Counted from the first letter of the stretch, positions 1 through 64,000 are shown. The stretch: DNA of 64,000 nucleotides from a virus (IMGVR_UViG_3300045988_151219:1-64000), one strand, 5' to 3'. Program-made: numbers and translations. Notes: generated by a model from the letters alone, not told the origin.

Positions 1-793
1 CATCTACATAAGACGGTAACTGGCTGGAAGGAACTTTTCCGGCAGCATCTAAAGAAGCAACACCATTAACAGCCCCTACTTTTGATAACGCTACCTTAGT
101 ATTGTCTTCTATGGTAATGTCAGCTGTGCCATCAAAGGGAACTCCGTTAATGTTTCTTGGCGTTTCAAGTTTAACAGCCTTTACAGCTTTCTCAATCGTA
201 CCACCTGTAGCTGTAGCAAAGCCAGCATCGTTTACTAATTCAGAAGTCTTTGTCGGAACTGTTATATTTACTTCTTTATTAGAAATTACCTGCCCTGCAC
301 CATTAACTTTGATTACTTCAATCTTGTTTACCTGTGCAGTAGCTTCAATTCCAGCTAATTTTGCTTTTTCAGCATCCGTATAATCATTCGATGAAAGAAC
401 TTTAGTACCATCTTTTTCTACATAAGTTTCATGAATGACTTTTCCGTTAGCGTCTTTCTCTGCTCTTTCAGTAGGTGTATTTCCTAAAGCTGTTTTTATA
501 TCTACAGCTTCAATAGAAATTTTTCCGTTAGTTACTGAAATATTATCCCCTACAGATACTAAACCTAATTCAGTTGCAGTAGCTGCTTTTGGCGGAGTAA
601 TATCTATAGAAATTTCAGCACTACCGTCATATTCGGAGTCTACACTTCCATTTTTAATTTTAAGTTTATGAGATACTTTATTTGCTACTGTTGCTGTCTC
701 GCTTGTACCTAAATACTTTGCTACGTTTGCCGCATCCTGTTTCTGCTTAAACCGTTTTAAAGATTCAAGGTCTACATATTTTGTTTCTGGCAT
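1..793 (-). CDS. tail fibre protein, N-terminal 264 codons (gene runs off the window at position 1)
   Basis: Absent from the ORF track because no stop lies in the window. My translation from ATG at 791-793 (AGAGGTG just upstream) reads MPETKYVDLESLKRFKQKQDAANV... and stays open to position 1. Fibre motifs LSSNDYTDAEKAKL, ETPRNINGVPFDGTADITI, NGVASLDAAGKVPSSQLPSYVD. Confidence 0.85.
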   Translation of the reverse strand, partial: MPETKYVDLESLKRFKQKQDAANVAKYLGTSETATVANKVSHKLKIKNGSVDSEYDGSAEISIDITPPKAATATELGLVSVGDNISVTNGKISIEAVDIKTALGNTPTERAEKDANGKVIHETYVEKDGTKVLSSNDYTDAEKAKLAGIEATAQVNKIEVIKVNGAGQVISNKEVNITVPTKTSELVNDAGFATATGGTIEKAVKAVKLETPRNINGVPFDGTADITIEDNTKVALSKVGAVNGVASLDAAGKVPSSQLPSYVD

Positions 794-806
794 ATTTCAC
801 CTCTAA

Positions 807-1262
807 TTAAAATAAATCATCTATATCTGTTATGGATGTAGTAGGAAATTCGTTTGAAACTTTTGTATTTAACTCTACATCGTGATAACCGTCAAAAGAA
901 GTCTTAGGTGCTTCTACCACACCCTTAATTGAAATCTTCGCATCTAATAAAGGCTTTGCTATTGTGAATTGTTTATAAGCATGTGCTGCTACAGAATAGA
1001 ATAAAATTTCATTACTATCTTTTATCAGATATAAAACTTGCTCGTCTCCCTCTGCTGGTAATAATGTTTTATTTTCATATTCTTTAACTAAAGCTTTCTT
1101 CACTTGGTCAGGCAGAAATCTCGTCTCTATCTTCCCGTCAGCATCTAATCCTACAAAACCGTTTGGCTCGCCTTTGGTTGATTTCAGTACATAATAGTTG
1201 TCTGCTTTTCTCTTAAATAAAGCTAAATTTTCAAGAGATATTACTGTCTTTGACATAAGCAC
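807..1262 (-). CDS. small tail-fibre-like protein
   Basis: 151-aa ORF. Fibre adaptor motif KGEPNGFVGLDADGKIETRFLP near the N-terminus. C-terminal tag ITDIDDLF. Tight spacing with neighbouring fibre genes. Confidence 0.7.
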   Translation of the reverse strand: MLMSKTVISLENLALFKRKADNYYVLKSTKGEPNGFVGLDADGKIETRFLPDQVKKALVKEYENKTLLPAEGDEQVLYLIKDSNEILFYSVAAHAYKQFTIAKPLLDAKISIKGVVEAPKTSFDGYHDVELNTKVSNEFPTTSITDIDDLF

Positions 1263-1268
1263 CTCTTA

Positions 1269-1751
1269 TCAGCCGAATAAATCATTTATATTTTCATCAG
1301 TAGCAGTAGATGTATCACTTTCACTATCTGTTGATAAATTAATTATCTGTTTCGACGGGTCGATTGAGAATGTAAGCTCCCCTACTGATTCTACCTTATA
1401 GATTTTACCCTCTTTATCTATAATAAAATCCTCTACAGCTAATTTCTTAATAACTAACTTAGCTATCTCACAAGTCACCTGGTCAGCTTTTATTATATCT
1501 TTATAGAAGTTAATCCTGAAATTAGTCTCTTTAACTGTTTCTAATTTTGTCTCTACTTCTTGTACCTTCGTATCTATCAGATTTATTTTTTCTAACAAGG
1601 TCTCCGGAACCTGCTGTACTTTTATCTGCCCTTTACCATCTAAAGAAGCTATTCCGTTTGCTTGCCCCTTTTCTGATTTTCTGATATAAAACTTGTCAAT
1701 ACAGCGTAAGTAGAAAGATTTTAGAATGTCAAGAGTGATAAACTTATCCAA
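1269..1751 (-). CDS. small tail-fibre-like protein
   Basis: 160-aa ORF. Motif KGQANGIASLDGKGQIKVQQVP. C-terminal tag ENINDLFG. Similar architecture to 807..1262. Confidence 0.7.
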   Translation of the reverse strand: MDKFITLDILKSFYLRCIDKFYIRKSEKGQANGIASLDGKGQIKVQQVPETLLEKINLIDTKVQEVETKLETVKETNFRINFYKDIIKADQVTCEIAKLVIKKLAVEDFIIDKEGKIYKVESVGELTFSIDPSKQIINLSTDSESDTSTATDENINDLFG

Positions 1752-1757
1752 TTAACA

Positions 1758-3260
1758 TCACCCCTTCTTGTATATTATAACTCCACCTAAAGTTTCTTCT
1801 ATTTCATATTTTTCTACTGAATCAAATTGTCCAGCATACTTCTTAAATATATTATGATTCTTAAATGCTTTTAGTCGGTTAGGATTTACTAAAATAGTTG
1901 TGTTTTTAGAAAGCCCTACCTCTTGTCTGCAATTTAAGAATGTGTCAGATAAAATAAGATATTTCAGCTTGTCAGTCTTTCCAAAGATGTAATAGTAGTT
2001 AGTAGCTTTTCTCATATTAAATTTTGAAAGGTCTAAATATTCTAAACTACTATCTTCATAAAACATGTAAGAAAAATCTTCCCCTAAAGCGGTATTGAAT
2101 GATGAAACGTCAATAGCCTTTAATGCTTTGTTATTTGCAAAAGCAAAAGAGAAATCTTTACAAGCTTTAGTTACTATATAAGAAGTGTCTATTATCTGTG
2201 CATTTCTGCAATAATTAAACATTCCTTTTATGGATTTACATTCTGTGAAATCCATAAAAAACTTAGGAAATACTTTAACTTTAAGCATTCCTTTAAATAT
2301 ATCAGTAGCATTATTAACTACTAATCCTGAATTTAAGAATTTAATTGTGTCTCTCGGCAAGATAGTTATTTTATCATAGTTTTTAATGTAATTCTTAGCA
2401 TAGTTACTTAAATCCACAGATGAACTCGATGTCTTAAGCACACTATCCATAGTAATAACTACATCAGCATCTCCTTGCGGAATTTTGTGTGGTAACTCAA
2501 CTATCTTATTATTTACATTTACAATAGGTGTAATATAATTGTTAGATAGCTTCTCTACAGATTTTATAGTAACTTCCTGATTAGATTTAAACCTTAAAGT
2601 AAGCTGTTGGTCTGTCTGCGGTTTATATATCTGTTCTTCACCATCAACTAAAAGAGTAAAAGCCTTAATATTAAGACAAGAGATATTATAAAACCTAAAC
2701 AATTTAACTAAGTTATAGTTAAATTTAAAGTAATAATTCCTATCAATCTTAGGTATTATTATCTGCCTATTCTTGTTAATGTCCATTCCTTCTTCATAGT
2801 TACAGAATTTATAAAGTTCTGTATCAAAAGCTTTTAAAGTAACTTTTGTACCCTTAACGAATTTTTCTTTGAACGTTCCTTTATAGAATTTTTTATTGAC
2901 GGTAACTACTCCAACATTTGAAGAAATATTTACATTATAAGTAACTAATTCTTTTAAAACTACTGAAATTGTAGTGTCTTTATAAATATCAAAAGCTACT
3001 GAAAAAGTTTCATATCTCTTACTGTTTATGTAAGTACATGTAAACTCGTAGCCGTAATCAACTTCTACGGTAACTGTTAAAGGCTCACCATAAGCAAAAT
3101 AAAGCTCTTCACCTTCTTTCCCATTGATAGTGACTTTCCCACTATCAAACGGTAAAACGGTTACTTTGCAATCTGGTATTTTATCAATTACAGGTGTTAC
3201 TTCATAATCAGAATCTATCTGTATTATTTTAGTAATTTGTTTTTTAGAATCCATGCCCAC
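1758..3260 (-). CDS. putative receptor-binding protein with C-terminal BspA/DUF285-type leucine-rich repeats
   Basis: 500-aa ORF. The C-terminal third has the repeat pattern F..C..L..ID.S.F......M F... seen in DUF285/BspA LRR proteins (FNYCRNAQIIDTSYI, FANNKALKAIDVSSFNTALGEDFSYMFYEDSSLEYLDLSKFNMRKATNYYYIFGKTDKLKYLIL). Confidence 0.65.
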   Translation of the reverse strand: MGMDSKKQITKIIQIDSDYEVTPVIDKIPDCKVTVLPFDSGKVTINGKEGEELYFAYGEPLTVTVEVDYGYEFTCTYINSKRYETFSVAFDIYKDTTISVVLKELVTYNVNISSNVGVVTVNKKFYKGTFKEKFVKGTKVTLKAFDTELYKFCNYEEGMDINKNRQIIIPKIDRNYYFKFNYNLVKLFRFYNISCLNIKAFTLLVDGEEQIYKPQTDQQLTLRFKSNQEVTIKSVEKLSNNYITPIVNVNNKIVELPHKIPQGDADVVITMDSVLKTSSSSVDLSNYAKNYIKNYDKITILPRDTIKFLNSGLVVNNATDIFKGMLKVKVFPKFFMDFTECKSIKGMFNYCRNAQIIDTSYIVTKACKDFSFAFANNKALKAIDVSSFNTALGEDFSYMFYEDSSLEYLDLSKFNMRKATNYYYIFGKTDKLKYLILSDTFLNCRQEVGLSKNTTILVNPNRLKAFKNHNIFKKYAGQFDSVEKYEIEETLGGVIIYKKG

Positions 3261-4305
3261 TTACTATCCTGGATAAAATTTCTAACTTTCGATTAAGTTC
3301 CGCTATTTCCTGCTTTAGTTTCTGTATTTCTTCATCTTTCTCTTCTAAAGCAGTTACTCTCATGCATAAAGGATGTAACCAGTTCTTAACTTCTGATTTA
3401 GCTAAATAGTCTTTTAAATCAGATTTTATCGTTATCTGATTATAAGTAAAATTCTTTCTTCTATCTTGAGAAATTATACGTTCTCTTATTAAAGCTAACA
3501 ACTTTTCAAGGTCAATAGATAAAGTACCGTCTTCTGAAACAGATAAACCTTCTCCTGTCTTTACTACACCCCTAACTTCCTGATTGGATGTTTTAAGTAG
3601 TTTATCTTTTAGCTTTAAATCATCATCTAAAGTAGCTACTTCTGATTGATTAACAGTAATTTTATGATTATTATTCTGAACTATATAATCATTATCTATC
3701 TCTAACTGTTCATCTTTCCTTAAGTAAGTATCTTCTATATCATTACCAGCTTTGTCTGCTACCGCTCTATCAGCTAAATCTGCTTTAGGTACAGATAAAC
3801 TATTAAGTAAAGTAACTAATTCATCTTTAGCTACAAACTTTTCATCTGCTGAATCTTTAGAAAGGTAATGTAAATGAATAACATTACCCTCTATATCTTT
3901 TTCTGCTTTATCAGCTACTTTATTTATCGGAGTAAATATCTTGACTCCTGGTGTCTTTTCAACACACTGATAAAGTATCCCTTTATCTATATCAAAATAT
4001 AAAGCTCCTACGTCAGCATTATGCGGAAAATCAGCAATAGTAGGGAAGCCTCTTATAAGTATAGTTTTCTTTGGCAAAGACTTTCCTACTAACTTTGATA
4101 TAGTACCGTCAACTTCTAACTGTACTACTTCATCAGAAACTTCCGGAATACCATCTTCTATCTTTACAGTACGTCCTGATTTTACTACCCCAAAAGTATT
4201 TTCTCCGGCTTTCGGGATTTCTGCAATATGCCATTGTACTTGTTTAGTTTTGTCATTAAAGACATACAATATATCGTGATAAAGTTGTAAGTCCATAGAT
4301 ATCAC
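3244..4305 (-). CDS. tail fibre protein with coiled-coil C-terminus
   Basis: 353-aa ORF. Fibre repeat motif A.KD.EGNVIHLHYL / ADKAGNDIEDTYL is shared with 7861..9381 and 1..793. C-terminal heptad-like EEKDEEIQKLKQEIAELNRKLEIL. The track start is GTG at 4305; ATG at 4296 (MDLQLY, GGGTG upstream) is more likely. Confidence 0.7.
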   Translation of the reverse strand: MISMDLQLYHDILYVFNDKTKQVQWHIAEIPKAGENTFGVVKSGRTVKIEDGIPEVSDEVVQLEVDGTISKLVGKSLPKKTILIRGFPTIADFPHNADVGALYFDIDKGILYQCVEKTPGVKIFTPINKVADKAEKDIEGNVIHLHYLSKDSADEKFVAKDELVTLLNSLSVPKADLADRAVADKAGNDIEDTYLRKDEQLEIDNDYIVQNNNHKITVNQSEVATLDDDLKLKDKLLKTSNQEVRGVVKTGEGLSVSEDGTLSIDLEKLLALIRERIISQDRRKNFTYNQITIKSDLKDYLAKSEVKNWLHPLCMRVTALEEKDEEIQKLKQEIAELNRKLEILSRIVSGHGF

Positions 4306-5204
4306 CCATGAAGCTGCTTAGCTAAGGTTTCTATATCTTCTTCTGTAGCTTTCGTTACTTCCGGCTTCGGTAAAATAGATATTATATATTCCTTTAAGTC
4401 TGCCGGTAATGTATTTCCGTGTTCCTGATATATCTCATAGAAAGATTTACCGTTGTTCCCCATCGGACCTCTAAGGTTAATAATAACTTTATTAGCTAAA
4501 TGTACAGTCTTAGCATCCTGGTCGACTGAAACAATAGAGAATACATCACCTTTAGCATCTACTACAAAATCACCAGGTTCTATATCTACTGAATTTTCTA
4601 TCTTAGTAAAGCTAACATCAGAATTGATATAAAGGTCTCTTTCAGAAACATAAATAGAATGACCTCTCTCCCCTTTAAAGCCCTTTTCACCTTTAATCCC
4701 TGTTATTGAATAAAGAGGACCATATACTAAAACTTTATCATTAGATATTGTTTTAACTTTAAAGAATGACCCTGCTTTGTCTATTACATAATCGTCTTCC
4801 CTTAGAGTATTTGTATCACCTTGGAAAAGATTAGCTTCTACTTCTATCATTACCTTTTCTCCTTCATGTAAAGAAGGCGGAACAGGAACAGCAAAAGCTA
4901 ATAAATAAAGAGAATTACCTTTATAACCTTTAATAGAAATAAGAGATTTTTTAACTTTAATAAACAAGTCAAAAACTTCTTCTACTGTGTAAAGGTTTCC
5001 TTCTATGTCAATAATAGAGTCTCCAGGTTTTACTTCTTTCTGTAAATATTTCTTTGTAATCTGCTTTGTCTCATCATCTATTTTAGAGTAATAAGGTGTT
5101 ATAGAGTATATTTGTGACAATTCTTTCTTTGTCGCAAATACTCTATGTAATCTTATATAAAAATATTTGAGCAAAGGTATTGTAACTACTTTTTCAAGAT
5201 TCAT
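4302..5204 (-). CDS. tail-fibre-like protein with a short collagen-like G-X-Y run
   Basis: 300-aa ORF. GIKGEKGFKGERG is four consecutive G-X-Y triplets, and RGPMGNNGKS occurs later. The N-terminal LLKYFYIRL resembles the N-termini of the neighbouring fibre ORFs. Confidence 0.6.
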   Translation of the reverse strand: MNLEKVVTIPLLKYFYIRLHRVFATKKELSQIYSITPYYSKIDDETKQITKKYLQKEVKPGDSIIDIEGNLYTVEEVFDLFIKVKKSLISIKGYKGNSLYLLAFAVPVPPSLHEGEKVMIEVEANLFQGDTNTLREDDYVIDKAGSFFKVKTISNDKVLVYGPLYSITGIKGEKGFKGERGHSIYVSERDLYINSDVSFTKIENSVDIEPGDFVVDAKGDVFSIVSVDQDAKTVHLANKVIINLRGPMGNNGKSFYEIYQEHGNTLPADLKEYIISILPKPEVTKATEEDIETLAKQLHG

Positions 5205-5225
5205 ATTAATACCTCTTCTAAAAGA

Positions 5226-5708
5226 TTAATATTTTAATAAGTCCGCTATCTTGATGTCTTCTCCCCACATCTTCTGTAAGTCTTCTAAAGTTAAAGGTGT
5301 AAAGTCATCTTTCTTTAAATAATCAGACATATCAAGTGTCGGTGAACCTAAAATTTCCCACTTGTTTTCTACATAAATATACTCTGTAAATAAGTTATTT
5401 TCTTCTGTCTTATTCTTTAAAAGATAAATAACATCAGTAAGAATATCTGTAACAGGTAAAGAATCTACTACTTTAAAAGAAAGTTTAGGTACTACTGAAA
5501 GTTTAGAATCTACATATGTTTTAATTCCTTCAGAAGTTACCGGATTTTTACTTGCTTCCATCGGAACAGTATCAAAGGTAAGTCTATCCTGTTTACCCTC
5601 TAAGTCTTCTTTCTTAACAAAAAGATTCATTATTGAGTCTAAAGTAGATTTAATAATTTTAATATGTGCATCAAATAATTTCTTGTCTATTGTATAAGGT
5701 TTATCCAT
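5226..5708 (-). CDS. tail-fibre-like protein
   Basis: 160-aa ORF. Motif LTFDTVPMEASKNPVTSEGIKTYVDSKL is paralogous to LTFDSTPTEDSQNPVTSDGIKSYVDTNV in 7462..7842. Confidence 0.65.
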   Translation of the reverse strand: MDKPYTIDKKLFDAHIKIIKSTLDSIMNLFVKKEDLEGKQDRLTFDTVPMEASKNPVTSEGIKTYVDSKLSVVPKLSFKVVDSLPVTDILTDVIYLLKNKTEENNLFTEYIYVENKWEILGSPTLDMSDYLKKDDFTPLTLEDLQKMWGEDIKIADLLKY

Positions 5709-5730
5709 TATATTATTACTCCTTTAGAAA

Positions 5731-6171
5731 TTAATCAAAATTAAGTTTATAATCAGTTGGTTTAATATCTGCATCTTCAATTACTTTATATTCAAGTTTA
5801 GTAACATTAAATTCAGTAAAATAACGAATATTAGGCATCAATGATTCAAGACCAGCCACGCATTTTCCACACTGTCCAGCACTATTTCCCAATACTGTAT
5901 GAATAGAATAGTTTAGACTGGCAGACCTATCTGCAATCATAAACATACAATCATTATCATAGCTACTACTACTAAGTTGAAGATAAAGATTTGGAAAATC
6001 CTTTTGAATGTCTGAATTGTTGTCAAAGAATTGCCTCAAAACGGACATCTTACCAGTAGTTACAGCAATAATTCCAATATTATTCGGGTCACCTTTAAAT
6101 ACAACCGGAATTTCTAAATTAGTGAATGTGTAATTATTTGATTGATATTTAGATGTTCCTGTAATTCTCAA
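5731..6171 (-). CDS. hypothetical protein, or C-terminal extension of the upstream LRR protein
   Basis: The track start is TTG with no SD. The frame stays open upstream to 6249 and is the same frame as 6250..7440, separated only by one TAA (see findings). Confidence 0.5.
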   Translation of the reverse strand: MRITGTSKYQSNNYTFTNLEIPVVFKGDPNNIGIIAVTTGKMSVLRQFFDNNSDIQKDFPNLYLQLSSSSYDNDCMFMIADRSASLNYSIHTVLGNSAGQCGKCVAGLESLMPNIRYFTEFNVTKLEYKVIEDADIKPTDYKLNFD

Positions 6172-6249
6172 ACGAATATTCTTTAAATCAATATCAGGAA
6201 TATTTGAAAATCCATAGAAAATTTCATCATGTACAGTTAATTTATGCCA

Positions 6250-7440
6250 TTATGATTTGGGTTGTATCTGAATTGTACCATCACCGTTATCTGTTATAGT
6301 GTACTTGTTAGACGAAGCTAAATTTATATTGTAAGAATTATACTGTCCTGTAAGTCCAACAGTTTCTATACCATCTTTAAGTTGCTTTAAATCCAAATTA
6401 CTTATATTATCTATCAGTAATGTACATGAAGTCGTTATTCCAGCCTTTTCTAATTCAGCAACAAAATTACTGTTTACAAGTATACTTTTATCTTCCTCTT
6501 TAATTAAAATATACTTAAGTTTAGAACAACCTAAAACAAAACTAATAAATTTTGTAGTGTTACTTAGTTTAATTCCTCTTAAATCAAGAACTTCTAAATT
6601 AAAACAATTTTCACATAAAGAAGCTATATTAATATTGTCAACTGTTCGCTTAAAAGAACTTTCAGATAGAAGAAGCTGTTTTAAGTTTTCACTACCTTCA
6701 AAAGCATGAAATAAAGTATTTACTCTACTTAAATTCATTCCAGATAAATCTACTTTTTCTAAGTTCCTACAATGTAACGCAAAAGAATCCATACTATTAA
6801 TATCACTTGTTTGAACTTGTATTTTCGGAACTTCTTTGAGTTCTTGACAATCAGCAAAAGTATGGTGCATTTCCTGAGCCTTAGCTTTTATACTTGTATT
6901 TTGCATGATAGCTTTTGTGTCAGCCGTTAATTCAGTCATTGTCTTATAAGAATCATGATACCAAGTATTCATATATGAACTAAAATCAATTTCAGTAGCT
7001 AAAGTCGCCGCTGATGTTTGAGTAATTTTAATGTCCGATAAAACATACTCATGATATTCTGTAACATTTTCATCCGGTTCAGAGGATTCTATTTTCATAG
7101 TACCAATATTATAACCTTCTTTAGGTTTAAGTTTTACGTCTATGCTAAAAAATCCATTTCCTAAATACTTATTAGGAATGTCTACTCCACTTACTTCTCC
7201 ATTAGTACCAGAAGCAACATATATATTATAAACAGGGTACTGATTAGTGAAACTATCTTTATCTATCGTTAAATTATAACCTTTATCAAGTAAATCGTCT
7301 ATTGAAACTCCTGTCTGAATTGATTTTATTTTAGCCGGCATTTCCTTCGGCTTTAATTTTTCTGTAGTTTCTGTTTTTTCTCGAATAGCATCACCAATAT
7401 CAGATAAAGTCTTTTCTTTTATTAAAGCTAATTCACTCAT
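6250..7440 (-). CDS. putative receptor-binding protein with BspA/DUF285-type leucine-rich repeats
   Basis: 396-aa ORF. The N-terminal LSDIGDAIREKTETTEKLKPKEMPAKI motif is typical of this protein class. Repeats FADCQELKEVPKI, FALHCRNLEKVDLSGMNLSRVNTLFHAFEGSENLKQLLL, CENCFNLEVLDLRGIKLSNTTKFISFVLGCSKLKYILI. Confidence 0.65.
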   Translation of the reverse strand: MSELALIKEKTLSDIGDAIREKTETTEKLKPKEMPAKIKSIQTGVSIDDLLDKGYNLTIDKDSFTNQYPVYNIYVASGTNGEVSGVDIPNKYLGNGFFSIDVKLKPKEGYNIGTMKIESSEPDENVTEYHEYVLSDIKITQTSAATLATEIDFSSYMNTWYHDSYKTMTELTADTKAIMQNTSIKAKAQEMHHTFADCQELKEVPKIQVQTSDINSMDSFALHCRNLEKVDLSGMNLSRVNTLFHAFEGSENLKQLLLSESSFKRTVDNINIASLCENCFNLEVLDLRGIKLSNTTKFISFVLGCSKLKYILIKEEDKSILVNSNFVAELEKAGITTSCTLLIDNISNLDLKQLKDGIETVGLTGQYNSYNINLASSNKYTITDNGDGTIQIQPKS

Positions 7441-7461
7441 TGATTTTAGTCTCCTTTTATA

Positions 7462-7842
7462 TTAATAACCATGCTCTTCTGCATTTTTAATGGTAGCTAA
7501 AATGTTTGCTACATTTGTATCTACATATGATTTAATTCCATCTGATGTTACAGGATTCTGACTATCTTCTGTAGGAGTAGAATCAAAAGTAAGTAAGTCC
7601 TGTGTTATCTCCAGCCATTTTGTACCGTTATAGATGTAAGCCTTCTCTCCTACTAAATAAATTCTATTTTCAGAAATATTATCCGTCGGAAGTGCCGTTA
7701 CTTTTCTAATTACTCTTATGCTCTTAAGCTCTTCTTTTGTAACTAACTCTACTAAATCTAATTTAGAAGCATATTTATTAGACAGATAAGTTTTCAGTCC
7801 TTCCCAAAACTTAGTAAGTCCTGGTAAATCTAATACTTTCAT
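7462..7842 (-). CDS. tail-fibre-like protein
   Basis: 126-aa ORF, paralogous to 5226..5708 (NPVTSDGIKSYVDTNV motif). Confidence 0.65.
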   Translation of the reverse strand: MKVLDLPGLTKFWEGLKTYLSNKYASKLDLVELVTKEELKSIRVIRKVTALPTDNISENRIYLVGEKAYIYNGTKWLEITQDLLTFDSTPTEDSQNPVTSDGIKSYVDTNVANILATIKNAEEHGY

Positions 7843-7860
7843 TAAGCTATTCTCCTTTTA

Positions 7861-9381
7861 TTATAAAAACAGATGGTCTATCTCTGCATCAGTTATTCTT
7901 GTTACGTCTAACTGCTGTGTAATGCCATCTAAATCTTGTTTGGGCGCAAAAGTTGTATCTGCATATGTTTTAGAAATATATGTGTTGTCAGCTTCTGCTT
8001 TTGTTAAATGCCCTTTGACTGTTTCTTTATAAGCTTCAAAATCTACTTTTGTTAAGAATTTAGCATCAGCTTCTGCTTGTGAATAAGTTTCTGTCTTTAA
8101 ATAAAATAAAGTCTTATTGAAATTATCCTGGTCATCTTTAAAAGCATTTAGTTTATCTTGCGTTATATATGTACCTAAAGAAGCTTTTGTTACATATAAA
8201 TTTAAAATATCCTGCGTAACATAATTTCCTAATGCAGACAACGGAGCGTAATAAGTATCGATAACATTACCTTTAGAATCCTGTGTCGCTTTGGTAGCAA
8301 ATTCAACTTCGGCACCAGTCACTTTCCCATTCTGAATCATCGTACTTCCTACTTTTACGTAAGTCTGTGCTTCTAATTCAGTAAAGCTATCCGCTGAAAG
8401 AGTTCCGTCCGGTGTAATAACAAGATTCTTTCCTACTTTTACTACACCTAAAGTAGTTGCTGTAGCCGGCTGAACAGACCCGCCTTTAGTCATGTAGATA
8501 GTGTCAGCTACTGCTTTAGTTAAATAAGTTTCGTGAATTACATTACCTAACTCATCTTTTTCAGCATGTTCAGCTTTGTTTGCTTCCCCTGTATAGTAAA
8601 AAGCATCCAAAGAACCTGCTATTTGACTATTCTGTTTCCATAATATTTTATAAGTAGGCACTACAAAACTAATATTATTTAAATGTAAAACTTCTTTCTT
8701 TAATGCATTTAAATAATCAGTAACATAAGATAAATCATTTGAAATTGTTCCGTCTGTAGTAACAGCTATTCCGTTCCCTATCTTAACTGAACCTAAATGG
8801 TCTTGAGCTGCAATAGAAACTTGATTATTAGTTGTGTCGCTGCAAATAATAGAAATCTGTCGGTCAATTATAATGAGTAAGAAAGCATAAGATGTATGAG
8901 CTTTTAATATAAAATTTACTTTGTCCGTTATAATCTTGTACGTAGAATGACAAGTAATTTTTATATTTCTATCAATATTAAATTCACTTCCGTCTACATT
9001 TAATTTAACTACTCGTGAAGTTCCTATAGGATTAGATTCCTGAGGAATATTGACTATTAGCTGTGAATATTTTGAAGTTAGATTGTAAGCGTCATATTCT
9101 GAATTAACTTGAACAGTAGCAGAATCCGTTGTTAAAGCTTTAGGAACTATTATATTGCTTGTCGGAATGTAAGTATTATTTTGTGACGTAATATTTAAAA
9201 CTTTAGGTTTTATTAACTCATCTTTTGTAGCATATCCCGACAAGTCATACTGCGGTATATTGACAGTAACTTCTGCACTACCATCGTAAGAAGCTTCTAC
9301 TCCGCCCGTAAATATTAAAGAATAAGGATTCGGAAACTGTGCTTCAATGCTAACATTTAGTGTATTATTAGGTTTTGGCAT
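7861..9381 (-). CDS. tail fibre protein
   Basis: 506-aa ORF. Fibre motifs AEHAEKDELGNVIHETYLTK, ATKATQDSKGNVIDTYYAP, ATATTLGVVKVGKNLVITPDGTLS. C-terminal tag ITDAEIDHLFL. Confidence 0.75.
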   Translation of the reverse strand: MPKPNNTLNVSIEAQFPNPYSLIFTGGVEASYDGSAEVTVNIPQYDLSGYATKDELIKPKVLNITSQNNTYIPTSNIIVPKALTTDSATVQVNSEYDAYNLTSKYSQLIVNIPQESNPIGTSRVVKLNVDGSEFNIDRNIKITCHSTYKIITDKVNFILKAHTSYAFLLIIIDRQISIICSDTTNNQVSIAAQDHLGSVKIGNGIAVTTDGTISNDLSYVTDYLNALKKEVLHLNNISFVVPTYKILWKQNSQIAGSLDAFYYTGEANKAEHAEKDELGNVIHETYLTKAVADTIYMTKGGSVQPATATTLGVVKVGKNLVITPDGTLSADSFTELEAQTYVKVGSTMIQNGKVTGAEVEFATKATQDSKGNVIDTYYAPLSALGNYVTQDILNLYVTKASLGTYITQDKLNAFKDDQDNFNKTLFYLKTETYSQAEADAKFLTKVDFEAYKETVKGHLTKAEADNTYISKTYADTTFAPKQDLDGITQQLDVTRITDAEIDHLFL

Positions 9382-9403
9382 ATTGTTTTATTCACCCTCT
9401 TTA

Positions 9404-9496
9404 TTATAAAAATAAGTTAAATAAGTCTTTCAAATAAAAATATAAGGCAATAGCTATGCCACCAAAAATCATATAATCCCACGTATTAAATTTCAT
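9404..9496 (-). CDS. possible 30-aa hydrophobic micro-protein
   Basis: My translation gives MKFNTWDYMIFGGIAIALYFYLKDLFNLFL with GGAG 6 nt upstream. It is below the ORF-track length cutoff. One predicted membrane helix. Confidence 0.3.
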   Translation of the reverse strand: MKFNTWDYMIFGGIAIALYFYLKDLFNLFL

Positions 9497-9605
9497 TTTA
9501 TACTCCATGTTTTCAACACCTATCTAATATATTTTCTAAGACACAAAAAGAATGTACAAAATTTCTGCACATAGTTATTTCATAAATAGAATGTTTATAA
9601 AAGAA

Positions 9606-9629
9606 AATTCCCTTATATTATCGGGAATT
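9606..9629 (-). terminator. hairpin plus U-run after the second rSAM gene
   Basis: The minus strand reads AATTCCC-gataatataa-GGGAATT followed by TTCTTTTAT. The hairpin overlaps the stop codon at 9618-9620. Confidence 0.55.
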
Positions 9630-10676
9630 GAAAGTTAATTCTTCTAAAAGATTTTTATTCTTAGTAATTTCATCTAAAATAGAACCAAAATAAGTTTGTC
9701 GTATCTTACAATATAAGTCTTCTCTTCTCTCTTTTGTAACTAACGGACACCCTCCTCTACAGAAAGGAAGTGCTTTACACTCTTTACAAAAGTCTTTAAA
9801 GTCAGATGTAGGGTCAATTTCTTTGTTTAGATTTAAATTATTCTCTAAATCATAAATAGTACCGTTAGAATTAGAAATATTATGACAAGAATATAGATTA
9901 CCTGATAAATCTAAATTTATGACAGTATGTCCATTGCCACATGTACATTTTTCAAAAGTAAATGGATTTTTCAATGAAAACAATAATCTATTTAAAAGAG
10001 ATAATCCATATAAATAATAAATTGTCTCTTTCTTCTCTGTGTAGTCCTTTATGAACTGCATAATAATATATCTTGACTGCTCTTCTAATTTTTTAAAATC
10101 AAATTGATATAGGACTCTGTCCGACAATCCAGTATCTATAAGCAAATCAAGATTAACTCCTATATGCTTATTGTGTAACTGATAATACCAATTATCTATT
10201 GTTTGAAAAGAATCTAAAATATCTTTCGGATACGAATAAGAAGTAACTACTCCTGAAAGACTTAATGAATCTAATCTTATAATAGATTTTATTTTATTTA
10301 TATCTTTAAAAATATTGTATCTTCTTGTCTGTTCCGTATTATTTCCATCCCATGAAACAGCTACTCCTACTTTATTTAAGTTAAAAAATGTAATTACTTC
10401 TCTATTTAATAGAAGCCCATTAGTGATAATATGATAAGAAACGTTATACTGTTTTGTATTATTAACTATCTCTTTTATAGCTGGATAGTAAAGTAAAGGC
10501 TCTCCCCCAAAAAAGACAATAGGAAGCTTTTTATACTTTGAAATTATTCTGATAAAACTGTAAATATCTTCATTTATCTTTGATTTTATATGTCTATGTA
10601 CCAGCTGATGTTGTACACAGTATTTACAGTTAAGATTACAGCTATTACCTAAAATAATAAATATCTTATTTATCAT
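9618..10676 (-). CDS. radical SAM enzyme with C-terminal SPASM-type auxiliary Fe-S domain
   Basis: 352 aa. CxxxCxxC cluster motif GNSCNLNCKYC at the N-terminus. GGEP motif FFGGEPLLY. C-terminal Cys motifs CTCGNG...LYSCHN...FCKECKALPFCRGGCP...YCKI. Confidence 0.85.
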   Translation of the reverse strand: MINKIFIILGNSCNLNCKYCVQHQLVHRHIKSKINEDIYSFIRIISKYKKLPIVFFGGEPLLYYPAIKEIVNNTKQYNVSYHIITNGLLLNREVITFFNLNKVGVAVSWDGNNTEQTRRYNIFKDINKIKSIIRLDSLSLSGVVTSYSYPKDILDSFQTIDNWYYQLHNKHIGVNLDLLIDTGLSDRVLYQFDFKKLEEQSRYIIMQFIKDYTEKKETIYYLYGLSLLNRLLFSLKNPFTFEKCTCGNGHTVINLDLSGNLYSCHNISNSNGTIYDLENNLNLNKEIDPTSDFKDFCKECKALPFCRGGCPLVTKERREDLYCKIRQTYFGSILDEITKNKNLLEELTFNSR

Positions 10677-11328
10677 TGATATACTTCTTTACCGGAATAA
10701 TTCTACCCTTATAAGATGAATAAGGCTCCCCTATATAAATATCATTTCCCTCTAAATATTTAAATTTAAATTTGTTTCTCCCATACTGTAGAGGCTCTGA
10801 TAATCCGGCATAGTTTATATGAACAGGTCTATTCCAAAAACTACTACCCTGTTTAAAGTTAAAGCTGATATTTATATAATCTCCATCTTTAAAAATAGTT
10901 AAATCCTCTAAATAATAACTAAATTGTAAGTCTAATTGGTTTATCTCTTCTAAATTTAAATATGATAATTCACTATAATTATCTGTATCACTTTCTAAAG
11001 TTGTCTGATTATATGGTAAAAAGACTTTAATAAAATAATCACTATTACATTTATCTATCTGCATTACTCCATATGTATGAAATATCTTATTAAATTCTCG
11101 TGCTGTACAATTAAATATTTGACAAAGTTCTCTAAAATTATAAAGCGGTAAAAGAACTTTATCTTCAAATTTGTAAGATATTAAAGTAGACGAACCTTCC
11201 CTAATGTTGTCTAAATCTAATTCAAGAACAGAATCTTCTACAAATAAAGTAAGTAAATTTCCATCTCTATTTAACTTAATATTTTTAGTGAGTTTTACTC
11301 CTGAATTTAAGAATGGAAAAATCTTCAT
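10666..11328 (-). CDS. hypothetical protein, partner ORF of the downstream rSAM
   Basis: 220-aa ORF with no motif recognised. It overlaps the upstream rSAM by 44 nt and the downstream rSAM by 11 nt, which suggests translational coupling. Confidence 0.65.
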   Translation of the reverse strand: MKIFPFLNSGVKLTKNIKLNRDGNLLTLFVEDSVLELDLDNIREGSSTLISYKFEDKVLLPLYNFRELCQIFNCTAREFNKIFHTYGVMQIDKCNSDYFIKVFLPYNQTTLESDTDNYSELSYLNLEEINQLDLQFSYYLEDLTIFKDGDYINISFNFKQGSSFWNRPVHINYAGLSEPLQYGRNKFKFKYLEGNDIYIGEPYSSYKGRIIPVKKYINDK

Positions 11329-12271
11329 AATTTCTATTTATCCCCTCTATAGCTGCTTTGTGTATTTCATAGTAAGATTTAAACCATGTATAAAGTGTTT
11401 TGTAATAAAAACATTCTCTACTGTGTGCTTTGCTTTTAATACAAGCTCCCCCACACATAGAATGTACGGGACATGACAGACACTTAGTGAGTTTAGTATT
11501 ATATATCTGCTCTAAATCTTCCGGCTTTTCATCTCGTATATATAAACAAGTTAAGTAATTTCCTTCTATATCAACCTTGTCTCTTTTACTATTTGCACAA
11601 TAAGTTTCATATTGTGCATAATCAGCTTTTAAAGCTGTATATAACTGTGAAAATAGCCCTAAGTATTTCTGGTTTATAATATTATACTGCTCATAATCAT
11701 CTACTAAAGACTTTATTCTACTAATTATCTGTGTAGTAAGCTCCTTATAATCTTCTAAAGTTAATGAGTATTTTGAATTATAGGAAGAAGTCTCATGCAT
11801 AATATGCGGATAGAAACTAAGACCTCTTTTTATTATCTTCTCTTTTTCTGCAAATTGTTTATATAAAACAGAAAAATCTGTATTGCTGTGAAAGATTGTA
11901 GTAGATACTCCTACATTAGGATAATTTATTTCATAAGTAAACGGGTCGTACCCTCTTAAAGAACAATCCCCATCATAACTAAAAATAATCTGAAAATTAT
12001 TATTTAAGAAAAATTGTTTATATAATTTAAAGTTTATGCCATTAGTAGTGATTGAGTATTTTATTGTCTTAGGAAGCTGCCTTACTATGTATTTTATTTG
12101 CGACATATACATAGTAGGCTCTCCACCCATAAACCGAATGTGAGTGTAATTTCTTAAAACAGCTAAGAAAGAGTTAGATATTTTTTCTAACTCTTTCCCA
12201 ATTTCTCTATGACAATAACTACAGTTAAGATTACATTTACTACCTAAATAAATAGATATAGTTTTACCCAT
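11285..12271 (-). CDS. radical SAM enzyme with C-terminal SPASM/twitch-type domain
   Basis: 328 aa. GSKCNLNCSYC. FMGGEPTMY. C-terminal YCANS...YLTCLY...LTKCLSCPVHSMCGGACIKSKAHSRECFYY. Confidence 0.85.
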   Translation of the reverse strand: MGKTISIYLGSKCNLNCSYCHREIGKELEKISNSFLAVLRNYTHIRFMGGEPTMYMSQIKYIVRQLPKTIKYSITTNGINFKLYKQFFLNNNFQIIFSYDGDCSLRGYDPFTYEINYPNVGVSTTIFHSNTDFSVLYKQFAEKEKIIKRGLSFYPHIMHETSSYNSKYSLTLEDYKELTTQIISRIKSLVDDYEQYNIINQKYLGLFSQLYTALKADYAQYETYCANSKRDKVDIEGNYLTCLYIRDEKPEDLEQIYNTKLTKCLSCPVHSMCGGACIKSKAHSRECFYYKTLYTWFKSYYEIHKAAIEGINRNYEDFSILKFRSKTH

Positions 12272-13089
12272 TACTCACCTAAGATAAGATTGTATTCATT
12301 CCACACTTCATACCATTTACGTCCTAATTTAAGCTTAAAAGCTCCTTTATAACCAAAAGGATATAAACGTACAGAAGCCTTCCCTTTAACCAATTTAATT
12401 CTTCTTGCATTAAGAAGTCCTACAGTTGATTCTAATAGTACATCTTCATTATCTATGTCTCGGTCTAAAGGTGAAGCAAAGTTTCCTTTATATTTCTGAA
12501 TTTCTATGTCTATATATTCTTTATCTTTTACAGAAATAGGTTTAGAAAAATCTCCGGCTTTTATAAATCCCTCTTTATTTGCTTGGTATTCTTTTCCATC
12601 TATTTTAACAGAATATGAATCCCACAAGTCTACTCTGGGGTGGTTTTGTGTAGATAACTTACTTGAATCAAAAGTTCCTAATTCATAAGGTATGTCTGCA
12701 TCAATAGTAAAATTCTCTTTTTTACCCTCAAATACTCTTATAATAATATCTCGTTCAGCTGGAGTTATTATGCCTGTATCTATTTGCAGTATATCAGCTT
12801 CTGAATAAAGCTGAATCATATCTGTATAATCCATCTTAATTGAAGTTCCTAATCTATTCATGTTAAGAAACTTATAATCAGAATGAGATATTGTCCGGAA
12901 ATTTTTTACTTTAGAGTTAGGACATCTTGCAAAAATATAAGAATTATATGATTGCAAAGATTCTATTGTATCAAAGCCCTTTAAATCACCATAACTACAA
13001 CTTGCTTGGATAGAAAGAAATGTTCCTGCTAATTGTATTGTAGCTTTTGTAGTAGAATTACTTATTTCATTAAATAATATTTTCAGCAT
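12271..13089 (-). CDS. hypothetical protein, partner ORF of the downstream rSAM
   Basis: 272-aa ORF with no motif recognised. Its stop overlaps the start of rSAM 11285..12271 by 1 nt. Confidence 0.65.
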   Translation of the reverse strand: MLKILFNEISNSTTKATIQLAGTFLSIQASCSYGDLKGFDTIESLQSYNSYIFARCPNSKVKNFRTISHSDYKFLNMNRLGTSIKMDYTDMIQLYSEADILQIDTGIITPAERDIIIRVFEGKKENFTIDADIPYELGTFDSSKLSTQNHPRVDLWDSYSVKIDGKEYQANKEGFIKAGDFSKPISVKDKEYIDIEIQKYKGNFASPLDRDIDNEDVLLESTVGLLNARRIKLVKGKASVRLYPFGYKGAFKLKLGRKWYEVWNEYNLILGE

Positions 13090-13454
13090 TTCTTTACCTC
13101 AACAGGATATCCGTTTATTATTATATAATTAAAACCATTAACTGTTATATCATAAGCTTGTGTAGCTTTTACTTCTTTAAATAAATCTTCATGTTCTGTA
13201 TTATTAAACTCTTTTATATAAATAGTTTTGTTTTTTTCTACTACTTGTTCTCCATAAAGTGAGTAGATTTTTGATTTATCCGAAATAATAAGATTAGAAT
13301 TAAATGTAGATTGTAAAGCTTTTTTAATATTAACTTTCTTAATTGATTTTACTTCACAAGGAGAACGTTGTAGAGAAATAACAATATCCCCTTCTTTTAA
13401 ATCTTCTATATTAATTAACCCTGTTATAGCCTGTATCTTTCCACTTACTATCAT
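13083..13454 (-). CDS. degenerate Hint (intein-like) domain protein lacking the catalytic Cys1
   Basis: Start refined to ATG at 13454 (MIVSGKIQ...), preceded by AGGAGGT that is encoded in the last codons of the fibre gene. ITGLINIEDLKEGDIVIS resembles the Hint N-terminal block and AYDITVNGFNYIIINGYPVEV resembles the C-terminal block. No nucleophile and no HN terminus. Confidence 0.5.
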   Translation of the reverse strand: MIVSGKIQAITGLINIEDLKEGDIVISLQRSPCEVKSIKKVNIKKALQSTFNSNLIISDKSKIYSLYGEQVVEKNKTIYIKEFNNTEHEDLFKEVKATQAYDITVNGFNYIIINGYPVEVKKC

Positions 13455-13455
13455 A

Positions 13456-14559
13456 TCACGGACCTCCTGTATCATCACCACAATCACATTGACAATTACA
13501 ATCTGTCTCTCGCTTCTCAAAGGTATGTGAGTGAGATTTTTCCATTAAATAATTAATAATGTCTATTAATTTGTGTGAAGCTGCTCCCACGCCTGTGTGT
13601 GTATGCAAGTTTTCAATAACATGTTTCCCCCCATTTGAATAAGCAGACTGAAGATTCAATGACGGTTGTGTACTTCCTGATACAGCTAATATAGTTGCAG
13701 GCGACAACATAATAGAAAAAGGTGTGTCGTTTACTTTAATACTTCCATTCCCACCACGGCAATAAATAGCTCCATCCGGTTGGTTTATCCATATCTGTAA
13801 AGACTCATTTTCTTTGTTTTCCGGAATATTTATTAATTGACCCCACTGATTCGGCTGATGTTGAAACACCTCACTATTATATGACGAAATGAAAATTCCC
13901 TTTTCATTCCAGCTTTTATTTTCTCCTGGGTTTGCTGGAACATAATTTCCACCATACCTATGAAGATTTTCCCATATGTGGTCAACGTCTGAAATTCTTG
14001 TCCAGTTCGTAAATACTTCTCCGTCATTTACTCTATAATGTAAAGACGGATTAATTCCGTAAGACTGTCCTACTGATAATATCTGTAACGTCTGCTCTAC
14101 ACTGTAAATACAGATACCGTTCCAGTCTGATCCTCTTGCAAATTCAGCCGGCTCTGAATTGTTATTAGGTGAATTGCCGTAAAAGAAACAGCTTTCATTT
14201 AGACTATTTAACTGTCCTGTATTTTGTAATCCCTTTTTATTAGAGATTGAATTAGTTATTATATCTTTTAAAGAGTCAGCTAATTTCTCTAAAGTAACTG
14301 CTTTATCAACTATCTTTGATGTTTGGACTGAATTTTCAGAAAGCTTAGCTGCTGTAATTATAAAGTTCTTTAAATGTCTTTCTTCAATAGAAGCATTTGA
14401 TATCTTAGAACTGGTAATAGAACTGTCAGCTAATTTTGGGTTTGTTACAGCTTCATCTTGTAGTTTCGGTGTAGATACTGAATTGTCTTTTATCTTAGTC
14501 TGTTCAGACAGTTTTTTGACTAAGTATTCTAACCCTTCCTCATTTAGTTTTTTTGACAT
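13456..14559 (-). CDS. tail fibre / receptor-binding tip protein with HxH motifs and a Cys-rich C-terminal tail
   Basis: 367 aa. N-terminal repeats of the type S.TPKLQDEAVTNPKLADSSITSSKISNASI...SKIVDKAVTLEKLADS. C-terminal LHTHTGVG, SHSHTF and DCNCQCDCGDDTGGP. Confidence 0.75.
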   Translation of the reverse strand: MSKKLNEEGLEYLVKKLSEQTKIKDNSVSTPKLQDEAVTNPKLADSSITSSKISNASIEERHLKNFIITAAKLSENSVQTSKIVDKAVTLEKLADSLKDIITNSISNKKGLQNTGQLNSLNESCFFYGNSPNNNSEPAEFARGSDWNGICIYSVEQTLQILSVGQSYGINPSLHYRVNDGEVFTNWTRISDVDHIWENLHRYGGNYVPANPGENKSWNEKGIFISSYNSEVFQHQPNQWGQLINIPENKENESLQIWINQPDGAIYCRGGNGSIKVNDTPFSIMLSPATILAVSGSTQPSLNLQSAYSNGGKHVIENLHTHTGVGAASHKLIDIINYLMEKSHSHTFEKRETDCNCQCDCGDDTGGP

Positions 14560-14567
14560 ATCTTATA

Positions 14568-15395
14568 TCACCCATAATACTTATTAATCAACATAGCTAT
14601 AAATGTTTTTGAAATAGCATCGTCTTCCGGTATAGTAGCTGTACTTGAAATAAAAGCATTTGAATTTTCAAACATAGTTATTGAAGTAGCTACTATTTGC
14701 CCTTCAGGTGTTAATAGTGTAGACTTGAAACATTTATACATGATAGGTTTCTGTTCTTTTTCAGAACCTCTATACTGCATATTGAATATTAAATCTTTTT
14801 CTGATTTATTATTCACCGCTATTCCTACCCACGTATCGTTTTTATAAATAAAAGTACACAATTTTAACTCTGTTTTTTCTGCGTCTTGGTAAATATCTAC
14901 CTTATAATATGCTTTCTGTTTTCCAACCTTCTTCTGTAAAGTAAAGTTACAGTATGAAAACTGATTAACACATATTCTTTCAGCTACTGTAAGTCTTCCA
15001 TCACAAAATGAATATGTTGCTCTTCCTTTTATTTTCTTGTCTACTAATGGTATAAGAGGAATGACAAAAGATGAAGACCTTAACTGCTGCGGTGTAGAAG
15101 GTGTTCCATCATAAGCATTAGAAGCTTCTATTGCTGAATTTGAATTTGTTGTTCCTGTATTGTTATCTATGTCTGTTATCTTTAAAGCTTTCTTTAAAGT
15201 CTTTGGTGTAACAAACTTATCATCTACCTCTAAGGCTTCTACTTCTTCTTCGGTAGCTTTATTCTTTGAGAATCTAACAAAATCCGTTCCTATTAATGAA
15301 AAGTTGTATTTCCACTTATACACTAAATCAAACATAGTGTCCGGATTTGTTAATGATTCTGATATTATCTTAAACCCATTTATTTCATCAGGCAT
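14568..15395 (-). CDS. hypothetical virion-associated protein
   Basis: 275-aa ORF between the large structural protein and a fibre gene. No motif recognised. Confidence 0.55.
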   Translation of the reverse strand: MPDEINGFKIISESLTNPDTMFDLVYKWKYNFSLIGTDFVRFSKNKATEEEVEALEVDDKFVTPKTLKKALKITDIDNNTGTTNSNSAIEASNAYDGTPSTPQQLRSSSFVIPLIPLVDKKIKGRATYSFCDGRLTVAERICVNQFSYCNFTLQKKVGKQKAYYKVDIYQDAEKTELKLCTFIYKNDTWVGIAVNNKSEKDLIFNMQYRGSEKEQKPIMYKCFKSTLLTPEGQIVATSITMFENSNAFISSTATIPEDDAISKTFIAMLINKYYG

Positions 15396-15399
15396 AATT

Positions 15400-15597
15400 T
15401 CACCTCTTATACATTCCCTTTAAAACATCAAGAGGAAGATTGACTAAATCTTCCTCCTCAATGCCTAAAAGAGTACATAGAGTAGAGAATTTCTTCATTA
15501 AAGCTTTTAACGCTAATTCATTGTTTAAAGCGTTTTCTTCATCAGCAGTATGTTCTATAATAACAGCCCCTGATGTTCTTTGGTATCTCTGCCTCAT
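15400..15597 (-). CDS. hypothetical small protein
   Basis: 65-aa ORF that fills the gap between two structural genes. Confidence 0.45.
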   Translation of the reverse strand: MRQRYQRTSGAVIIEHTADEENALNNELALKALMKKFSTLCTLLGIEEEDLVNLPLDVLKGMYKR

Positions 15598-15606
15598 TTT
15601 GTCCTC

Positions 15607-18600
15607 TTAAATTGTCTTTGCTATTACTATAAGTTTCTTGCACCTCGGAGGTGTGAGAACTCCTATTGCTGAATTGGTTTGAAGCTCTATCTTTATTCTT
15701 AATTTCTTGCTTGGCGTTAAATGGTCTTTGTGCCAATAATATTCTGTAAATTCAGAATCTACAGTCTTTGTAGTAGCTTCAGCATCTTTTAGTAATACCC
15801 AATTAACCCCATCGTCTACTGAATAATATACCTTGATAGTTGCCCCTGTATTTTTACACTCATTCAGATAAAGCTTAATGTCATTAAAGGTATTATCAAA
15901 TTCAACTTGTCTTGAAATATACTTTCCTTTTAATTTTGAAGAATAAGAAGTAAGAGACATACACTGTGACGAAATCATCGGCGCCCTTGTAGTCTTAGCT
16001 TTATAAGTACATCTTAAATCAATCTTATTAGCTATGTTTTCAAGCTTTGCTAAATTATATATTTCAAGCGGTTGCCATGCTCCCGAAGAATTAATTCTAT
16101 ATTCCCAATTTAATGAAGTTTCCGCTGGAACAGAAGCATCTACTGATAATACTATATAATCTACCTGATTTAAGGTTACTCTCTTAAACTCAATAGACCC
16201 TGTTTCATTAAATTTAGCTGTCCTTAAAGTAAACTTCAAGTCCATGTCCTGATGTGCAGTCCATGTCATAGCATTAGATGAACTGAACAAAACACCAGCC
16301 GTATACGGATTAGAATTAACTACTTTTCCAGTCTTTACTTCTCTTTCCCCTAACTGGGATACCCACATTGCCGGCTTCGCTGAATCAGACATTATTACAA
16401 TACAATACTGCGTATCAGCTAAACACTTGATAGCATTACCAAAAGTTACTTTTGTAGGTACAGAAGCATCCGATGAAGTCTTAATCATGTTATGAGGTAC
16501 TATTACTTCTGAATAACATTCTGCCCCAGGATATCCGTTAATTACATTTCTAATCTGTACTACAATAGGTAAGTTATTGTCTGTGTTTGAAGCAAAGAAT
16601 AAATCTACAGAAGTTAAATATTTTTCCTGTGTAAACATGAAAGTTTCTGCTAAGGGGTCTACAGCATGTACTACTGTCTTATGCTCAAAGATAGTCTCAA
16701 TAGTTGTATGCTTTCTGCCATTAGCTGTGTAAGTAGTTGACCCTGATTTAGCTTTGTTTACAGCATCCCCTAAATATTCAATTTTAACTTCTTTAGTACC
16801 ACAAGGAACATTCTTAGGTATTGTAAATACAGCTTCGACATTACCTTCAGCATCAGCCGTTACAGAAGTATAAGACTGTGTTCCGATTGTGTAGGGGTCT
16901 CCTACTTTAGTAGTTCCTTTCGGTATTAAGCTAACCGGAATGCTGTCAAAATAACATCTAATATTCTTAGCGAAAGCTGGAAATCCCGCGGATTTAATAG
17001 TAACAGGTCTTGAACGTATATAAGTAATCAAAGAATCTTTAACTTGTGTAGTTTTCTTCTGTGTTACTTCTGTCGCATAAATACCTGATTCAGCTTGACC
17101 TCTATACTCGTTAGTAAATTCAGCAGTTACATTAGCCATATTTTCAAAGTATTTAGAAGCTGCTTTGTTCCACCATACCCTGGCATTTCCTGAACCTATA
17201 TCTCTATGTAAATCCGCATTTATCATAGTAGTACCGGTATTTTCAGTAGTAGTTATTTTCTCATTTTCTACCCAATTGTCTACTGAAGGAGATAAAGTAA
17301 TAGGAACTAACGGGTCAAATACCTGGTATGGATTGACTAACATAGTTTGTGTAGCTGTAGGTTGAGTTAAAGCTACTTCTTCAATATAAGGTGTCGTAAT
17401 GATAACACCCATCTCTGATTTTGAAGTGTCACCAGCCTCATTTACAGTTAAATCAACATTGTTAGTTGTAAAAGGTAACTGCAATTCTTGAGAATCTATA
17501 TCTATTAAGCAGTCATATTTATCTGAACCTTTATCGTAGTTTACGTCTGCTTTAGTAAATGAAATAAATCCGTCAGTAAATACACCTCTTAACTGTGTTG
17601 CCGGTTCTCCTTCTATAGCTTTCTTGTCTAAATCCGTTATAGAATCGTTATATTCTAAATCATCTACTCTCCGTATAGTATTCTGGATATCTTCCATGGT
17701 ACTATCTTCAATAGACATATTTATAATAGTAGCAACATCTCCATTTCCTTTAAGGAAAATAGAACCTAAAGAAAGAGTATTGTCATCATTCACTACCGGT
17801 GGAACTACTTTATCTTCTAAGTCCGGTATCCCCACAGTATCTATTATATTTCCGTTTTTATCTATAGAGATTAAATCTTTTCTTGCTAAATAAAAATTGT
17901 ATGAGAAAGAAACAGCTGTGCCTTGTGCCGGAATAATAGTTGGGTCTATTATTTCAACAACCTGTCTGCCTTTATACGTATAAATCTTGTAGTATGCTGG
18001 GTCAGAAGCAACGTTAAAGTTGTAATTATACGTTACTTTGTAACCTGAACCTGGGTTCGGTTGCCTTTCCGGTGAACCATTATTTTCCGAACGCCATACT
18101 ATATTATTACCCGAAACATAATAATCTTTAAATTGATTATATACTACTCCGTTTTGTTCGACTTTAGTTACAGAACCAGCTACTACCGGAGTATGTGGTA
18201 GAACATCTTCACCGTCTTTTACAGCACCACGTGTTACAGTATCAGTTACTGTACGCTGAACTAAAAATTCGTTAATAGAACGAATAGGCGTATGCCTCAT
18301 GATAAACTGGTAATTACCGTTAGACCCTTTACGTACAGACATAATATCACCCTGTATTAATCGGGTCTCTTTTGATTTAGGCACAGAAAAAGTGAAGTCT
18401 GCCGGCTTCTCTACTTCATAACCTAAAACATAGGCTTTGCCTTTTGTACATGTAAAATATAACTTATTAGGGTCAGGATTAGGATAATCGAATCTCTGTG
18501 AAATTAATAAGCCTCTCTTGCGATAATTACCTGATTCATCGTATGTTCTTCTGGCTAATATTTCTGTTATTCTGGCGTACTCATTATTTTCCTGGTTTTC

Positions 18601-19131
18601 AGCAGACTTGCTTGTTTGAAGTTTGCCGTCTTTTATTGTATAGATAACCGGAGCATTTTCTCTATTTATACCAATAGCTACAGTTTCCTTAATAGCATGC
18701 ATGCCTGGCTGTCCATAGTTTTCATTGCCTTCAGCTGGGTCATATAAAGCTGTATCTTCTGATTCGGTAATTAATTCAGAATGAACATAAGGACAAAGTC
18801 TTTCTTCCCCTACTCCTGCTATCTCTATCATAGTAGAGTCAAACTCTCTAATATCTCCGTCTAAGTAAATATCACCCTTAGCTATTCTGGCATAGTTACG
18901 GTGAGTATTAGCATCTTCTACAATAGAAAGCTCCATACCGTTTATTATATTTCCGTTTTTATAAAAAGTATCCCCTAAGCGTTTAATCTTGTCAACAACC
19001 ATATACTGGTTATCATTCCAATCAGACGCTTGAGCCACTCTTCCAGGAATAGCAAGAATTTTATTATACTTTTTATTTTTGTCATAACGGACAAAGTATT
19101 GACCTAAATTTACACCGTTATCGTCTTTCAT
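15607..19131 (-). CDS. large virion structural protein (baseplate/fibre-associated)
   Basis: 1174-aa uninterrupted ORF directly downstream of the baseplate genes. The N-terminal region (ILAIPGRVAQASDWNDNQ...IAKGDIYLDGDIREF) is reminiscent, from memory only, of DUF4815-type phage structural proteins. Confidence 0.65.
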   Translation of the reverse strand: MKDDNGVNLGQYFVRYDKNKKYNKILAIPGRVAQASDWNDNQYMVVDKIKRLGDTFYKNGNIINGMELSIVEDANTHRNYARIAKGDIYLDGDIREFDSTMIEIAGVGEERLCPYVHSELITESEDTALYDPAEGNENYGQPGMHAIKETVAIGINRENAPVIYTIKDGKLQTSKSAENQENNEYARITEILARRTYDESGNYRKRGLLISQRFDYPNPDPNKLYFTCTKGKAYVLGYEVEKPADFTFSVPKSKETRLIQGDIMSVRKGSNGNYQFIMRHTPIRSINEFLVQRTVTDTVTRGAVKDGEDVLPHTPVVAGSVTKVEQNGVVYNQFKDYYVSGNNIVWRSENNGSPERQPNPGSGYKVTYNYNFNVASDPAYYKIYTYKGRQVVEIIDPTIIPAQGTAVSFSYNFYLARKDLISIDKNGNIIDTVGIPDLEDKVVPPVVNDDNTLSLGSIFLKGNGDVATIINMSIEDSTMEDIQNTIRRVDDLEYNDSITDLDKKAIEGEPATQLRGVFTDGFISFTKADVNYDKGSDKYDCLIDIDSQELQLPFTTNNVDLTVNEAGDTSKSEMGVIITTPYIEEVALTQPTATQTMLVNPYQVFDPLVPITLSPSVDNWVENEKITTTENTGTTMINADLHRDIGSGNARVWWNKAASKYFENMANVTAEFTNEYRGQAESGIYATEVTQKKTTQVKDSLITYIRSRPVTIKSAGFPAFAKNIRCYFDSIPVSLIPKGTTKVGDPYTIGTQSYTSVTADAEGNVEAVFTIPKNVPCGTKEVKIEYLGDAVNKAKSGSTTYTANGRKHTTIETIFEHKTVVHAVDPLAETFMFTQEKYLTSVDLFFASNTDNNLPIVVQIRNVINGYPGAECYSEVIVPHNMIKTSSDASVPTKVTFGNAIKCLADTQYCIVIMSDSAKPAMWVSQLGEREVKTGKVVNSNPYTAGVLFSSSNAMTWTAHQDMDLKFTLRTAKFNETGSIEFKRVTLNQVDYIVLSVDASVPAETSLNWEYRINSSGAWQPLEIYNLAKLENIANKIDLRCTYKAKTTRAPMISSQCMSLTSYSSKLKGKYISRQVEFDNTFNDIKLYLNECKNTGATIKVYYSVDDGVNWVLLKDAEATTKTVDSEFTEYYWHKDHLTPSKKLRIKIELQTNSAIGVLTPPRCKKLIVIAKTI

Positions 19132-19142
19132 GCTATCTCCTT

Positions 19143-19709
19143 TTAAAATTCTAATATAACAGCTATCTGAATTTTTAAATCAGCATCTCTACTTGTTATT
19201 GACCTGTTATTTAAAATTTCAGTATATCCTAAATCTTGAACGTCACTTGGCAATAAAGCATCTTTAGTAATGCCTGTTTTTGGTTTCAAGCCTACCTGCA
19301 CAGAAACTTGAGCAAAAGGTTTTAGCGGAAGCTCTCCCGCTAAAACATTAGACATTATATAAACCCAGCGGCAAGATTCATTATGAGCATCACTTCTTCC
19401 AATTATCTTGAACTTTCTATTCTGAAATTCGATAATAGAAGCTCCTGTTGCATCGTCTTTAACCGGAACTACCAGCTGTTTTGTCTGGACTCTTTTATAT
19501 CCCCACGGTTCTTCTAAAACATCAAAGTATTTAGGTATAGGAACTTTAGAAGCTTCCCAGTCTTTGGAATGTCCAAATCCCCAGTACAGATTATTCTTGT
19601 CGAAAAATTCTATTGCTCTATTAACATGATAAGCTTTTACAGTAGATACAATAGATTTTACAAGTAACGGAGATACTGATTCGCCGTTTGGTAAAATGTT
19701 ATCTGGCAT
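19143..19709 (-). CDS. hypothetical baseplate-associated protein
   Basis: 188-aa ORF packed between the gpI-like gene and the large structural gene. Confidence 0.55.
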   Translation of the reverse strand: MPDNILPNGESVSPLLVKSIVSTVKAYHVNRAIEFFDKNNLYWGFGHSKDWEASKVPIPKYFDVLEEPWGYKRVQTKQLVVPVKDDATGASIIEFQNRKFKIIGRSDAHNESCRWVYIMSNVLAGELPLKPFAQVSVQVGLKPKTGITKDALLPSDVQDLGYTEILNNRSITSRDADLKIQIAVILEF

Positions 19710-19711
19710 TG

Positions 19712-20779
19712 TTATACCTCTTTATCATTAATTTTCACTGAACATACCCCCATTACTTGAGTTTTATAAGATAATTCTACTGTATATTTTCCTTTCGGAT
19801 TTCCAGCAGTAGGCTTTCCGCCTGTTATCTTATCATAAAATCCTGTTATAGGAACATGCTGCAAATTATTAATATGTGTAGATTGATTATTTGACAGTAT
19901 TTCTTTTCTAAGCGGTCCATACATCTGATTATCCTTTGAGACTAAATACAATTCTGTAAATACTCTTGAATTGCTTCCCCACATAAACTTATTAGAGAAA
20001 GTCTTAGGCATGTCAGGTACAGATTTTGTAGTAATGTCTGCTCCGGACCATTTAGAATTGTTTCTTGACCTATAAGCGTCTACAAATATATTGAAATACT
20101 CCCTAAAGTCTACAAATACATTTACATCTTTATTGACTTTAAGAACATCGTTACTAAAAGATATAAGAGTCCGGTATAAACATTTTACTCCAGCCGGTTT
20201 TACTTCTTTCTCGATTCTCTCTTTTATCTTGTCACTTATATGTGTAACCCTGATTTCTAATATTCCGTCTTGATTATAATTAGAATCAGGGAATACATCA
20301 GTTCCCGACCATCTCGATTTATCCCATGTAAAGAGATGTTCTCTTGGGAAAACAAGTACAGCTGTTCCCTCATCTTTATAATATCCTGGCAAGTATAAAT
20401 CTCCACCGATATACCCCTCGTTATCTCCGTGGACTGCCATGTCTATTATAGATTGTTCAGTGCCTCTTGCCCTATATTTATTAAAGATTCGCTGTATTAT
20501 TTCTCTTTGAATTTTAGGGTCTACTTCATCTATAAAGTTATATCCTACTAACTGCGACAAGTCTTTAAGAAATTTTTCAGGCGTTCTATCTATGTCTGTA
20601 AGACGATTGAATAACTCAATATAATCAGTTACTAATCCCATCTTATCAGCTAATAGATTTATGTATATAACAAAATCTTTATTGTTAGCTAAAAATTCAG
20701 GAAAGTAATGTTGCATCACTTTCCGTCTGTCTAATACAGCTACATCTGAAAGATTGTTATTAGAATCTTTTTGTATCAT
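19712..20779 (-). CDS. baseplate protein, P2 gpI / Mu gp48-like position
   Basis: 355 aa, immediately after the baseplate-J gene. Segment FLKDLSQLVGYNFIDEVDPKIQREIIQRIFNKYRARGTEQSI resembles tail-protein-I family N-termini. Confidence 0.55.
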   Translation of the reverse strand: MIQKDSNNNLSDVAVLDRRKVMQHYFPEFLANNKDFVIYINLLADKMGLVTDYIELFNRLTDIDRTPEKFLKDLSQLVGYNFIDEVDPKIQREIIQRIFNKYRARGTEQSIIDMAVHGDNEGYIGGDLYLPGYYKDEGTAVLVFPREHLFTWDKSRWSGTDVFPDSNYNQDGILEIRVTHISDKIKERIEKEVKPAGVKCLYRTLISFSNDVLKVNKDVNVFVDFREYFNIFVDAYRSRNNSKWSGADITTKSVPDMPKTFSNKFMWGSNSRVFTELYLVSKDNQMYGPLRKEILSNNQSTHINNLQHVPITGFYDKITGGKPTAGNPKGKYTVELSYKTQVMGVCSVKINDKEV

Positions 20780-20788
20780 GTAAATACC

Positions 20789-22672
20789 TTATTCTATCAA
20801 GTTAATAGAAACTTTATTTAATTTAGGATAAACTATCTGCGGAATTATATAATCCTCTGTCGGGGATTGTAAAACTACTTTTATAATTGACGGAGAAACT
20901 GATTTAATCTGGTACCAAATCTCATCAACATATATAGTCTGTCCGAATTTAGAATTTTTATAAGAAAAATATTCTTTAATATGATTAATAACTGCTACAC
21001 GTATTCTATTTCTTTCTTCATCATTAGTAGAAGCTACATCTATATTAGCTATAATATTATAATCATAAAAATCAGCTTGTTTAGGAACAAACTCATTAAT
21101 GCAAACAGAATTTTTATAAATCTGATGTTTCATTGTAGCTAAATATTCAGGTGAAAAAGGCGTACCATCTTTTGAAACAATATAAGATATAACTTGATAC
21201 GGTTTCTTAACTGATGTGTTGTTTACAGACCAATCTTCCGTAACTGATTTATATACCCCTGGATACCCTTGTACAGCCTCTGCATAGTCAGTTAAGGTTA
21301 CAAGTCTTCCCATATGCCTTGCATTAGCTTTAGCATCTACTATCATTTTGTAAGAATCCGGTGTATTCTGTCCACCAGTTACAGACGTATGATTTCTAAC
21401 AATTAATTTACTTGTAACATCAATTCCGTCTGCATCTAATATGATAGATTGTATAGAATTAATTTCAAGCGGATTAGCGTTTCCTTCTTCTCCTACTGTT
21501 TCTAAATAAGAAATCGTAACAGTAGAAGATTCATCATCCGGAAACTGTTCTTCATAATCCCAGGTAAATAAAATATAAGCTGAACCGTCACTATCTCGAT
21601 GTACTGAAAAATATCTTCCGCCTTTATATTTTAAATAAGCATCATCGACTTCTTCCCAATATCCATCACTGTCTTTTACTGTTACAGAATAGTCAGCTAC
21701 ATGTTCATTATTTAAATAGTATTTCCAATCGGATTTCATGTAAGCGACTGTTTCTCTCTCTTTAATGACTTTCCCCTGCATAATAGGAATCGTTAAAGAA
21801 ACATCCCCAGCTACTAATATATTATCATTTTTTGAAACGTAAATTAAATTAGTCTTTAAAGATTTAAATTGTGTATACTTTGGAATTATAATGTCTTTAG
21901 TATGTGGTGTTTTTAATATAACTAAAAGTTCCCCTGTTGTAGAAACTTCAAAGGGAATCTTATAATTCATAGTCCTTAAGATAGACCTAATATTTTTATC
22001 TTCTGTAGCTCTATCTAAAAAACATTCATTGGCTTGCTGGTCTAAATAGTACATAGACAAATCAACACAGCCTGTAATGACATCTATTAAAGTCATTCCT
22101 ATATCAGAATCATTAAAATCTGTCCATCTCGGATTATGTGCTTTGATAAACTCTATACATGAATTTCTTAAAGCGTTTATATCTCTATTTGTATAAGACA
22201 AATTTTTAACTATCGGATTAGATTCTAAAACATAATTATATGTCTTCTTTAAAGCCCCTGTAGCAGAAATAACTAAATGATCTTTAAGAACACCCGATAC
22301 ATGATTTAAAGTACCAGACTCATACCCTTTATCAGCTTCAATAGTTACTTCATATCCTGTATTGATTGGAAGCTGTACTGTAGATGTATAGAGTTTAGAG
22401 TTTGCTCTTAATGTAATCAGCTGGTGAGACGTCTGTTTAATTTCTACTGTATATCTTTTAAGTTTAGGTGCTGTAGCTCTTATAGTTATGTCACTGTCAA
22501 GCTCGCCCTCTGTTATATTAAGAACCCCAGCATCATAAAAAGTATCAGCGGTAAGCTCTACTTTAAATTTTGTCTTAGCAGGTAAAGATACATTAGATGT
22601 ATAAACTTTTCCGCCTGCTATTACTTGTATTCTCTGATTCTGTGTTTGAATAATAGTAATTAAGTAATTCAT
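20789..22672 (-). CDS. baseplate J-like wedge protein
   Basis: 627 aa, following the gpW/gp25-like gene. Two N-terminal repeat modules of about 70 aa (KVYTSNVSLPAKTKFKVELTAD... / KLYTSTVQLPINTGYEVTIEAD...) precede a large gpJ-sized body. Confidence 0.7.
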   Translation of the reverse strand: MNYLITIIQTQNQRIQVIAGGKVYTSNVSLPAKTKFKVELTADTFYDAGVLNITEGELDSDITIRATAPKLKRYTVEIKQTSHQLITLRANSKLYTSTVQLPINTGYEVTIEADKGYESGTLNHVSGVLKDHLVISATGALKKTYNYVLESNPIVKNLSYTNRDINALRNSCIEFIKAHNPRWTDFNDSDIGMTLIDVITGCVDLSMYYLDQQANECFLDRATEDKNIRSILRTMNYKIPFEVSTTGELLVILKTPHTKDIIIPKYTQFKSLKTNLIYVSKNDNILVAGDVSLTIPIMQGKVIKERETVAYMKSDWKYYLNNEHVADYSVTVKDSDGYWEEVDDAYLKYKGGRYFSVHRDSDGSAYILFTWDYEEQFPDDESSTVTISYLETVGEEGNANPLEINSIQSIILDADGIDVTSKLIVRNHTSVTGGQNTPDSYKMIVDAKANARHMGRLVTLTDYAEAVQGYPGVYKSVTEDWSVNNTSVKKPYQVISYIVSKDGTPFSPEYLATMKHQIYKNSVCINEFVPKQADFYDYNIIANIDVASTNDEERNRIRVAVINHIKEYFSYKNSKFGQTIYVDEIWYQIKSVSPSIIKVVLQSPTEDYIIPQIVYPKLNKVSINLIE

Positions 22673-22675
22673 CTA

Positions 22676-23149
22676 CTAATCTTTAACTCCTAATGAATAA
22701 TCGTCACCTAACTCATGTATCTTTCTATGTACCGGATAAACAAAAGTATACTTATGTTCTGTTCCTTTTATAGAAAAAGATACCTCAATATTTAAAATGT
22801 TTGACCCATTTTCTTGAATAACTTTTACATCAAAGTCTATTCTTTTCTCCCAAATCTTTATATCTTCGGTTACATAATATTTCACTGTATCTCTAAGAAC
22901 AAAATCATTAGGCTCTGCCAAACATTCATAAAGCCTCGTTCCAAAGTTTGGATTAAATAGTCTTGCTCCCCGCGGAGTTGATAAAATACAATAAAGAGAC
23001 TGCGTTATCCGGTCTACTCCTGTATTTACTATAGACGACCCTCTAAAATACATCGGAGTCAACTGTAATCCAAACCCAATAAGAGAATCATTTAGTGTAG
23101 TGCTTATCGTCTTTTTTGTTTTCTTTTTATATCCTATTATGATAATCAC
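22676..23149 (-). CDS. baseplate wedge protein, gpW/gp25 family
   Basis: 157 aa. Motif ILSTPRGARLFNPNFGTRLYECLAEPND is characteristic of GPW_gp25 proteins. Synteny spike-W-J. Confidence 0.8.
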   Translation of the reverse strand: MIIIIGYKKKTKKTISTTLNDSLIGFGLQLTPMYFRGSSIVNTGVDRITQSLYCILSTPRGARLFNPNFGTRLYECLAEPNDFVLRDTVKYYVTEDIKIWEKRIDFDVKVIQENGSNILNIEVSFSIKGTEHKYTFVYPVHRKIHELGDDYSLGVKD

Positions 23150-23172
23150 CGCCCTACTTATATTCTAATATA

Positions 23173-24900
23173 TTATTCTTTCTTCTTAGGTAATTCCCAT
23201 TTCTGTATAGAGTTAGACGGAGCAGAAGCTGTTCCGCCCGACCCATCATGAGTAGCAAAATGTTCTTTAGGTAAGTTTGAATCCGATGAAATATTACCTT
23301 TGAAGTTAATTGATTTTGCATTGAATTTTAAAGATGAAGCATTTAAAGCTATTGTCGGTGCTTTCATCTCTATAGAACTTCCTAAAACTGTAATTACTCC
23401 ACCTTTTATTTTTAAAATAGCTTTCTGCGTCTGAATAGCTATGTCGTCATCAGTAATAATAAGTTCTAACGGCTCTTTAGTCTGTGTAAATAGTCTGGTG
23501 AATTTCTTCTCCGTATCTATTTCAAGACCTCTTTTTGTCTCTCCGGATACTATATTAATATGAGATTTCTTTCCATCACTTAATATCTGGATTTCATCTT
23601 TAAAAGGATTCTTGATACTTACTCTTGCCGGAGCTTTTAAATTATACGCTTTATCGTCTCCTAATTTAAAAGTTTCTGATTTTATAAGCTCCTGCCGGAT
23701 AGGTGAAGTTAATTCTATCTGTTGCCCATTAGCGTCTTCTATCAGTAAAGATTCTTGTCCGTCAGTCTCGTCCATCAAGACCTTGCTACCTTTAGGCGAT
23801 TTATAGACTACTCGTTTTGAAATGTTATCTTGAGAATCTTTCGGTGTATCTGTTGTACGTGGGTCAATAATTCTCCCCCACTCATTCTGCATGTCTTTAC
23901 GAATAGATTCTAATATGCTTTTTCGTAAATCTTTTGATTTATAAAAGCCTACAAATCTATTTACTGTATTATAAATAGAAACAGTTATATTATATATTGA
24001 TGTAATTTCTGTGGTGGCTGATATCAGTTTGTCTCTTACTTTATCAACATTAGCAATCAGGTTATTTTCTAAACGTCTTACTACATCAATTTTTCCTCTA
24101 ACTATTTCAACTTTCCTGGACATTTCAGAAAGTTTTCTTTGTACTTCCTGCTGTACCGGATAAGATAACTTGTCTACCTGTGTAGAAATAATATTGTTTA
24201 GTTCATTGTCATATGAGTAATTAACGTAAGGTGTTCCTAAAATAGTAGTGTATGACTTCCCTACCTGTGACTGTATTGATTTTAAAGAAGCGTCTACTTC
24301 CATTAAATTCATTGAAAAGTCTTTTATCTGTTCCTGTGTTTCAGGCGGAAAATTCGCTATATTATATAAAGGTATTTTAAATGTGTTTGTAATGTTGTCT
24401 ACATCTCTTCTTGCATCATTTAAACAACCTTGTACTTTATCTAAAGAATCCATCACTTTTTTATATTCAGGAAGTTGATAAAGCTTGTCAAACTTTTCCT
24501 GGATTTTCTTTATTATATTTCCACGGTCAAGAAGTTTCTGTACATTTAATAAACCCTGCGGAGATAAATGAGCATTAGTATTTATAGCCTGTCTAACAGG
24601 TAAAGTACGGTCTGTTGTATATACAGAACCTAAAACAATAGGAAGGTCATGGTCGTTATTTTCAAATCGTACATATACAGTAGAACCTATTTCAGGAACT
24701 ATAAAAGTACCTGAATCTGCTCCCGCATTAGGTGAAAGAACACTTGCCCACGGCAGACAAGCAGTAGGTATCTGATCAGGATTCCCCCATATAGAAGGTA
24801 TCCTAACTTTTACTCTTCCTAATTTCTTAGGGTCAGCATTATCTTCTACTAAACCTTTATATATATTTTTATCTTTGTCTACCGACATGTCTAATAACAT
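23173..24900 (-). CDS. baseplate central spike, gpV/gp5 OB-fold family, with a long C-terminal extension
   Basis: 575 aa. N-terminal YKGLVEDNADPKKLGRVKVRIPSIWG...LPWASVLSP...GSTVYVRFENNDHDLPIVLGSVY matches the Phage_base_V pattern. Confidence 0.8.
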   Translation of the reverse strand: MLLDMSVDKDKNIYKGLVEDNADPKKLGRVKVRIPSIWGNPDQIPTACLPWASVLSPNAGADSGTFIVPEIGSTVYVRFENNDHDLPIVLGSVYTTDRTLPVRQAINTNAHLSPQGLLNVQKLLDRGNIIKKIQEKFDKLYQLPEYKKVMDSLDKVQGCLNDARRDVDNITNTFKIPLYNIANFPPETQEQIKDFSMNLMEVDASLKSIQSQVGKSYTTILGTPYVNYSYDNELNNIISTQVDKLSYPVQQEVQRKLSEMSRKVEIVRGKIDVVRRLENNLIANVDKVRDKLISATTEITSIYNITVSIYNTVNRFVGFYKSKDLRKSILESIRKDMQNEWGRIIDPRTTDTPKDSQDNISKRVVYKSPKGSKVLMDETDGQESLLIEDANGQQIELTSPIRQELIKSETFKLGDDKAYNLKAPARVSIKNPFKDEIQILSDGKKSHINIVSGETKRGLEIDTEKKFTRLFTQTKEPLELIITDDDIAIQTQKAILKIKGGVITVLGSSIEMKAPTIALNASSLKFNAKSINFKGNISSDSNLPKEHFATHDGSGGTASAPSNSIQKWELPKKKE

Positions 24901-24917
24901 AAGATTATTTCCTATCT

Positions 24918-26606
24918 TTAATTTGTTTTTGCATAATTTTCTAAGGCATTCTCATTTATATAAGAGTGATTAGGATTCTTTGCATTATCCCATTGAATAC
25001 CTCTAACATCCACGTCTATATGGAAATTATTTCCTCGTGTACCGTTATTATGTAAATCTTCAATATTCATACCGTAACCCCGGCTCTGCCCATATTCAAC
25101 AAACTCTCTTAGAATATCATCATTGGTTTCTAAAGTTCCATCAGACCCATTGTAAGAATTAATATCTAACTTCCATCCGTCATCATGACCACCTGGAGCA
25201 TGTTGTCCATTAGTACCTGCTATTACTACTAATTTCTCCCCAGTCCTATTGTAATACCATGCTGCTAAATCTTCTAAAGCCTCTTTTGCTTCCGGCTTGC
25301 AGTCAGATACTTTACAATCTTTACCCTGTTTTACCCATGTATCACCCTGTCCTGCTGGGTCTTCTCCATCACTTTCTGTGTTAGAACCTGATTGTGATTT
25401 ATCTTTTAATTCAAGAGATTTTGCATTCTTTATAAGCTCTAACCTTGTTGAGTAAGCTCCAGCTTCTACAGTGTCTTCTACTGATTGTACAAAATACATT
25501 CCGGAAGTGTGATGAATTTTTGACTGTGGTGTTAAAACTAAGAGATGTATATATTTACCCACACTAAATGAGGGGTCTCCTACTATTTCTAAAGTAGCCT
25601 GAAATGCTGCATTTTTCATCTTATCAAATACCGTCTTTGCCATTGCTTTTAAGTCTTCATTAGAATACGTACTCCCTCCTAAATAAAGTGCCGGCGTATC
25701 CATATCTGTATTCACAGAAGCTACTTCTTTTTCATATGTTATTCTCTCCCCTGAATAAGGTTTAGATATCTGCGCTCTAACAGAATCTCTTCCTATCAAT
25801 CCAAAAAAGAATTTTCCATATTCAGCAGAAAAAGAGATAACACGTTCATTATCTCGACCTATATTATATGTTATTTTTGAAGTGTTTTTAGACGCTATAT
25901 CCGATGAAACTTTTTGCTCTTCTCTCTCTATCTTGTCTATCCTATTCTTCGGACCGTAATAAACTTCCGCCGGTTCTTTAGACGAATCTAAAATAAATTG
26001 ATAATCCCCTTCTCCATCATCAGCACCAGTTACTGAACTGCTTGTTTTATATTTTTTATCACATAATTTTTTCTCTATAAACTCTAAATCAGACATGCCT
26101 ACTTCTTGCTTTATAGCATTAGCTTCTGTGTCTTCTGTTGAAACAGTCCATTCTACTGGTACATTTTCTACTACTACCCAGTGATTTTTCTCACTTAATA
26201 TCTCAATAATTTCATTAGGCGACTTCCCAATATAAGCAGTAGCATCCCCTTGTTTCGCTTGAGACGCACTTAACGTTGATGAAGGTACTCCCTCTATTGT
26301 TATAGTAAGAGAACCATTCTGGTTAAACTGCGGAGTATATCCTGAAACAGTAAAATGATATACAGGAGAAGTTTTGCCATTAACATACCCATACTGCATT
26401 TCCAATAAAGCAGTTTTATTCTTAGTCTTTAAAAGTGCATCTTCTATTAATAAAGCTGTCTGGTCATACAGTGTAATAGAACATCTGGCTAATTTATTAT
26501 TATTAGTTTGCTTTACCACTGAACAAGACATGATATGGTCATGGTCAGTAAATAATTCAACGTCTCCAATTTTCAAGCGTATAAAAGTATTATATAACCC
26601 TGCCAT
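24918..26606 (-). CDS. baseplate hub protein (gpD / Mu gp44 position) with a possible C-terminal cell-wall peptidase-like domain
   Basis: 562 aa between the gpX-like gene and the spike. The C-terminal GGHDDGWKLDI ... NFHIDVDV loosely resembles the H..G...D / H metal ligands of M15-type peptidases; that part is weak. Confidence 0.55.
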   Translation of the reverse strand: MAGLYNTFIRLKIGDVELFTDHDHIMSCSVVKQTNNNKLARCSITLYDQTALLIEDALLKTKNKTALLEMQYGYVNGKTSPVYHFTVSGYTPQFNQNGSLTITIEGVPSSTLSASQAKQGDATAYIGKSPNEIIEILSEKNHWVVVENVPVEWTVSTEDTEANAIKQEVGMSDLEFIEKKLCDKKYKTSSSVTGADDGEGDYQFILDSSKEPAEVYYGPKNRIDKIEREEQKVSSDIASKNTSKITYNIGRDNERVISFSAEYGKFFFGLIGRDSVRAQISKPYSGERITYEKEVASVNTDMDTPALYLGGSTYSNEDLKAMAKTVFDKMKNAAFQATLEIVGDPSFSVGKYIHLLVLTPQSKIHHTSGMYFVQSVEDTVEAGAYSTRLELIKNAKSLELKDKSQSGSNTESDGEDPAGQGDTWVKQGKDCKVSDCKPEAKEALEDLAAWYYNRTGEKLVVIAGTNGQHAPGGHDDGWKLDINSYNGSDGTLETNDDILREFVEYGQSRGYGMNIEDLHNNGTRGNNFHIDVDVRGIQWDNAKNPNHSYINENALENYAKTN

Positions 26607-26934
26607 TTAAATTATCCTCTATTGTGTAAAGTGTAATCGGATTAGGTATCCTTAAAACTGTTCCTGATGGAACATTAAACGGGTCTTTAATATTAGAAGC
26701 ATAAGCAATAACCCACCAATAAAGCGGATTATTATAGAATTTAAAAGCTATTAAATCAAGTCTGTTTTCATACTGATATGTGACTTTAAAGAATGTGTCT
26801 CCTTCTTTTTCCGGTATATTAACCGGATTAGCAGTTTCTATTCTCTTTGTACCATCTTCATATTCTATTCTTTTTAAAGAACGATACCTGGAATATGCTT
26901 GAGACCTGTCTTCATAATATCTTTTTATTTTCAT
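26590..26934 (-). CDS. tail protein X-like (LysM-like fold)
   Basis: 114 aa. RLDLIAFKFYNNPLYWWVIAYASNIKDPFNVPSGTVLRIP has the LysM/gpX pattern. Confidence 0.65.
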   Translation of the reverse strand: MKIKRYYEDRSQAYSRYRSLKRIEYEDGTKRIETANPVNIPEKEGDTFFKVTYQYENRLDLIAFKFYNNPLYWWVIAYASNIKDPFNVPSGTVLRIPNPITLYTIEDNLNGRVI

Positions 26935-27782
26935 TTTATACTACTCTCCCATTGGTCAGCATATCTTGAAGTATCTTCTACTTCTGTGAATGAAAAAGAA
27001 ACATTAGCCTGATTAAATACATTGTTATCATGATAAGGAGGCATCCAGTCCGTACTAACTGATGTACATACCCCTACCACGTCTATAAAATCACCTGCTA
27101 CTATATGTGATTTTGGCGGTATTATATATCCGCCTTTATCTATAGGAAGTACATTCCCTTGAAGTTTTCTAACTAATATACGCATGTCTTCCGGAGAATA
27201 ATCCTGATGTAATATTACAGAAAAAGATATTTCTCTCGGACCTGAATTTGCATAAGACTGAATAGGTGAGGTTCTTGATTTAGGAATCTGTGAGTCAAAA
27301 GAAGCTGTCATATTGTCAGATATAGAATCAGGACGTGAATAGAAAACAACCCTTGACCCTGTATTTAAGTTCTCTAAATAACATAAGAATTGGTCGACCC
27401 CGCTATTAGCCGGCGGTACAAAATTCCGATTTCTTTCAGCTGTAACTTCTACTTTCGGTAAGTCATAAGTTTCAGCAGCTTTTATATTAGAATCAGATGT
27501 AGATTTATTTTCATTAAAATCTTCATTTAAAGGGGATGGGTCTTTCTGCCTTAAACTTCTAATCCCTCTTCTACGCCCTTTTCTTTTTATAAGATATAAC
27601 TTATCGTAATCTTGTTCCCACACTCCGGTAACTCTATATCCTAAATCCGCTTGAATAGCCATGACAGCCTTTTTAGTTTTTATACCATATAAAGGCTCTC
27701 GGTCTTCTTCTGTTAAGAAACCTAATCTTATTAAAGCATCTTGTACTTTAGTTACTCGATTTCCTATATCTCCTAATCTCAT
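26931..27782 (-). CDS. tail protein with N-terminal peptidoglycan-binding domain
   Basis: 283 aa. LGDIGNRVTKVQDALIRLGFL...YGIKTKKAVMAIQADLGYRVTGVW fits the PG_binding_1 pattern. ATGA overlap with the tape-measure gene. Confidence 0.65.
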   Translation of the reverse strand: MRLGDIGNRVTKVQDALIRLGFLTEEDREPLYGIKTKKAVMAIQADLGYRVTGVWEQDYDKLYLIKRKGRRRGIRSLRQKDPSPLNEDFNENKSTSDSNIKAAETYDLPKVEVTAERNRNFVPPANSGVDQFLCYLENLNTGSRVVFYSRPDSISDNMTASFDSQIPKSRTSPIQSYANSGPREISFSVILHQDYSPEDMRILVRKLQGNVLPIDKGGYIIPPKSHIVAGDFIDVVGVCTSVSTDWMPPYHDNNVFNQANVSFSFTEVEDTSRYADQWESSIK

Positions 27783-30700
27783 AAGTACGTTTCCATCCCT
27801 GTTAATCTGAATAACTTCTCTTCTGATGTTTCAGTAGGAACTCTTGCTGGTTGAGTAGATTCAGTATCAGCTACCTGATTTACTCTAATATCTAAATCTT
27901 CTATCTTCTTTGCTAAATATTCAAATCCCCAGGTAAGAACTTGTGTAATCGGTGAATAATCAGCAATATCAAAAGACGATAAATTATTAGCCGGATTATA
28001 TTCCTTAGGAATTACTGCTTCCCCTTTGTGTAAGAAAGCCCACTGGTTATTAGGAACAAACGGTGTACCTTGTTTATAAGAGTTAAAAGCATCTTCTGAA
28101 TAAGCAATTCTGGCTCCCCAGTCTGCGTACTCTTCTGAAGGAACTTCAAACGTTCTTCCCCACATTACAGTTTTCTCTTCTAATGTAGTTGCATTCTTTA
28201 ACGCTTGCAGTGCATGTCCATAATTTTCAGTTATTTCTTTCTGTAAGAATAATAACTGTGTATTAAAATCTGTAACATCTTGACCCATAGAAGCTGCAAA
28301 GTCTTCTAAAGCAGAACGGCGGTCAAAAGCCCATTGAGCTAACCCTATTGAACCATTTCCGTCAAACGATATAGCAGATGTACTAAAGTTGGATTCTTGC
28401 TGTATATTACCTGTAATAGCAGCTGCATCTAATTTAGACAACCCCATAGAAGACATGAGGAAGTCCATAACAGCCCCTTTTCTTCCAGTAGTATCTTTTG
28501 CATCAATATCACTACCGCCGAAATAGTCACCCATTCCACCATATGATGAAACGTTTAAAGAACCGCCCTTGCCAAAAATATTCTTAAATAATGTAGACAG
28601 GAATCCACCTGAATAATTATTCTTGAACATCCTGCGGACTAAATCAGCCTGTTGTCTCGGAACAACCATTTCTCCGGCGTGTAGTGTATATACCATACCG
28701 TCACGCGGAACCATCCATTCACCAGTTAAAGCCTGCTTGTCTGTAGACGGTTTATCAAGGCTACGTCCTGTAGCCCCCATATACCATCTACCTAACCCTG
28801 TACGGTGGTCATCTGCTGGCTGATTTCCACTTCCTGAGGTGTCTGTTTTAAATAAGTCAGCTATAATATGGAAAAATTTAGAGTCTGTTAATTCATTAAA
28901 CCAATCTCCTAATAATGAACACAAGTCTTTTACTATATCAATAGCATCGCCAGCGGCTTCGCCTAACCATTTAAGAGCATCTCCTAAAAATGGTAATTTT
29001 TCTGCTGCATAGTGTAAAGCTTCATCACCTAAAATAGCCCCAATGAATCCGCCGATTATAGTACCTACTACCGGAATTACAGAACCTATCGCCGCCCCCG
29101 CTGTAGCTCCCCCTAAGCTCCCTAAGATAGAAGTCATGATGTCTCCTCTTTCTTCTTTCTTAGCAGTACCTAATTCATATGCTCCAAATAAAGCAGAAAG
29201 CACTCCACTACCTTTAAATAGTTTTTTTATTGCTCCTATTTTAGTTATAGCTTTAAATCCCTTAGTTCCTGCCAATGCTGTATTAAAAGTTTTAGGGAAC
29301 ATCCCTTCTAAAATGTTTAATATTGGCTTTCTTACTAAAGTATTCCCTATTCCTGCTACACCTTTTCCTACTAACTTAGTAAACGGATTGATTAAAAGTA
29401 ATTTTCCTAACGCAAATAAACCATCCTTAATTTTTAAAACAGCTTTTATTACCATACCCCAGCCTGTTTTAAATTCAGTAATCATTCCCCTCTGAATTGT
29501 TTTTTGGAGTTCTATATTACTTTGAAAACTTTTTGAAGTAACTTTAGTCCACAACCACCCCTTTGCAGTTTTAGCTCCCCCTAAAACTTTGCCGGCAGCT
29601 CCTTTGCCTAATAAAGAAGCTCCACCAGCTAACTTTGTAAAAGCCTCAATAGCAAGCATTTTCTTAAAAATATTCTTTAACCACTCGTTTGAGGTTACTA
29701 ATAACGCTGCTTGGGTTACTAATTGACCTGTTAAAACAGCATCAGAATAATTTATCTCTAAATCCCCAATGAATTTTCCCAAATATTTATAGAAAGCACT
29801 TGAACCCCACCAGTTCCTTATTCTTTCAAACATAGAAGCAGATGTCTTAGACCCATCATTTAAGGTCTTGTTAATATCATTCTTCGCTTTAGTAATCCCA
29901 AATTTAGTTGTCTTTACTATATCTCTTAAGTCTTTATGTGTTAAATTCTTGTTAGACAAAATAGTATTAGCCATAGAGTCAGATATCCCCATCTGCTCCT
30001 TCATGATACGGCTAACCCCATCACCCTGTGCTAAAGTATCACGCATCCCGCCAATGAGTAAAGGCAATAATTCATCATACTGTCCGGTGTCTCTCAAGTA
30101 TTGCAGCTTCTCTACATCAATACCTGCTATACCATAACGTTCAGCTAAATTAGCAAAGGTAGAGAATTTTTCTTGTGTGAGTATTCCCGCTAATTCGTCC
30201 GGATTATATCCTACTTGTTTCAATCCGCCTATAGCTGCTAAAACATTTTTAGATATTAATTCCGCATCTTTTTCATTCTTAGCTTGTGCTAAAATCCCAT
30301 TCTGAACTAACGTACTAAAGGAATTAGAAAGCTCTTCCATACCTATTCCTGTAGTTTGTGTTGTATTAAGCATTAATTCAGACGTCTTGTCTAAGTATCT
30401 TTGTAAGTTTTCCCCTTGCATGACAGCATACTTATCTAATGTAGTAGCTATGCCTAACATCTTAGACGGGTCACTTAAACCTAAATACCTTGTATCCTTA
30501 ATTACAGATTCAGTGACACCTTTCATGCGGTCTCCCCACTTCATCCCTGAATCAAGCAAGGCATCCATGACTTGTCCTACTTTGTCCGCATTTGTCAAAG
30601 AACGTCCAATGTCTTTATTTATCTTATTAGTAACAGCGTAAACATCTTCATAAAAAGTAGTTATATTATATTTCTTGTGAGCATCCCTACTTTTCTTAAC

Positions 30701-31240
30701 GATAGATTCCATATCATCTTCTGCTTTTGACCTTAAGGCGGACAAGTTAAAAGCATTGATAATATCAATCAAAGATGACCCGAAATTATGAGATTTCTGA
30801 ATCATCTTATCCTGCTCTTCATTCATCTGTTTAAAATGCTTATTCTGTTCTTCATTAGCTTTCTGTAATTCTCTGAAACTTCTTTCAAGATTAGCATCAA
30901 GTCTTGCTATCATTCTATTCAGATTAGCATATAAAGTGTCTTGAGACTTGCCTAATCTCTTCATGTGAGCCTGTCTCTTTTTATATTCCGCTTCCTGCCA
31001 CTTTAAACTATCCTGGACTACCTGTTCCATATTCATATGGTACTTCTTCTTTAAAGCTTCAGAAAGTTTGTTATTCTCTTTTTGCAGTGTATTAAAAGAC
31101 TTGGAAAATTGAGCTTTCGCTGAATCCGCCACGTCTCCAAAAATATTTGAGAATGTAGATTTCACATCACTTTTCTGTTCGGGAGTTTGTCTCTTAGAAG
31201 GTTTATATATTTGTCTTTTTGAATTTGGTTGTTTATCCAT
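27779..31240 (-). CDS. tail tape measure protein with C-terminal tail-lysozyme-like domain
   Basis: 1153 aa. Coiled-coil N-terminus, Gly-rich hydrophobic segments (GGATAGAAIGSVIPVVGTIIGGFIGAILG), then LDAAAITGNIQQESNFSTSAISFDGNGSIGLAQW, typical of the phage tail lysozyme module. It follows the chaperone genes. Confidence 0.85.
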   Translation of the reverse strand: MDKQPNSKRQIYKPSKRQTPEQKSDVKSTFSNIFGDVADSAKAQFSKSFNTLQKENNKLSEALKKKYHMNMEQVVQDSLKWQEAEYKKRQAHMKRLGKSQDTLYANLNRMIARLDANLERSFRELQKANEEQNKHFKQMNEEQDKMIQKSHNFGSSLIDIINAFNLSALRSKAEDDMESIVKKSRDAHKKYNITTFYEDVYAVTNKINKDIGRSLTNADKVGQVMDALLDSGMKWGDRMKGVTESVIKDTRYLGLSDPSKMLGIATTLDKYAVMQGENLQRYLDKTSELMLNTTQTTGIGMEELSNSFSTLVQNGILAQAKNEKDAELISKNVLAAIGGLKQVGYNPDELAGILTQEKFSTFANLAERYGIAGIDVEKLQYLRDTGQYDELLPLLIGGMRDTLAQGDGVSRIMKEQMGISDSMANTILSNKNLTHKDLRDIVKTTKFGITKAKNDINKTLNDGSKTSASMFERIRNWWGSSAFYKYLGKFIGDLEINYSDAVLTGQLVTQAALLVTSNEWLKNIFKKMLAIEAFTKLAGGASLLGKGAAGKVLGGAKTAKGWLWTKVTSKSFQSNIELQKTIQRGMITEFKTGWGMVIKAVLKIKDGLFALGKLLLINPFTKLVGKGVAGIGNTLVRKPILNILEGMFPKTFNTALAGTKGFKAITKIGAIKKLFKGSGVLSALFGAYELGTAKKEERGDIMTSILGSLGGATAGAAIGSVIPVVGTIIGGFIGAILGDEALHYAAEKLPFLGDALKWLGEAAGDAIDIVKDLCSLLGDWFNELTDSKFFHIIADLFKTDTSGSGNQPADDHRTGLGRWYMGATGRSLDKPSTDKQALTGEWMVPRDGMVYTLHAGEMVVPRQQADLVRRMFKNNYSGGFLSTLFKNIFGKGGSLNVSSYGGMGDYFGGSDIDAKDTTGRKGAVMDFLMSSMGLSKLDAAAITGNIQQESNFSTSAISFDGNGSIGLAQWAFDRRSALEDFAASMGQDVTDFNTQLLFLQKEITENYGHALQALKNATTLEEKTVMWGRTFEVPSEEYADWGARIAYSEDAFNSYKQGTPFVPNNQWAFLHKGEAVIPKEYNPANNLSSFDIADYSPITQVLTWGFEYLAKKIEDLDIRVNQVADTESTQPARVPTETSEEKLFRLTGMETYL

Positions 31241-31291
31241 ATTTCCACCATACTATAAAGTCTAAAATTACTAAAATAATATATCATATGA

Positions 31292-31319
31292 AAATAGACC
31301 TAAAGCTTTAGGTCTATTT
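31292..31319 (-). terminator. perfect palindromic hairpin between the chaperone genes and the tape measure
   Basis: The minus strand reads AAATAGACCTAAAG/CTTTAGGTCTATTT followed by TCATATGATATATTATTTT. It contains the TAG stop of 31314..31556. Confidence 0.5.
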
Positions 31320-31556
31320 CTGCTTTATAGCGTCTTTCTTTGCTTGATTTTCTATTTCTATGTATTTCTTAATATAATCTAAAATCTGTTTACGCTCTGA
31401 TGGAGACAATTCGTCAACATACTCCGGCGTGTAACCTCTTCCGTAAAAGACTATTCTAAAACATTCTTCACACACATTATCATACATGGCAAATTTATAG
31501 TCCATGTATTTATTAAATTCTTCCCACCTATCGTAAAGTCTCGCTTTTTCAATCAA
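31314..31556 (-). CDS. putative tail assembly chaperone, distal (T-like) ORF
   Basis: 80 aa. The track start is TTG. The frame is open upstream across a T6 run and overlaps the end of 31549..32289. It lies directly upstream of the tape measure. Confidence 0.5.
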   Translation of the reverse strand: MIEKARLYDRWEEFNKYMDYKFAMYDNVCEECFRIVFYGRGYTPEYVDELSPSERKQILDYIKKYIEIENQAKKDAIKQK

Positions 31557-32289
31557 GGTCAGGATGAAAAAACTCGTATCCTAATACTACAGGCGCTTCG
31601 TATTCCTCCCCACATGATTCGCATTTTACAGGAAGCTTTCCTTGGTATCCATACCCTGAATATCTGCGTATCATCTTCTTTAATACAAGCAAGTCTCTTG
31701 CAGTTAAATTCTGAATATAAAATTCCCTTTCAGTAATAGATTTTTCTTCCCCATTTATGCTAACTAAAGCTTGAGCTAAAGTAGTAATAAATTCCTGCTC
31801 CGCCGGCTTTGTCTTTGTATTCTTCGCTACTCTTTTAACTCTGGACTGTATTATATTCTGGTCTTCTACCCGCAAAGCTCTAACAGTAATTGTATCTCCC
31901 GACACAGGAAGTTTTTCTTCGATAGGCTCTTTCCACTCTTCCATATATTCTTTTACTTCCATTTCATCAAGAGATGAAACATATTCTTTTGTATATCCAC
32001 ATTCAGGACATGTTCCTTCCACATGATAATCCGGACCGTATGAATGAATCCTTATCTTCATCAATAAAAACTGCTTATCATCAGGTGTAAGCTTGGTAGG
32101 GTCTATTTTTGGCGAAATTACACATTCTTTTATAATGTCATCTAAAATAGTAGGGGATGTAGAACCATAAATCTTTTTCTCAAGCAACCCTGTAATCATA
32201 GTTATCTTGATATCGCCCGCTAATTTCTTGTCTTCATAAGGTTTACCCTGTGACGGCAGTTTTACTACCATTTCTATCTTACTTGCCAT
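31549..32289 (-). CDS. putative tail assembly chaperone (G-like) with two zinc-ribbon motifs
   Basis: 246 aa. CPECGYTKEY and CESCGEEYEAP. Canonical position between tube and tape measure. Confidence 0.55.
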   Translation of the reverse strand: MASKIEMVVKLPSQGKPYEDKKLAGDIKITMITGLLEKKIYGSTSPTILDDIIKECVISPKIDPTKLTPDDKQFLLMKIRIHSYGPDYHVEGTCPECGYTKEYVSSLDEMEVKEYMEEWKEPIEEKLPVSGDTITVRALRVEDQNIIQSRVKRVAKNTKTKPAEQEFITTLAQALVSINGEEKSITEREFYIQNLTARDLLVLKKMIRRYSGYGYQGKLPVKCESCGEEYEAPVVLGYEFFHPDLD

Positions 32290-32357
32290 AGTAGATATTT
32301 TCTCCTTTACTAAATAAAATAAAATCTCCTACTTTAGTATATATCAGAAAATAAAAA

Positions 32358-32407
32358 TCCCTTGAGTTCGGCTCGCTCGGATAAATGAGTTGCTTAATGT
32401 CAAGGGA
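32358..32407 (-). terminator. hairpin with large loop followed by a U-run
   Basis: The minus strand reads TCCCTTGA-(34 nt)-TCAAGGGA followed by TTTTTATTTTCTG, about 45 nt after the stop of 32453..33013. Confidence 0.4.
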
Positions 32408-32452
32408 ATTATATATCAAATTAAAGCTTGAGATGTTCGATTATTGTTTATC

Positions 32453-33013
32453 TTACGGAGAAGTCTTTTTGTAGATAGCGTACAAAGCAATATCTTTCGT
32501 GAGTTTTACTTTTTCCTGTTCCAGTGTATATTTTTCTCCGCTGTCATCACAAGCAGTGTTCCAGTGGTCAAGTTTGAAACCGGTCTGCGGAATAAGTTCA
32601 TCACCTTTAGCCAGTTTAGCAATCACGCCAAACTTAGTTTCCTGCGGAGCAGGAACGATACCTTCCCCACCGTTAGCATAATATGTAACAGTGTATGAAA
32701 GTTCATAAGTATCCAGTTCTGCAAACGTATCTAAAAATTCTTCAGGAGTACCTTCCAGCATTTCCATATATCCGGAAGCTCCCATTTCTACTGAAACAAT
32801 CTTGTCTTTATTCAGCAGTGTGATTTTGAGACCCAAACCTTTAGAAATTACAGTGTCAACTTCATATCCATATTTGAACTGGGAACCTTTCTTGATTCCT
32901 ACGTGAGAAATGTCTTCTGCTTTTCCTAAAGCTGCTTGACGATTAGAAATATTTAAAAGCTTTAAAGCTGCTACGCGGATTTTTGCTTTTAACGGTTCTG
33001 AAATAGCCGGCAT
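32453..33013 (-). CDS. tail-associated protein with C-terminal Listeria-Bacteroides repeat (Flg_new) domain
   Basis: 186 aa. YTVTYYANGGEGIVPAPQETKFG...IPQTGFKLDHWNT...VKLTKDIALYAIYKK matches the Flg_new repeat pattern. It is adjacent to the tail tube gene. Confidence 0.65.
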   Translation of the reverse strand: MPAISEPLKAKIRVAALKLLNISNRQAALGKAEDISHVGIKKGSQFKYGYEVDTVISKGLGLKITLLNKDKIVSVEMGASGYMEMLEGTPEEFLDTFAELDTYELSYTVTYYANGGEGIVPAPQETKFGVIAKLAKGDELIPQTGFKLDHWNTACDDSGEKYTLEQEKVKLTKDIALYAIYKKTSP

Positions 33014-33047
33014 ATTATTTACCTACTTTCTTTAAAAATAAATATAA

Positions 33048-33575
33048 TTAAGTAACATTCTGAACATCTAAACGATATGCTCTGTCGTAAGACAAAGTCA
33101 TTGAAATTCTCTTGCGGTCTGATGAATCGTTAGACATTTCACCATAGTTTACAGCGGAGGGCCAAACACCTTCATACTTCCACTGGCGGATATATGTTCC
33201 GTCAGGACCACGCTGTGATAAAATCATGTCTCGTTTATATTGGTTTACCCAACCCATTTTACCCGTATTAGGGTCGTATACCTGGTTCTGCCACGCTTCA
33301 ATCTCTTTTTCAGTATCAACCAAAATAGCATCGTTTACTTCTAAAGTTCCGTCTGCGTATTCTGCTTGCCCTGCTACTTTAGCGTGGGAGTTTCCGAACG
33401 GTATGTCAACTACAGGAGTCGAACGGTCAGGCAAAGTCATTGAGTTCTGCAACATTGTGATGGATTCTGAAATGCCGTCAATCTGTATCTCAAACCAGTT
33501 CGTCATTTGTAACTGGTAATCTTTTCTTGAGCTTAGATGTCTGGCGTCATAATTCCTAACAGCTGAATCTGCCAC
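33048..33575 (-). CDS. tail tube protein (T4 gp19-like family)
   Basis: 175 aa, GTG start with GAGAGG SD. FEIQIDGISESITMLQNSMTLPDRS...FGNSHAKVAGQAEYADGTLEVND...WPSAVNYGEMSNDSS...ISMTLSYDRAY fits the contractile-tail tube family pattern. Confidence 0.8.
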   Translation of the reverse strand: MADSAVRNYDARHLSSRKDYQLQMTNWFEIQIDGISESITMLQNSMTLPDRSTPVVDIPFGNSHAKVAGQAEYADGTLEVNDAILVDTEKEIEAWQNQVYDPNTGKMGWVNQYKRDMILSQRGPDGTYIRQWKYEGVWPSAVNYGEMSNDSSDRKRISMTLSYDRAYRLDVQNVT

Positions 33576-33614
33576 TATATAAACCTCTCTTTCTCTTATT
33601 ATAGAAACTCTATA

Positions 33615-34806
33615 TTATAAGTGCCACTTAAAATTTCCACACCTATATACTTTAATATATTTAAGGCTCTCCATAATGAAATCTTCTTTATTTGCATGAG
33701 TTAAAGATTCTTCATAGAGTTTTGGATATTTCTTTTTCAGATATTTTAATTGTGCTTTTTCCCTCGGTACAAATAAATACCCTTTATAATCTGTCCAGTA
33801 GTAACTAAGTGAATTAGACACTAACTTGAATCCCGCTTTAGAATATATTCCTCCGGTGAAAAAGTCATTATCTGAAAATGTGACAATATTTTTTTGAGTT
33901 ACTTAAATATATATGATATTTTAAAAGTTTTTGAAATCCGCCAATTACTATATACCCTTGTTTTACTACGTACCTTATTATCTCAAATTCTTCTTTGTCT
34001 TTAGAATATCTGGATTTAGAAAATGAAATTAAAGACATTAATTCTCCCTGGAAATAAAGTCCGTAATTTATACTTTGATAATGTGAACTTCCCTGCAAGT
34101 GATATAAGTCTGTAAACTCTTTAACTTCTTTATAAGATAATTTAACTATTGTACATTTTCTGGCATATATTTTAGTTTTTGGAATAAAAATATTTTCTAT
34201 AAGCTGCTTTATCTTCTTCCGTCTATTTCTCCAATCTACGTCAAAAATAGAAAGCAATCTTATTCCTTTTTCTCGACACTGTAAATATTTCTTATAATGA
34301 TAGTCTTTAGGCTTTGCTGGATACCTGTGAAAATAACTGCCGTTACACTCAATAGCTATTTTGTATTTTGGTATATAGAAATCAAGCCCTCTTTGATTTC
34401 TGATAAAATCTTTAGTATCTAAATATTTTAATAGTGTATTATATATTTCATTTTCAAATTTAGAGTTTGAAAAATTTAAATTATTAATATTTTCCTCTTT
34501 TAACGGAATGATTATATGTTCTTCTCTCCTATTTTCTCTTTTCTTTCTAACAGACGACTCCCTGCCACATTTCTGGCATCCCCCTAATTGTTCTTGTGTA
34601 GACATCTTAATGACATGTCCTACCATCTTATAGTAAATCCCATGTTTACAGCAGAAAAACGGTAACTTCTCTGTTACCGTAATCTCCGCTTTTCTTGCTC
34701 TTTCTTTATCTTCTTCTCTTGCTAACAGGTCTATAAACCACTCCGGAAACCTTTTATTTCTATTCCTTGTCTTCCAGCTTAGTTTAACTCTTTCTTCATT
34801 TGTCAT
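33615..34806 (-). pseudogene. free-standing homing-endonuclease-like gene, split by a frameshift in an A7 run
   Basis: ORFs 33868..34806 and 33615..33821 are one gene. It has a Zn-finger-like N-terminus (CCKHG...CQKCG) and a PD-(D/E)xK-like core (DFYIPKYKIAIECNGSYFH). The next segment YHLQG...YGLYFQGELMSLISF...VIGGFQKLLKY then continues in another frame as NIVTFSDNDFFTGGIYSKAGFKLVSNSLSYYW. The frames switch at the T7 run on the plus strand, 33889..33895. Confidence 0.7.
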
Positions 34807-34985
34807 AGCTTATAACTATTGCAAAACCTTCATGAATATGTTAAAATAAATTAACTTAATTAATTAGTCTGGTCAGTTACGGTCAGATTCAAAGTGTGTA
34901 AGCGGCAACTTAAACACTTTATCTACAGCCTTTATGGCTGTTTTTTATTGTATACATAAATTAATCCAATAATATAACTTCGACT

Positions 34986-35228
34986 TCAAATAAGATGAAT
35001 ATATTCCGCCTTATCAATGTAATCATCAATAAGTGCATTATCTTCTTCTGATGAATACCCAGGTATCCTACTTCTGAAAGGTGTTTGTTCAATTTCAGTT
35101 ACATCAGTTAATGTATTATCAAAATACGCAACAGCTGCTTTTTTTGCTACATCTTCATTAGCGACACGATATACATATACTACCGGTTTCTTAAGAAGTT
35201 TTACCACATAAGATTTATAAACTTTCAT
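34986..35228 (-). CDS. hypothetical protein
   Basis: 80-aa ORF with no motif recognised. Confidence 0.5.
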   Translation of the reverse strand: MKVYKSYVVKLLKKPVVYVYRVANEDVAKKAAVAYFDNTLTDVTEIEQTPFRSRIPGYSSEEDNALIDDYIDKAEYIHLI

Positions 35229-35258
35229 TCTTTGTCACCCTAACCTAAATACATATTT

Positions 35259-35891
35259 TTATAGCTGTTGTAAAACAAAATATTTAGAAGCATTATTAAC
35301 TCTTTCAAAGGCATTATCTACATAACCTTGATAAGAACATTTGCCATTATAACGTTCATCCACTTCTTTAAAAGAATCGACTACTTTTGTTTCTAACTTA
35401 TATACATCTGGATTAGCTATTCCATAATTCAAAGGTGCGTAAACTTCATGTGCTACAATTAAAGAAATTGTTACTGAATGAAATTCTTTAAGATATTTAC
35501 TAAACTCTTTCATAGACATTTTACCGTTTTCATATTTTTTAGCCGCTGTCTCAAAAGCTTTTGCAAATTCAGGAGTATATAAAGTTATATTTTCCCCAGG
35601 TTCCATCTTACTTAACACTTCTTTTTTCTTTGCTTTATCAGATACTATTCCAGCCTGCTTTATAAGCCTGAAATTATCTAAATGTACTTTTTCAACTTTT
35701 GCAATATTAAAATAAATTTTGTCAGCATACTTCTTAAATTCAGTCAGGTCTTTACTCTCATTAGATACTGATGAAGTAACTTGATTAGATTTAGTATGTT
35801 TTACATCCGCTACTGTTTCATCTCCACCACAAGCTTTAACTAAACAAAGAATTAAAATTACTCCAATAAGATACTTCATCATTTTACTCAT
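35259..35891 (-). CDS. putative lipoprotein, paralogous to 37486..38112
   Basis: Start refined to MSKMMKYLIGVILILCLVKACGGDE, a signal peptide with a lipobox-like LVKAC. C-terminal VAHEVYAPLNYGIANPDVYK aligns with VVIYEVYDKINYSVTNATDYK of 37486..38112. Confidence 0.6.
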   Translation of the reverse strand: MSKMMKYLIGVILILCLVKACGGDETVADVKHTKSNQVTSSVSNESKDLTEFKKYADKIYFNIAKVEKVHLDNFRLIKQAGIVSDKAKKKEVLSKMEPGENITLYTPEFAKAFETAAKKYENGKMSMKEFSKYLKEFHSVTISLIVAHEVYAPLNYGIANPDVYKLETKVVDSFKEVDERYNGKCSYQGYVDNAFERVNNASKYFVLQQL

Positions 35892-35964
35892 TTTAAGCTT
35901 CCCTTTCTTTGACAGATTAACTGGTATAAACAATAGAATCTAAATTATATTTGTCAGCATACTC

Positions 35965-36552
35965 CTAAATAACATCTTTATATTCATTAGTGAACAATTT
36001 ATAGTCTTTAGAATATTCTTCAAAATCTTCAAAAATATCATAATCTTCATTACAAGGTCTTTCTTTAAGAGATTTAAACCTCTCTTTTAGAGTGATGTCG
36101 TCTAACTTAAAAAGTACGGGACAAACCTTGAAAGGCAAATAATCACTCAAGGAATAGTCAATCTTTTCCTTGATTTCTTTTTCTCTCTTACTGTTATTAT
36201 AAATCCGGTCATAAACTAAAGATGAAAATAACCACCTGTCAATAATACCAAAATTATCCAAACTATTTAAAACCTTGTACGGATAGTCAATACATTTCAA
36301 AACTTTCAAGACCATAGAAACATATTTATATCTTTCATTAAAATCAGGTTCCAGTTTATTCCACCCATAACTAATAATATCTACTTTAGTTAAAGCTTTA
36401 CCTACAAGCTTCTCTTTAACGATTTCTGCGGTCTTAGTCTTTCCTACTCCATCAAAGCCTTCAAATATAAATACAGTTGAATTTCTTTTGTTTGTACTTT
36501 TCATTAAATCAGCTAATTCATTAATTTCTTTTACATAACTTGTTGTCCTCAC
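35965..36552 (-). CDS. thymidylate-kinase-like P-loop nucleotide kinase
   Basis: 195 aa, GTG start with AAAGGAG SD. P-loop IFEGFDGVGKTKTAE is the classic dTMP kinase signature (E-G-x-D-G-x-G-K-T). Confidence 0.6.
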   Translation of the reverse strand: MRTTSYVKEINELADLMKSTNKRNSTVFIFEGFDGVGKTKTAEIVKEKLVGKALTKVDIISYGWNKLEPDFNERYKYVSMVLKVLKCIDYPYKVLNSLDNFGIIDRWLFSSLVYDRIYNNSKREKEIKEKIDYSLSDYLPFKVCPVLFKLDDITLKERFKSLKERPCNEDYDIFEDFEEYSKDYKLFTNEYKDVI

Positions 36553-36572
36553 TTTTATATTCTCCTTTAACT

Positions 36573-36950
36573 TTACAAATTTAACGTTTCTTTTAAATAA
36601 GGTTGTACATAATTATCTCCATAATTATCCTCATATTCATCTATTCGATAATACAAAGAGTAAATTTCTTTATCAAACGGACATTCTGAAATGTCAAATC
36701 CTTTTTCTTTAATAAATACTTCCCAATTTTTAGTTTTATCCTCTTGATAAATGTTTATCCATTCTTTCTCAAGCATTCCCCATAAGTCACAATCTTGATA
36801 GTGTTTATATTGTCGAACTTCCTCTATGTCAATAAGACGGTTTTTCATAGCCTCTATTTCTTTCAAATCTCGGCTTATCATGACTATTGTAGTTTCTTCT
36901 ATTTCTTCACTAAAACCATTTTCATAACTCTCTGTAAGTACATAATACAT
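36573..36950 (-). CDS. hypothetical acidic protein
   Basis: 125-aa ORF with no motif recognised. Confidence 0.55.
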   Translation of the reverse strand: MYYVLTESYENGFSEEIEETTIVMISRDLKEIEAMKNRLIDIEEVRQYKHYQDCDLWGMLEKEWINIYQEDKTKNWEVFIKEKGFDISECPFDKEIYSLYYRIDEYEDNYGDNYVQPYLKETLNL

Positions 36951-36972
36951 AACATTTCCTCCTTTACAATAA

Positions 36973-37161
36973 TTAAAGATGTTTCTTAATAATCGTAAAA
37001 ATACTAAATATCAACAAAATAAACCAAATAAATAAAATCCAAAAGTAAAGCGTGTTGTCTGTTAAAAGACTGGCAAAAACATAAGCAGGAGCTACAACGA
37101 AAATTAAATTCACAGCTACTGTAAGAACCAAAACAGTAATTAAATACCAAATTAATTTCAT
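36973..37161 (-). CDS. small two-helix membrane protein
   Basis: Start refined to MKLIWYLITVLVLTVAVNLIFVVAPAYVFASLL...WILFIWFILLIFSIFTII, preceded by TAAGGAGGAAATC. Confidence 0.6.
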   Translation of the reverse strand: MKLIWYLITVLVLTVAVNLIFVVAPAYVFASLLTDNTLYFWILFIWFILLIFSIFTIIKKHL

Positions 37162-37171
37162 GATTTCCTCC

Positions 37172-37300
37172 TTAGTTATTAAAAATTGCCAACACAATAA
37201 ACGTACCGATAAGCGTGAAAATTAAATGAATTAGAGGATGTGGCGAAATCGGCTTTACCAAAATTGCTACAATAAATGCAATGACTGCAAACAGAAACAT
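37172..37300 (-). CDS. possible 42-aa membrane micro-protein
   Basis: My translation gives MFLFAVIAFIVAILVKPISPHPLIHLIFTLIGTFIVLAIFNN, with AGAGAGGAGC upstream. It lies downstream of the consensus promoter at 37349..37377. Confidence 0.45.
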   Translation of the reverse strand: MFLFAVIAFIVAILVKPISPHPLIHLIFTLIGTFIVLAIFNN

Positions 37301-37348
37301 GATTGTTGCTCCTCTCTTTTAAAAATATAATTTGTTTTCTATGTCTAT

Positions 37349-37377
37349 ATTATAAAAGAGATTGTAAAATATGTCAA
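37349..37377 (-). promoter_or_regulatory. sigma-70 consensus promoter
   Basis: The minus strand reads TTGACA (37377..37372), a 17-nt spacer, then TATAAT (37354..37349). Both hexamers are perfect. It sits about 50 nt upstream of the ATG at 37300. Confidence 0.55.
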
Positions 37378-37390
37378 GTGCTTTTATAAA

Positions 37391-37420
37391 AAATTCTACA
37401 TAAAATTATATGTAGAATTT
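37391..37420 (-). terminator. intrinsic terminator after 37486..38112
   Basis: A 12-bp perfect inverted repeat, AAATTCTACATA-taattt-TATGTAGAATTT on the minus strand, followed by TTTATAAAAG. Confidence 0.55.
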
Positions 37421-37485
37421 AAATACTTTATACTATTAACTTACCATGACAGATTTTCTCCTTTAGATAGTATGTAAATACAAGA

Positions 37486-38112
37486 TTAATTTTTGATAGA
37501 TTGTGTGATTTCATCAGTAGCTTCTTTTACAGCAGTTTCATAATCTAAATCATAACCTAACTCTTCTGCTCTTTCTTTCATAACTCTTACTATAATACCA
37601 TTTTCTTTATAATCAGTAGCGTTAGTAACAGAATAGTTTATTTTATCATAAACTTCATATATTACTACAACGTTTATCATATATTCCTGGAACGCCTGAA
37701 TAGCTAAATCATAATCTTCCTGGTCAAGTCTTCCAGCATCAAAAGCCTGTTGCACATTACTTATAAAAGCAAAAGGATATGTAGAATAAATCTGTTTAGA
37801 TGAATAAGGCTTTAAGTCTTCCAGTATCTTCCTTTTCTCTTTCTTATGTATATTAGGCTTTCCTGCTCTGTCAATTACTCTATAATTTTTTAAAGCTCTT
37901 TCTTTAGCTATCTTTTTCTCTTGTTCAGAAGCTTTCGCATATTCCATAAGCAATGCCGTTGTGTGGTCACGCTCCTGTATTAAAATGCTCTGCGGAGGTT
38001 CCGGTTTATGTTGTACTCTTAAGAACTCTCCTACATAAAGTAAGGTAGCAGTAATAGCTAAGGCTACTATAATTAATGAAATGATATACTTTCTTTTTTC
38101 TAACTGCTGCAT
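37486..38112 (-). CDS. membrane-anchored protein, paralogous to lipoprotein 35259..35891
   Basis: 208 aa. N-terminal anchor YIISLIIVALAITATLLYV, AGGAAGGAG SD and a shared C-terminal domain. Confidence 0.7.
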   Translation of the reverse strand: MQQLEKRKYIISLIIVALAITATLLYVGEFLRVQHKPEPPQSILIQERDHTTALLMEYAKASEQEKKIAKERALKNYRVIDRAGKPNIHKKEKRKILEDLKPYSSKQIYSTYPFAFISNVQQAFDAGRLDQEDYDLAIQAFQEYMINVVVIYEVYDKINYSVTNATDYKENGIIVRVMKERAEELGYDLDYETAVKEATDEITQSIKN

Positions 38113-38129
38113 TAAGGCTCCTTCCTAAG

Positions 38130-38267
38130 TCAAAATAAAAAATATAAAAATATGATTAACATTATTATACTATATTTTAAAATTTTCCTCTCTTCTATAA
38201 AACAAGAAAGGAAAAAGATAATAATTATTGCAGTTGATATATAAACAGAAATAACCGCATTTACCAT
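38130..38267 (-). CDS. possible 45-aa hydrophobic micro-protein
   Basis: My translation gives MVNAVISVYISTAIIIIFFLSCFIEERKILKYSIIMLIIFLYFLF. Its ATG overlaps the stop of the preceding micro-ORF (AAATGGTAA), and its stop lies 17 nt before the start of 37486..38112. Confidence 0.4.
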   Translation of the reverse strand: MVNAVISVYISTAIIIIFFLSCFIEERKILKYSIIMLIIFLYFLF

Positions 38268-38332
38268 TTCTTATGATTCCTAATTTCATCTTCTATAATA
38301 AATAAAAGTATTAAACTAATTATTATACCCAT
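38261..38332 (-). CDS. possible 23-aa micro-protein
   Basis: MGIIISLILLFIIEDEIRNHKKW with AGAGGT 6 nt upstream. Confidence 0.3.
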   Translation of the reverse strand: MGIIISLILLFIIEDEIRNHKKW

Positions 38333-38342
38333 TTATATACCT

Positions 38343-38441
38343 CTAACTTTTAAAGTAGTTAGCTAAACTAAAAATAATACTACATAAAGTAAATGCAAAG
38401 ATTGTCCAAAATATAGACTCAATAAGCCACTCTTTATACAT
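38343..38441 (-). CDS. possible 32-aa hydrophobic micro-protein
   Basis: MYKEWLIESIFWTIFAFTLCSIIFSLANYFKS with GAGAGGT upstream. Confidence 0.4.
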   Translation of the reverse strand: MYKEWLIESIFWTIFAFTLCSIIFSLANYFKS

Positions 38442-38728
38442 TATATTTCTACCTCTCTTTATTAACTCTTAGAGAAACAACGATAAAAATATATAATAGC
38501 TTAATTAAGTCCAGGAATTGGCTATTTTTAAAACTTATATATAACTAAGTCTAAGAAACTATAAATTTTTAGACTTAATATAGAAACAACCCTTACTAAA
38601 GACCACCATTAGCTTAATCTCAAAGACGATTTCTTATATTGCCATACAAGACCCTTAGCAGAAGTCTTTAAGGTAAGTTTCCCCTACAGTATTTTTAAAA
38701 GCCTTAAAAACGACTATACGAAATAAAG

Positions 38729-38965
38729 CTACCTAAAGCTACTTGATATGTCATTGTCATAGCTTAAATATTTTAAAAGCACACAACACTCATCTTTAAT
38801 ATAAGCTTCTTCTATATCATGAAAAACTTGGTCACTACGTTCTTTTGTTTTAAAGGTTAAAGTGTATGTTCTTCTACAGCTTGAAACATAAATAGCATTA
38901 TTACTATCATCATAAAAAACATAATCTACAGTAGGAATAATTAGATTTTTAAAAATAATAGACAT
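38729..38965 (-). CDS. hypothetical protein
   Basis: 78-aa ORF, 4 nt after the beta-helix gene. Confidence 0.5.
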   Translation of the reverse strand: MSIIFKNLIIPTVDYVFYDDSNNAIYVSSCRRTYTLTFKTKERSDQVFHDIEEAYIKDECCVLLKYLSYDNDISSSFR

Positions 38966-38969
38966 AAAT

Positions 38970-39780
38970 TTACCTCTCTTCCAAAAAACTACTTATTATA
39001 TTATATGAACTTCTTTTTAAATCTTCTTCACTATTTATTTCTTTATCTCCAAAAAGCTCATATCTACCCTCAAGGTCTATATCACCACCTATACTCACCC
39101 TATCAAAAACTTTAATGTTCCCTTGCAGTTTAGCCCTATCATAAACTTTGGAACTTCCGTATAAATTAACTCCGTGAAGTAATTGAGATTCTCCAAAAAC
39201 TTGAGCATCATCATACAGTTTTACAGAATTAAATATAAAAGCATCACCATATACTCTACATCTGTTTTTGATTTCAGATAAATCTTTCACTTTAGCATTT
39301 CCACAAACTCTGGCAAATCCTGATATAAACGACTCTGAAACTAATGCATTTCCGTAAACTTTTGCACTCTCTCTTATGTTACTTTTATATTCAACTCTTG
39401 CATTTTCAAATATTTTTGAATAATCTCTAATAGTAGAATTAGTTACTACAGCGTTATCATAAACTTTTGCATTACTATAAATTTCAGAATTTCCTCTTAT
39501 TTCAGCATTACCATAGACACGAACCTTTCCTTTAAGAACACCCATATACTTTTGCAAAATCACAAATTCTGGAATCATCTTTCACCTTAGCATTTTGATA
39601 TACCATTGCATGGTCATAAACCCAACATGTTCCTTCTTGTGATAAATTCTCCTCACTTTCTACAAATCCTCCTAAGGCTCCCCTCTGAACATAAGGTAAT
39701 GATTTTAAGGCTCTTATTCTATATAAAATATGACCATCTATAACTTTTGTCTCGTCAGTTAATTCGTATTTTCTCCCCAT
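38970..39780 (-). CDS. beta-helix repeat protein read in two overlapping frames (possible frameshift or two genes)
   Basis: ORF 39532..39780 (YELTDETKVIDGHILYRIRAL...GGFVESEENLSQEGTCWVYDHAMVYQNAKVKDDSRI.DFAKVYG) continues seamlessly as repeat units in ORF 38970..39578 (KGKVRVYGNAEIRGNSEIYSNAKVYDNAVV...). The repeats have the form [VI]-[YF]-[GDS]-N-A-x-[VI]. Confidence 0.6.
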
Positions 39781-39818
39781 ATCTATTCTCCAATCTTACT
39801 ATATTATACTACAAGTTA

Positions 39819-39848
39819 AAAAGAGTTACTGCTTAAAGTAACTCTTTT
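39819..39848 (-). terminator. 12-bp hairpin after 39863..41071
   Basis: The minus strand reads AAAAGAGTTACT-ttaagc-AGTAACTCTTTT then TAAC. TATAAT lies 9 nt further downstream. Confidence 0.55.
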
Positions 39849-39862
39849 CTTTAAATCTCTTA

Positions 39863-41071
39863 TTAGCCTAACAGTTTCTTATGTATTTTTACAGACTTGT
39901 TACGTTTCTTGTTAGCTTGAGAAGTGTGGGCTTTCTTGCGTGCTTTTACTAAAGCCATCTTCTGTGCTGAACTTAAACGTTTCTTTCTGGTAGGAATAGT
40001 CTTCTTAACGACTGCCTTATCTCTTACTACTTTTACAGTCTTTTCTTCAATCTTCTCGTCATGGTCATCATCTTCTTCTAAATCTTCTCCGTCTTCTAAT
40101 TCAGTCTCTAAGTCTTCCGGTTCTCCCTCATCTTTAGGTTCTTCCGACATCTTAGCAAAATCATCAGGTTCTTCTCCATCGTCATTTTCCGGCTCTTCGT
40201 CAGAATCAAAATAGTTTGACACCAACGCATCAAAATCAGCCTGATCAGCAAATTCATTAAGTGCTTCTGTTAAAGCGTTAGCAAAAGATGAGCCGTCATA
40301 AAGTGAAGATTGTACATCTAAGTCTTTTGTTACGTCACCTAACATACTGTTTGAGATATTGATTGTTCCTGTAAAGGAATCTGTATTTGCCTGGATATCT
40401 GCTTTTACTTTTACTTCATCAGCATATTCAGTGGTTTTTTCATCAGGGTCTACAACACCCAGCAGTAATGAAAATTCAGTTGAAGCTGTTCCTACTTTAG
40501 TATCATCCAAAGTATTTTCAAATACAATAGGAAGCGGAGAAATACCTAAGAAAATTACATTACCCTCTGTCTCGTGTGAAAGCTTTCCTAAGAAAGTTGA
40601 ACCAATTACAGCGTTAGGAATAGAATCAGAAAGAACTTCTGTATCCCCTTCCGCTTCAAATACTTTCAAAAGCTTTTTGGAAGCATAAGAAGTAAGAGAC
40701 TTAACAAGACCGTCTTTTACCTGCTGTTTGAGCCATGCTAAAGCTTTGCCTGCTCCCTGCTGTTTCATGATATAAAGCATTTTTTCTAAGATAGAATCAA
40801 TATCATCTGATTCATAGAAATAGTCTTTACCATTAATAGTTACTACTATCTGTTTAGGGTCTTTAGCTTTCTTAATATTGAGGTCAAGAGATTCCGTGAT
40901 TTCCGGATTTAATTCTTCCCCTTCTTCTACAGTGTCATCATCTTCTAATACTTCCGGCGGGTCTTTAGGCTCTTCTGCCTGGAAATCCACATCTTCATTA
41001 ATCTTCTTGAGCTTTTTCTTCATCGGTTCTGTGGATTCATTGAGTCTCTGAAAAATTGATTTTACAGACAT
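39863..41071 (-). CDS. candidate packaged internal protein: shared N-terminal tag, acidic body, basic C-terminal tail
   Basis: 402 aa. N-terminus MSVKSIFQRLNES. Long D/E-rich tracts. C-terminal KKRLSSAQKMALVKARKKAHTSQANKKRNKSVKIHKK. Confidence 0.65.
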   Translation of the reverse strand: MSVKSIFQRLNESTEPMKKKLKKINEDVDFQAEEPKDPPEVLEDDDTVEEGEELNPEITESLDLNIKKAKDPKQIVVTINGKDYFYESDDIDSILEKMLYIMKQQGAGKALAWLKQQVKDGLVKSLTSYASKKLLKVFEAEGDTEVLSDSIPNAVIGSTFLGKLSHETEGNVIFLGISPLPIVFENTLDDTKVGTASTEFSLLLGVVDPDEKTTEYADEVKVKADIQANTDSFTGTINISNSMLGDVTKDLDVQSSLYDGSSFANALTEALNEFADQADFDALVSNYFDSDEEPENDDGEEPDDFAKMSEEPKDEGEPEDLETELEDGEDLEEDDDHDEKIEEKTVKVVRDKAVVKKTIPTRKKRLSSAQKMALVKARKKAHTSQANKKRNKSVKIHKKLLG

Positions 41072-41080
41072 AATTAACTC

Positions 41081-41650
41081 CTATTCTTCATCTTTAATAA
41101 TTTTGTTTGGATTTAAATAAGCTACTCCCTCTTTGTCGACTTCAACAAAGAAAGGCTTTCCATCATTTAAAGCTTTCATCAATTTATTTGAATCAGCTTT
41201 GTCACCAATTATATAATCGAAAATTGAACTTCTGTCTAATGATAAGTTCTGCTCACCATTAAAGGCTATCTGTATAGTCTTGTTATCTACATCAACCAAA
41301 AATCCTAAGTCTTTGTAAATCTGCATATCGTAATCTATTAGAGATTCTTTTATGCCACTGCCTATAACTTCCTCTGAATCATTTTTTAAATCTAAAGATA
41401 AGTCATATGCTAAATCTTTAACTAATCTCGGATTAGCTTCACTAAGATAGCTATATAAGTCTTCTGGTGAATTATATTCATGCAGAAAACGATAAAATAG
41501 AGAATTGGCTAATTCATCAGTCAGATGTATTCCTTTTTCGTTTATATATAAATATTCTTTATTAGAGTCTAATTCATCAAAGGCAGACTCTTTTAAAAAT
41601 CTGATTTTCCTTGACTCGTTTAACCCTTGAATGATTGACTTTAAAGACAT
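41081..41650 (-). CDS. candidate packaged internal protein with shared N-terminal tag
   Basis: 189 aa. N-terminus MSLKSIIQGLNES. Confidence 0.65.
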   Translation of the reverse strand: MSLKSIIQGLNESRKIRFLKESAFDELDSNKEYLYINEKGIHLTDELANSLFYRFLHEYNSPEDLYSYLSEANPRLVKDLAYDLSLDLKNDSEEVIGSGIKESLIDYDMQIYKDLGFLVDVDNKTIQIAFNGEQNLSLDRSSIFDYIIGDKADSNKLMKALNDGKPFFVEVDKEGVAYLNPNKIIKDEE

Positions 41651-41659
41651 ATTTACCTC

Positions 41660-42046
41660 TTATAAGTATTCTTTAATAAGGTCTTCGGTTATTTCTCCGT
41701 CATCACCTAAACCATGTACAAACATAACATAGTCTTCATCGTCATAGATTTCAAAATATCCGTTTTCATCTAAGACCCAGGTAGTTCCTTCCGGAATGGT
41801 AATAAAATTCTTCTGATCTCCATCAGCCCATTTCATAATAGCATAAATTTTATTAAGTTCATCAGGCTTAACAAAATTCATTATGCAGTCTTCCGCTGTA
41901 AGCTTAGTTTCATATTTCTTTTTTAATTTGTATTCTTTTCCTACTTCTAATGAACCCATGTTAATTGTTACTTCAACCTGTTCATCGTTTTCGCTTTCAT
42001 TCATTCTTGCTTCGTTCAAGTTACGAATAATTGAATTTACAGCCAT
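41660..42046 (-). CDS. candidate packaged internal protein with shared N-terminal tag
   Basis: 128 aa. N-terminus MAVNSIIRNLNEA. Confidence 0.65.
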   Translation of the reverse strand: MAVNSIIRNLNEARMNESENDEQVEVTINMGSLEVGKEYKLKKKYETKLTAEDCIMNFVKPDELNKIYAIMKWADGDQKNFITIPEGTTWVLDENGYFEIYDDEDYVMFVHGLGDDGEITEDLIKEYL

Positions 42047-42073
42047 CTTTCACTACTCCTTGTAATTAATATT

Positions 42074-42107
42074 TTAGTAAGAGGGAGATTATGTTCCCTC
42101 TTACTAA
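42074..42107 (-). terminator. 13-bp hairpin after the sheath gene
   Basis: TTAGTAAGAGGGA-gattatgt-TCCCTCTTACTAA. There is no clean U-run on either side, so terminator function is uncertain. Confidence 0.4.
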
Positions 42108-42119
42108 GTATATATAATC

Positions 42120-43949
42120 TTATTTTTCTCCGTCTAATTTGATATTCTTTGTAGCGTCTTCTTCTGAATAAGAAGTGATTCCATCTTTAGAAAGTACATA
42201 AGAAATATCAATATATTCAGCCGGTTTTATAATAGCAACTTTGATAAGTCCAGGCATCCGCCCATTATCAATATCTTCCTGTGATACTGTAGTTTCATCC
42301 ATCTTAAGGATATAATCATATATACCCCTGGATTCTTTTACCGCTCTGAAATAGGGGTCAAGTCTTAATTTCCATCTATTCCACGTATTCAATTCGTTCT
42401 GGTCAAACAAGAAATCAAGGGATTCTCTTAAAATGACTTTACGGAAATAGTTAGAAAGACGTCTTGCGTTGATATAACGTAAAGATTTATTAGTAGCGTA
42501 TTCGTCATAAACTTTAGAAGTACGAACACCCATTAAGCATAAGCCTTTTCCTCTAACATCTACAACGGAGTTTATATTTGTATCCGTGGAGTAAAGCATA
42601 TCCCGCTGTTCTTTTGTAGTAGAGTATTCAAGTCCATCAAGACCTACTACTTTACCACGGTTTACACCTGCCGGAGAAATCCATTCATGAGATACATTGT
42701 CAGAAGCTGTAAAGGTTGCTGCAATATATGGTGTAATATCTACTAAATCAATCTGTCCGGTAATAGCATTTCTAATATATCCGTTCGGATAAGTTAAGAA
42801 AATGTGTGAGTTATCAAATTTGTATCCTGTATCAACAAATTCTCCGTAAGCTCGTACATAATCTCTTGCCTGTTCAGGAGTAAGTCCGAAAGGAAGTGAC
42901 GGCAAATAAACTAAATCTTTACGATAGTTTATAATCTTTTCCGCTTCTTCATATACTTTCCTGTCAAACCATCCAGGAACTACTAAAGTAGCATAGTCAA
43001 CACGGTCCGGGTCATATAAGGATTTCATCCCTGAATTACCCTCGCCTATAACATCATCTACTGTAACGTCTAATCCTGAATTGCCGTCAGCTAATACAGT
43101 GTCAAGGTCAGCAGCATCAGCTTTAGTATATCCATCTTTTACTATACAAGTTACATAAGAAGAGAATCTGTTAATGATATTTCCAATAAAAGATATCTCT
43201 TTCGGGTCTATACTGCAACGATAGGTTTCTACCATATCCCCATCTTTATTAGCCAAAGTATACACTATTTTAGTTGAGTCATCAGTAGAAAGCTTAAGTG
43301 AAATCTTGTAGTCATTATAGTATGACGTCAAGTCTTTCGTATTAAATTTAATCCACGGCTCAACTCCTGCCGGCTTCTTATATTTATAATCAGCTTTTGC
43401 AGTTACAGTTCCTGTTGGAGCCGTGTCAAAGTTGATTTCTACTTTACCATTTACATAATTTACAGTGCCTTCGTAACCTATCTTATCACAAAGAAGTTTA
43501 CCTGCCTGGTTATCTTTCAGAACAATTTCTTTTGTGTCAAAAGTTACAAAAACAGTAGTAGAACCTTTAAGAAGAGGTTTATTGCTAAGTGTTGCACTAA
43601 ATTTTTTACCTTCAGTATCTTTTGTAAGCGTAAGTGCTTCGTCAGCTACAAACTTATACGGTGAAAAAGTAGAAGCTACACTTGCATTTTTACTAATTAC
43701 ACGCTGAAACCATACTTCTTTGTTAGTAGTTAGACCTACAAGCATAGCTCGTACAGCACTGTTATTAGCTATAGGATTACCAAATAAATTAATTGCCTGT
43801 TTGACTGAACTTACTAAAGTTAATTCCAGTGGACCCTTAATAGCTACACCCACAATTGCAGTAGCGTTAGAGATTTTGACTACGGAATCGCCCTGTTCTT
43901 CAATCTCTGATACAGACACTCTGGGAGCTACGCCATTATATTCTGCCAT
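42120..43949 (-). CDS. tail sheath protein
   Basis: 609 aa. N-terminal GVAPRVSVSEIEE...ATAIVGVAIKGP and C-terminal WISPAGVNRGKVVGLDGLEY...RDMLYSTDTNINSVVDVRGKGLCLMGVRTS match the sheath family pattern. Confidence 0.85.
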   Translation of the reverse strand: MAEYNGVAPRVSVSEIEEQGDSVVKISNATAIVGVAIKGPLELTLVSSVKQAINLFGNPIANNSAVRAMLVGLTTNKEVWFQRVISKNASVASTFSPYKFVADEALTLTKDTEGKKFSATLSNKPLLKGSTTVFVTFDTKEIVLKDNQAGKLLCDKIGYEGTVNYVNGKVEINFDTAPTGTVTAKADYKYKKPAGVEPWIKFNTKDLTSYYNDYKISLKLSTDDSTKIVYTLANKDGDMVETYRCSIDPKEISFIGNIINRFSSYVTCIVKDGYTKADAADLDTVLADGNSGLDVTVDDVIGEGNSGMKSLYDPDRVDYATLVVPGWFDRKVYEEAEKIINYRKDLVYLPSLPFGLTPEQARDYVRAYGEFVDTGYKFDNSHIFLTYPNGYIRNAITGQIDLVDITPYIAATFTASDNVSHEWISPAGVNRGKVVGLDGLEYSTTKEQRDMLYSTDTNINSVVDVRGKGLCLMGVRTSKVYDEYATNKSLRYINARRLSNYFRKVILRESLDFLFDQNELNTWNRWKLRLDPYFRAVKESRGIYDYILKMDETTVSQEDIDNGRMPGLIKVAIIKPAEYIDISYVLSKDGITSYSEEDATKNIKLDGEK

Positions 43950-43964
43950 AAGATTTTTACTCCT

Positions 43965-44312
43965 TTACTTTAACTTAATTCTTAACTCTTTCAGATTGAA
44001 TTTGTTATAGAAATCTGATTTAATAACAGATTTAACTACTACAGTGTCTTCTATATTAAATTCAAACTGGTCGCCTTCAATACCGTTTACTGTAGTAGTT
44101 ACTTCCGGAATGTTGTTTACAAATAAAATGTATTTTCCATCCCTTACTATTCTTAACTTCTTAATAGACGGGTCAGCTAATTGTTTAATTTGAGTTGTCA
44201 GACTCTTAACTAATATATAATCGTGTGGTTGAAGATTATATTGTATATTGCTACCCTCATAGTTAGGTAAAATTATTCCAATATCTTCCCTTGAGATGTT
44301 ATATACTTTCAA
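43965..44312 (-). CDS. hypothetical neck/tail-completion protein
   Basis: 115-aa ORF with a 4-nt overlap with its neighbour, in the block between capsid and sheath. Confidence 0.5.
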   Translation of the reverse strand: MKVYNISREDIGIILPNYEGSNIQYNLQPHDYILVKSLTTQIKQLADPSIKKLRIVRDGKYILFVNNIPEVTTTVNGIEGDQFEFNIEDTVVVKSVIKSDFYNKFNLKELRIKLK

Positions 44313-44905
44313 TCTTCAACCTCCTCTCCTTTCTCGATAACGTACTGATGAATAGGAATATGAGAAACTACAGGAGAATCTTTTAAGAAAGGTAAATCAG
44401 CATTCTGTATCTCAAGATTGACAGTCTCTCTATATAGTCTTCCTTTATCATCAAAAGATGAAAAATCTGTCTGTGACTGGTTATCTATTAGCTTAAGCGT
44501 ATAATCTTCTTCTAAAGCTACAGTGTCTGACAGATTAAAGACCACATGCAAAGAGTCATTGATATATAAGAACATACAAAGTTCTTTGAAAATATCATCA
44601 ACTTCTCGTCTTCGGTCAGAATAAATATCTATCTGGTAAGTTATTAAAACCGGTAATGATTGTATGGCTGTAACAGTCTTATTGTCTTTAGAGTATGCTT
44701 TATATCCTGAACGTATCCTGGCATCAGTTGATTTATCAAAAGCTAATACATTGGAAATACGCCATATAGTAATGATTGGTAAATTTAATACTGCATCATT
44801 TTCTATGGCGTCTGAATACATTTTTTCTTCGTGAGCTATCTCTGTATTCTCAAAGACATTCTGTATTTTCTTTTCTAAAGCTTCGTCAAAACACTGTAAA
44901 CTCAT
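44309..44905 (-). CDS. hypothetical neck/tail-completion protein
   Basis: 198-aa ORF with ATGA-type overlaps on both sides. Confidence 0.55.
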   Translation of the reverse strand: MSLQCFDEALEKKIQNVFENTEIAHEEKMYSDAIENDAVLNLPIITIWRISNVLAFDKSTDARIRSGYKAYSKDNKTVTAIQSLPVLITYQIDIYSDRRREVDDIFKELCMFLYINDSLHVVFNLSDTVALEEDYTLKLIDNQSQTDFSSFDDKGRLYRETVNLEIQNADLPFLKDSPVVSHIPIHQYVIEKGEEVED

Positions 44906-45321
44906 TTTCCTACCACCGAATCAATATAAAGTGCATATAAATTAAAGAGATTATCTTTATATTTCCAGTAAGTCTGCCTAATAAAAGGATGTGGCGGAAG
45001 TGCTAATAATCTGCTTCCATACTCATAAAGCCTTACTATTTCCGAATAATATAATCCTGTTTCTTCGTCTTCCCCATCTTTTACTGTCAGAAAGATATTA
45101 GGATGTGAAGAATCTAATACCAGTTTATCTAATACAAATTTAGTCTTCATTCTTAAAGATTCTGATTTTGTAGTCTGTATGACATTCTCATACTCTTTAA
45201 CTAAATCAGCATAAAATCTTTCCATTATAAAAAGGTCAAATTTATGTCTTTCTTTAGGGTCATTTATATTATTCTCTTCGGATGGGTGCCATGATGTTCC
45301 TATTGGTATAAACCATATCAT
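44902..45321 (-). CDS. hypothetical head-tail joining protein
   Basis: 139-aa ORF, overlap-coupled to its neighbours. Confidence 0.55.
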   Translation of the reverse strand: MIWFIPIGTSWHPSEENNINDPKERHKFDLFIMERFYADLVKEYENVIQTTKSESLRMKTKFVLDKLVLDSSHPNIFLTVKDGEDEETGLYYSEIVRLYEYGSRLLALPPHPFIRQTYWKYKDNLFNLYALYIDSVVGK

Positions 45322-45836
45322 TTCTTCTGTGTCCTTAAATAAGTATAACCAGCTTCATTAACTCCATTTACAGTTGAATGATAACCCTCTAAATCAGGTC
45401 TCATTGAGACTTTAGGTCTGTACGGAGTGAGTGAACAAATAAACATCAGCGGGTCAATAGAAGACCCTCTCACTTTCTGTACTATAAAGAATCTTTCAGA
45501 CGATATAACTCTCTTTGAGTTAATCTGTATCTTCATCTGGTCTCGTACTTCAAACCCATCTTCATTATTATCTAATGGAGCTATATAAGCTAAGAACGGA
45601 AGTTCTTCGTCTTCGGTCAGCCAGTTATATCTTTTTAAAATAGGTCTCGGATTAGATTCAAAGATTAACCCTATGTGCCTTGCGTCCGAATAAGATACTG
45701 ATTTATCAAAGTACATATCTTCTTCTACTGAATCTGCGGGATATAAATAGGCATCTTGACCAATTAATTTTAATGCTTCCGCATAGTATCTTTGGTATTG
45801 GTCAAACTCCCTATCTACCATCATTAATTCTGCCAT
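45318..45836 (-). CDS. hypothetical head-tail joining protein
   Basis: 172-aa ORF, overlap-coupled to its neighbour. Confidence 0.55.
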   Translation of the reverse strand: MAELMMVDREFDQYQRYYAEALKLIGQDAYLYPADSVEEDMYFDKSVSYSDARHIGLIFESNPRPILKRYNWLTEDEELPFLAYIAPLDNNEDGFEVRDQMKIQINSKRVISSERFFIVQKVRGSSIDPLMFICSLTPYRPKVSMRPDLEGYHSTVNGVNEAGYTYLRTQKK

Positions 45837-45841
45837 AGTTA

Positions 45842-46498
45842 TTATGTCCTACTATCAGAATAAATAATAAACGGACCAAACGGCTTCTCCGTCAAGTCAT
45901 TTTCAAGAACTTGTCTTTCCTGCTGTGCCTCGCTTAACAGTGTGTCTCCGTCTAACTCGATAGGAATGTTAGGAGATTTAAACTTAGACCTGATTCTTCC
46001 TACAGTCTCCTTGCATAAAGATAAAGCGTATGACTGAATCCAGTCTATAGCCTGCTCATCTTGAAGTTCGTCTAATGTAGGTGTAGTTAAACATTGTGCC
46101 GTTACTCTGCCCTGGAAAGCTACGTTATTATCTAAATATAAAAATCCATCTATAAACCGATAGCTGATAGAATCATCTACTATCGGATATGACCCTAAGA
46201 TATACTTTTTAATATCTTTCCGCCTTAAATCAATCGTTTCAAAATCAAATAGACGGTTACCTGTTAGTATAGATTGTGTAGTCCTAAAACACCTAATGAC
46301 TTCATGAACGTTTTCTTTTCGTAAGTCAATAGATGTCATATAAGGTTTAGTTATATATTTCTCTTCCGCTATATAAGGTTTTACTTTTCTATAGGCTTTT
46401 CGTATTAGTCTGGCTATATCTTCATCGGATATTTCCAGTCTTAATACAGACCCACCTAATTGCAGTTTTATATCCTCAACGGTGTCCTGTACGTTCAT
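45842..46498 (-). CDS. hypothetical head-completion/adaptor protein
   Basis: 218-aa ORF, the second gene downstream of the major capsid gene. Function is assigned by position only. Confidence 0.5.
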   Translation of the reverse strand: MNVQDTVEDIKLQLGGSVLRLEISDEDIARLIRKAYRKVKPYIAEEKYITKPYMTSIDLRKENVHEVIRCFRTTQSILTGNRLFDFETIDLRRKDIKKYILGSYPIVDDSISYRFIDGFLYLDNNVAFQGRVTAQCLTTPTLDELQDEQAIDWIQSYALSLCKETVGRIRSKFKSPNIPIELDGDTLLSEAQQERQVLENDLTEKPFGPFIIYSDSRT

Positions 46499-46958
46499 TC
46501 TGCTGATACTCCAGTATTTGATTAGCTATGTACGTTTTCGGAGAAGAATCTGATACTACTAAGTCAAAAGATTTAGCAATAGAGATAAGCTCAATTAAAG
46601 TCTTCTTCATCAATTTAGATTTTGTAAAGACTTCTTTTTTATTCTCTTCTTTAACTGCTTCCTCTAAACTTTCCGGATTTGCTTCTTCTACCTTATTCTC
46701 TTCTTTTTCAGCTATAACTTCTTCTACTTTATCAGGAACTTCTTTAAATCTCAACTCAACAAAGATTCTGCGATAACGTTTATAGTACAGTTCTTCATCA
46801 CGTGAGATTTCTCCTAAAAAGTAAGAGTGTGCCGGATAGATGTTAATAGAATCTTTATATTCTACAATCTTTCCGTTTATTTCTTTCTTCTTGAAACCGT
46901 ACAAAAATACATTTACTAATGAATAAGAATTGTTGTACAAATAAGCTTGTCTTGACAT
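46476..46958 (-). CDS. hypothetical protein with acidic linker and C-terminal HeH/Rho_N-like motif
   Basis: 160 aa. KLMKKTLIELISIAKSFDLVV resembles the helix-extended-helix motif often found in small proteins next to capsid genes. Confidence 0.5.
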   Translation of the reverse strand: MSRQAYLYNNSYSLVNVFLYGFKKKEINGKIVEYKDSINIYPAHSYFLGEISRDEELYYKRYRRIFVELRFKEVPDKVEEVIAEKEENKVEEANPESLEEAVKEENKKEVFTKSKLMKKTLIELISIAKSFDLVVSDSSPKTYIANQILEYQQNERTGHR

Positions 46959-47005
46959 TATTTTCTCCTTCCTAACACATAAATATATGTTATGTCTTAA
47001 GATAT

Positions 47006-47042
47006 AAGAAAGCCGCCTCCGTTAATCAGAAGCGGCTTTCTT
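47006..47042 (-). terminator. GC-rich hairpin after the major capsid gene
   Basis: AAGAAAGCCGC-(15 nt)-GCGGCTTTCTT, flanked by A/T runs on both sides and therefore possibly bidirectional. It lies about 40 nt after the capsid stop. Confidence 0.6.
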
Positions 47043-47082
47043 TTTATTATTTTATAACTGTGTGAGCAGTCATAAACTAAGA

Positions 47083-48558
47083 TTAATGTCCGTCAGACGC
47101 CTGTTTTTCATAGAAAATTGTACCCCGAACATAAAGATTCGGTTCAATCATTCTCTTAGCGTAAGACGTTGCATATCCACGGCGACCCATAAAGTCGTCC
47201 AACATTACCAGTTCAGTGTTGTAGAACATCATGTAGGGACTATATACAAACCCTGTATCAATCAGCGTATCGCCTTTGTAACCTACCAGGTAATCGTTTT
47301 CACCTAAGAACGGGTCAAAGTATACGTCTACCTGTCCATCAAGTTTACCTGCAAAATACGGACCAGCTGCCGGAGCTGCTGAACCCTGAAAGCGGGGAGC
47401 CCCTACCATGTTTAAGAGGTCCTGTGCTTTCTTTCCGCAAACTACCCAATTACCGCGGACACGTTTTGTACGGTTGTAAATTGCGTTACACTGTACATGA
47501 ATTTCATTTACGAAAGTCTGAGCCCATTCAGACTGCGAAATGTTAGCTGCAAAAGCGTTGTAGTAGTTATTGAATGAAGAAACAGCTTTAGTACCGTTCC
47601 AAATAGAATTAATGATATCACCGTCAGTTTCATGTTTCAGTTCATTAGCAGCTGCAACAAGCAGTGATTCAGCAATATCAATACCCTGTGCCATCTGGAT
47701 ATCATAAGCTGCATCCAGTGAGAACAGTGAACGGAGCTTTCTCGGCTTAGCAGTTACAAACGTATCAGAAATCTGGATATTGATTTCCGGTACTGCTGCC
47801 GGAGCATATTCTAAATCCTGTTCATAAGAAATAGATACATCGTGAGGACCAGCAACAATGCCCGCAAGTTCTACTACGCCGGTAGCATAGTCAACAGTAC
47901 CTGTAATAGTTCCGCCAGTTGCTTCTGCTAATACTCCATCAGAAGAGTCTTCAACAACTGCATCACCTACGTGGATTAATACAGTTCCAGGAACTACCGG
48001 TACATTTTCAATAGACGTTTTATAAGTAGCAGTAGCTGTCGGTTCATGTGCTTCATCTTCAACTACTTCGCCAGTATAGTTACGTCCATTGTAACCGGCA
48101 GTTTCAAACTGCCCAAATAAAGTATCGCCTTTTTTATTGCGACCTCTGTTTGTACCACGGACATATTTCAGGAAGAAAATCTGCCCCTGTTTCTGCTGCA
48201 AAGGCTGTACAGATACAAGCTGTTCAGCAATGATGTTCGGAAAGACTCCCGTGATCACATCGAAAGCCTGGCGTTTCAGATTCAGTGTATTAACGTTACC
48301 TGAATTATTATATTTGTAAGACTGTGTACCGCTGATTCCGAAAGTCGGGTCAGCAGCTTCGTAAATGGGATGACCCATAGTCTTGCAGTTATACGCCTGG
48401 TCTACTGATTCAAGAAGCATTCCCAAACGAATCTTTTCTTCGTCAGAAAATGAACGACCTTTTGAACGACGGTCTGCTTCTACACAGTCCATACGTCCTT
48501 TGTACTTTTTAAGCAGATATTCACTCTGCTGATATAATTTACTCTGCCATGATTCCAT
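47083..48558 (-). CDS. major capsid protein
   Basis: 491 aa, immediately after the protease-scaffold gene and followed by a strong hairpin. Visibly GC-richer codon usage than the neighbours. A gp23-like N-terminal propeptide has a candidate cleavage site at IYE/AADP. Confidence 0.8.
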   Translation of the reverse strand: MESWQSKLYQQSEYLLKKYKGRMDCVEADRRSKGRSFSDEEKIRLGMLLESVDQAYNCKTMGHPIYEAADPTFGISGTQSYKYNNSGNVNTLNLKRQAFDVITGVFPNIIAEQLVSVQPLQQKQGQIFFLKYVRGTNRGRNKKGDTLFGQFETAGYNGRNYTGEVVEDEAHEPTATATYKTSIENVPVVPGTVLIHVGDAVVEDSSDGVLAEATGGTITGTVDYATGVVELAGIVAGPHDVSISYEQDLEYAPAAVPEINIQISDTFVTAKPRKLRSLFSLDAAYDIQMAQGIDIAESLLVAAANELKHETDGDIINSIWNGTKAVSSFNNYYNAFAANISQSEWAQTFVNEIHVQCNAIYNRTKRVRGNWVVCGKKAQDLLNMVGAPRFQGSAAPAAGPYFAGKLDGQVDVYFDPFLGENDYLVGYKGDTLIDTGFVYSPYMMFYNTELVMLDDFMGRRGYATSYAKRMIEPNLYVRGTIFYEKQASDGH

Positions 48559-48572
48559 ACACTATTACCCCT

Positions 48573-49961
48573 TTAGTTTATCTGGGTAAGAAAGCTATTT
48601 AACCTTGTATGATTTTCGTTAATTGAATTGATTGTTTCTACCTTTTGAGGCTTATTAACTATTGACTCATTAACTACTGTCGTTTGGTAATATGCTTTCG
48701 CCCCATAGTCAAAATTTGATTTCTTTTTGACGCTCTTCTTTATTTTAGGCTTTGAGATAACAGGCTTTACAGACTCTACTATCTTTTCCTCTTTTTTAGA
48801 AAGCTGCGTCTTTAAATTCTTTATTTGCTTATTTAAAAGCTTTTTGGTTTCGGTAGATTCTTCTATCTTAGAAAAATAAGTGGCTTTTAACATAGAATTT
48901 GATTCCTGTAAAAAGTCTATCTCTTTACTAAGACTATCAATAGATTCTTCTAACTTCATGTTAGAAGCTATAGCAACATCAACTTCTTTAGATTTCTCGA
49001 CAAGTGCCAGCTTACTTTTAGAGATTTCTTTATTAAAGTGACTTGCCTGGCTGTCTATAGATTCTTTTAAATCTTTTATATCTTTACGATATGAAGAAAC
49101 TTGGTTATTTAGAGTCTGGATGTTGTCTGTAAGTGTAGAGATTTTCGCTCTAAGTGTAGAAATTTCTTCTTCACTTTCAAGTAATTTAGACTCTGTTATA
49201 ATATTTTCTTCAAAAAGATTCTCGTAAGACTCGTCTAAAATCTCTTTGTCAGAAGTGCTGTTTTTGATTTTAGCGTCTATCTTACTTTTAATAGAATCAT
49301 ATATATTAGAATCCATAGATTCAAATATCGGTTTTAATGATTTAATATCCGATGAAGTCGCTTCATCAAGATATTTATTCAATGTGTCAATAAATGTAGC
49401 ATTAGACGATTCATTGACCGGAGAAAGTCTTGAAGTAGAAAAGCCAGGATTAGGTACAAAGTCAAATCCTTTAAAAACATAGTTATCTTCATCAGGATAA
49501 CTTATACCATCTCTAACGGTCATTGACCCTCTGGCTCTTGCAGAAATACCCATTTTACTACCATACTTTATCATGGTATATACCATTCTTCCTGCTGGTG
49601 TATTGAGTATGTCGGCTCTTCCCCACAAGACTTTTTTAGCTTCATCCCACCATAATTTAATTACATTATGGGATACTTTATTTAAATCAATATCAAACCG
49701 TTCTTCCGGATGTGATAATTCTCCGAATAATGTACGGTTTTCCATTAATTCAATAGTGGTTGGATAGTTACGTATCTTATTCTCTACTAAAGAAAAAGTG
49801 TAACCCCGCATATTGTTATTTATTTCATCAACTGAAATAAACGGACCCTCAACGGAACAAAGCACAGCATCGTTAGGTACGTTACTTTCAGTAGATTCAC
49901 ATATTTTTAATTGATGTACTTGTATATTGCTTAAGTATTGTAATTCTTTATCTGTAGGCAA
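48573..49961 (-). CDS. prohead core protease (T4 gp21 / S77-like) fused to a coiled-coil scaffold region
   Basis: 462 aa. FGELSHPEE...IKLWWDEAKKVLWGRADIL...GSKMGISARARGS parallels T4 gp21 ALGELNHP...DMWWKGNDVYGRARVI...GVSSRGLGS. The C-terminal half is heptad-rich (LRAKISTLTDNIQTLNNQVSSYRKDIKDLKESI). Confidence 0.8.
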   Translation of the reverse strand: MPTDKELQYLSNIQVHQLKICESTESNVPNDAVLCSVEGPFISVDEINNNMRGYTFSLVENKIRNYPTTIELMENRTLFGELSHPEERFDIDLNKVSHNVIKLWWDEAKKVLWGRADILNTPAGRMVYTMIKYGSKMGISARARGSMTVRDGISYPDEDNYVFKGFDFVPNPGFSTSRLSPVNESSNATFIDTLNKYLDEATSSDIKSLKPIFESMDSNIYDSIKSKIDAKIKNSTSDKEILDESYENLFEENIITESKLLESEEEISTLRAKISTLTDNIQTLNNQVSSYRKDIKDLKESIDSQASHFNKEISKSKLALVEKSKEVDVAIASNMKLEESIDSLSKEIDFLQESNSMLKATYFSKIEESTETKKLLNKQIKNLKTQLSKKEEKIVESVKPVISKPKIKKSVKKKSNFDYGAKAYYQTTVVNESIVNKPQKVETINSINENHTRLNSFLTQIN

Positions 49962-49998
49962 GGTTTCACCCCCAATAAACTAAGATAATATATAAGAG

Positions 49999-52230
49999 TT
50001 AGGTTCTAATTAATCTTTGTTTATATCCCGAATCGTACTTGCGAATTTCGTTGACTGAAAAATGTTTTGTCACTACCCAAATTAATTTATTCTTATTCCG
50101 CCTAATATATGATAAAGAAGTTGATGAATCGTTTCCGAAAAATTCACCGTCAGTAAATACAATTATGCAGTCTGTCTTCTGATTTACTCTTTTCTTTACC
50201 ATCTCTACCGCTGTAGAAAAGTCCGTTCCACCCTGCGGATATTTCGCATAAGCTGCAGCAACTCTACCATACAGACCCCTTAAGGTTGTGTAGTGTTCCC
50301 AATAATAATCTTTGTCAGACGCCCAATATAAAGCTTCGACCTTCAAATTATGTTTGATTATTTTACTTATATTATCTATTTCCGAAATAACTAAACGATA
50401 TTTATTTGCAGACATAGAACCCGAATTATCAAACATTAAAACTATACGTCCTATATAAGATTCATCAGCTGATGAACCAAACGCTCCTTCAAGTCTTCTG
50501 GACGGGTCATTAGGTCTATACTCTTCTTTTACGTTTAAATAATTGGTAAGTAAAGCTCTTAATTTAACTTTCCAATTAGATAAATTCTGATTAACTTTCA
50601 GCGGCTTTTCCATAATAGGTGAAGAAGCCTTCAACGTTTTCTTAGCCTTTGCTAAAGAACTATTTGAGTCTTCATCATCTTTTACAATTCCAGCTTCTTT
50701 TAATTCTCTTAATTCATCTTGGTCTTCTTTACCTTGTTCATTATTTGTATTGTTCAAAATCTTTTCTACTACATCTTTTAAATCTTTTTGTGACATAGCC
50801 GGCATAGATGAATTAGATTTAGACTGTCTAACTAAAATGTTACGCATAGATTTAGGTATAGATGAATTTCCGCCACTTGAAGAGTCACTGCCAGAAGAAC
50901 CACTTTGAGAATCTCCAGCTTGAGAAGTTGTACCCGAACTACCGCTATCTTGCGAATCTCCTTTGTTACCTTTCATATCATTCTGGCTTAAATCTCTTCC
51001 TGTACTTGAAGAGTTTCCACCATTACTACCTTGAGATGAATTATTTCCGTTTTGACTTTGTTGCGAACTTGATGAACCGCCACTCTGTTGATTTTGCTGG
51101 GAATTTCCGCTCTGTTGACGTTGCTGTGAGTTACCACCCTGCTGATTATCTTCCGTATCTACATTGTTACCGTTAGATACTATTTGTTTTTCATTTCCAT
51201 CTTCATCAACCATGGAAATATTATCAGAAAATCTCTTGATAAAATCTAATATTTTATGAGTTACTATTACAGAATTATCTTTATAGTATTCAAGTAATGA
51301 GTTTGAAATAGAAAAATTAACTCCTAAATAGCCGTCAAAGTCAGTCACTTTAGATAAAACATTAGAAGGTAAAGATACTTTTCCATCTAACAGCTGTTTA
51401 AAAGCTTCTCTTAAAATCTTATAGAATTTGTCTTTTGTAAAATCTACTTTACCTAAAGAGAAAAACATGTCATTAGAAACGCCTGTTATCATCGGAGACT
51501 TTAACAAAACTTTTTCTAACGGCAAGTTTATACAAGCATCTTCTACTATATTACATAAAGTATGAGGATATTTTTTAAAAGATTTTTGAAATAAATGTCC
51601 TCTGTAGATGTGGCTCATCTCATGAGCCAGCAAAAGAACTATTGAATTTTTGGCTTCATTTACTATTAAATCAATAGCTCTTTTGTCAGTTAATTTTAAA
51701 TATCTTATATATTCATTGGTAGACTGATAAAGTGCCTGATAAATAATAAATTCCGGATTGTACCAAAGCTCAACGTCTCCTGATAAAGTCCTGGTAACAC
51801 ATAAAGTCGGTATCTTCCTATTTACTTTCTGCGGAATGTGATTAAAGATAATAGCATATTGAGGAAATAAAATATTTAATCTCTTTACAGCAGCATTAAA
51901 CAATTCAACGCCTAACTGCGGATTAACTTTTTTCATTTCCTCTTTTACTATATCAGCAAGCTTTTGTCTTATTTTTAATGTGTCTACATCAGCACTATAA
52001 TTATTAGATAAAGTAGCTTCTTCTTTTGAGCCTTCCGGAGAATAAGCTACTCCTATTGAAAAAGTATTGTCCGGATTTTCTGTGTTAGTATCTTTAGCAA
52101 ATATAAAGTCTATATCTAAAAAGTTCTTCTGTTTTTCAGAAACCAGTTTATTAAGCTCTTGTCCGTCTTTACTAACAAACTTTTCTTTTATATTTTGTAT
52201 ATGTCCTACTATTTCTTTAAAGTTATACAT
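49999..52230 (-). CDS. HExxH metallopeptidase-like / von Willebrand A domain protein with central Q/S/G/N low-complexity linker
   Basis: 743 aa. LLLAHEMSHIYRGH contains the HExxH motif. The C-terminal domain has RIVLMFDNSGSMS (MIDAS DxSxS) and IIVFTDGEF. The architecture resembles DUF2201_N plus VWA-like proteins that pair with MoxR ATPases. Confidence 0.75.
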   Translation of the reverse strand: MYNFKEIVGHIQNIKEKFVSKDGQELNKLVSEKQKNFLDIDFIFAKDTNTENPDNTFSIGVAYSPEGSKEEATLSNNYSADVDTLKIRQKLADIVKEEMKKVNPQLGVELFNAAVKRLNILFPQYAIIFNHIPQKVNRKIPTLCVTRTLSGDVELWYNPEFIIYQALYQSTNEYIRYLKLTDKRAIDLIVNEAKNSIVLLLAHEMSHIYRGHLFQKSFKKYPHTLCNIVEDACINLPLEKVLLKSPMITGVSNDMFFSLGKVDFTKDKFYKILREAFKQLLDGKVSLPSNVLSKVTDFDGYLGVNFSISNSLLEYYKDNSVIVTHKILDFIKRFSDNISMVDEDGNEKQIVSNGNNVDTEDNQQGGNSQQRQQSGNSQQNQQSGGSSSSQQSQNGNNSSQGSNGGNSSSTGRDLSQNDMKGNKGDSQDSGSSGTTSQAGDSQSGSSGSDSSSGGNSSIPKSMRNILVRQSKSNSSMPAMSQKDLKDVVEKILNNTNNEQGKEDQDELRELKEAGIVKDDEDSNSSLAKAKKTLKASSPIMEKPLKVNQNLSNWKVKLRALLTNYLNVKEEYRPNDPSRRLEGAFGSSADESYIGRIVLMFDNSGSMSANKYRLVISEIDNISKIIKHNLKVEALYWASDKDYYWEHYTTLRGLYGRVAAAYAKYPQGGTDFSTAVEMVKKRVNQKTDCIIVFTDGEFFGNDSSTSLSYIRRNKNKLIWVVTKHFSVNEIRKYDSGYKQRLIRT
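50860..51177 (-). repeat. low-complexity coding tract (Q/S/G/N-rich, about 105 codons) inside the vWA protein
   Basis: QQGGNSQQRQQSGNSQQNQQSGGSSSSQQSQNGNNSSQGSNGGNSSS...GDSQSGSSGSDSSSGGNSS. These are imperfect short repeats at nucleotide level. Confidence 0.8.
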
Positions 52231-52235
52231 AAACT

Positions 52236-52568
52236 TTATTCCTCATAAGAAAATCCGATTCCGTTATATCTCGGTCGGCCTAAAGCTTCTATTGTGAGCT
52301 TATATAAATCTTTACTTCTAATCACTACTATATCAAAATCATATATTGTGTGATTAACATTCTGGCGATATTTAATTTTAAATCCGCCTGTAAATTTAGT
52401 GCTGTTATTTACATACCGCCCATCAGTCGCAATAGCAGGAACGAAATATTTCTCATAATCATTCCTGCTCACGTCTATAGAAATGATTTTATTACTGTCT
52501 TCTACTTCTTCTAAGTCAGTACGATAATCGATTGAATTAAGAAAAGATATAAGTACCTCTTTTAACAT
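52236..52568 (-). CDS. hypothetical protein
   Basis: 110-aa ORF between the AAA and vWA genes, with 1-5 nt spacers. Confidence 0.55.
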   Translation of the reverse strand: MLKEVLISFLNSIDYRTDLEEVEDSNKIISIDVSRNDYEKYFVPAIATDGRYVNNSTKFTGGFKIKYRQNVNHTIYDFDIVVIRSKDLYKLTIEALGRPRYNGIGFSYEE

Positions 52569-52569
52569 C

Positions 52570-55500
52570 TTATTTTGCTCCTTTATTAATATTAGCAGCT
52601 ACTTTAGCTTTGATTTCATCAGAAACTACTACCCCTACACTGTCCATAAGCTCTACCAGTAAGTCTGCTGTATCAAAAGCTTTATTAATAAATTTTCTAA
52701 AATATGTACTGTCTTTTCCTGTATAAAGCATATTAACTTTATATTCATTTGATGGAAGACTATTTAAGAAAGCATAAACAACTTCTCTATCATATTCTGG
52801 GTCTTTATTATCAAAATGGTCAATATACTGTTTAAACAAGCTATTAACAACTGAATATCTCTTTTCAATTACAGGTATAATAGAAATTTCCTGTTCTAAG
52901 AATTTGTTTAATATGTCTATTGATACGCAATCTTCTAAATCATAATGCTCTATTTCTCGGTCAGACACATTATTATAAAACTGTCCGAATTTAGAAGAAG
53001 CATCACTTCCTACAATATAAGTAAAAGCTTCTTTACGGTCACGCATAACTTCAATATCTATCTGTCTTGCAATAACCGCTAATCTCTGGAAAGTCCTATA
53101 AAGAGAATCATCTTCTTTTATACTATCAGAAGTATGAGAAGCTACTAATTCCTGGAGCGTTTCTGCTACTGATTGAGAATCTACCTGCTCCCCACCTAAG
53201 GTAACAGAATAATCCCCTCTGGCACCAGCCCATTTATGAATGTACTTCTTGACTGTATTGTAGACATCTACAAAATCAGTATCTTTTCCCTCTCCTGAAA
53301 TTAAATCAGCTACCTGTCTTTGTGTCTTTTCATCAGGGAACAATACAACTCCTCTAAACATAGAAGTTGATTTAGAGTTCTTTATAAATGTACTTAAGTC
53401 TTCCCACGCTCTGGTAGATGAAGAAGAACATTCTAATGACCGCTTTTCAACTGTATTCATAAAAGCAATAGCATCTTCCGGAGCTAAGTCATTAAAATAT
53501 TTTTGTACTTCCGGAGCAAATTCTGAATCTTTCATATACTTCTGGAAAGATTTTAAATCAAGCTCATCAAATTCAGGTTTCTTTAATACTGAAAATCTTG
53601 CTGAAAATGCAGGGTCAAGAGGTTTAACGTCAGAATAAGCTTCCCCTACGTTACAAGAACCTACAACTTTTACTCTGTCTTTATTGAATTTTATACCTCT
53701 AAATCTGTGGTCTGAAATAACTTCTAAGATAGCACTCATAAGAGTCGTATCAGAAAGTCTATTCATTTCATCAAAATGAATAATAACTTCCTGTCCTACG
53801 TCCGCTGCTTTTCTTAGCTTATAATATAATTCTCCGTCACAAGCTTTTATAGTAGTCTTTTCAGGCAAGTTAAATTCAGACAGCTTAGGCAACTCATTTA
53901 GTTCAGACTCATTTAAATTAAGTCCGCCTAAAATATAACGGGCTACAGATACAGTAGTAGGAATACCCATCAAGTCCAGTCTATCTTGTTCAGCTAAGTT
54001 TACATCTATCAGTAAAGCCTTTCTTTTATTTGCTATTGCTTTTAACCTTGAAGATTTACCCATAGATGAAGCTGTTTCAAGCAGAATAGGTGTATTAGAA
54101 TCAATACCCTGTTCTATAAAATCAGACATAACATCATCAGAAAGTTCAGCTTCTTTATATCCTAATTTAGTCAGATAGTCATAGAAGTTTTCTCCACCTT
54201 CTCCTAAAAGACCCATAAAGATATCTTTCTTAATTACTTTATCGGGATGTTGATAAAGATAGTTTGAAGCCATTTCCCACGTGCGGAAGTTAGGATAAGA
54301 AGTTTCCCCAGCTTTGTCAGTATCCCCTGTATCATTATAAACTTTCTCTACTAAAGAAAAATCATAATACTGTGTTGGGAATTTTTCTAAGTATTCTCTT
54401 ACTACCGGATGAATGTTAGTCCTGTCTCCTTCAGACTTTTCATCTGCCCAGGCTTTCCACGGTTTAATAACATCTTCCGGCAAAATAGGAATAGGTTCAA
54501 AACGGTCATTAAAAGCAGCATCGTCTGAAATTCCTACTTGATATATTGACTGTAAATCTTCTTCTTTTCCTACGGCATAGTTAGAAGCTGCTACAATCTT
54601 AGCATACTTCATAGGGTGACCCATAAATTCCTTGTCCGACAGTATCTTTGTAAAAGCTTGTCTGATAGGTGGATAACATCTCATAAGTTCGTCCAGGAAC
54701 AGAACAGGCGGTTTTGCTCCTTCTTTAAACTTATTCAATATTTTTGTGAGTCTTTCTTTGTCATAGTCTTCTGCGGTTTCTATTTTCTCTTCTATAATAG
54801 GAATAGATTTACGGCAGAAATCTACGTATGAATCTAAGCATTCTATCATAAAAGAAGCAGGAGCTGAATTTGCCACTATCTCTGAAAGGTCCTCTAAATC
54901 TTCTGTATTATTTACTTTAGATAAACCTTGTAAGTCAAGACGTGATAAGAAAGCTAACCGAATATCTACTAAACGATAGCCATACTGGTCAGCTAATTTC
55001 TTAACCATAGCAGATTTAGCTACCCCTGACTGCCCTAAAAGCAAAGGTATTCTATTCTGCGGTTTATCATTTTGAAAATAAACATCAAGTCTACTTACAT
55101 ATGTAGGGGTACCTGATTCTACATTCCCTACACTGTTTTTAAATTCATCATCATCTACTTTGTTAAATAGGTCTTTGAGATTTGCTTCATCAATAGTCAT
55201 AAGTTTCATAGGTTTCCTTTGGATAGATTCATTAATATAATTATTAAAAGGGTGGTCATCAGTTAAAGAGTCTTTGTGATTTAAGCAGAAGTCTAAATAG
55301 TAAGAGTCCGAAACTCCCCCTATTTCCTGTCCGTCTATATCAGAATAGACTACAGTCGTTCCGCTTTCTGCCGTATCTACATATGAGTTTCTTAAAACAT
55401 CGTTATAGTCTACTTCGACTATCATTGCTTTAATTTTCTCCATATGCTTTTTAATCGAATATACGACAAAATCAGGTTCTGTCATTACATAAAAATTAAA

Positions 55501-55683
55501 TGGACGAACCTGATATATAGTTGGTGATTTTATTGAGCTTACTACTGATGAAGTAAACTCATCTGATAGATTGTTAAATTGTGAGGCTTTAGCTGTCAGT
55601 AAAAGATTATTTGTATCAAAGTCTACTACTTTGTTTGATATAACGGGACATTTTTCTAAGAAAGGTAAATAATCTTGTACCAC
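52570..55683 (-). CDS. MoxR/dynein-type (AAA_5-like) ATPase with two AAA modules
   Basis: 1037 aa. Module 1 has Walker A LLLGQSGVAKSAMV, then LVDIRLAFLSRLDLQG and Walker B VLFLDELMRC. Module 2 has ETASSMGKSS, LIDVNLAEQDRLDLMG and Walker B IIHFDEMNRL. Confidence 0.8.
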   Translation of the reverse strand: MVQDYLPFLEKCPVISNKVVDFDTNNLLLTAKASQFNNLSDEFTSSVVSSIKSPTIYQVRPFNFYVMTEPDFVVYSIKKHMEKIKAMIVEVDYNDVLRNSYVDTAESGTTVVYSDIDGQEIGGVSDSYYLDFCLNHKDSLTDDHPFNNYINESIQRKPMKLMTIDEANLKDLFNKVDDDEFKNSVGNVESGTPTYVSRLDVYFQNDKPQNRIPLLLGQSGVAKSAMVKKLADQYGYRLVDIRLAFLSRLDLQGLSKVNNTEDLEDLSEIVANSAPASFMIECLDSYVDFCRKSIPIIEEKIETAEDYDKERLTKILNKFKEGAKPPVLFLDELMRCYPPIRQAFTKILSDKEFMGHPMKYAKIVAASNYAVGKEEDLQSIYQVGISDDAAFNDRFEPIPILPEDVIKPWKAWADEKSEGDRTNIHPVVREYLEKFPTQYYDFSLVEKVYNDTGDTDKAGETSYPNFRTWEMASNYLYQHPDKVIKKDIFMGLLGEGGENFYDYLTKLGYKEAELSDDVMSDFIEQGIDSNTPILLETASSMGKSSRLKAIANKRKALLIDVNLAEQDRLDLMGIPTTVSVARYILGGLNLNESELNELPKLSEFNLPEKTTIKACDGELYYKLRKAADVGQEVIIHFDEMNRLSDTTLMSAILEVISDHRFRGIKFNKDRVKVVGSCNVGEAYSDVKPLDPAFSARFSVLKKPEFDELDLKSFQKYMKDSEFAPEVQKYFNDLAPEDAIAFMNTVEKRSLECSSSSTRAWEDLSTFIKNSKSTSMFRGVVLFPDEKTQRQVADLISGEGKDTDFVDVYNTVKKYIHKWAGARGDYSVTLGGEQVDSQSVAETLQELVASHTSDSIKEDDSLYRTFQRLAVIARQIDIEVMRDRKEAFTYIVGSDASSKFGQFYNNVSDREIEHYDLEDCVSIDILNKFLEQEISIIPVIEKRYSVVNSLFKQYIDHFDNKDPEYDREVVYAFLNSLPSNEYKVNMLYTGKDSTYFRKFINKAFDTADLLVELMDSVGVVVSDEIKAKVAANINKGAK

Positions 55684-55695
55684 GATAATTTCTCC

Positions 55696-56250
55696 TTATT
55701 GCTGTAATAAGTATTTGAATAAATATTTAAAAGCTATTGAAACTTCTGTATCAAACTGCTTACTTAATGATATATTTCTGTTGCTTTCCCAGTCTATATC
55801 CATAAGTTCAAAGATAGGTTTCAGCCGCATATATACTGAAGGTGAATATGAAATCTGATACTGTCCTGAATCTGTTTTATATATACATTTCAACGCAAAT
55901 ACCAGTACTAAAACCTGAAACATTGTTACGACTGTCCGAATAAAAACATAGTCTTTATTCTGGTCATCTAAATAGTCCTGGTCTCCCACTTGCTGGAGTT
56001 CTTTAACCAGTTGCATAAACCTTTGATTCATGAAAATACGGCTCATAGCAGACCCGCCGGCATCTTGATACAGCTTTCTGATGTCTTCGATATCATCGAT
56101 ATCAGGATTATCCATAAGCTCTTTTATTTCATCATTATATTTCCTCAAAAGCGGAAGTACAATAACATCACTCTTCGGTCCAAAAGGTTTTTTAGACAAA
56201 AGCTTTCTAAAATATTTCTGGTAGTAAGTAGAAATCAGCTGTAACTTCAT
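55696..56250 (-). CDS. hypothetical protein with one central hydrophobic helix
   Basis: 184-aa ORF containing VVTMFQVLVLVFALKCIY. Confidence 0.55.
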   Translation of the reverse strand: MKLQLISTYYQKYFRKLLSKKPFGPKSDVIVLPLLRKYNDEIKELMDNPDIDDIEDIRKLYQDAGGSAMSRIFMNQRFMQLVKELQQVGDQDYLDDQNKDYVFIRTVVTMFQVLVLVFALKCIYKTDSGQYQISYSPSVYMRLKPIFELMDIDWESNRNISLSKQFDTEVSIAFKYLFKYLLQQ

Positions 56251-56278
56251 TGTTTAACCTCTCTTTGAATTAATTTTG

Positions 56279-57283
56279 TCAAATAATTGAAAGTGTAAAA
56301 TATCTCCTTAACAGAATCTGCTTTATAAGTGTTACTAAATTTATAATACGATATTTTTCACTTAGTAAATATTTCTTTCTCCCAAAAGGTTTTACTTCTA
56401 AATAAAAATCCTTTGGCAATAACTTACGTAAACTATCAGGAAGTATTGTTGTTAAATCTAAAAATCCCCTTGTTATTGAGTAAAAAGCTGATTTAGTGGC
56501 AATTCTTCCACCATCTAAAAACGCTATTGCTACTTCTTCTAAATTACTCTCCTTTAAAATTTTGTATGATTTAATATTATCTTTAGCACTATTATTTACT
56601 AAAATATAAAGCTGGTCTTGTTTTGTCGCCTTATATGTTAAGTAAGAAAATTTTCGTACGGGTATTATAGATTTTATAACATAATATATGTCTACCTTCT
56701 CTCCCTTTTTAGGCTTCACATATCTATATAGAATAGTAAGCACAGATTTATATAAATTTACATTCTTAACTAACAAAATTAACTTATCTACAACATTTAA
56801 AATATTGTAATCAACTCCGCTATTTAAAAGCTTCACCATCAACTGAAAAGCGTCTAAGTTTTCTTCTTTTAAGTTAAATAAGTTAAAATCCAAACTAAGT
56901 TTAAAAGCTATCAGTATATCCCTTATATTATTTTTATCGTCTTTAAAGTTTAAATAGTCTTTTAGCTGTTGGTCAGTTCCTACATAAACAGCTACCCCTA
57001 AACTTGGGTCAGTTAAATAAAAATTTCCTGATTTAATTCCATAAAATAACCCAAATAAAACTACATAAGGTTCGTCAACTTTTAACAGTTTAATATTTAA
57101 TTTAACATATTTACTAAAATTGTCAAAAGATACTATATGTAATCCAGTAAATTCTGGAAATATCTTCTGTATTTTAAGTAGATAGTCAGTTTTTTTACTT
57201 ATATCCTTATAAAATTTAATTACAGCCTCTTGACCGTTAATGCAAGAAATATTTAATTTGAAAGTTTTTTCTTGTACATTCAT
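56279..57283 (-). CDS. paralog 6 (most divergent member of the array)
   Basis: 334 aa. LFGLFYGIKSGNFYLTDPSLGVAVYVGTDQQLKDYL and DAFQLMVKLLNSG align to the family core. The C-terminal tail is not conserved. Confidence 0.7.
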   Translation of the reverse strand: MNVQEKTFKLNISCINGQEAVIKFYKDISKKTDYLLKIQKIFPEFTGLHIVSFDNFSKYVKLNIKLLKVDEPYVVLFGLFYGIKSGNFYLTDPSLGVAVYVGTDQQLKDYLNFKDDKNNIRDILIAFKLSLDFNLFNLKEENLDAFQLMVKLLNSGVDYNILNVVDKLILLVKNVNLYKSVLTILYRYVKPKKGEKVDIYYVIKSIIPVRKFSYLTYKATKQDQLYILVNNSAKDNIKSYKILKESNLEEVAIAFLDGGRIATKSAFYSITRGFLDLTTILPDSLRKLLPKDFYLEVKPFGRKKYLLSEKYRIINLVTLIKQILLRRYFTLSII

Positions 57284-57319
57284 TGGCAGTACCCTTCTAC
57301 AAACAGTTTATATTTTATA

Positions 57320-58404
57320 TTATACTAATTCTTTCATTAGTCTTTTTGAGATTTTGTTAAATATTACAGAAAATCGTCTACTATTGTGAGTATTATGAAT
57401 AAACTTATTTGCTTGAAACTCATGACCAAAATTAATTTTATTAGGGTCTGTAGGAGATTTTATAGAAGTCGCTTTATTAAAAGTTTCTTCCCCCATTAAA
57501 TCTTTTGCCGGACTTATTAAATCTTGAAAAGTAACTTCTGTCGTTTTTTTCTAAAGAAGGACTTTGTTTAATGAAATATTCTGTTAATTCCACCTTATTT
57601 ACATAATTAAGAATTTTATTATAGTGTTCTGAATCAGAATCATATTGGCTTAACGGAACATCAGAAGAAGCTCGGTATAAATAATATTTACAAGCTGATG
57701 AAGATTCTATAGGAACTATAGTAGAATTTTTATAAAATACTCTTTCTATATCTGAATAAAGGTTTGTTTTTTCCGCATTCAATTTTAAAATCCGTTGAAA
57801 GAAAAACTGAACTTCTATAACTTCTTTAGCTAAATTAAACAGCTTATATACAAAACCATCAACACTACTTGGGTCTGATACACTCTCTACAGAATGACTA
57901 CATAACAAGTCTATTAATAACTCAAAATTATCTACTTCTTTTTCTATTTCTTCATCTTTATTTAAAAAATATTCTATATTTCCTGTTAGCTTATAAGCCA
58001 TAACTTTATTAATAAAATCTTGACTTAAATCTACTCCTAAATAAAGAGATAAATCAGCTAAAGTATTAAACGGAACTGCAATACCAGTCTCCGGTTCAGT
58101 TAAATAAAATATTTCTGTTTCCGGAACATAATACATATTAAACAAATAAATATAATTTACCGTTTTGTTTTTTCATCCCAGTAAAGACAAAATAACTTTT
58201 CATTTTCATCTACTTCAAAGGGAAAGTCGGTAACATTTTCCGCTTTTCTTGTAGTAGATTTAAACAATAATATAAAAAGCATATATATTTACAGTCATTA
58301 TCTCTATTTGAGTTCAGTAATTTATCTATGAAAGTTAATTGTCTTACAAAACTAATTATTCTACGGGATACTTCACCAGTATCCAAAAAATAAAGTTTCT
58401 TCAT
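57320..58404 (-). pseudogene. paralog 5, disrupted by at least three frame changes
   Basis: The fragments are in family order but in different frames:
- MKKLYFLDTGEV... (track ORF 58210..58419).
- ...KAENVTDFPFEVDENEKLFCLYWDE.
- KNKTVNYIYLFNMYYVPETEIFY... (track ORF 57477..58145).
- ...TTEVTFQDLISPAKDLMGEETFNKATS...RRFSVIFNKISKRLMKELV, with its stop at 57320-57322.
Two of the switches sit in plus-strand T runs, 57544..57550 and 58168..58173. Confidence 0.7.
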
Positions 58405-58405
58405 G

Positions 58406-59440
58406 TTAGGACACCTCATTTAAAACAGATTTAGATATTTTATTAAAAATTACAGAAAATCTTCTATCCAGTAATCCTCTTTTATATAAAAAATTAGTAT
58501 TCATATCAGCATAATCCCCAGCATATTTTTCTTGCCCTGGTTCTATTTCAACCTTATTAAATGAATTTAAAGCTCTTTTACTTATATGAAGCTTTAACGG
58601 CTCTAATAAATCTGCCGCTGATTTTTCCGCCGATTCTATTGACGATGAAGTTTTTATGAAATACTCTTTTAGCTCTTCTTTATTTAATGCTCTATATAAT
58701 GAATTAGACACGTCATTTGTAGTAATATTAATATCCACTACATTATCTAAAGACAATTTCTTTAAATCATCTAACTTATTTGCAAAAATAAACAAATAAG
58801 GAACAAAAGAAGCAGATATACCGTATAATTTTATATTAGTTTGCCAGTCTTCCAGTAAAGAAAAAAATCTTCTTGAATTATTAACTAATAAAGTACAAAC
58901 AAAAACAACATCCAATAAAGTTTTCTTGACTTGATTGATGTCTACCTGGCTCTCTTGTAATGAATTTTGCAAACATGAAATTAAAAGCTGGAAATTATCT
59001 ACGTCTTCATCATCTCCGGTTTCAAAAAAATTTGCTATGTTTCCGGATATTTTATAAGCTAAAGCTTTTTTAAAGAAGTCATTTCTTATCTTAAACTGCA
59101 ACTTTTTTTCAAGAGTCGTTAGAGACAATATAGGAATAGCTCCAACATCTGATTTATTAGCATAAAAAATTTCTGTGTCCGGTGAATAGTACATACCCCA
59201 AAGACATATAAAGTTACGTGGATTTACACAAGTAACAGCTTCTCCTCGTGTTAGGACCCTTATACTATTTTTAGTTAAGTTATGTACTATAAAAAATAAA
59301 GATTTAGTTTTAAAGAAAGCTTCATATCTTTTTATAACCGAATTAACAGCCTTTATAGAATGAAACACATTATCTAAATTCTGTTCATCTGATAGAAAAG
59401 TATCTAAATGAAATTCAAAAAGAGTTTTTTCTACTCCCAT
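58406..59440 (-). CDS. paralog 4
   Basis: 344 aa. LWGMYYSPDTEIFYANKSDVGAIPILSLTTLEKKL; DNFQLLISCLQNS; RRFSVIFNKISKSVLNEVS. Confidence 0.8.
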   Translation of the reverse strand: MGVEKTLFEFHLDTFLSDEQNLDNVFHSIKAVNSVIKRYEAFFKTKSLFFIVHNLTKNSIRVLTRGEAVTCVNPRNFICLWGMYYSPDTEIFYANKSDVGAIPILSLTTLEKKLQFKIRNDFFKKALAYKISGNIANFFETGDDEDVDNFQLLISCLQNSLQESQVDINQVKKTLLDVVFVCTLLVNNSRRFFSLLEDWQTNIKLYGISASFVPYLFIFANKLDDLKKLSLDNVVDINITTNDVSNSLYRALNKEELKEYFIKTSSSIESAEKSAADLLEPLKLHISKRALNSFNKVEIEPGQEKYAGDYADMNTNFLYKRGLLDRRFSVIFNKISKSVLNEVS

Positions 59441-60442
59441 TTAACTTACCTCTTTAAGTAGTATCTTAGATATTTTATTGAAAATTACTGAAAACTTCTT
59501 ACAATATAATATACTCATTTCTCCATAATACGTTGTATAAAGCTCTTTACTTTGTTTAGCATCCGCTTCTATTTTACTATCGGCTGTATCAAATAAAGAA
59601 AGAGTTCTCTTAGAAACTTTATCTTGGATAGGCTTTAAAAAATCCTTTATTGATTTATCAGCTACATCAAGAGACGGTGAAGTTTTTATAAAATACTCTG
59701 AAAGCTCTTCTTTATTTAAAGCTTTATATAAAGGATTAGTTAAATTAAATTCACTTGTAGTAAATTCATGTTCTACAAAATATGACGGATAATCAAGAGA
59801 AGCTTTTCTAAAATCATCTATATTATCAATACCTAATAGAGTATTTTTCTGAAACGTACATTCTATAGTTTTAAATTCTTCCTCTTCAACATGTTGTGCA
59901 AAATCTTCCATAAAAGCACCAAACGTAAAAAGAAATCTTGTCATTGCATCTGTAAATTTAAGTAACCTATCTTTTATTTCTTTTTTGTCTGTGATAACCT
60001 CAACGTTCATATTCTGTAAAAGATTAACCATTAAAGAGAATGTATCCGATGTTGTATCTTGAATATCAAAAGATAATAAATCATCTATATTACCTGTTAC
60101 TTTATAAAGTAAAACTCTCTCGGTAAAATTTTGATTAATAGGATATTGCAAATATTTACTTAAAGCTTTTAAAGAAACAACAGGTATCGCTATCTTCTCT
60201 GATTTATTAGCATAAAAAATTTCTGTGTCTGGTGAATAATAAGCTCCAAATATCTTTAAAAAATTTTGAGGTCTAATTTCTTCTTCCCAGCTTAAAATTA
60301 CATAATCATCATGGAAATTTTCATATTTAAAAAGATATTCCATATTTAAATCTTTTTTTAGTCTTCTTAGTGGAGAATTTACTATTCTTACTCCACCCTT
60401 TATATCAGAAGTAGGATAATTTACTCGATAAGACCGTTTCAT
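59441..60442 (-). CDS. paralog 3
   Basis: 333 aa. IFGAYYSPDTEIFYANKSEKIAIPVVSLKALSKYL; DTFSLMVNLLQNM; KKFSVIFNKISKILLKEVS. Confidence 0.8.
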   Translation of the reverse strand: MKRSYRVNYPTSDIKGGVRIVNSPLRRLKKDLNMEYLFKYENFHDDYVILSWEEEIRPQNFLKIFGAYYSPDTEIFYANKSEKIAIPVVSLKALSKYLQYPINQNFTERVLLYKVTGNIDDLLSFDIQDTTSDTFSLMVNLLQNMNVEVITDKKEIKDRLLKFTDAMTRFLFTFGAFMEDFAQHVEEEEFKTIECTFQKNTLLGIDNIDDFRKASLDYPSYFVEHEFTTSEFNLTNPLYKALNKEELSEYFIKTSPSLDVADKSIKDFLKPIQDKVSKRTLSLFDTADSKIEADAKQSKELYTTYYGEMSILYCKKFSVIFNKISKILLKEVS

Positions 60443-60443
60443 T

Positions 60444-61460
60444 TTAACTTACCTCTTTAAGCAGTATCTTAGATATTTTGTTGAAAATGACTGAAAACTT
60501 TCGGTCAGTTAATCCTCTGCTATATTTTGCTCGTACTGCATTATAACCTATGTCTCTCTTTTCAACTGCTTTATCGAAAGCCGAAATTGTTCTTCCGCCT
60601 GTCACATCTTTTACAAACTCTAAATGTTCTTTCATTGATTTTTCAGCCACATCAAGTGAAGAAGAAGATAATAAGAAAAAGTCAAATAGTTCTTCTCTAT
60701 TAAAAACTTTATTTTCTACTATGTCTTCTTTATCATAAGTAGAATCTGTACATGAAGAATAAAGATAAGATTTACTATTAAATCTTTTAACAGGCTCCGT
60801 GCAAGATGGACCTAACCAATACTCATAATTAAATAAAAAAGTAAACCTACGTTTTATATTATCTACAAGGACTACAAATTTTTTTAAAATTCTGGTCGCT
60901 TCATTAATATCTACATTAAATATTTCAGAATGATTCTGAAGGAGATTAATTAAAAGCTCGAAATTATCTGTATCCTTAACATCTTTATTTTCATATAAAA
61001 AATAATCCAATTTCCCTGATATTTTAAAGGAAACGGCTCTTTTTACAAAATCATCTGAAATTTTAAAATTTAAAATCCTTTCAAAAGTTTTTAAATTAAT
61101 AAAGGGAATAGCTCCCCCACCTTTAGGGTGATTGAAATAAAATATTTCTGTTTCAGGTGAGTAATATAAGCTAAAAAGTTTTATTGCATTAGTCGGCTTA
61201 ACTATTTCATCCCATTCAAATTTAACAGCTCTAACATTCATATCTTTTCTTTGTATACCTGGTTGAGTTGCCAACGCACTTTCCGGAACATCTTCTAAAT
61301 TAACGATTCTATAAGTAAATAAACAATCACTCTCTGCTATTTGATTTTTTAACTCGTTCCCCCATTTATAAAAAAAGTCACTTAAAAAAGAACTTAAAGT
61401 ATGCCACCAGTTTTCTACATTCACATAATCTGGAAAAAATCCGTATATTTCTCTATGCAT
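60444..61460 (-). CDS. paralog 2
   Basis: 338 aa. LFSLYYSPETEIFYFNHPKGGGAIPFINLKTFERIL; DNFELLINLLQNH; RKFSVIFNKISKILLKEVS. Confidence 0.8.
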   Translation of the reverse strand: MHREIYGFFPDYVNVENWWHTLSSFLSDFFYKWGNELKNQIAESDCLFTYRIVNLEDVPESALATQPGIQRKDMNVRAVKFEWDEIVKPTNAIKLFSLYYSPETEIFYFNHPKGGGAIPFINLKTFERILNFKISDDFVKRAVSFKISGKLDYFLYENKDVKDTDNFELLINLLQNHSEIFNVDINEATRILKKFVVLVDNIKRRFTFLFNYEYWLGPSCTEPVKRFNSKSYLYSSCTDSTYDKEDIVENKVFNREELFDFFLLSSSSLDVAEKSMKEHLEFVKDVTGGRTISAFDKAVEKRDIGYNAVRAKYSRGLTDRKFSVIFNKISKILLKEVS

Positions 61461-61464
61461 TTAT

Positions 61465-62571
61465 CTAAGCCCCTCCATTCAAACTTACCTCTTTTAATAG
61501 AGATTTACTTATTTTATTGAAAATTACTGAAAATTTACGATTAAGTAATTCATTCCGTCTATCAAGCTGTCCTAAAGGTTTATCTATAAAAGCATCTATT
61601 TTATCTAAATTAGATTGGTCAGCTGCCTTATTAAAGAAAGAAGCAGCCCTGCTACTTACTCTACTTTTTAACGGTGTAACTAAATCTTTAAAAGCTTTTT
61701 CCGCACTTTCAACAGAATCAGATTTATCTAAATAGTAGTTAGATATTTCTTCCCTATTTACAGCTTTTTGCAAATTTAACAGTTCTTTTTTATCTTTAAA
61801 AGCATATTCCAGTCTATAAATTAAAGTGGAATACGAATAAAGAGTTTTACTTACAGCAGAAAAATTATTACTGTCTACCATCCCTTCTTGTGAAGCTGCA
61901 AAAGAAGGAGCAATTTCTTTATATAAAGAAGTGTTAAATTCATACATATCCAAAGTAGACATGTAAATATGATAGAAATAAACCTGTAAAGCTGATACTA
62001 AATTTACCATCTTATAAAGAAGTTTACTTCTACTTTTTGTATCTAAAGCACTGTTATAACTATCAACACCTTTAGTCAACATTTGCACTAAAAGCGAAAA
62101 AGAATCCGCATCTTGAATTTCAGACTCTTTAAATAAAGTCTCTAAATCTCCGGTAATTTTATATGATAAAGCTCTGTTTTCAAAATCAGTTTCTAAAGGA
62201 AGCTCTAAATACTCCGCTAAAGTTTTTAACTTCATAATCGGCACAGCATAATCATATTTAGGGTCGTTTAAATAAAAAATATTTGTGTCCGGAGAATAGT
62301 ACATACTAAAAATGTAGATACTGTCTTTCGGCTTGACAGTCTCTTCCCATTCCAGTTTTAAAAAACTTAATTCTTCATCAATAGTATCATATGGAAAATC
62401 AGGGTCTTGTTCCGCTTGTTTAAAAGTTAAGAATTTTATGTTAAATAAGAACTCTCCTAAATAAAGGTTCATAGTATTTAAAATGCTTTTAAACAAGTCT
62501 TCAAATTTAGACTTCTTATAAAAAATATTCGATTCTCCAGTACCTAACGATAAATATAAAGTTCTTTTCAT
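61465..62571 (-). CDS. paralog 1
   Basis: 368 aa. IFSMYYSPDTNIFYLNDPKYDYAVPIMKLKTLAEYL; DSFSLLVQMLTKG; RKFSVIFNKISKSLLKEVSLNGGA. Confidence 0.8.
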   Translation of the reverse strand: MKRTLYLSLGTGESNIFYKKSKFEDLFKSILNTMNLYLGEFLFNIKFLTFKQAEQDPDFPYDTIDEELSFLKLEWEETVKPKDSIYIFSMYYSPDTNIFYLNDPKYDYAVPIMKLKTLAEYLELPLETDFENRALSYKITGDLETLFKESEIQDADSFSLLVQMLTKGVDSYNSALDTKSRSKLLYKMVNLVSALQVYFYHIYMSTLDMYEFNTSLYKEIAPSFAASQEGMVDSNNFSAVSKTLYSYSTLIYRLEYAFKDKKELLNLQKAVNREEISNYYLDKSDSVESAEKAFKDLVTPLKSRVSSRAASFFNKAADQSNLDKIDAFIDKPLGQLDRRNELLNRKFSVIFNKISKSLLKEVSLNGGA

Positions 62572-62588
62572 CTTAAGTTCCTTTCATC

Positions 62589-63011
62589 TTAAGTTCCTTT
62601 TACAAATACTGAAACGTCTTTCTTTGAGATTAAAAATGATTGGTCTTCTTCTACTTCAAGACTGTAAATAAAATCATCATAAAAATAATTTGACTTCTTT
62701 ATCAAAACTTTCTGATATATTATACTTTTCTTTCCGTGAGGACTTAATCCAAAAAATTGTTTGGGAAGCTCTTTTAAAGCTTCTATACTATTATTATACG
62801 ATGAAATAAAAAATAGCTGGTTTTCAGTAGCGTAAATTACTTCTTTCCCTATTATCAATTTACCCACTTTATCGTATGAGATAGTCTTCCCGATAACCTC
62901 TCTAACTCTATTTCTATGCGTGTAAACATAGTCTCCTATATTTACTAAATAGATAGGCAGTCTCCCTCTTGATGTTTTAACTAAAGTAGAAGCTGAAAAA
63001 CAGTCTCTCAT
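62589..63011 (-). CDS. free-standing degenerate Hint (mini-intein-like) domain protein
   Basis: 140 aa. MRD-CFSASTLVKTSRGRLPIYLVNIGDYVYT is intein block A with Cys1. ATENQLFF has Gln in place of the block-B His. C-terminal FIYSLEVEEDQSFLISKKDVSVFVKGT matches the blocks F/G pattern but lacks the His-Asn terminus. Confidence 0.65.
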   Translation of the reverse strand: MRDCFSASTLVKTSRGRLPIYLVNIGDYVYTHRNRVREVIGKTISYDKVGKLIIGKEVIYATENQLFFISSYNNSIEALKELPKQFFGLSPHGKKSIIYQKVLIKKSNYFYDDFIYSLEVEEDQSFLISKKDVSVFVKGT

Positions 63012-63301
63012 TTAAAATATTCCCCGAATAATTTTTTATGTATATTAAGAACTTCTTCCTGTGAAATCTTTCCCTGTATAAAATCATTTAATGTATTAGC
63101 CTGTATCTTTACATCTAAAATTTCATACATAGATACTGATTGATAAGAAAGCTCTATTAAAGAATGTGTTAAGAATGATGAAAGATACTTGGCTAAAGTT
63201 AAGTCGTTAGGCTGCTCTTTGCCATTAAGAACTTTTCTAAGTCCTATATAGAAAGCTTTAGTCCTCATTGATTTAAAAAATTCCTGCTTAACGTTTACCA
63301 T
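63008..63301 (-). CDS. hypothetical protein
   Basis: 97-aa ORF, overlap-coupled on both sides. Confidence 0.5.
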   Translation of the reverse strand: MVNVKQEFFKSMRTKAFYIGLRKVLNGKEQPNDLTLAKYLSSFLTHSLIELSYQSVSMYEILDVKIQANTLNDFIQGKISQEEVLNIHKKLFGEYFK

Positions 63302-64000
63302 TACATTTCATCTCCCATCTCTTCTTCAGGAACTCCCTCTTCAAAATCGTCTGATAAATCCTTCTGAATAATAGAAGGTGTTTTTTCTTCTTTAGGCATT
63401 ATATTATCCCATAACTCTTTGAGGTTAAGCATCTTAGCTAAAATATATTCATACAAAGCGTCTTTGTCTATCTTCTTAAAGAACTCTTCATCTTCGGAGA
63501 TAATAGATTTTAAAGTTTGTGCCATAGTCAACGTGTCATTTAATGTAGTTGACCTGTCATTTTCCTCTGCTGAATAAAGTCTCGGAAGTACAATTGTAAA
63601 CTTATTGCAGTCAGCTTCTCGCCCTTGTGTATATAAATAATAATCACACAAAGCTTTAATGCCTACAGCTAAACATGCCTGGCAATGTCTAACCATTCTA
63701 CTATATCTAACGTCTATCTTCAAAAGGCTCTGATTGCCTATTCCGCCTGAAACATCTTCTGCATCTCCTAAATAAGCTTTCGGTATCTTTAAAGCTCCGA
63801 AAAGTTTTGTTCTATAATAATCTAAATCAAGAAGTGCTTTAATATCCATGTCTCCGCCAACAGTGTCTACAGTAACATCACCTTTACCGTTTCGTGTAGG
63901 AACATATATAGACCCACCTAACGGTAACGGCTGGTTGCGACTGGAATACTTCTTTCCTGGAATATCAACAGTTTCTGTTTTAGTAATCGCTTTCTGAAAT
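63301..64000 (-). CDS. putative portal protein, C-terminal part (gene starts beyond the window)
   Basis: The track ORF starts at an internal Met (63849), but the frame stays open to 64000 (...QKAITKTETVDIPGKKYSSRNQPLPLGGSIYVPTRNGKGDVTVDTVGGDMDIKALLDLDYYRTKLF...). It has an acidic C-terminal tail, DDFEEGVPEEEMGDEM. The call rests on position upstream of the protease and capsid genes and on general resemblance, not on a search. Confidence 0.5.
   Translation of the reverse strand, partial: FQKAITKTETVDIPGKKYSSRNQPLPLGGSIYVPTRNGKGDVTVDTVGGDMDIKALLDLDYYRTKLFGALKIPKAYLGDAEDVSGGIGNQSLLKIDVRYSRMVRHCQACLAVGIKALCDYYLYTQGREADCNKFTIVLPRLYSAEENDRSTTLNDTLTMAQTLKSIISEDEEFFKKIDKDALYEYILAKMLNLKELWDNIMPKEEKTPSIIQKDLSDDFEEGVPEEEMGDEM

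Follow-up and report, generated by a model that had tools for sequence, protein, structure and literature searches.

A tandem array of orphan paralogs with one near-invariant C-terminal helix in the head module of an uncultured T4-like phage

What would a T4-like phage gain from six related genes, placed side by side in its head module, whose products differ almost everywhere except in their last residues? We examined this locus in a 64,000-nt window (the whole stretch of DNA analyzed) from an uncultured, low-GC, T4-like myovirus with a genome of about 138 kb. Downstream of a T4-type portal gene, positions 56279-62571 hold six collinear, consecutive homologous units on the minus strand, p1 to p6 (Table 1). 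Their paralogy, claimed in the original prediction, was borne out by a family HMM, which scored the paralogs with E values of 4e-85 to 4.5e-128 and the two larger pieces of p5 with 4.6e-71 and 3e-19; no other ORF of the window scored below E 0.19. The predicted core and helix motifs, YYSP[DE]T[EN]IFY, AIP..L..L..L, and D.F.L[LM]..[LM]L, were all found. Pairwise identity is 16-38%, and the paralogs are, judging by their sequences, old. Six intact genes of ~330-370 aa had been expected; this is true of p1 to p4 (333-368 aa), while p6, of similar length, is tail-less and p5 is a frameshifted pseudogene. The spacers are 4, 1, 0, and 1 nt, in the predicted range of 0-4 nt, but 36 nt precede copy 6.

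Table 1. Coordinates of the paralogs, their tail-coding blocks, and neighboring genes in the window
Feature	Position	Strand	Description
p1	61465..62571	-	368 aa, intact; family HMM E 4.5e-128
p2	60444..61460	-	338 aa, intact; tail RKFSVIFNKISKILLKEVS
p3	59441..60442	-	333 aa, intact, with tail
p4	58406..59440	-	344 aa, intact; tail RRFSVIFNKISKSVLNEVS
p5	57320..58404	-	pseudogene, four reading-frame segments
p6	56279..57283	-	334 aa, most divergent copy (16-22% identity)
Tail block, reference copy (p3)	59441..59497	-	58-nt block
Other tail-block copies	61479-61536, 60443-60500, 58405-58462, 57319-57376		58-nt repeat
p6 tail-coding remnant	56247..56350	-	out of frame; encodes …EIFYTFNYLTKLIQREVKQ
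orf184	55696..56250	-	single-copy; one TM-like hydrophobic segment, residues ~102-125
AAA+ ATPase	52570..55683	-	MoxR-like double AAA+ ATPase, 1037 aa; AAA_5 E 3e-7, PHROG 1297 E 3e-48
orf110	52236-52568		ahead of the VWA protein
VWA protein	49999..52230	-	743 aa; weak VWA_2 match; preceded by orf110

The common feature of the proteins is a C-terminal tail with the consensus [RK][RK]FSVIFNKISKxLLKEVS. Its mean pairwise identity is 0.90, against 0.13-0.53 in the rest of the proteins. The earlier description of conserved ends around variable centers is valid for the C terminus only, because the N termini are the most variable part (identity 0.13-0.24). The tail is a basic amphipathic helix of 17-19 residues at the extreme C terminus, with a hydrophobic moment of 0.55-0.60 and a net charge of +3 to +5; the C termini of the other ORFs in the window have a mean moment of 0.33 and a 95th percentile of 0.55. 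It is encoded by a 58-nt direct repeat occurring five times at paralog 3' ends, and the last tail codons (AAAGAGGTAAGTTAA) provide the GAGG Shine-Dalgarno sequence of the following copy, so that the dual role predicted for a conserved 3' block of ~60 nt is confirmed. In p1, the protein continues beyond the tail by five residues, LNGGA, because a 19-nt insertion took out the usual stop. The tail had been assigned to five of the six copies, and p1 to p5 do encode it, but p6 is not devoid of one: its tail is merely frameshifted, a divergent remnant being present.

The fivefold repeat, with its p2 and p3 copies 95% identical, could be taken to act at the level of DNA or RNA, for example as a regulatory RNA or a site of recombination, and to drive the shuffling of cassettes. 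We disfavor this reading and find it barely credible. At identical residues, the same codon is used at a frequency of 0.43-0.83 in the tail and 0.52-0.65 in the rest of the paralog genes. Synonymous codon use is thus no more conserved in the tail than elsewhere, which argues for selection on the peptide: the tail is conserved as protein (plus codon bias), not as DNA. A distant homologue retains the peptide pattern and not the DNA, and no Rfam family matched. The proposed cassette shuffling through conserved blocks is not supported by the same codon counts, by the age of the paralogs, or by the related strain L001, in which the six orthologues are collinear, with the same order and content.

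Database comparisons did not place the proteins in a described family. There was no match for p1 to p6 in Pfam, PHROGs, NCBIfam, PADLOC, PDB sequences, PDB and BFVD folds, or GenBank phages, in agreement with the prediction of no known domain, and neither profiles nor folds gave a confident match to a characterized housekeeping family. The AF2 model of p3 (pLDDT 67.7, moderate confidence) has an alpha/beta domain in the N-terminal 120 residues and a helical C-terminal half, the last helix spanning residues 299-332; it matched no PDB or BFVD fold that points to a function. We picture each paralog as an N-terminal alpha/beta domain that evolves fast, followed by a helical middle and the near-invariant C-terminal helix. 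No TM segment was found in the paralog bodies; of the six proteins, five are mildly acidic and p6 is basic (pI 9.6). When 1.84 billion proteins were searched exhaustively with the HMM, the only matches were the six paralog classes of this phage and one single-copy homologue; by these searches the family is an orphan.

That homologue, P0009 (E 1e-6 library-wide), comes from L004, a relative with 80% MCP identity, in which it lies directly after the portal gene; its own C-terminal tail, IQIVFKRIIKALSKAEK, is related and likewise amphipathic. The slot between the portal and AAA+ genes is also filled in L146, a phage of 198 kb whose MCP is 44% identical; there it holds four paralogs, each 390-465 aa long. 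One of them scored 18 bits against the family HMM (P about 2e-7), with 2000 shuffles scoring 9.5 bits at most, hhalign related the L146 paralogs to the family with a P of 0.004 and aligned the motifs to each other, and all four have amphipathic C-terminal helices, three of them net basic. The L146 proteins are therefore probable remote homologues. None of the cultured relatives was found to carry the family. Copy number differs among relatives: one in L004, six intact in L001, four intact plus one tail-less and one pseudogene in the window, and the four probable remote copies in L146. Because both number and integrity vary, the array is not invariant across related phages.

Rapid diversification, likewise predicted, is evident within the head module. 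The paralogs are 22-26% identical to their L004 counterpart, compared with 52% for the AAA+ protein, 74% for the portal, and 80% for the MCP. Between the window and L001, a 94%-identical strain, dN/dS is 0.07-0.39 for the paralogs and 0.01-0.12 for their neighbors (p2 and its orthologue P0002 are 93% identical). On these measures the paralogs are the fastest-evolving genes of the module. Two copies have decayed in the window and are intact in L001. Relative to the intact 366-aa orthologue, p5 (dN/dS 0.39) is broken by +2, -1, and +1 indels, which are the same in independent assemblies, and its last segment still encodes the tail. The p6 protein lacks a tail only because of a 1-nt deletion near 56351/56352, which puts the last ~25 codons out of frame; in L001, the segment encoding the same divergent tail keeps its frame and overlaps orf184 at its end by ATGA.

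Fast evolution, lineage-specific expansion, and decay would also suit nonstructural host-takeover or anti-defense proteins occupying a permissive slot. The slot does accept unrelated cargo: the portal-to-protease interval holds ribonucleotide reductase genes in the cultured relatives HSE3 and LIS04 and an IS605 TnpB in L147. However, the family keeps its position over deep divergence and is tightly coupled to late head genes, whereas anti-defense genes are usually early. No PADLOC model matched p1 to p6 or orf184, and there was no other family match to point this way. We consider this explanation very unlikely, and the host-range and anti-defense roles proposed earlier have no direct support.

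A co-directional block runs through portal, orf97, orf140, the array, orf184, AAA+, orf110, VWA, S77 protease, and Gp23 MCP. The array had been placed between portal and head-maturation genes; it is within the head module, but six other genes intervene at its flanks, namely, the small orf97 and Hint-like orf140 on the portal side and orf184, the AAA+, orf110, and VWA genes ahead of the protease, which in this phage is fused to a coiled-coil, scaffold-like domain. Where upstream sequence is available, relatives with MCP identities from 80% to as low as 44% share the order family, ~190-aa protein, AAA+, ~110-aa protein, and VWA; L147 has it too, with putative family membership. The family gene of L004 is set apart from the remaining module by two other genes. 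In each of L004, L146, L147, and L148, the AAA+ gene is immediately preceded by a counterpart of orf184 that has a TM-like segment (KD19 1.7-2.4). The L146 counterpart of the VWA protein has a VWA domain proper (PF00092). An AAA_5-type ATPase next to a VWA protein, as found here (with a weak VWA_2 match in the window), is the usual pairing of RavA-ViaA, CbbQ-CbbO, and NorQ-NorD, but here the ATPase is a double AAA+ protein of ~1000 aa inside a phage head module, and its link to the paralog array is one of synteny.

The paralogs could accordingly be clients or adaptors of this MoxR-like AAA+/VWA machine, the tail being a handle that the ATPase, its VWA partner, or orf184 recognizes; what the machine produces would not have to end up in the virion. 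Besides the kept gene order, those cultured relatives without an AAA+/VWA pair are without the family as well. Moreover, the window combines one partner gene with one tail type, and L146 has three interleaved ~200-aa paralogs and two tail types. That tail pattern, however, tracks the overall phylogeny of the L146 paralogs and cannot be counted as separate evidence. The homology of orf184 to the ~200-aa L146 proteins is weak (hhalign P 0.009), and the displaced family gene of L004 also speaks against the idea, which we rate as quite unlikely.

Our leading idea, held tentatively, is that the paralogs are partly redundant late proteins, docked by their tails to one partner and most likely carried as prohead cargo. 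Virion cargo thus stands ahead of the other roles first considered. The six genes would all descend from a single gene of the head-morphogenesis block that multiplied specifically in this lineage, and would be cotranscribed and translationally coupled with head genes. The tail would be a common docking peptide that binds one partner, for which orf184 is a candidate, so all paralogs would go to the same place, each bringing a different body. That place would most likely be the assembling prohead, with the paralogs as internal or ejected cargo, and single copies could decay because the paralogs are partly redundant. From the sequence and gene context we infer the docking role, the partner, and incorporation into the virion. 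In favor are the co-directional position in the head block, the 0-4-nt junctions with Shine-Dalgarno coupling, the family member or probable homologue after the portal gene in L004 and L146, the peptide-level conservation and basic amphipathic character of the tail, and, for redundancy and fast evolution, the raised dN/dS and the loss of p5 and of the p6 tail in the window, both being intact in L001.

Known phages offer partial parallels, the nearest being the phiKZ and SPN3US head paralogs and the T4 internal proteins. Like the SPN3US family A/B and the phiKZ inner-body proteins gp93/94/95/162/163 (PF12699), the array has several paralogs in one phage and a copy number that differs strongly between related phages, 2 to 20 in those head families; their paralogs can also have an identical terminal peptide, as in gp53 and gp54 with a common 15-residue terminus, and are of largely obscure function with a link to a T4-type prohead protease (PMC5694885). 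Here, however, sequence similarity is absent and no PF12699 or corresponding PHROG match was found at E <= 0.1, the common peptide is C-terminal and not an N-terminal propeptide, a conserved cleavage motif is missing, the genome is not jumbo, and the paralogs are putative virion proteins. T4 IPI-III and Alt also have a short conserved terminal peptide on otherwise divergent proteins, in a phage with the same type of portal, protease, and MCP, and the 10-residue T4 capsid-targeting sequence suffices to load proteins into heads, an arrangement of one address tag and many cargos like the one proposed here (PMC9026906). In T4 the tag stands at the N terminus, has about 10 residues, and is cut off at L/I-x-E; no such sequence was found at the poorly conserved N termini of the paralogs, whose bodies, in contrast to those of the T4 proteins, are mutually homologous, mostly acidic, and encoded within the head operon.

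P22 gp8, the scaffold, is reported to bind coat protein via a C-terminal helix-turn-helix. Encapsulin cargo-loading peptides are short C-terminal peptides that dock cargo inside an HK97-fold shell, and the combination of a common C-terminal peptide with a Gp23 shell could follow that pattern. The modeled helical C-terminal half and basic amphipathic last helix of p3 may resemble gp8, but the tail is a single helix, a globular N-terminal alpha/beta domain is predicted, and this phage already has the scaffold-like domain on its protease. There is no sequence similarity to gp8 or to known encapsulin peptides. Several points count against prohead cargo. T4 internal proteins are basic and five of the six paralogs are mildly acidic; T4 and phiKZ cargo is normally processed, and the only conserved [LI]xE in the paralogs, L-[KN]-E, sits two residues from the C terminus. 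The nonstructural genes in the portal-to-protease slot of relatives are a further point against.

A C-terminal basic amphipathic helix beside a TM-like neighbor fits membrane targeting equally well. MinD- and FtsA-type membrane-targeting sequences have this architecture, and the tail resembles them in its predicted moment and charge. The paralogs could then be peripheral membrane proteins, acting with TM-like orf184 and not packaged, either to start proheads at the cytoplasmic membrane or to serve some other late function there. The TM-like segment is retained in all four orf184 counterparts, and T4 head assembly begins at the inner membrane through a gp20-YidC interaction (PMC9026906). Yet amphipathicity suffices for generic membrane binding, which leaves 90% identity in the tail against ~30% elsewhere unexplained; the MinD and FtsA helices are shorter and poorly conserved in sequence, whereas this tail is near invariant among old paralogs, and the bodies have no TM segment. 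We regard this alternative as unlikely. A shared terminal anchor with variable bodies would also fit external capsid decoration proteins, in the manner of Hoc, which binds the capsid through its conserved C-terminal region, with one capsid-binding tail displaying different bodies in what the run accessions suggest is a gut-type metagenome. The Pfam search found no Ig-like or other adhesion domain, including the tandem Ig-like domains of Hoc, and the predicted alpha/beta domain with long helices is atypical of decoration proteins, making this highly improbable.

A bolder version of tail docking, which we consider decidedly unlikely, would unite the array with orf184, orf110, the VWA protein, and the double AAA+ ATPase in one undescribed machine of the head module. 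The tail would plug exchangeable, fast-evolving paralogs into the TM-like adaptor orf184, after which the MoxR-like ATPase and its VWA partner would handle their loading or remodeling, with the prohead or a membrane-bound assembly site as the destination. If true, a whole lineage of uncultured T4-like phages would use a chaperone to load cargo whose payloads can be swapped.

When the array between the portal and protease genes was analyzed, six homologous units, p1 to p6, were found on the minus strand, which carries every gene in the window (G+C content of ~30%). The six tandem paralogs of the original prediction are thus six homologous units but only five intact ORFs, because p5 is broken by frameshifts. 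A family HMM recognized the intact copies with E values of 4e-85 to 4.5e-128 and the p5 pieces with E values of 4.6e-71 and 3e-19; none of the remaining window ORFs scored better than 0.19. p1 to p5 share 27 to 38% pairwise identity, p6 shares 16 to 22% with the others, and all the predicted sequence motifs were found in the family. The first four spacers between copies (4, 1, 0, and 1 nt) agree with the 0 to 4 nt reported initially, but p6 is preceded by 36 nt. The conserved 3' block does hold the Shine-Dalgarno sequence of the next paralog, which is supplied as AAAGAGGTAAGTTAA or AATGAGGTGTCCTAA by the last codons of the tail, the near-invariant C-terminal 17 to 19 residues.

Features of the head module in the window and of its counterparts in related contigs (dN/dS is for the window versus the related strain L001; identity is for the window versus L004, a contig of a more distant relative)
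Feature	Position	Strand	Description	dN/dS	Identity
Portal	C-terminal part 63301-64000	-	T4-type, PF07230		74%
orf97	between portal and orf140	-	placed by gene order		55%
orf140	62589-63011	-	weak Hint-domain match, E 2e-4; N-terminal CFSASTLV		32%
p1-p6 family	56279-62571	-	five intact ORFs and broken p5		22-26%
p1	61465-62571	-	368 aa, intact ORF	0.07	
p2	60444-61460	-	338 aa, intact ORF	0.37	
p3	59441-60442	-	333 aa, intact ORF	0.14	
p4	58406-59440	-	344 aa, intact ORF	0.23	
p5	57320-58404	-	sixth unit, broken	0.39	
p6	56279-57283	-	334 aa, intact ORF	0.21	
orf184	55696-56250	-	next after p6; TM-like segment		28%
AAA+/~110-aa/VWA block	49999-55683	-	between portal region and protease		
AAA+	between orf184 and orf110	-	1037 aa, AAA_5/AAA double ATPase; PHROG 1297, E 3e-48		52%
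orf110	between AAA+ and VWA genes	-	~110 aa		32%
VWA-like protein	between orf110 and protease	-	743 aa		40%
S77 prohead protease	48573-49961	-	462 aa; coiled-coil, scaffold-like C-terminal half (~240 residues)		54%
Gp23 MCP	after protease	-	followed by neck, sheath, tape measure, and baseplate genes		80%
PHROG 877 protein	15607-19131	-	1174 aa; unknown function, E 2e-274		
orf184 counterpart, L004	7584-8147		assigned by position		
orf184 counterparts, L146	4178-4789, 6247-6861, 9425-9997		assigned by position		
orf184 counterpart, L147	9388-9990		assigned by position		
orf184 counterpart, L148	659-1261		assigned by position		
Intein-bearing ~1400-aa protein	L002 1-2351; L001 2346-6563; L004 121-4302		upstream of portal; PF14890, faint LAGLIDADG		
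TnpB gene, L147	5600-6697		IS605-type, in portal-to-AAA+ interval		
Gp23 gene, L147	19168-22274		apparently split by inserted ORFs		

In three-frame translation, the reading frame of p5 jumps 1, 0, 2, 0, and relative to the intact orthologue it has lost 3 nt at its start and carries indels of +2, -1, and +1 nt. Two public assemblies, a 138-kb ENA contig (L002) and a Logan assembly from another accession (L003), match the window at 100% identity along 17.7 kb and 8.1 kb, respectively, and carry the identical breaks, which shows that the damage is real. In the related strain L001 (~94% nucleotide identity), all six copies are intact (363, 345, 333, 344, 366, and 345 aa). There, p6 has a divergent tail (…EIFYTFNYLTKLIQREVKQ) and shares an ATGA overlap with the next gene, while a 1-nt deletion near 56351/56352 puts the tail of the window p6 out of frame. 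This leaves the window strain with four copies that are fully intact, one without its tail (p6), and one pseudogene (p5).

Two further differences from L001 were seen at the other end of the array. At the p1 3' end (61465-61485), a 19-nt insertion removes the usual stop after …KEVS; the protein is extended by five residues, LNGGA, and p2 gains GGAGGGG as a new Shine-Dalgarno sequence. At the orf140/p1 junction (62559-62600), a 16- to 18-nt tandem duplication (GGAACTTAAGATGAAA x2.6) creates a 4-codon mini-ORF (MKGT*) immediately ahead of the p1 start; L001 lacks it and has only 1 nt between the orf140 stop and the p1 ATG. The orf140 protein itself is 100% identical in the two strains, with a dS of 0.01 compared to 0.3 to 0.5 in the flanking genes, and a near-identical tract of ~700 to 800 nt (about 63000-62200) suggests a recent exchange between strains.

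In the direction of transcription, the gene order is portal, orf97, orf140, p1 to p6, orf184, AAA+, orf110, VWA, protease, and MCP. The array is thus broadly located between portal and head-maturation genes, as predicted, but two genes intervene on the portal side and four on the protease side. A separate gp22-type scaffold gene is probably missing from the phage, and the MCP propeptide has a plausible I-Y-E/A site. The nearest cultured phages by MCP (29 to 35% identity) are Bacillus phage SP-15, Listeria phage LIS04 (Thornevirus), Bacillus phage HSE3, and a Streptococcus phage, which makes a Bacillota host plausible. An orf97 homologue directly follows the portal gene in HSE3 and LIS04 as well, and is followed there by ribonucleotide reductase genes ahead of the protease, with neither the AAA+/VWA pair nor a family member present. 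Because the slot can be occupied in this way, lying between the portal and protease genes argues only weakly for a structural role.

The AAA+/VWA arrangement, a MoxR-like double AAA+ protein (~1000 aa) with ~110-aa and ~740-aa VWA proteins, is kept across an uncultured low-GC T4-like lineage with MCPs 34 to 80% identical and is missing from the nearest cultured phages (Thornevirus and HSE3). Some of the AAA+ homologues carry inteins. Among cultured phages, only Rhizobium phages had AAA+ homologues, encoded far from the head genes. Upstream of the portal gene, beyond the window, an intein-bearing protein of ~1400 aa is possibly the large terminase, judged by its position. By far the strongest database match within the window was the end-to-end match of the 1174-aa protein to PHROG 877.

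We compared copy number across relatives and found it to vary. On L004, a 17-kb contig, a single homologue, P0009, is the sole family member, in the order intein-bearing 1393-aa protein, portal, P0009, orf96, orf137, orf187, AAA+, orf100, 736 aa, protease, and Gp23. P0009 retains the core motif (FFGMYYSPETDYFY) and ends in an amphipathic tail (IQIVFKRIIKALSKAEK). The wider lineage (L144 to L148) was reached via AAA+ homologues; the contigs L144, L145, and L148 end just upstream of the AAA+ gene. On the 198-kb contig L146 (MCP 44% identical), the order is portal, 151, 136, 152 (orf97-like), 176, 427, 203, 465, 204, 417, 390, 190, AAA+ (with intein), 130, VWA, protease, and Gp23. The four large proteins (427, 465, 417, and 390 aa) are mutual paralogs with 23 to 30% identity, and the three ~200-aa proteins (203, 204, and 190) are likewise paralogs of each other. 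The window-family HMM matched the 465-aa protein with 18 bits (conditional E value of 1.8e-7), collinear over the conserved core, compared to 9.5 bits for the best of 2000 shuffled sequences. Alignment of the two families with hhalign gave a P value of 0.004 over 134 columns, pairing YYSPDTEIFY with GYYLDLSSGY, AIP with IP, and YK with ERFK; the reverse HMM search was weak. Homology of the large L146 proteins to the window family is probable but not proven. Copy number would then be one in L004, probably four in L146, and six here. In the same slot, the 164-kb contig L147, from a distant relative, encodes proteins of 455 and 381 aa and then one of 200 aa, but family membership of the first two was not demonstrable (hhalign P values of 0.085 and 0.19). 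L147 also has an inserted IS605-type TnpB gene between the portal and AAA+ genes, and its Gp23 gene is apparently split by inserted ORFs.

The family has the lowest identity between window and L004 of all the genes compared, which makes it the fastest-diverging component of the module. Against L001, the dN/dS values of the copies indicate purifying selection, weaker than in portal, orf97, orf140, orf184, AAA+, and orf110 (0.00 to 0.12). Nucleotide identity to L001 drops to 78 to 93% in p4 to p6, a local divergence hot spot, compared to 95 to 99% in AAA+/VWA and 93 to 97% in portal. The rapid diversification proposed originally is thus borne out. The proposed shuffling by recombination between conserved blocks is not: codon identity is not raised in the tail, and the L001 orthologues are collinear. 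Among positions with the same residue in two paralogs, 43 to 83% use the identical codon in the tail, compared to 52 to 65% elsewhere. Conservation of the 58-nt repeat encoding the tail is therefore accounted for by a conserved peptide together with a strong codon bias toward AT, and calls for no DNA- or RNA-level function. Gene conversion was considered as well; only p2-p3 is mildly raised (15 of 18 codons identical), which is not convincing. No RNA element was found in the region by Rfam scan, and no tRNA. Promoter-like counts there equaled those of shuffled sequences, and terminator-like sites (12 versus 6.9 ± 2.6 expected) did not fall at gene junctions.

The mean pairwise identity of the tail is 0.90, and that of the next best blocks is 0.52 to 0.53. 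It forms a basic amphipathic helix with a hydrophobic moment of 0.55 to 0.60 and a net charge of +3 to +5; the C termini of 61 other minus-strand ORFs have a mean moment of 0.33 (95th percentile, 0.55), and the frameshifted p6 end, with 0.40, is not of tail character. The tails of P0009, the L146 proteins, and one L147 protein share this basic amphipathic character, except for the 390-aa L146 protein (net charge of -1). A tail HMM run over the six-frame ORF set of the window found the five tails and no further carriers; orf184 as a seventh or truncated member was rejected by tail HMM and hhalign. No prohead-protease site is conserved in the paralogs beyond L-[KN]-E, two residues before the C terminus, which is the sole conserved [LI]-x-E (the T4-type protease specificity).

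The absence of a recognizable domain, noted from the start, held in every library searched: the family had zero matches in Pfam, PHROGs, NCBIfam, PADLOC, and, by sequence-profile search, the PDB. No relatives were found in GenBank phages (megablast and tblastn) or by peptide-pattern scans of IMG/VR and JGI metagenomes; a degenerate tail DNA pattern gave single chance matches there, none encoding a relative by tblastn. A word-indexed search of 5.8 billion proteins returned five clusters, all of this phage's own lineage, and an exhaustive profile search of 1.84 billion representatives returned seven proteins, the six paralog classes and P0009 (E value of 1.1e-6). An AF2 model of p3 from a 13-sequence alignment (pLDDT of 67.7, pTM of 0.72) predicts an N-terminal alpha/beta domain (residues 1 to 120, pLDDT of 70 to 88) and several long helices, the final one (299 to 332) including the tail. 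Foldseek found no match for this model in the PDB (best E value of 0.16) or BFVD (0.3). The P0009 model is poor (pLDDT of 53.6), with the same order of secondary structures as p3.

From these results we conclude that p1 to p6 form an orphan family, ancestrally single copy, inside a conserved module of portal, family, ~190-aa TM-like protein, double AAA+, ~110-aa protein, VWA, protease, and MCP. It has expanded independently in different lineages, taking the L146 proteins as probable homologues. It is fast evolving, its members are individually dispensable, and peptide-level selection holds them to one C-terminal basic amphipathic helix. The most economical mechanism would have all paralogs dock, through the tail, to a single shared partner. 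We favor the assembling prohead as the destination, with the paralogs as internal or ejected cargo, on the basis of the operon context and of precedents: the SPN3US/phiKZ head paralog families, which vary in copy number and have identical termini (PMC5694885), the T4 capsid-targeting sequence, which addresses proteins to the head (PMC9026906), and the C-terminal coat-binding elements reported for scaffolding proteins. The T4 sequence is N-terminal, whereas the peptide shared by the paralogs is C-terminal. The main rival is that the tail targets the membrane, a reading supported by its helix type, by the TM-like neighbor orf184, and by the fact that T4 heads begin to assemble at the membrane (PMC9026906). 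Next comes the possibility that the paralogs are clients or adaptors of the AAA+/VWA pair.

orf184 has one TM-like hydrophobic segment (~102 to 125; Kyte-Doolittle 19-residue mean of 1.7 to 2.4), and the proteins at the corresponding position in L004, L147, L148, and L146 (each of the three ~200-aa paralogs) have one as well; no TM-like segment was found in the large paralogs. The window has six paralogs, one orf184-type neighbor, and essentially one tail; in L146, the orf184-type protein is triplicated, its copies are interleaved with the large paralogs, and the tails are of two types. This suggests a tail-partner relationship between the two kinds of protein, which we regard as a lead and not a result, as the L146 tail pattern also follows paralog phylogeny.

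Tandem paralog families in large phages are already known, so the array will not astonish a specialist. What is new is the family itself, its shared peptide being C-terminal and not N-terminal, the visible birth and decay of copies, and its fixed link to a MoxR-like AAA+/VWA pair within the T4-type head operon of an uncultured lineage. The constant presence of this pair and of a TM-like protein alongside the family points to an accessory step of head assembly, as yet unstudied, in this phage lineage. Should the proteins prove not to be virion associated, the array would be no more than an ordinary orphan family of fast-evolving genes. A tail that does act as a head-targeting or docking peptide would be a second answer, at the C terminus, to the task that the N-terminal capsid-targeting sequence performs in T4, and a ready tag to load foreign proteins into T4-like capsids of Bacillota-type phages. 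The birth, expansion, and decay of one gene, with two of the six copies decaying in one strain, are visible within an otherwise conservative head operon.
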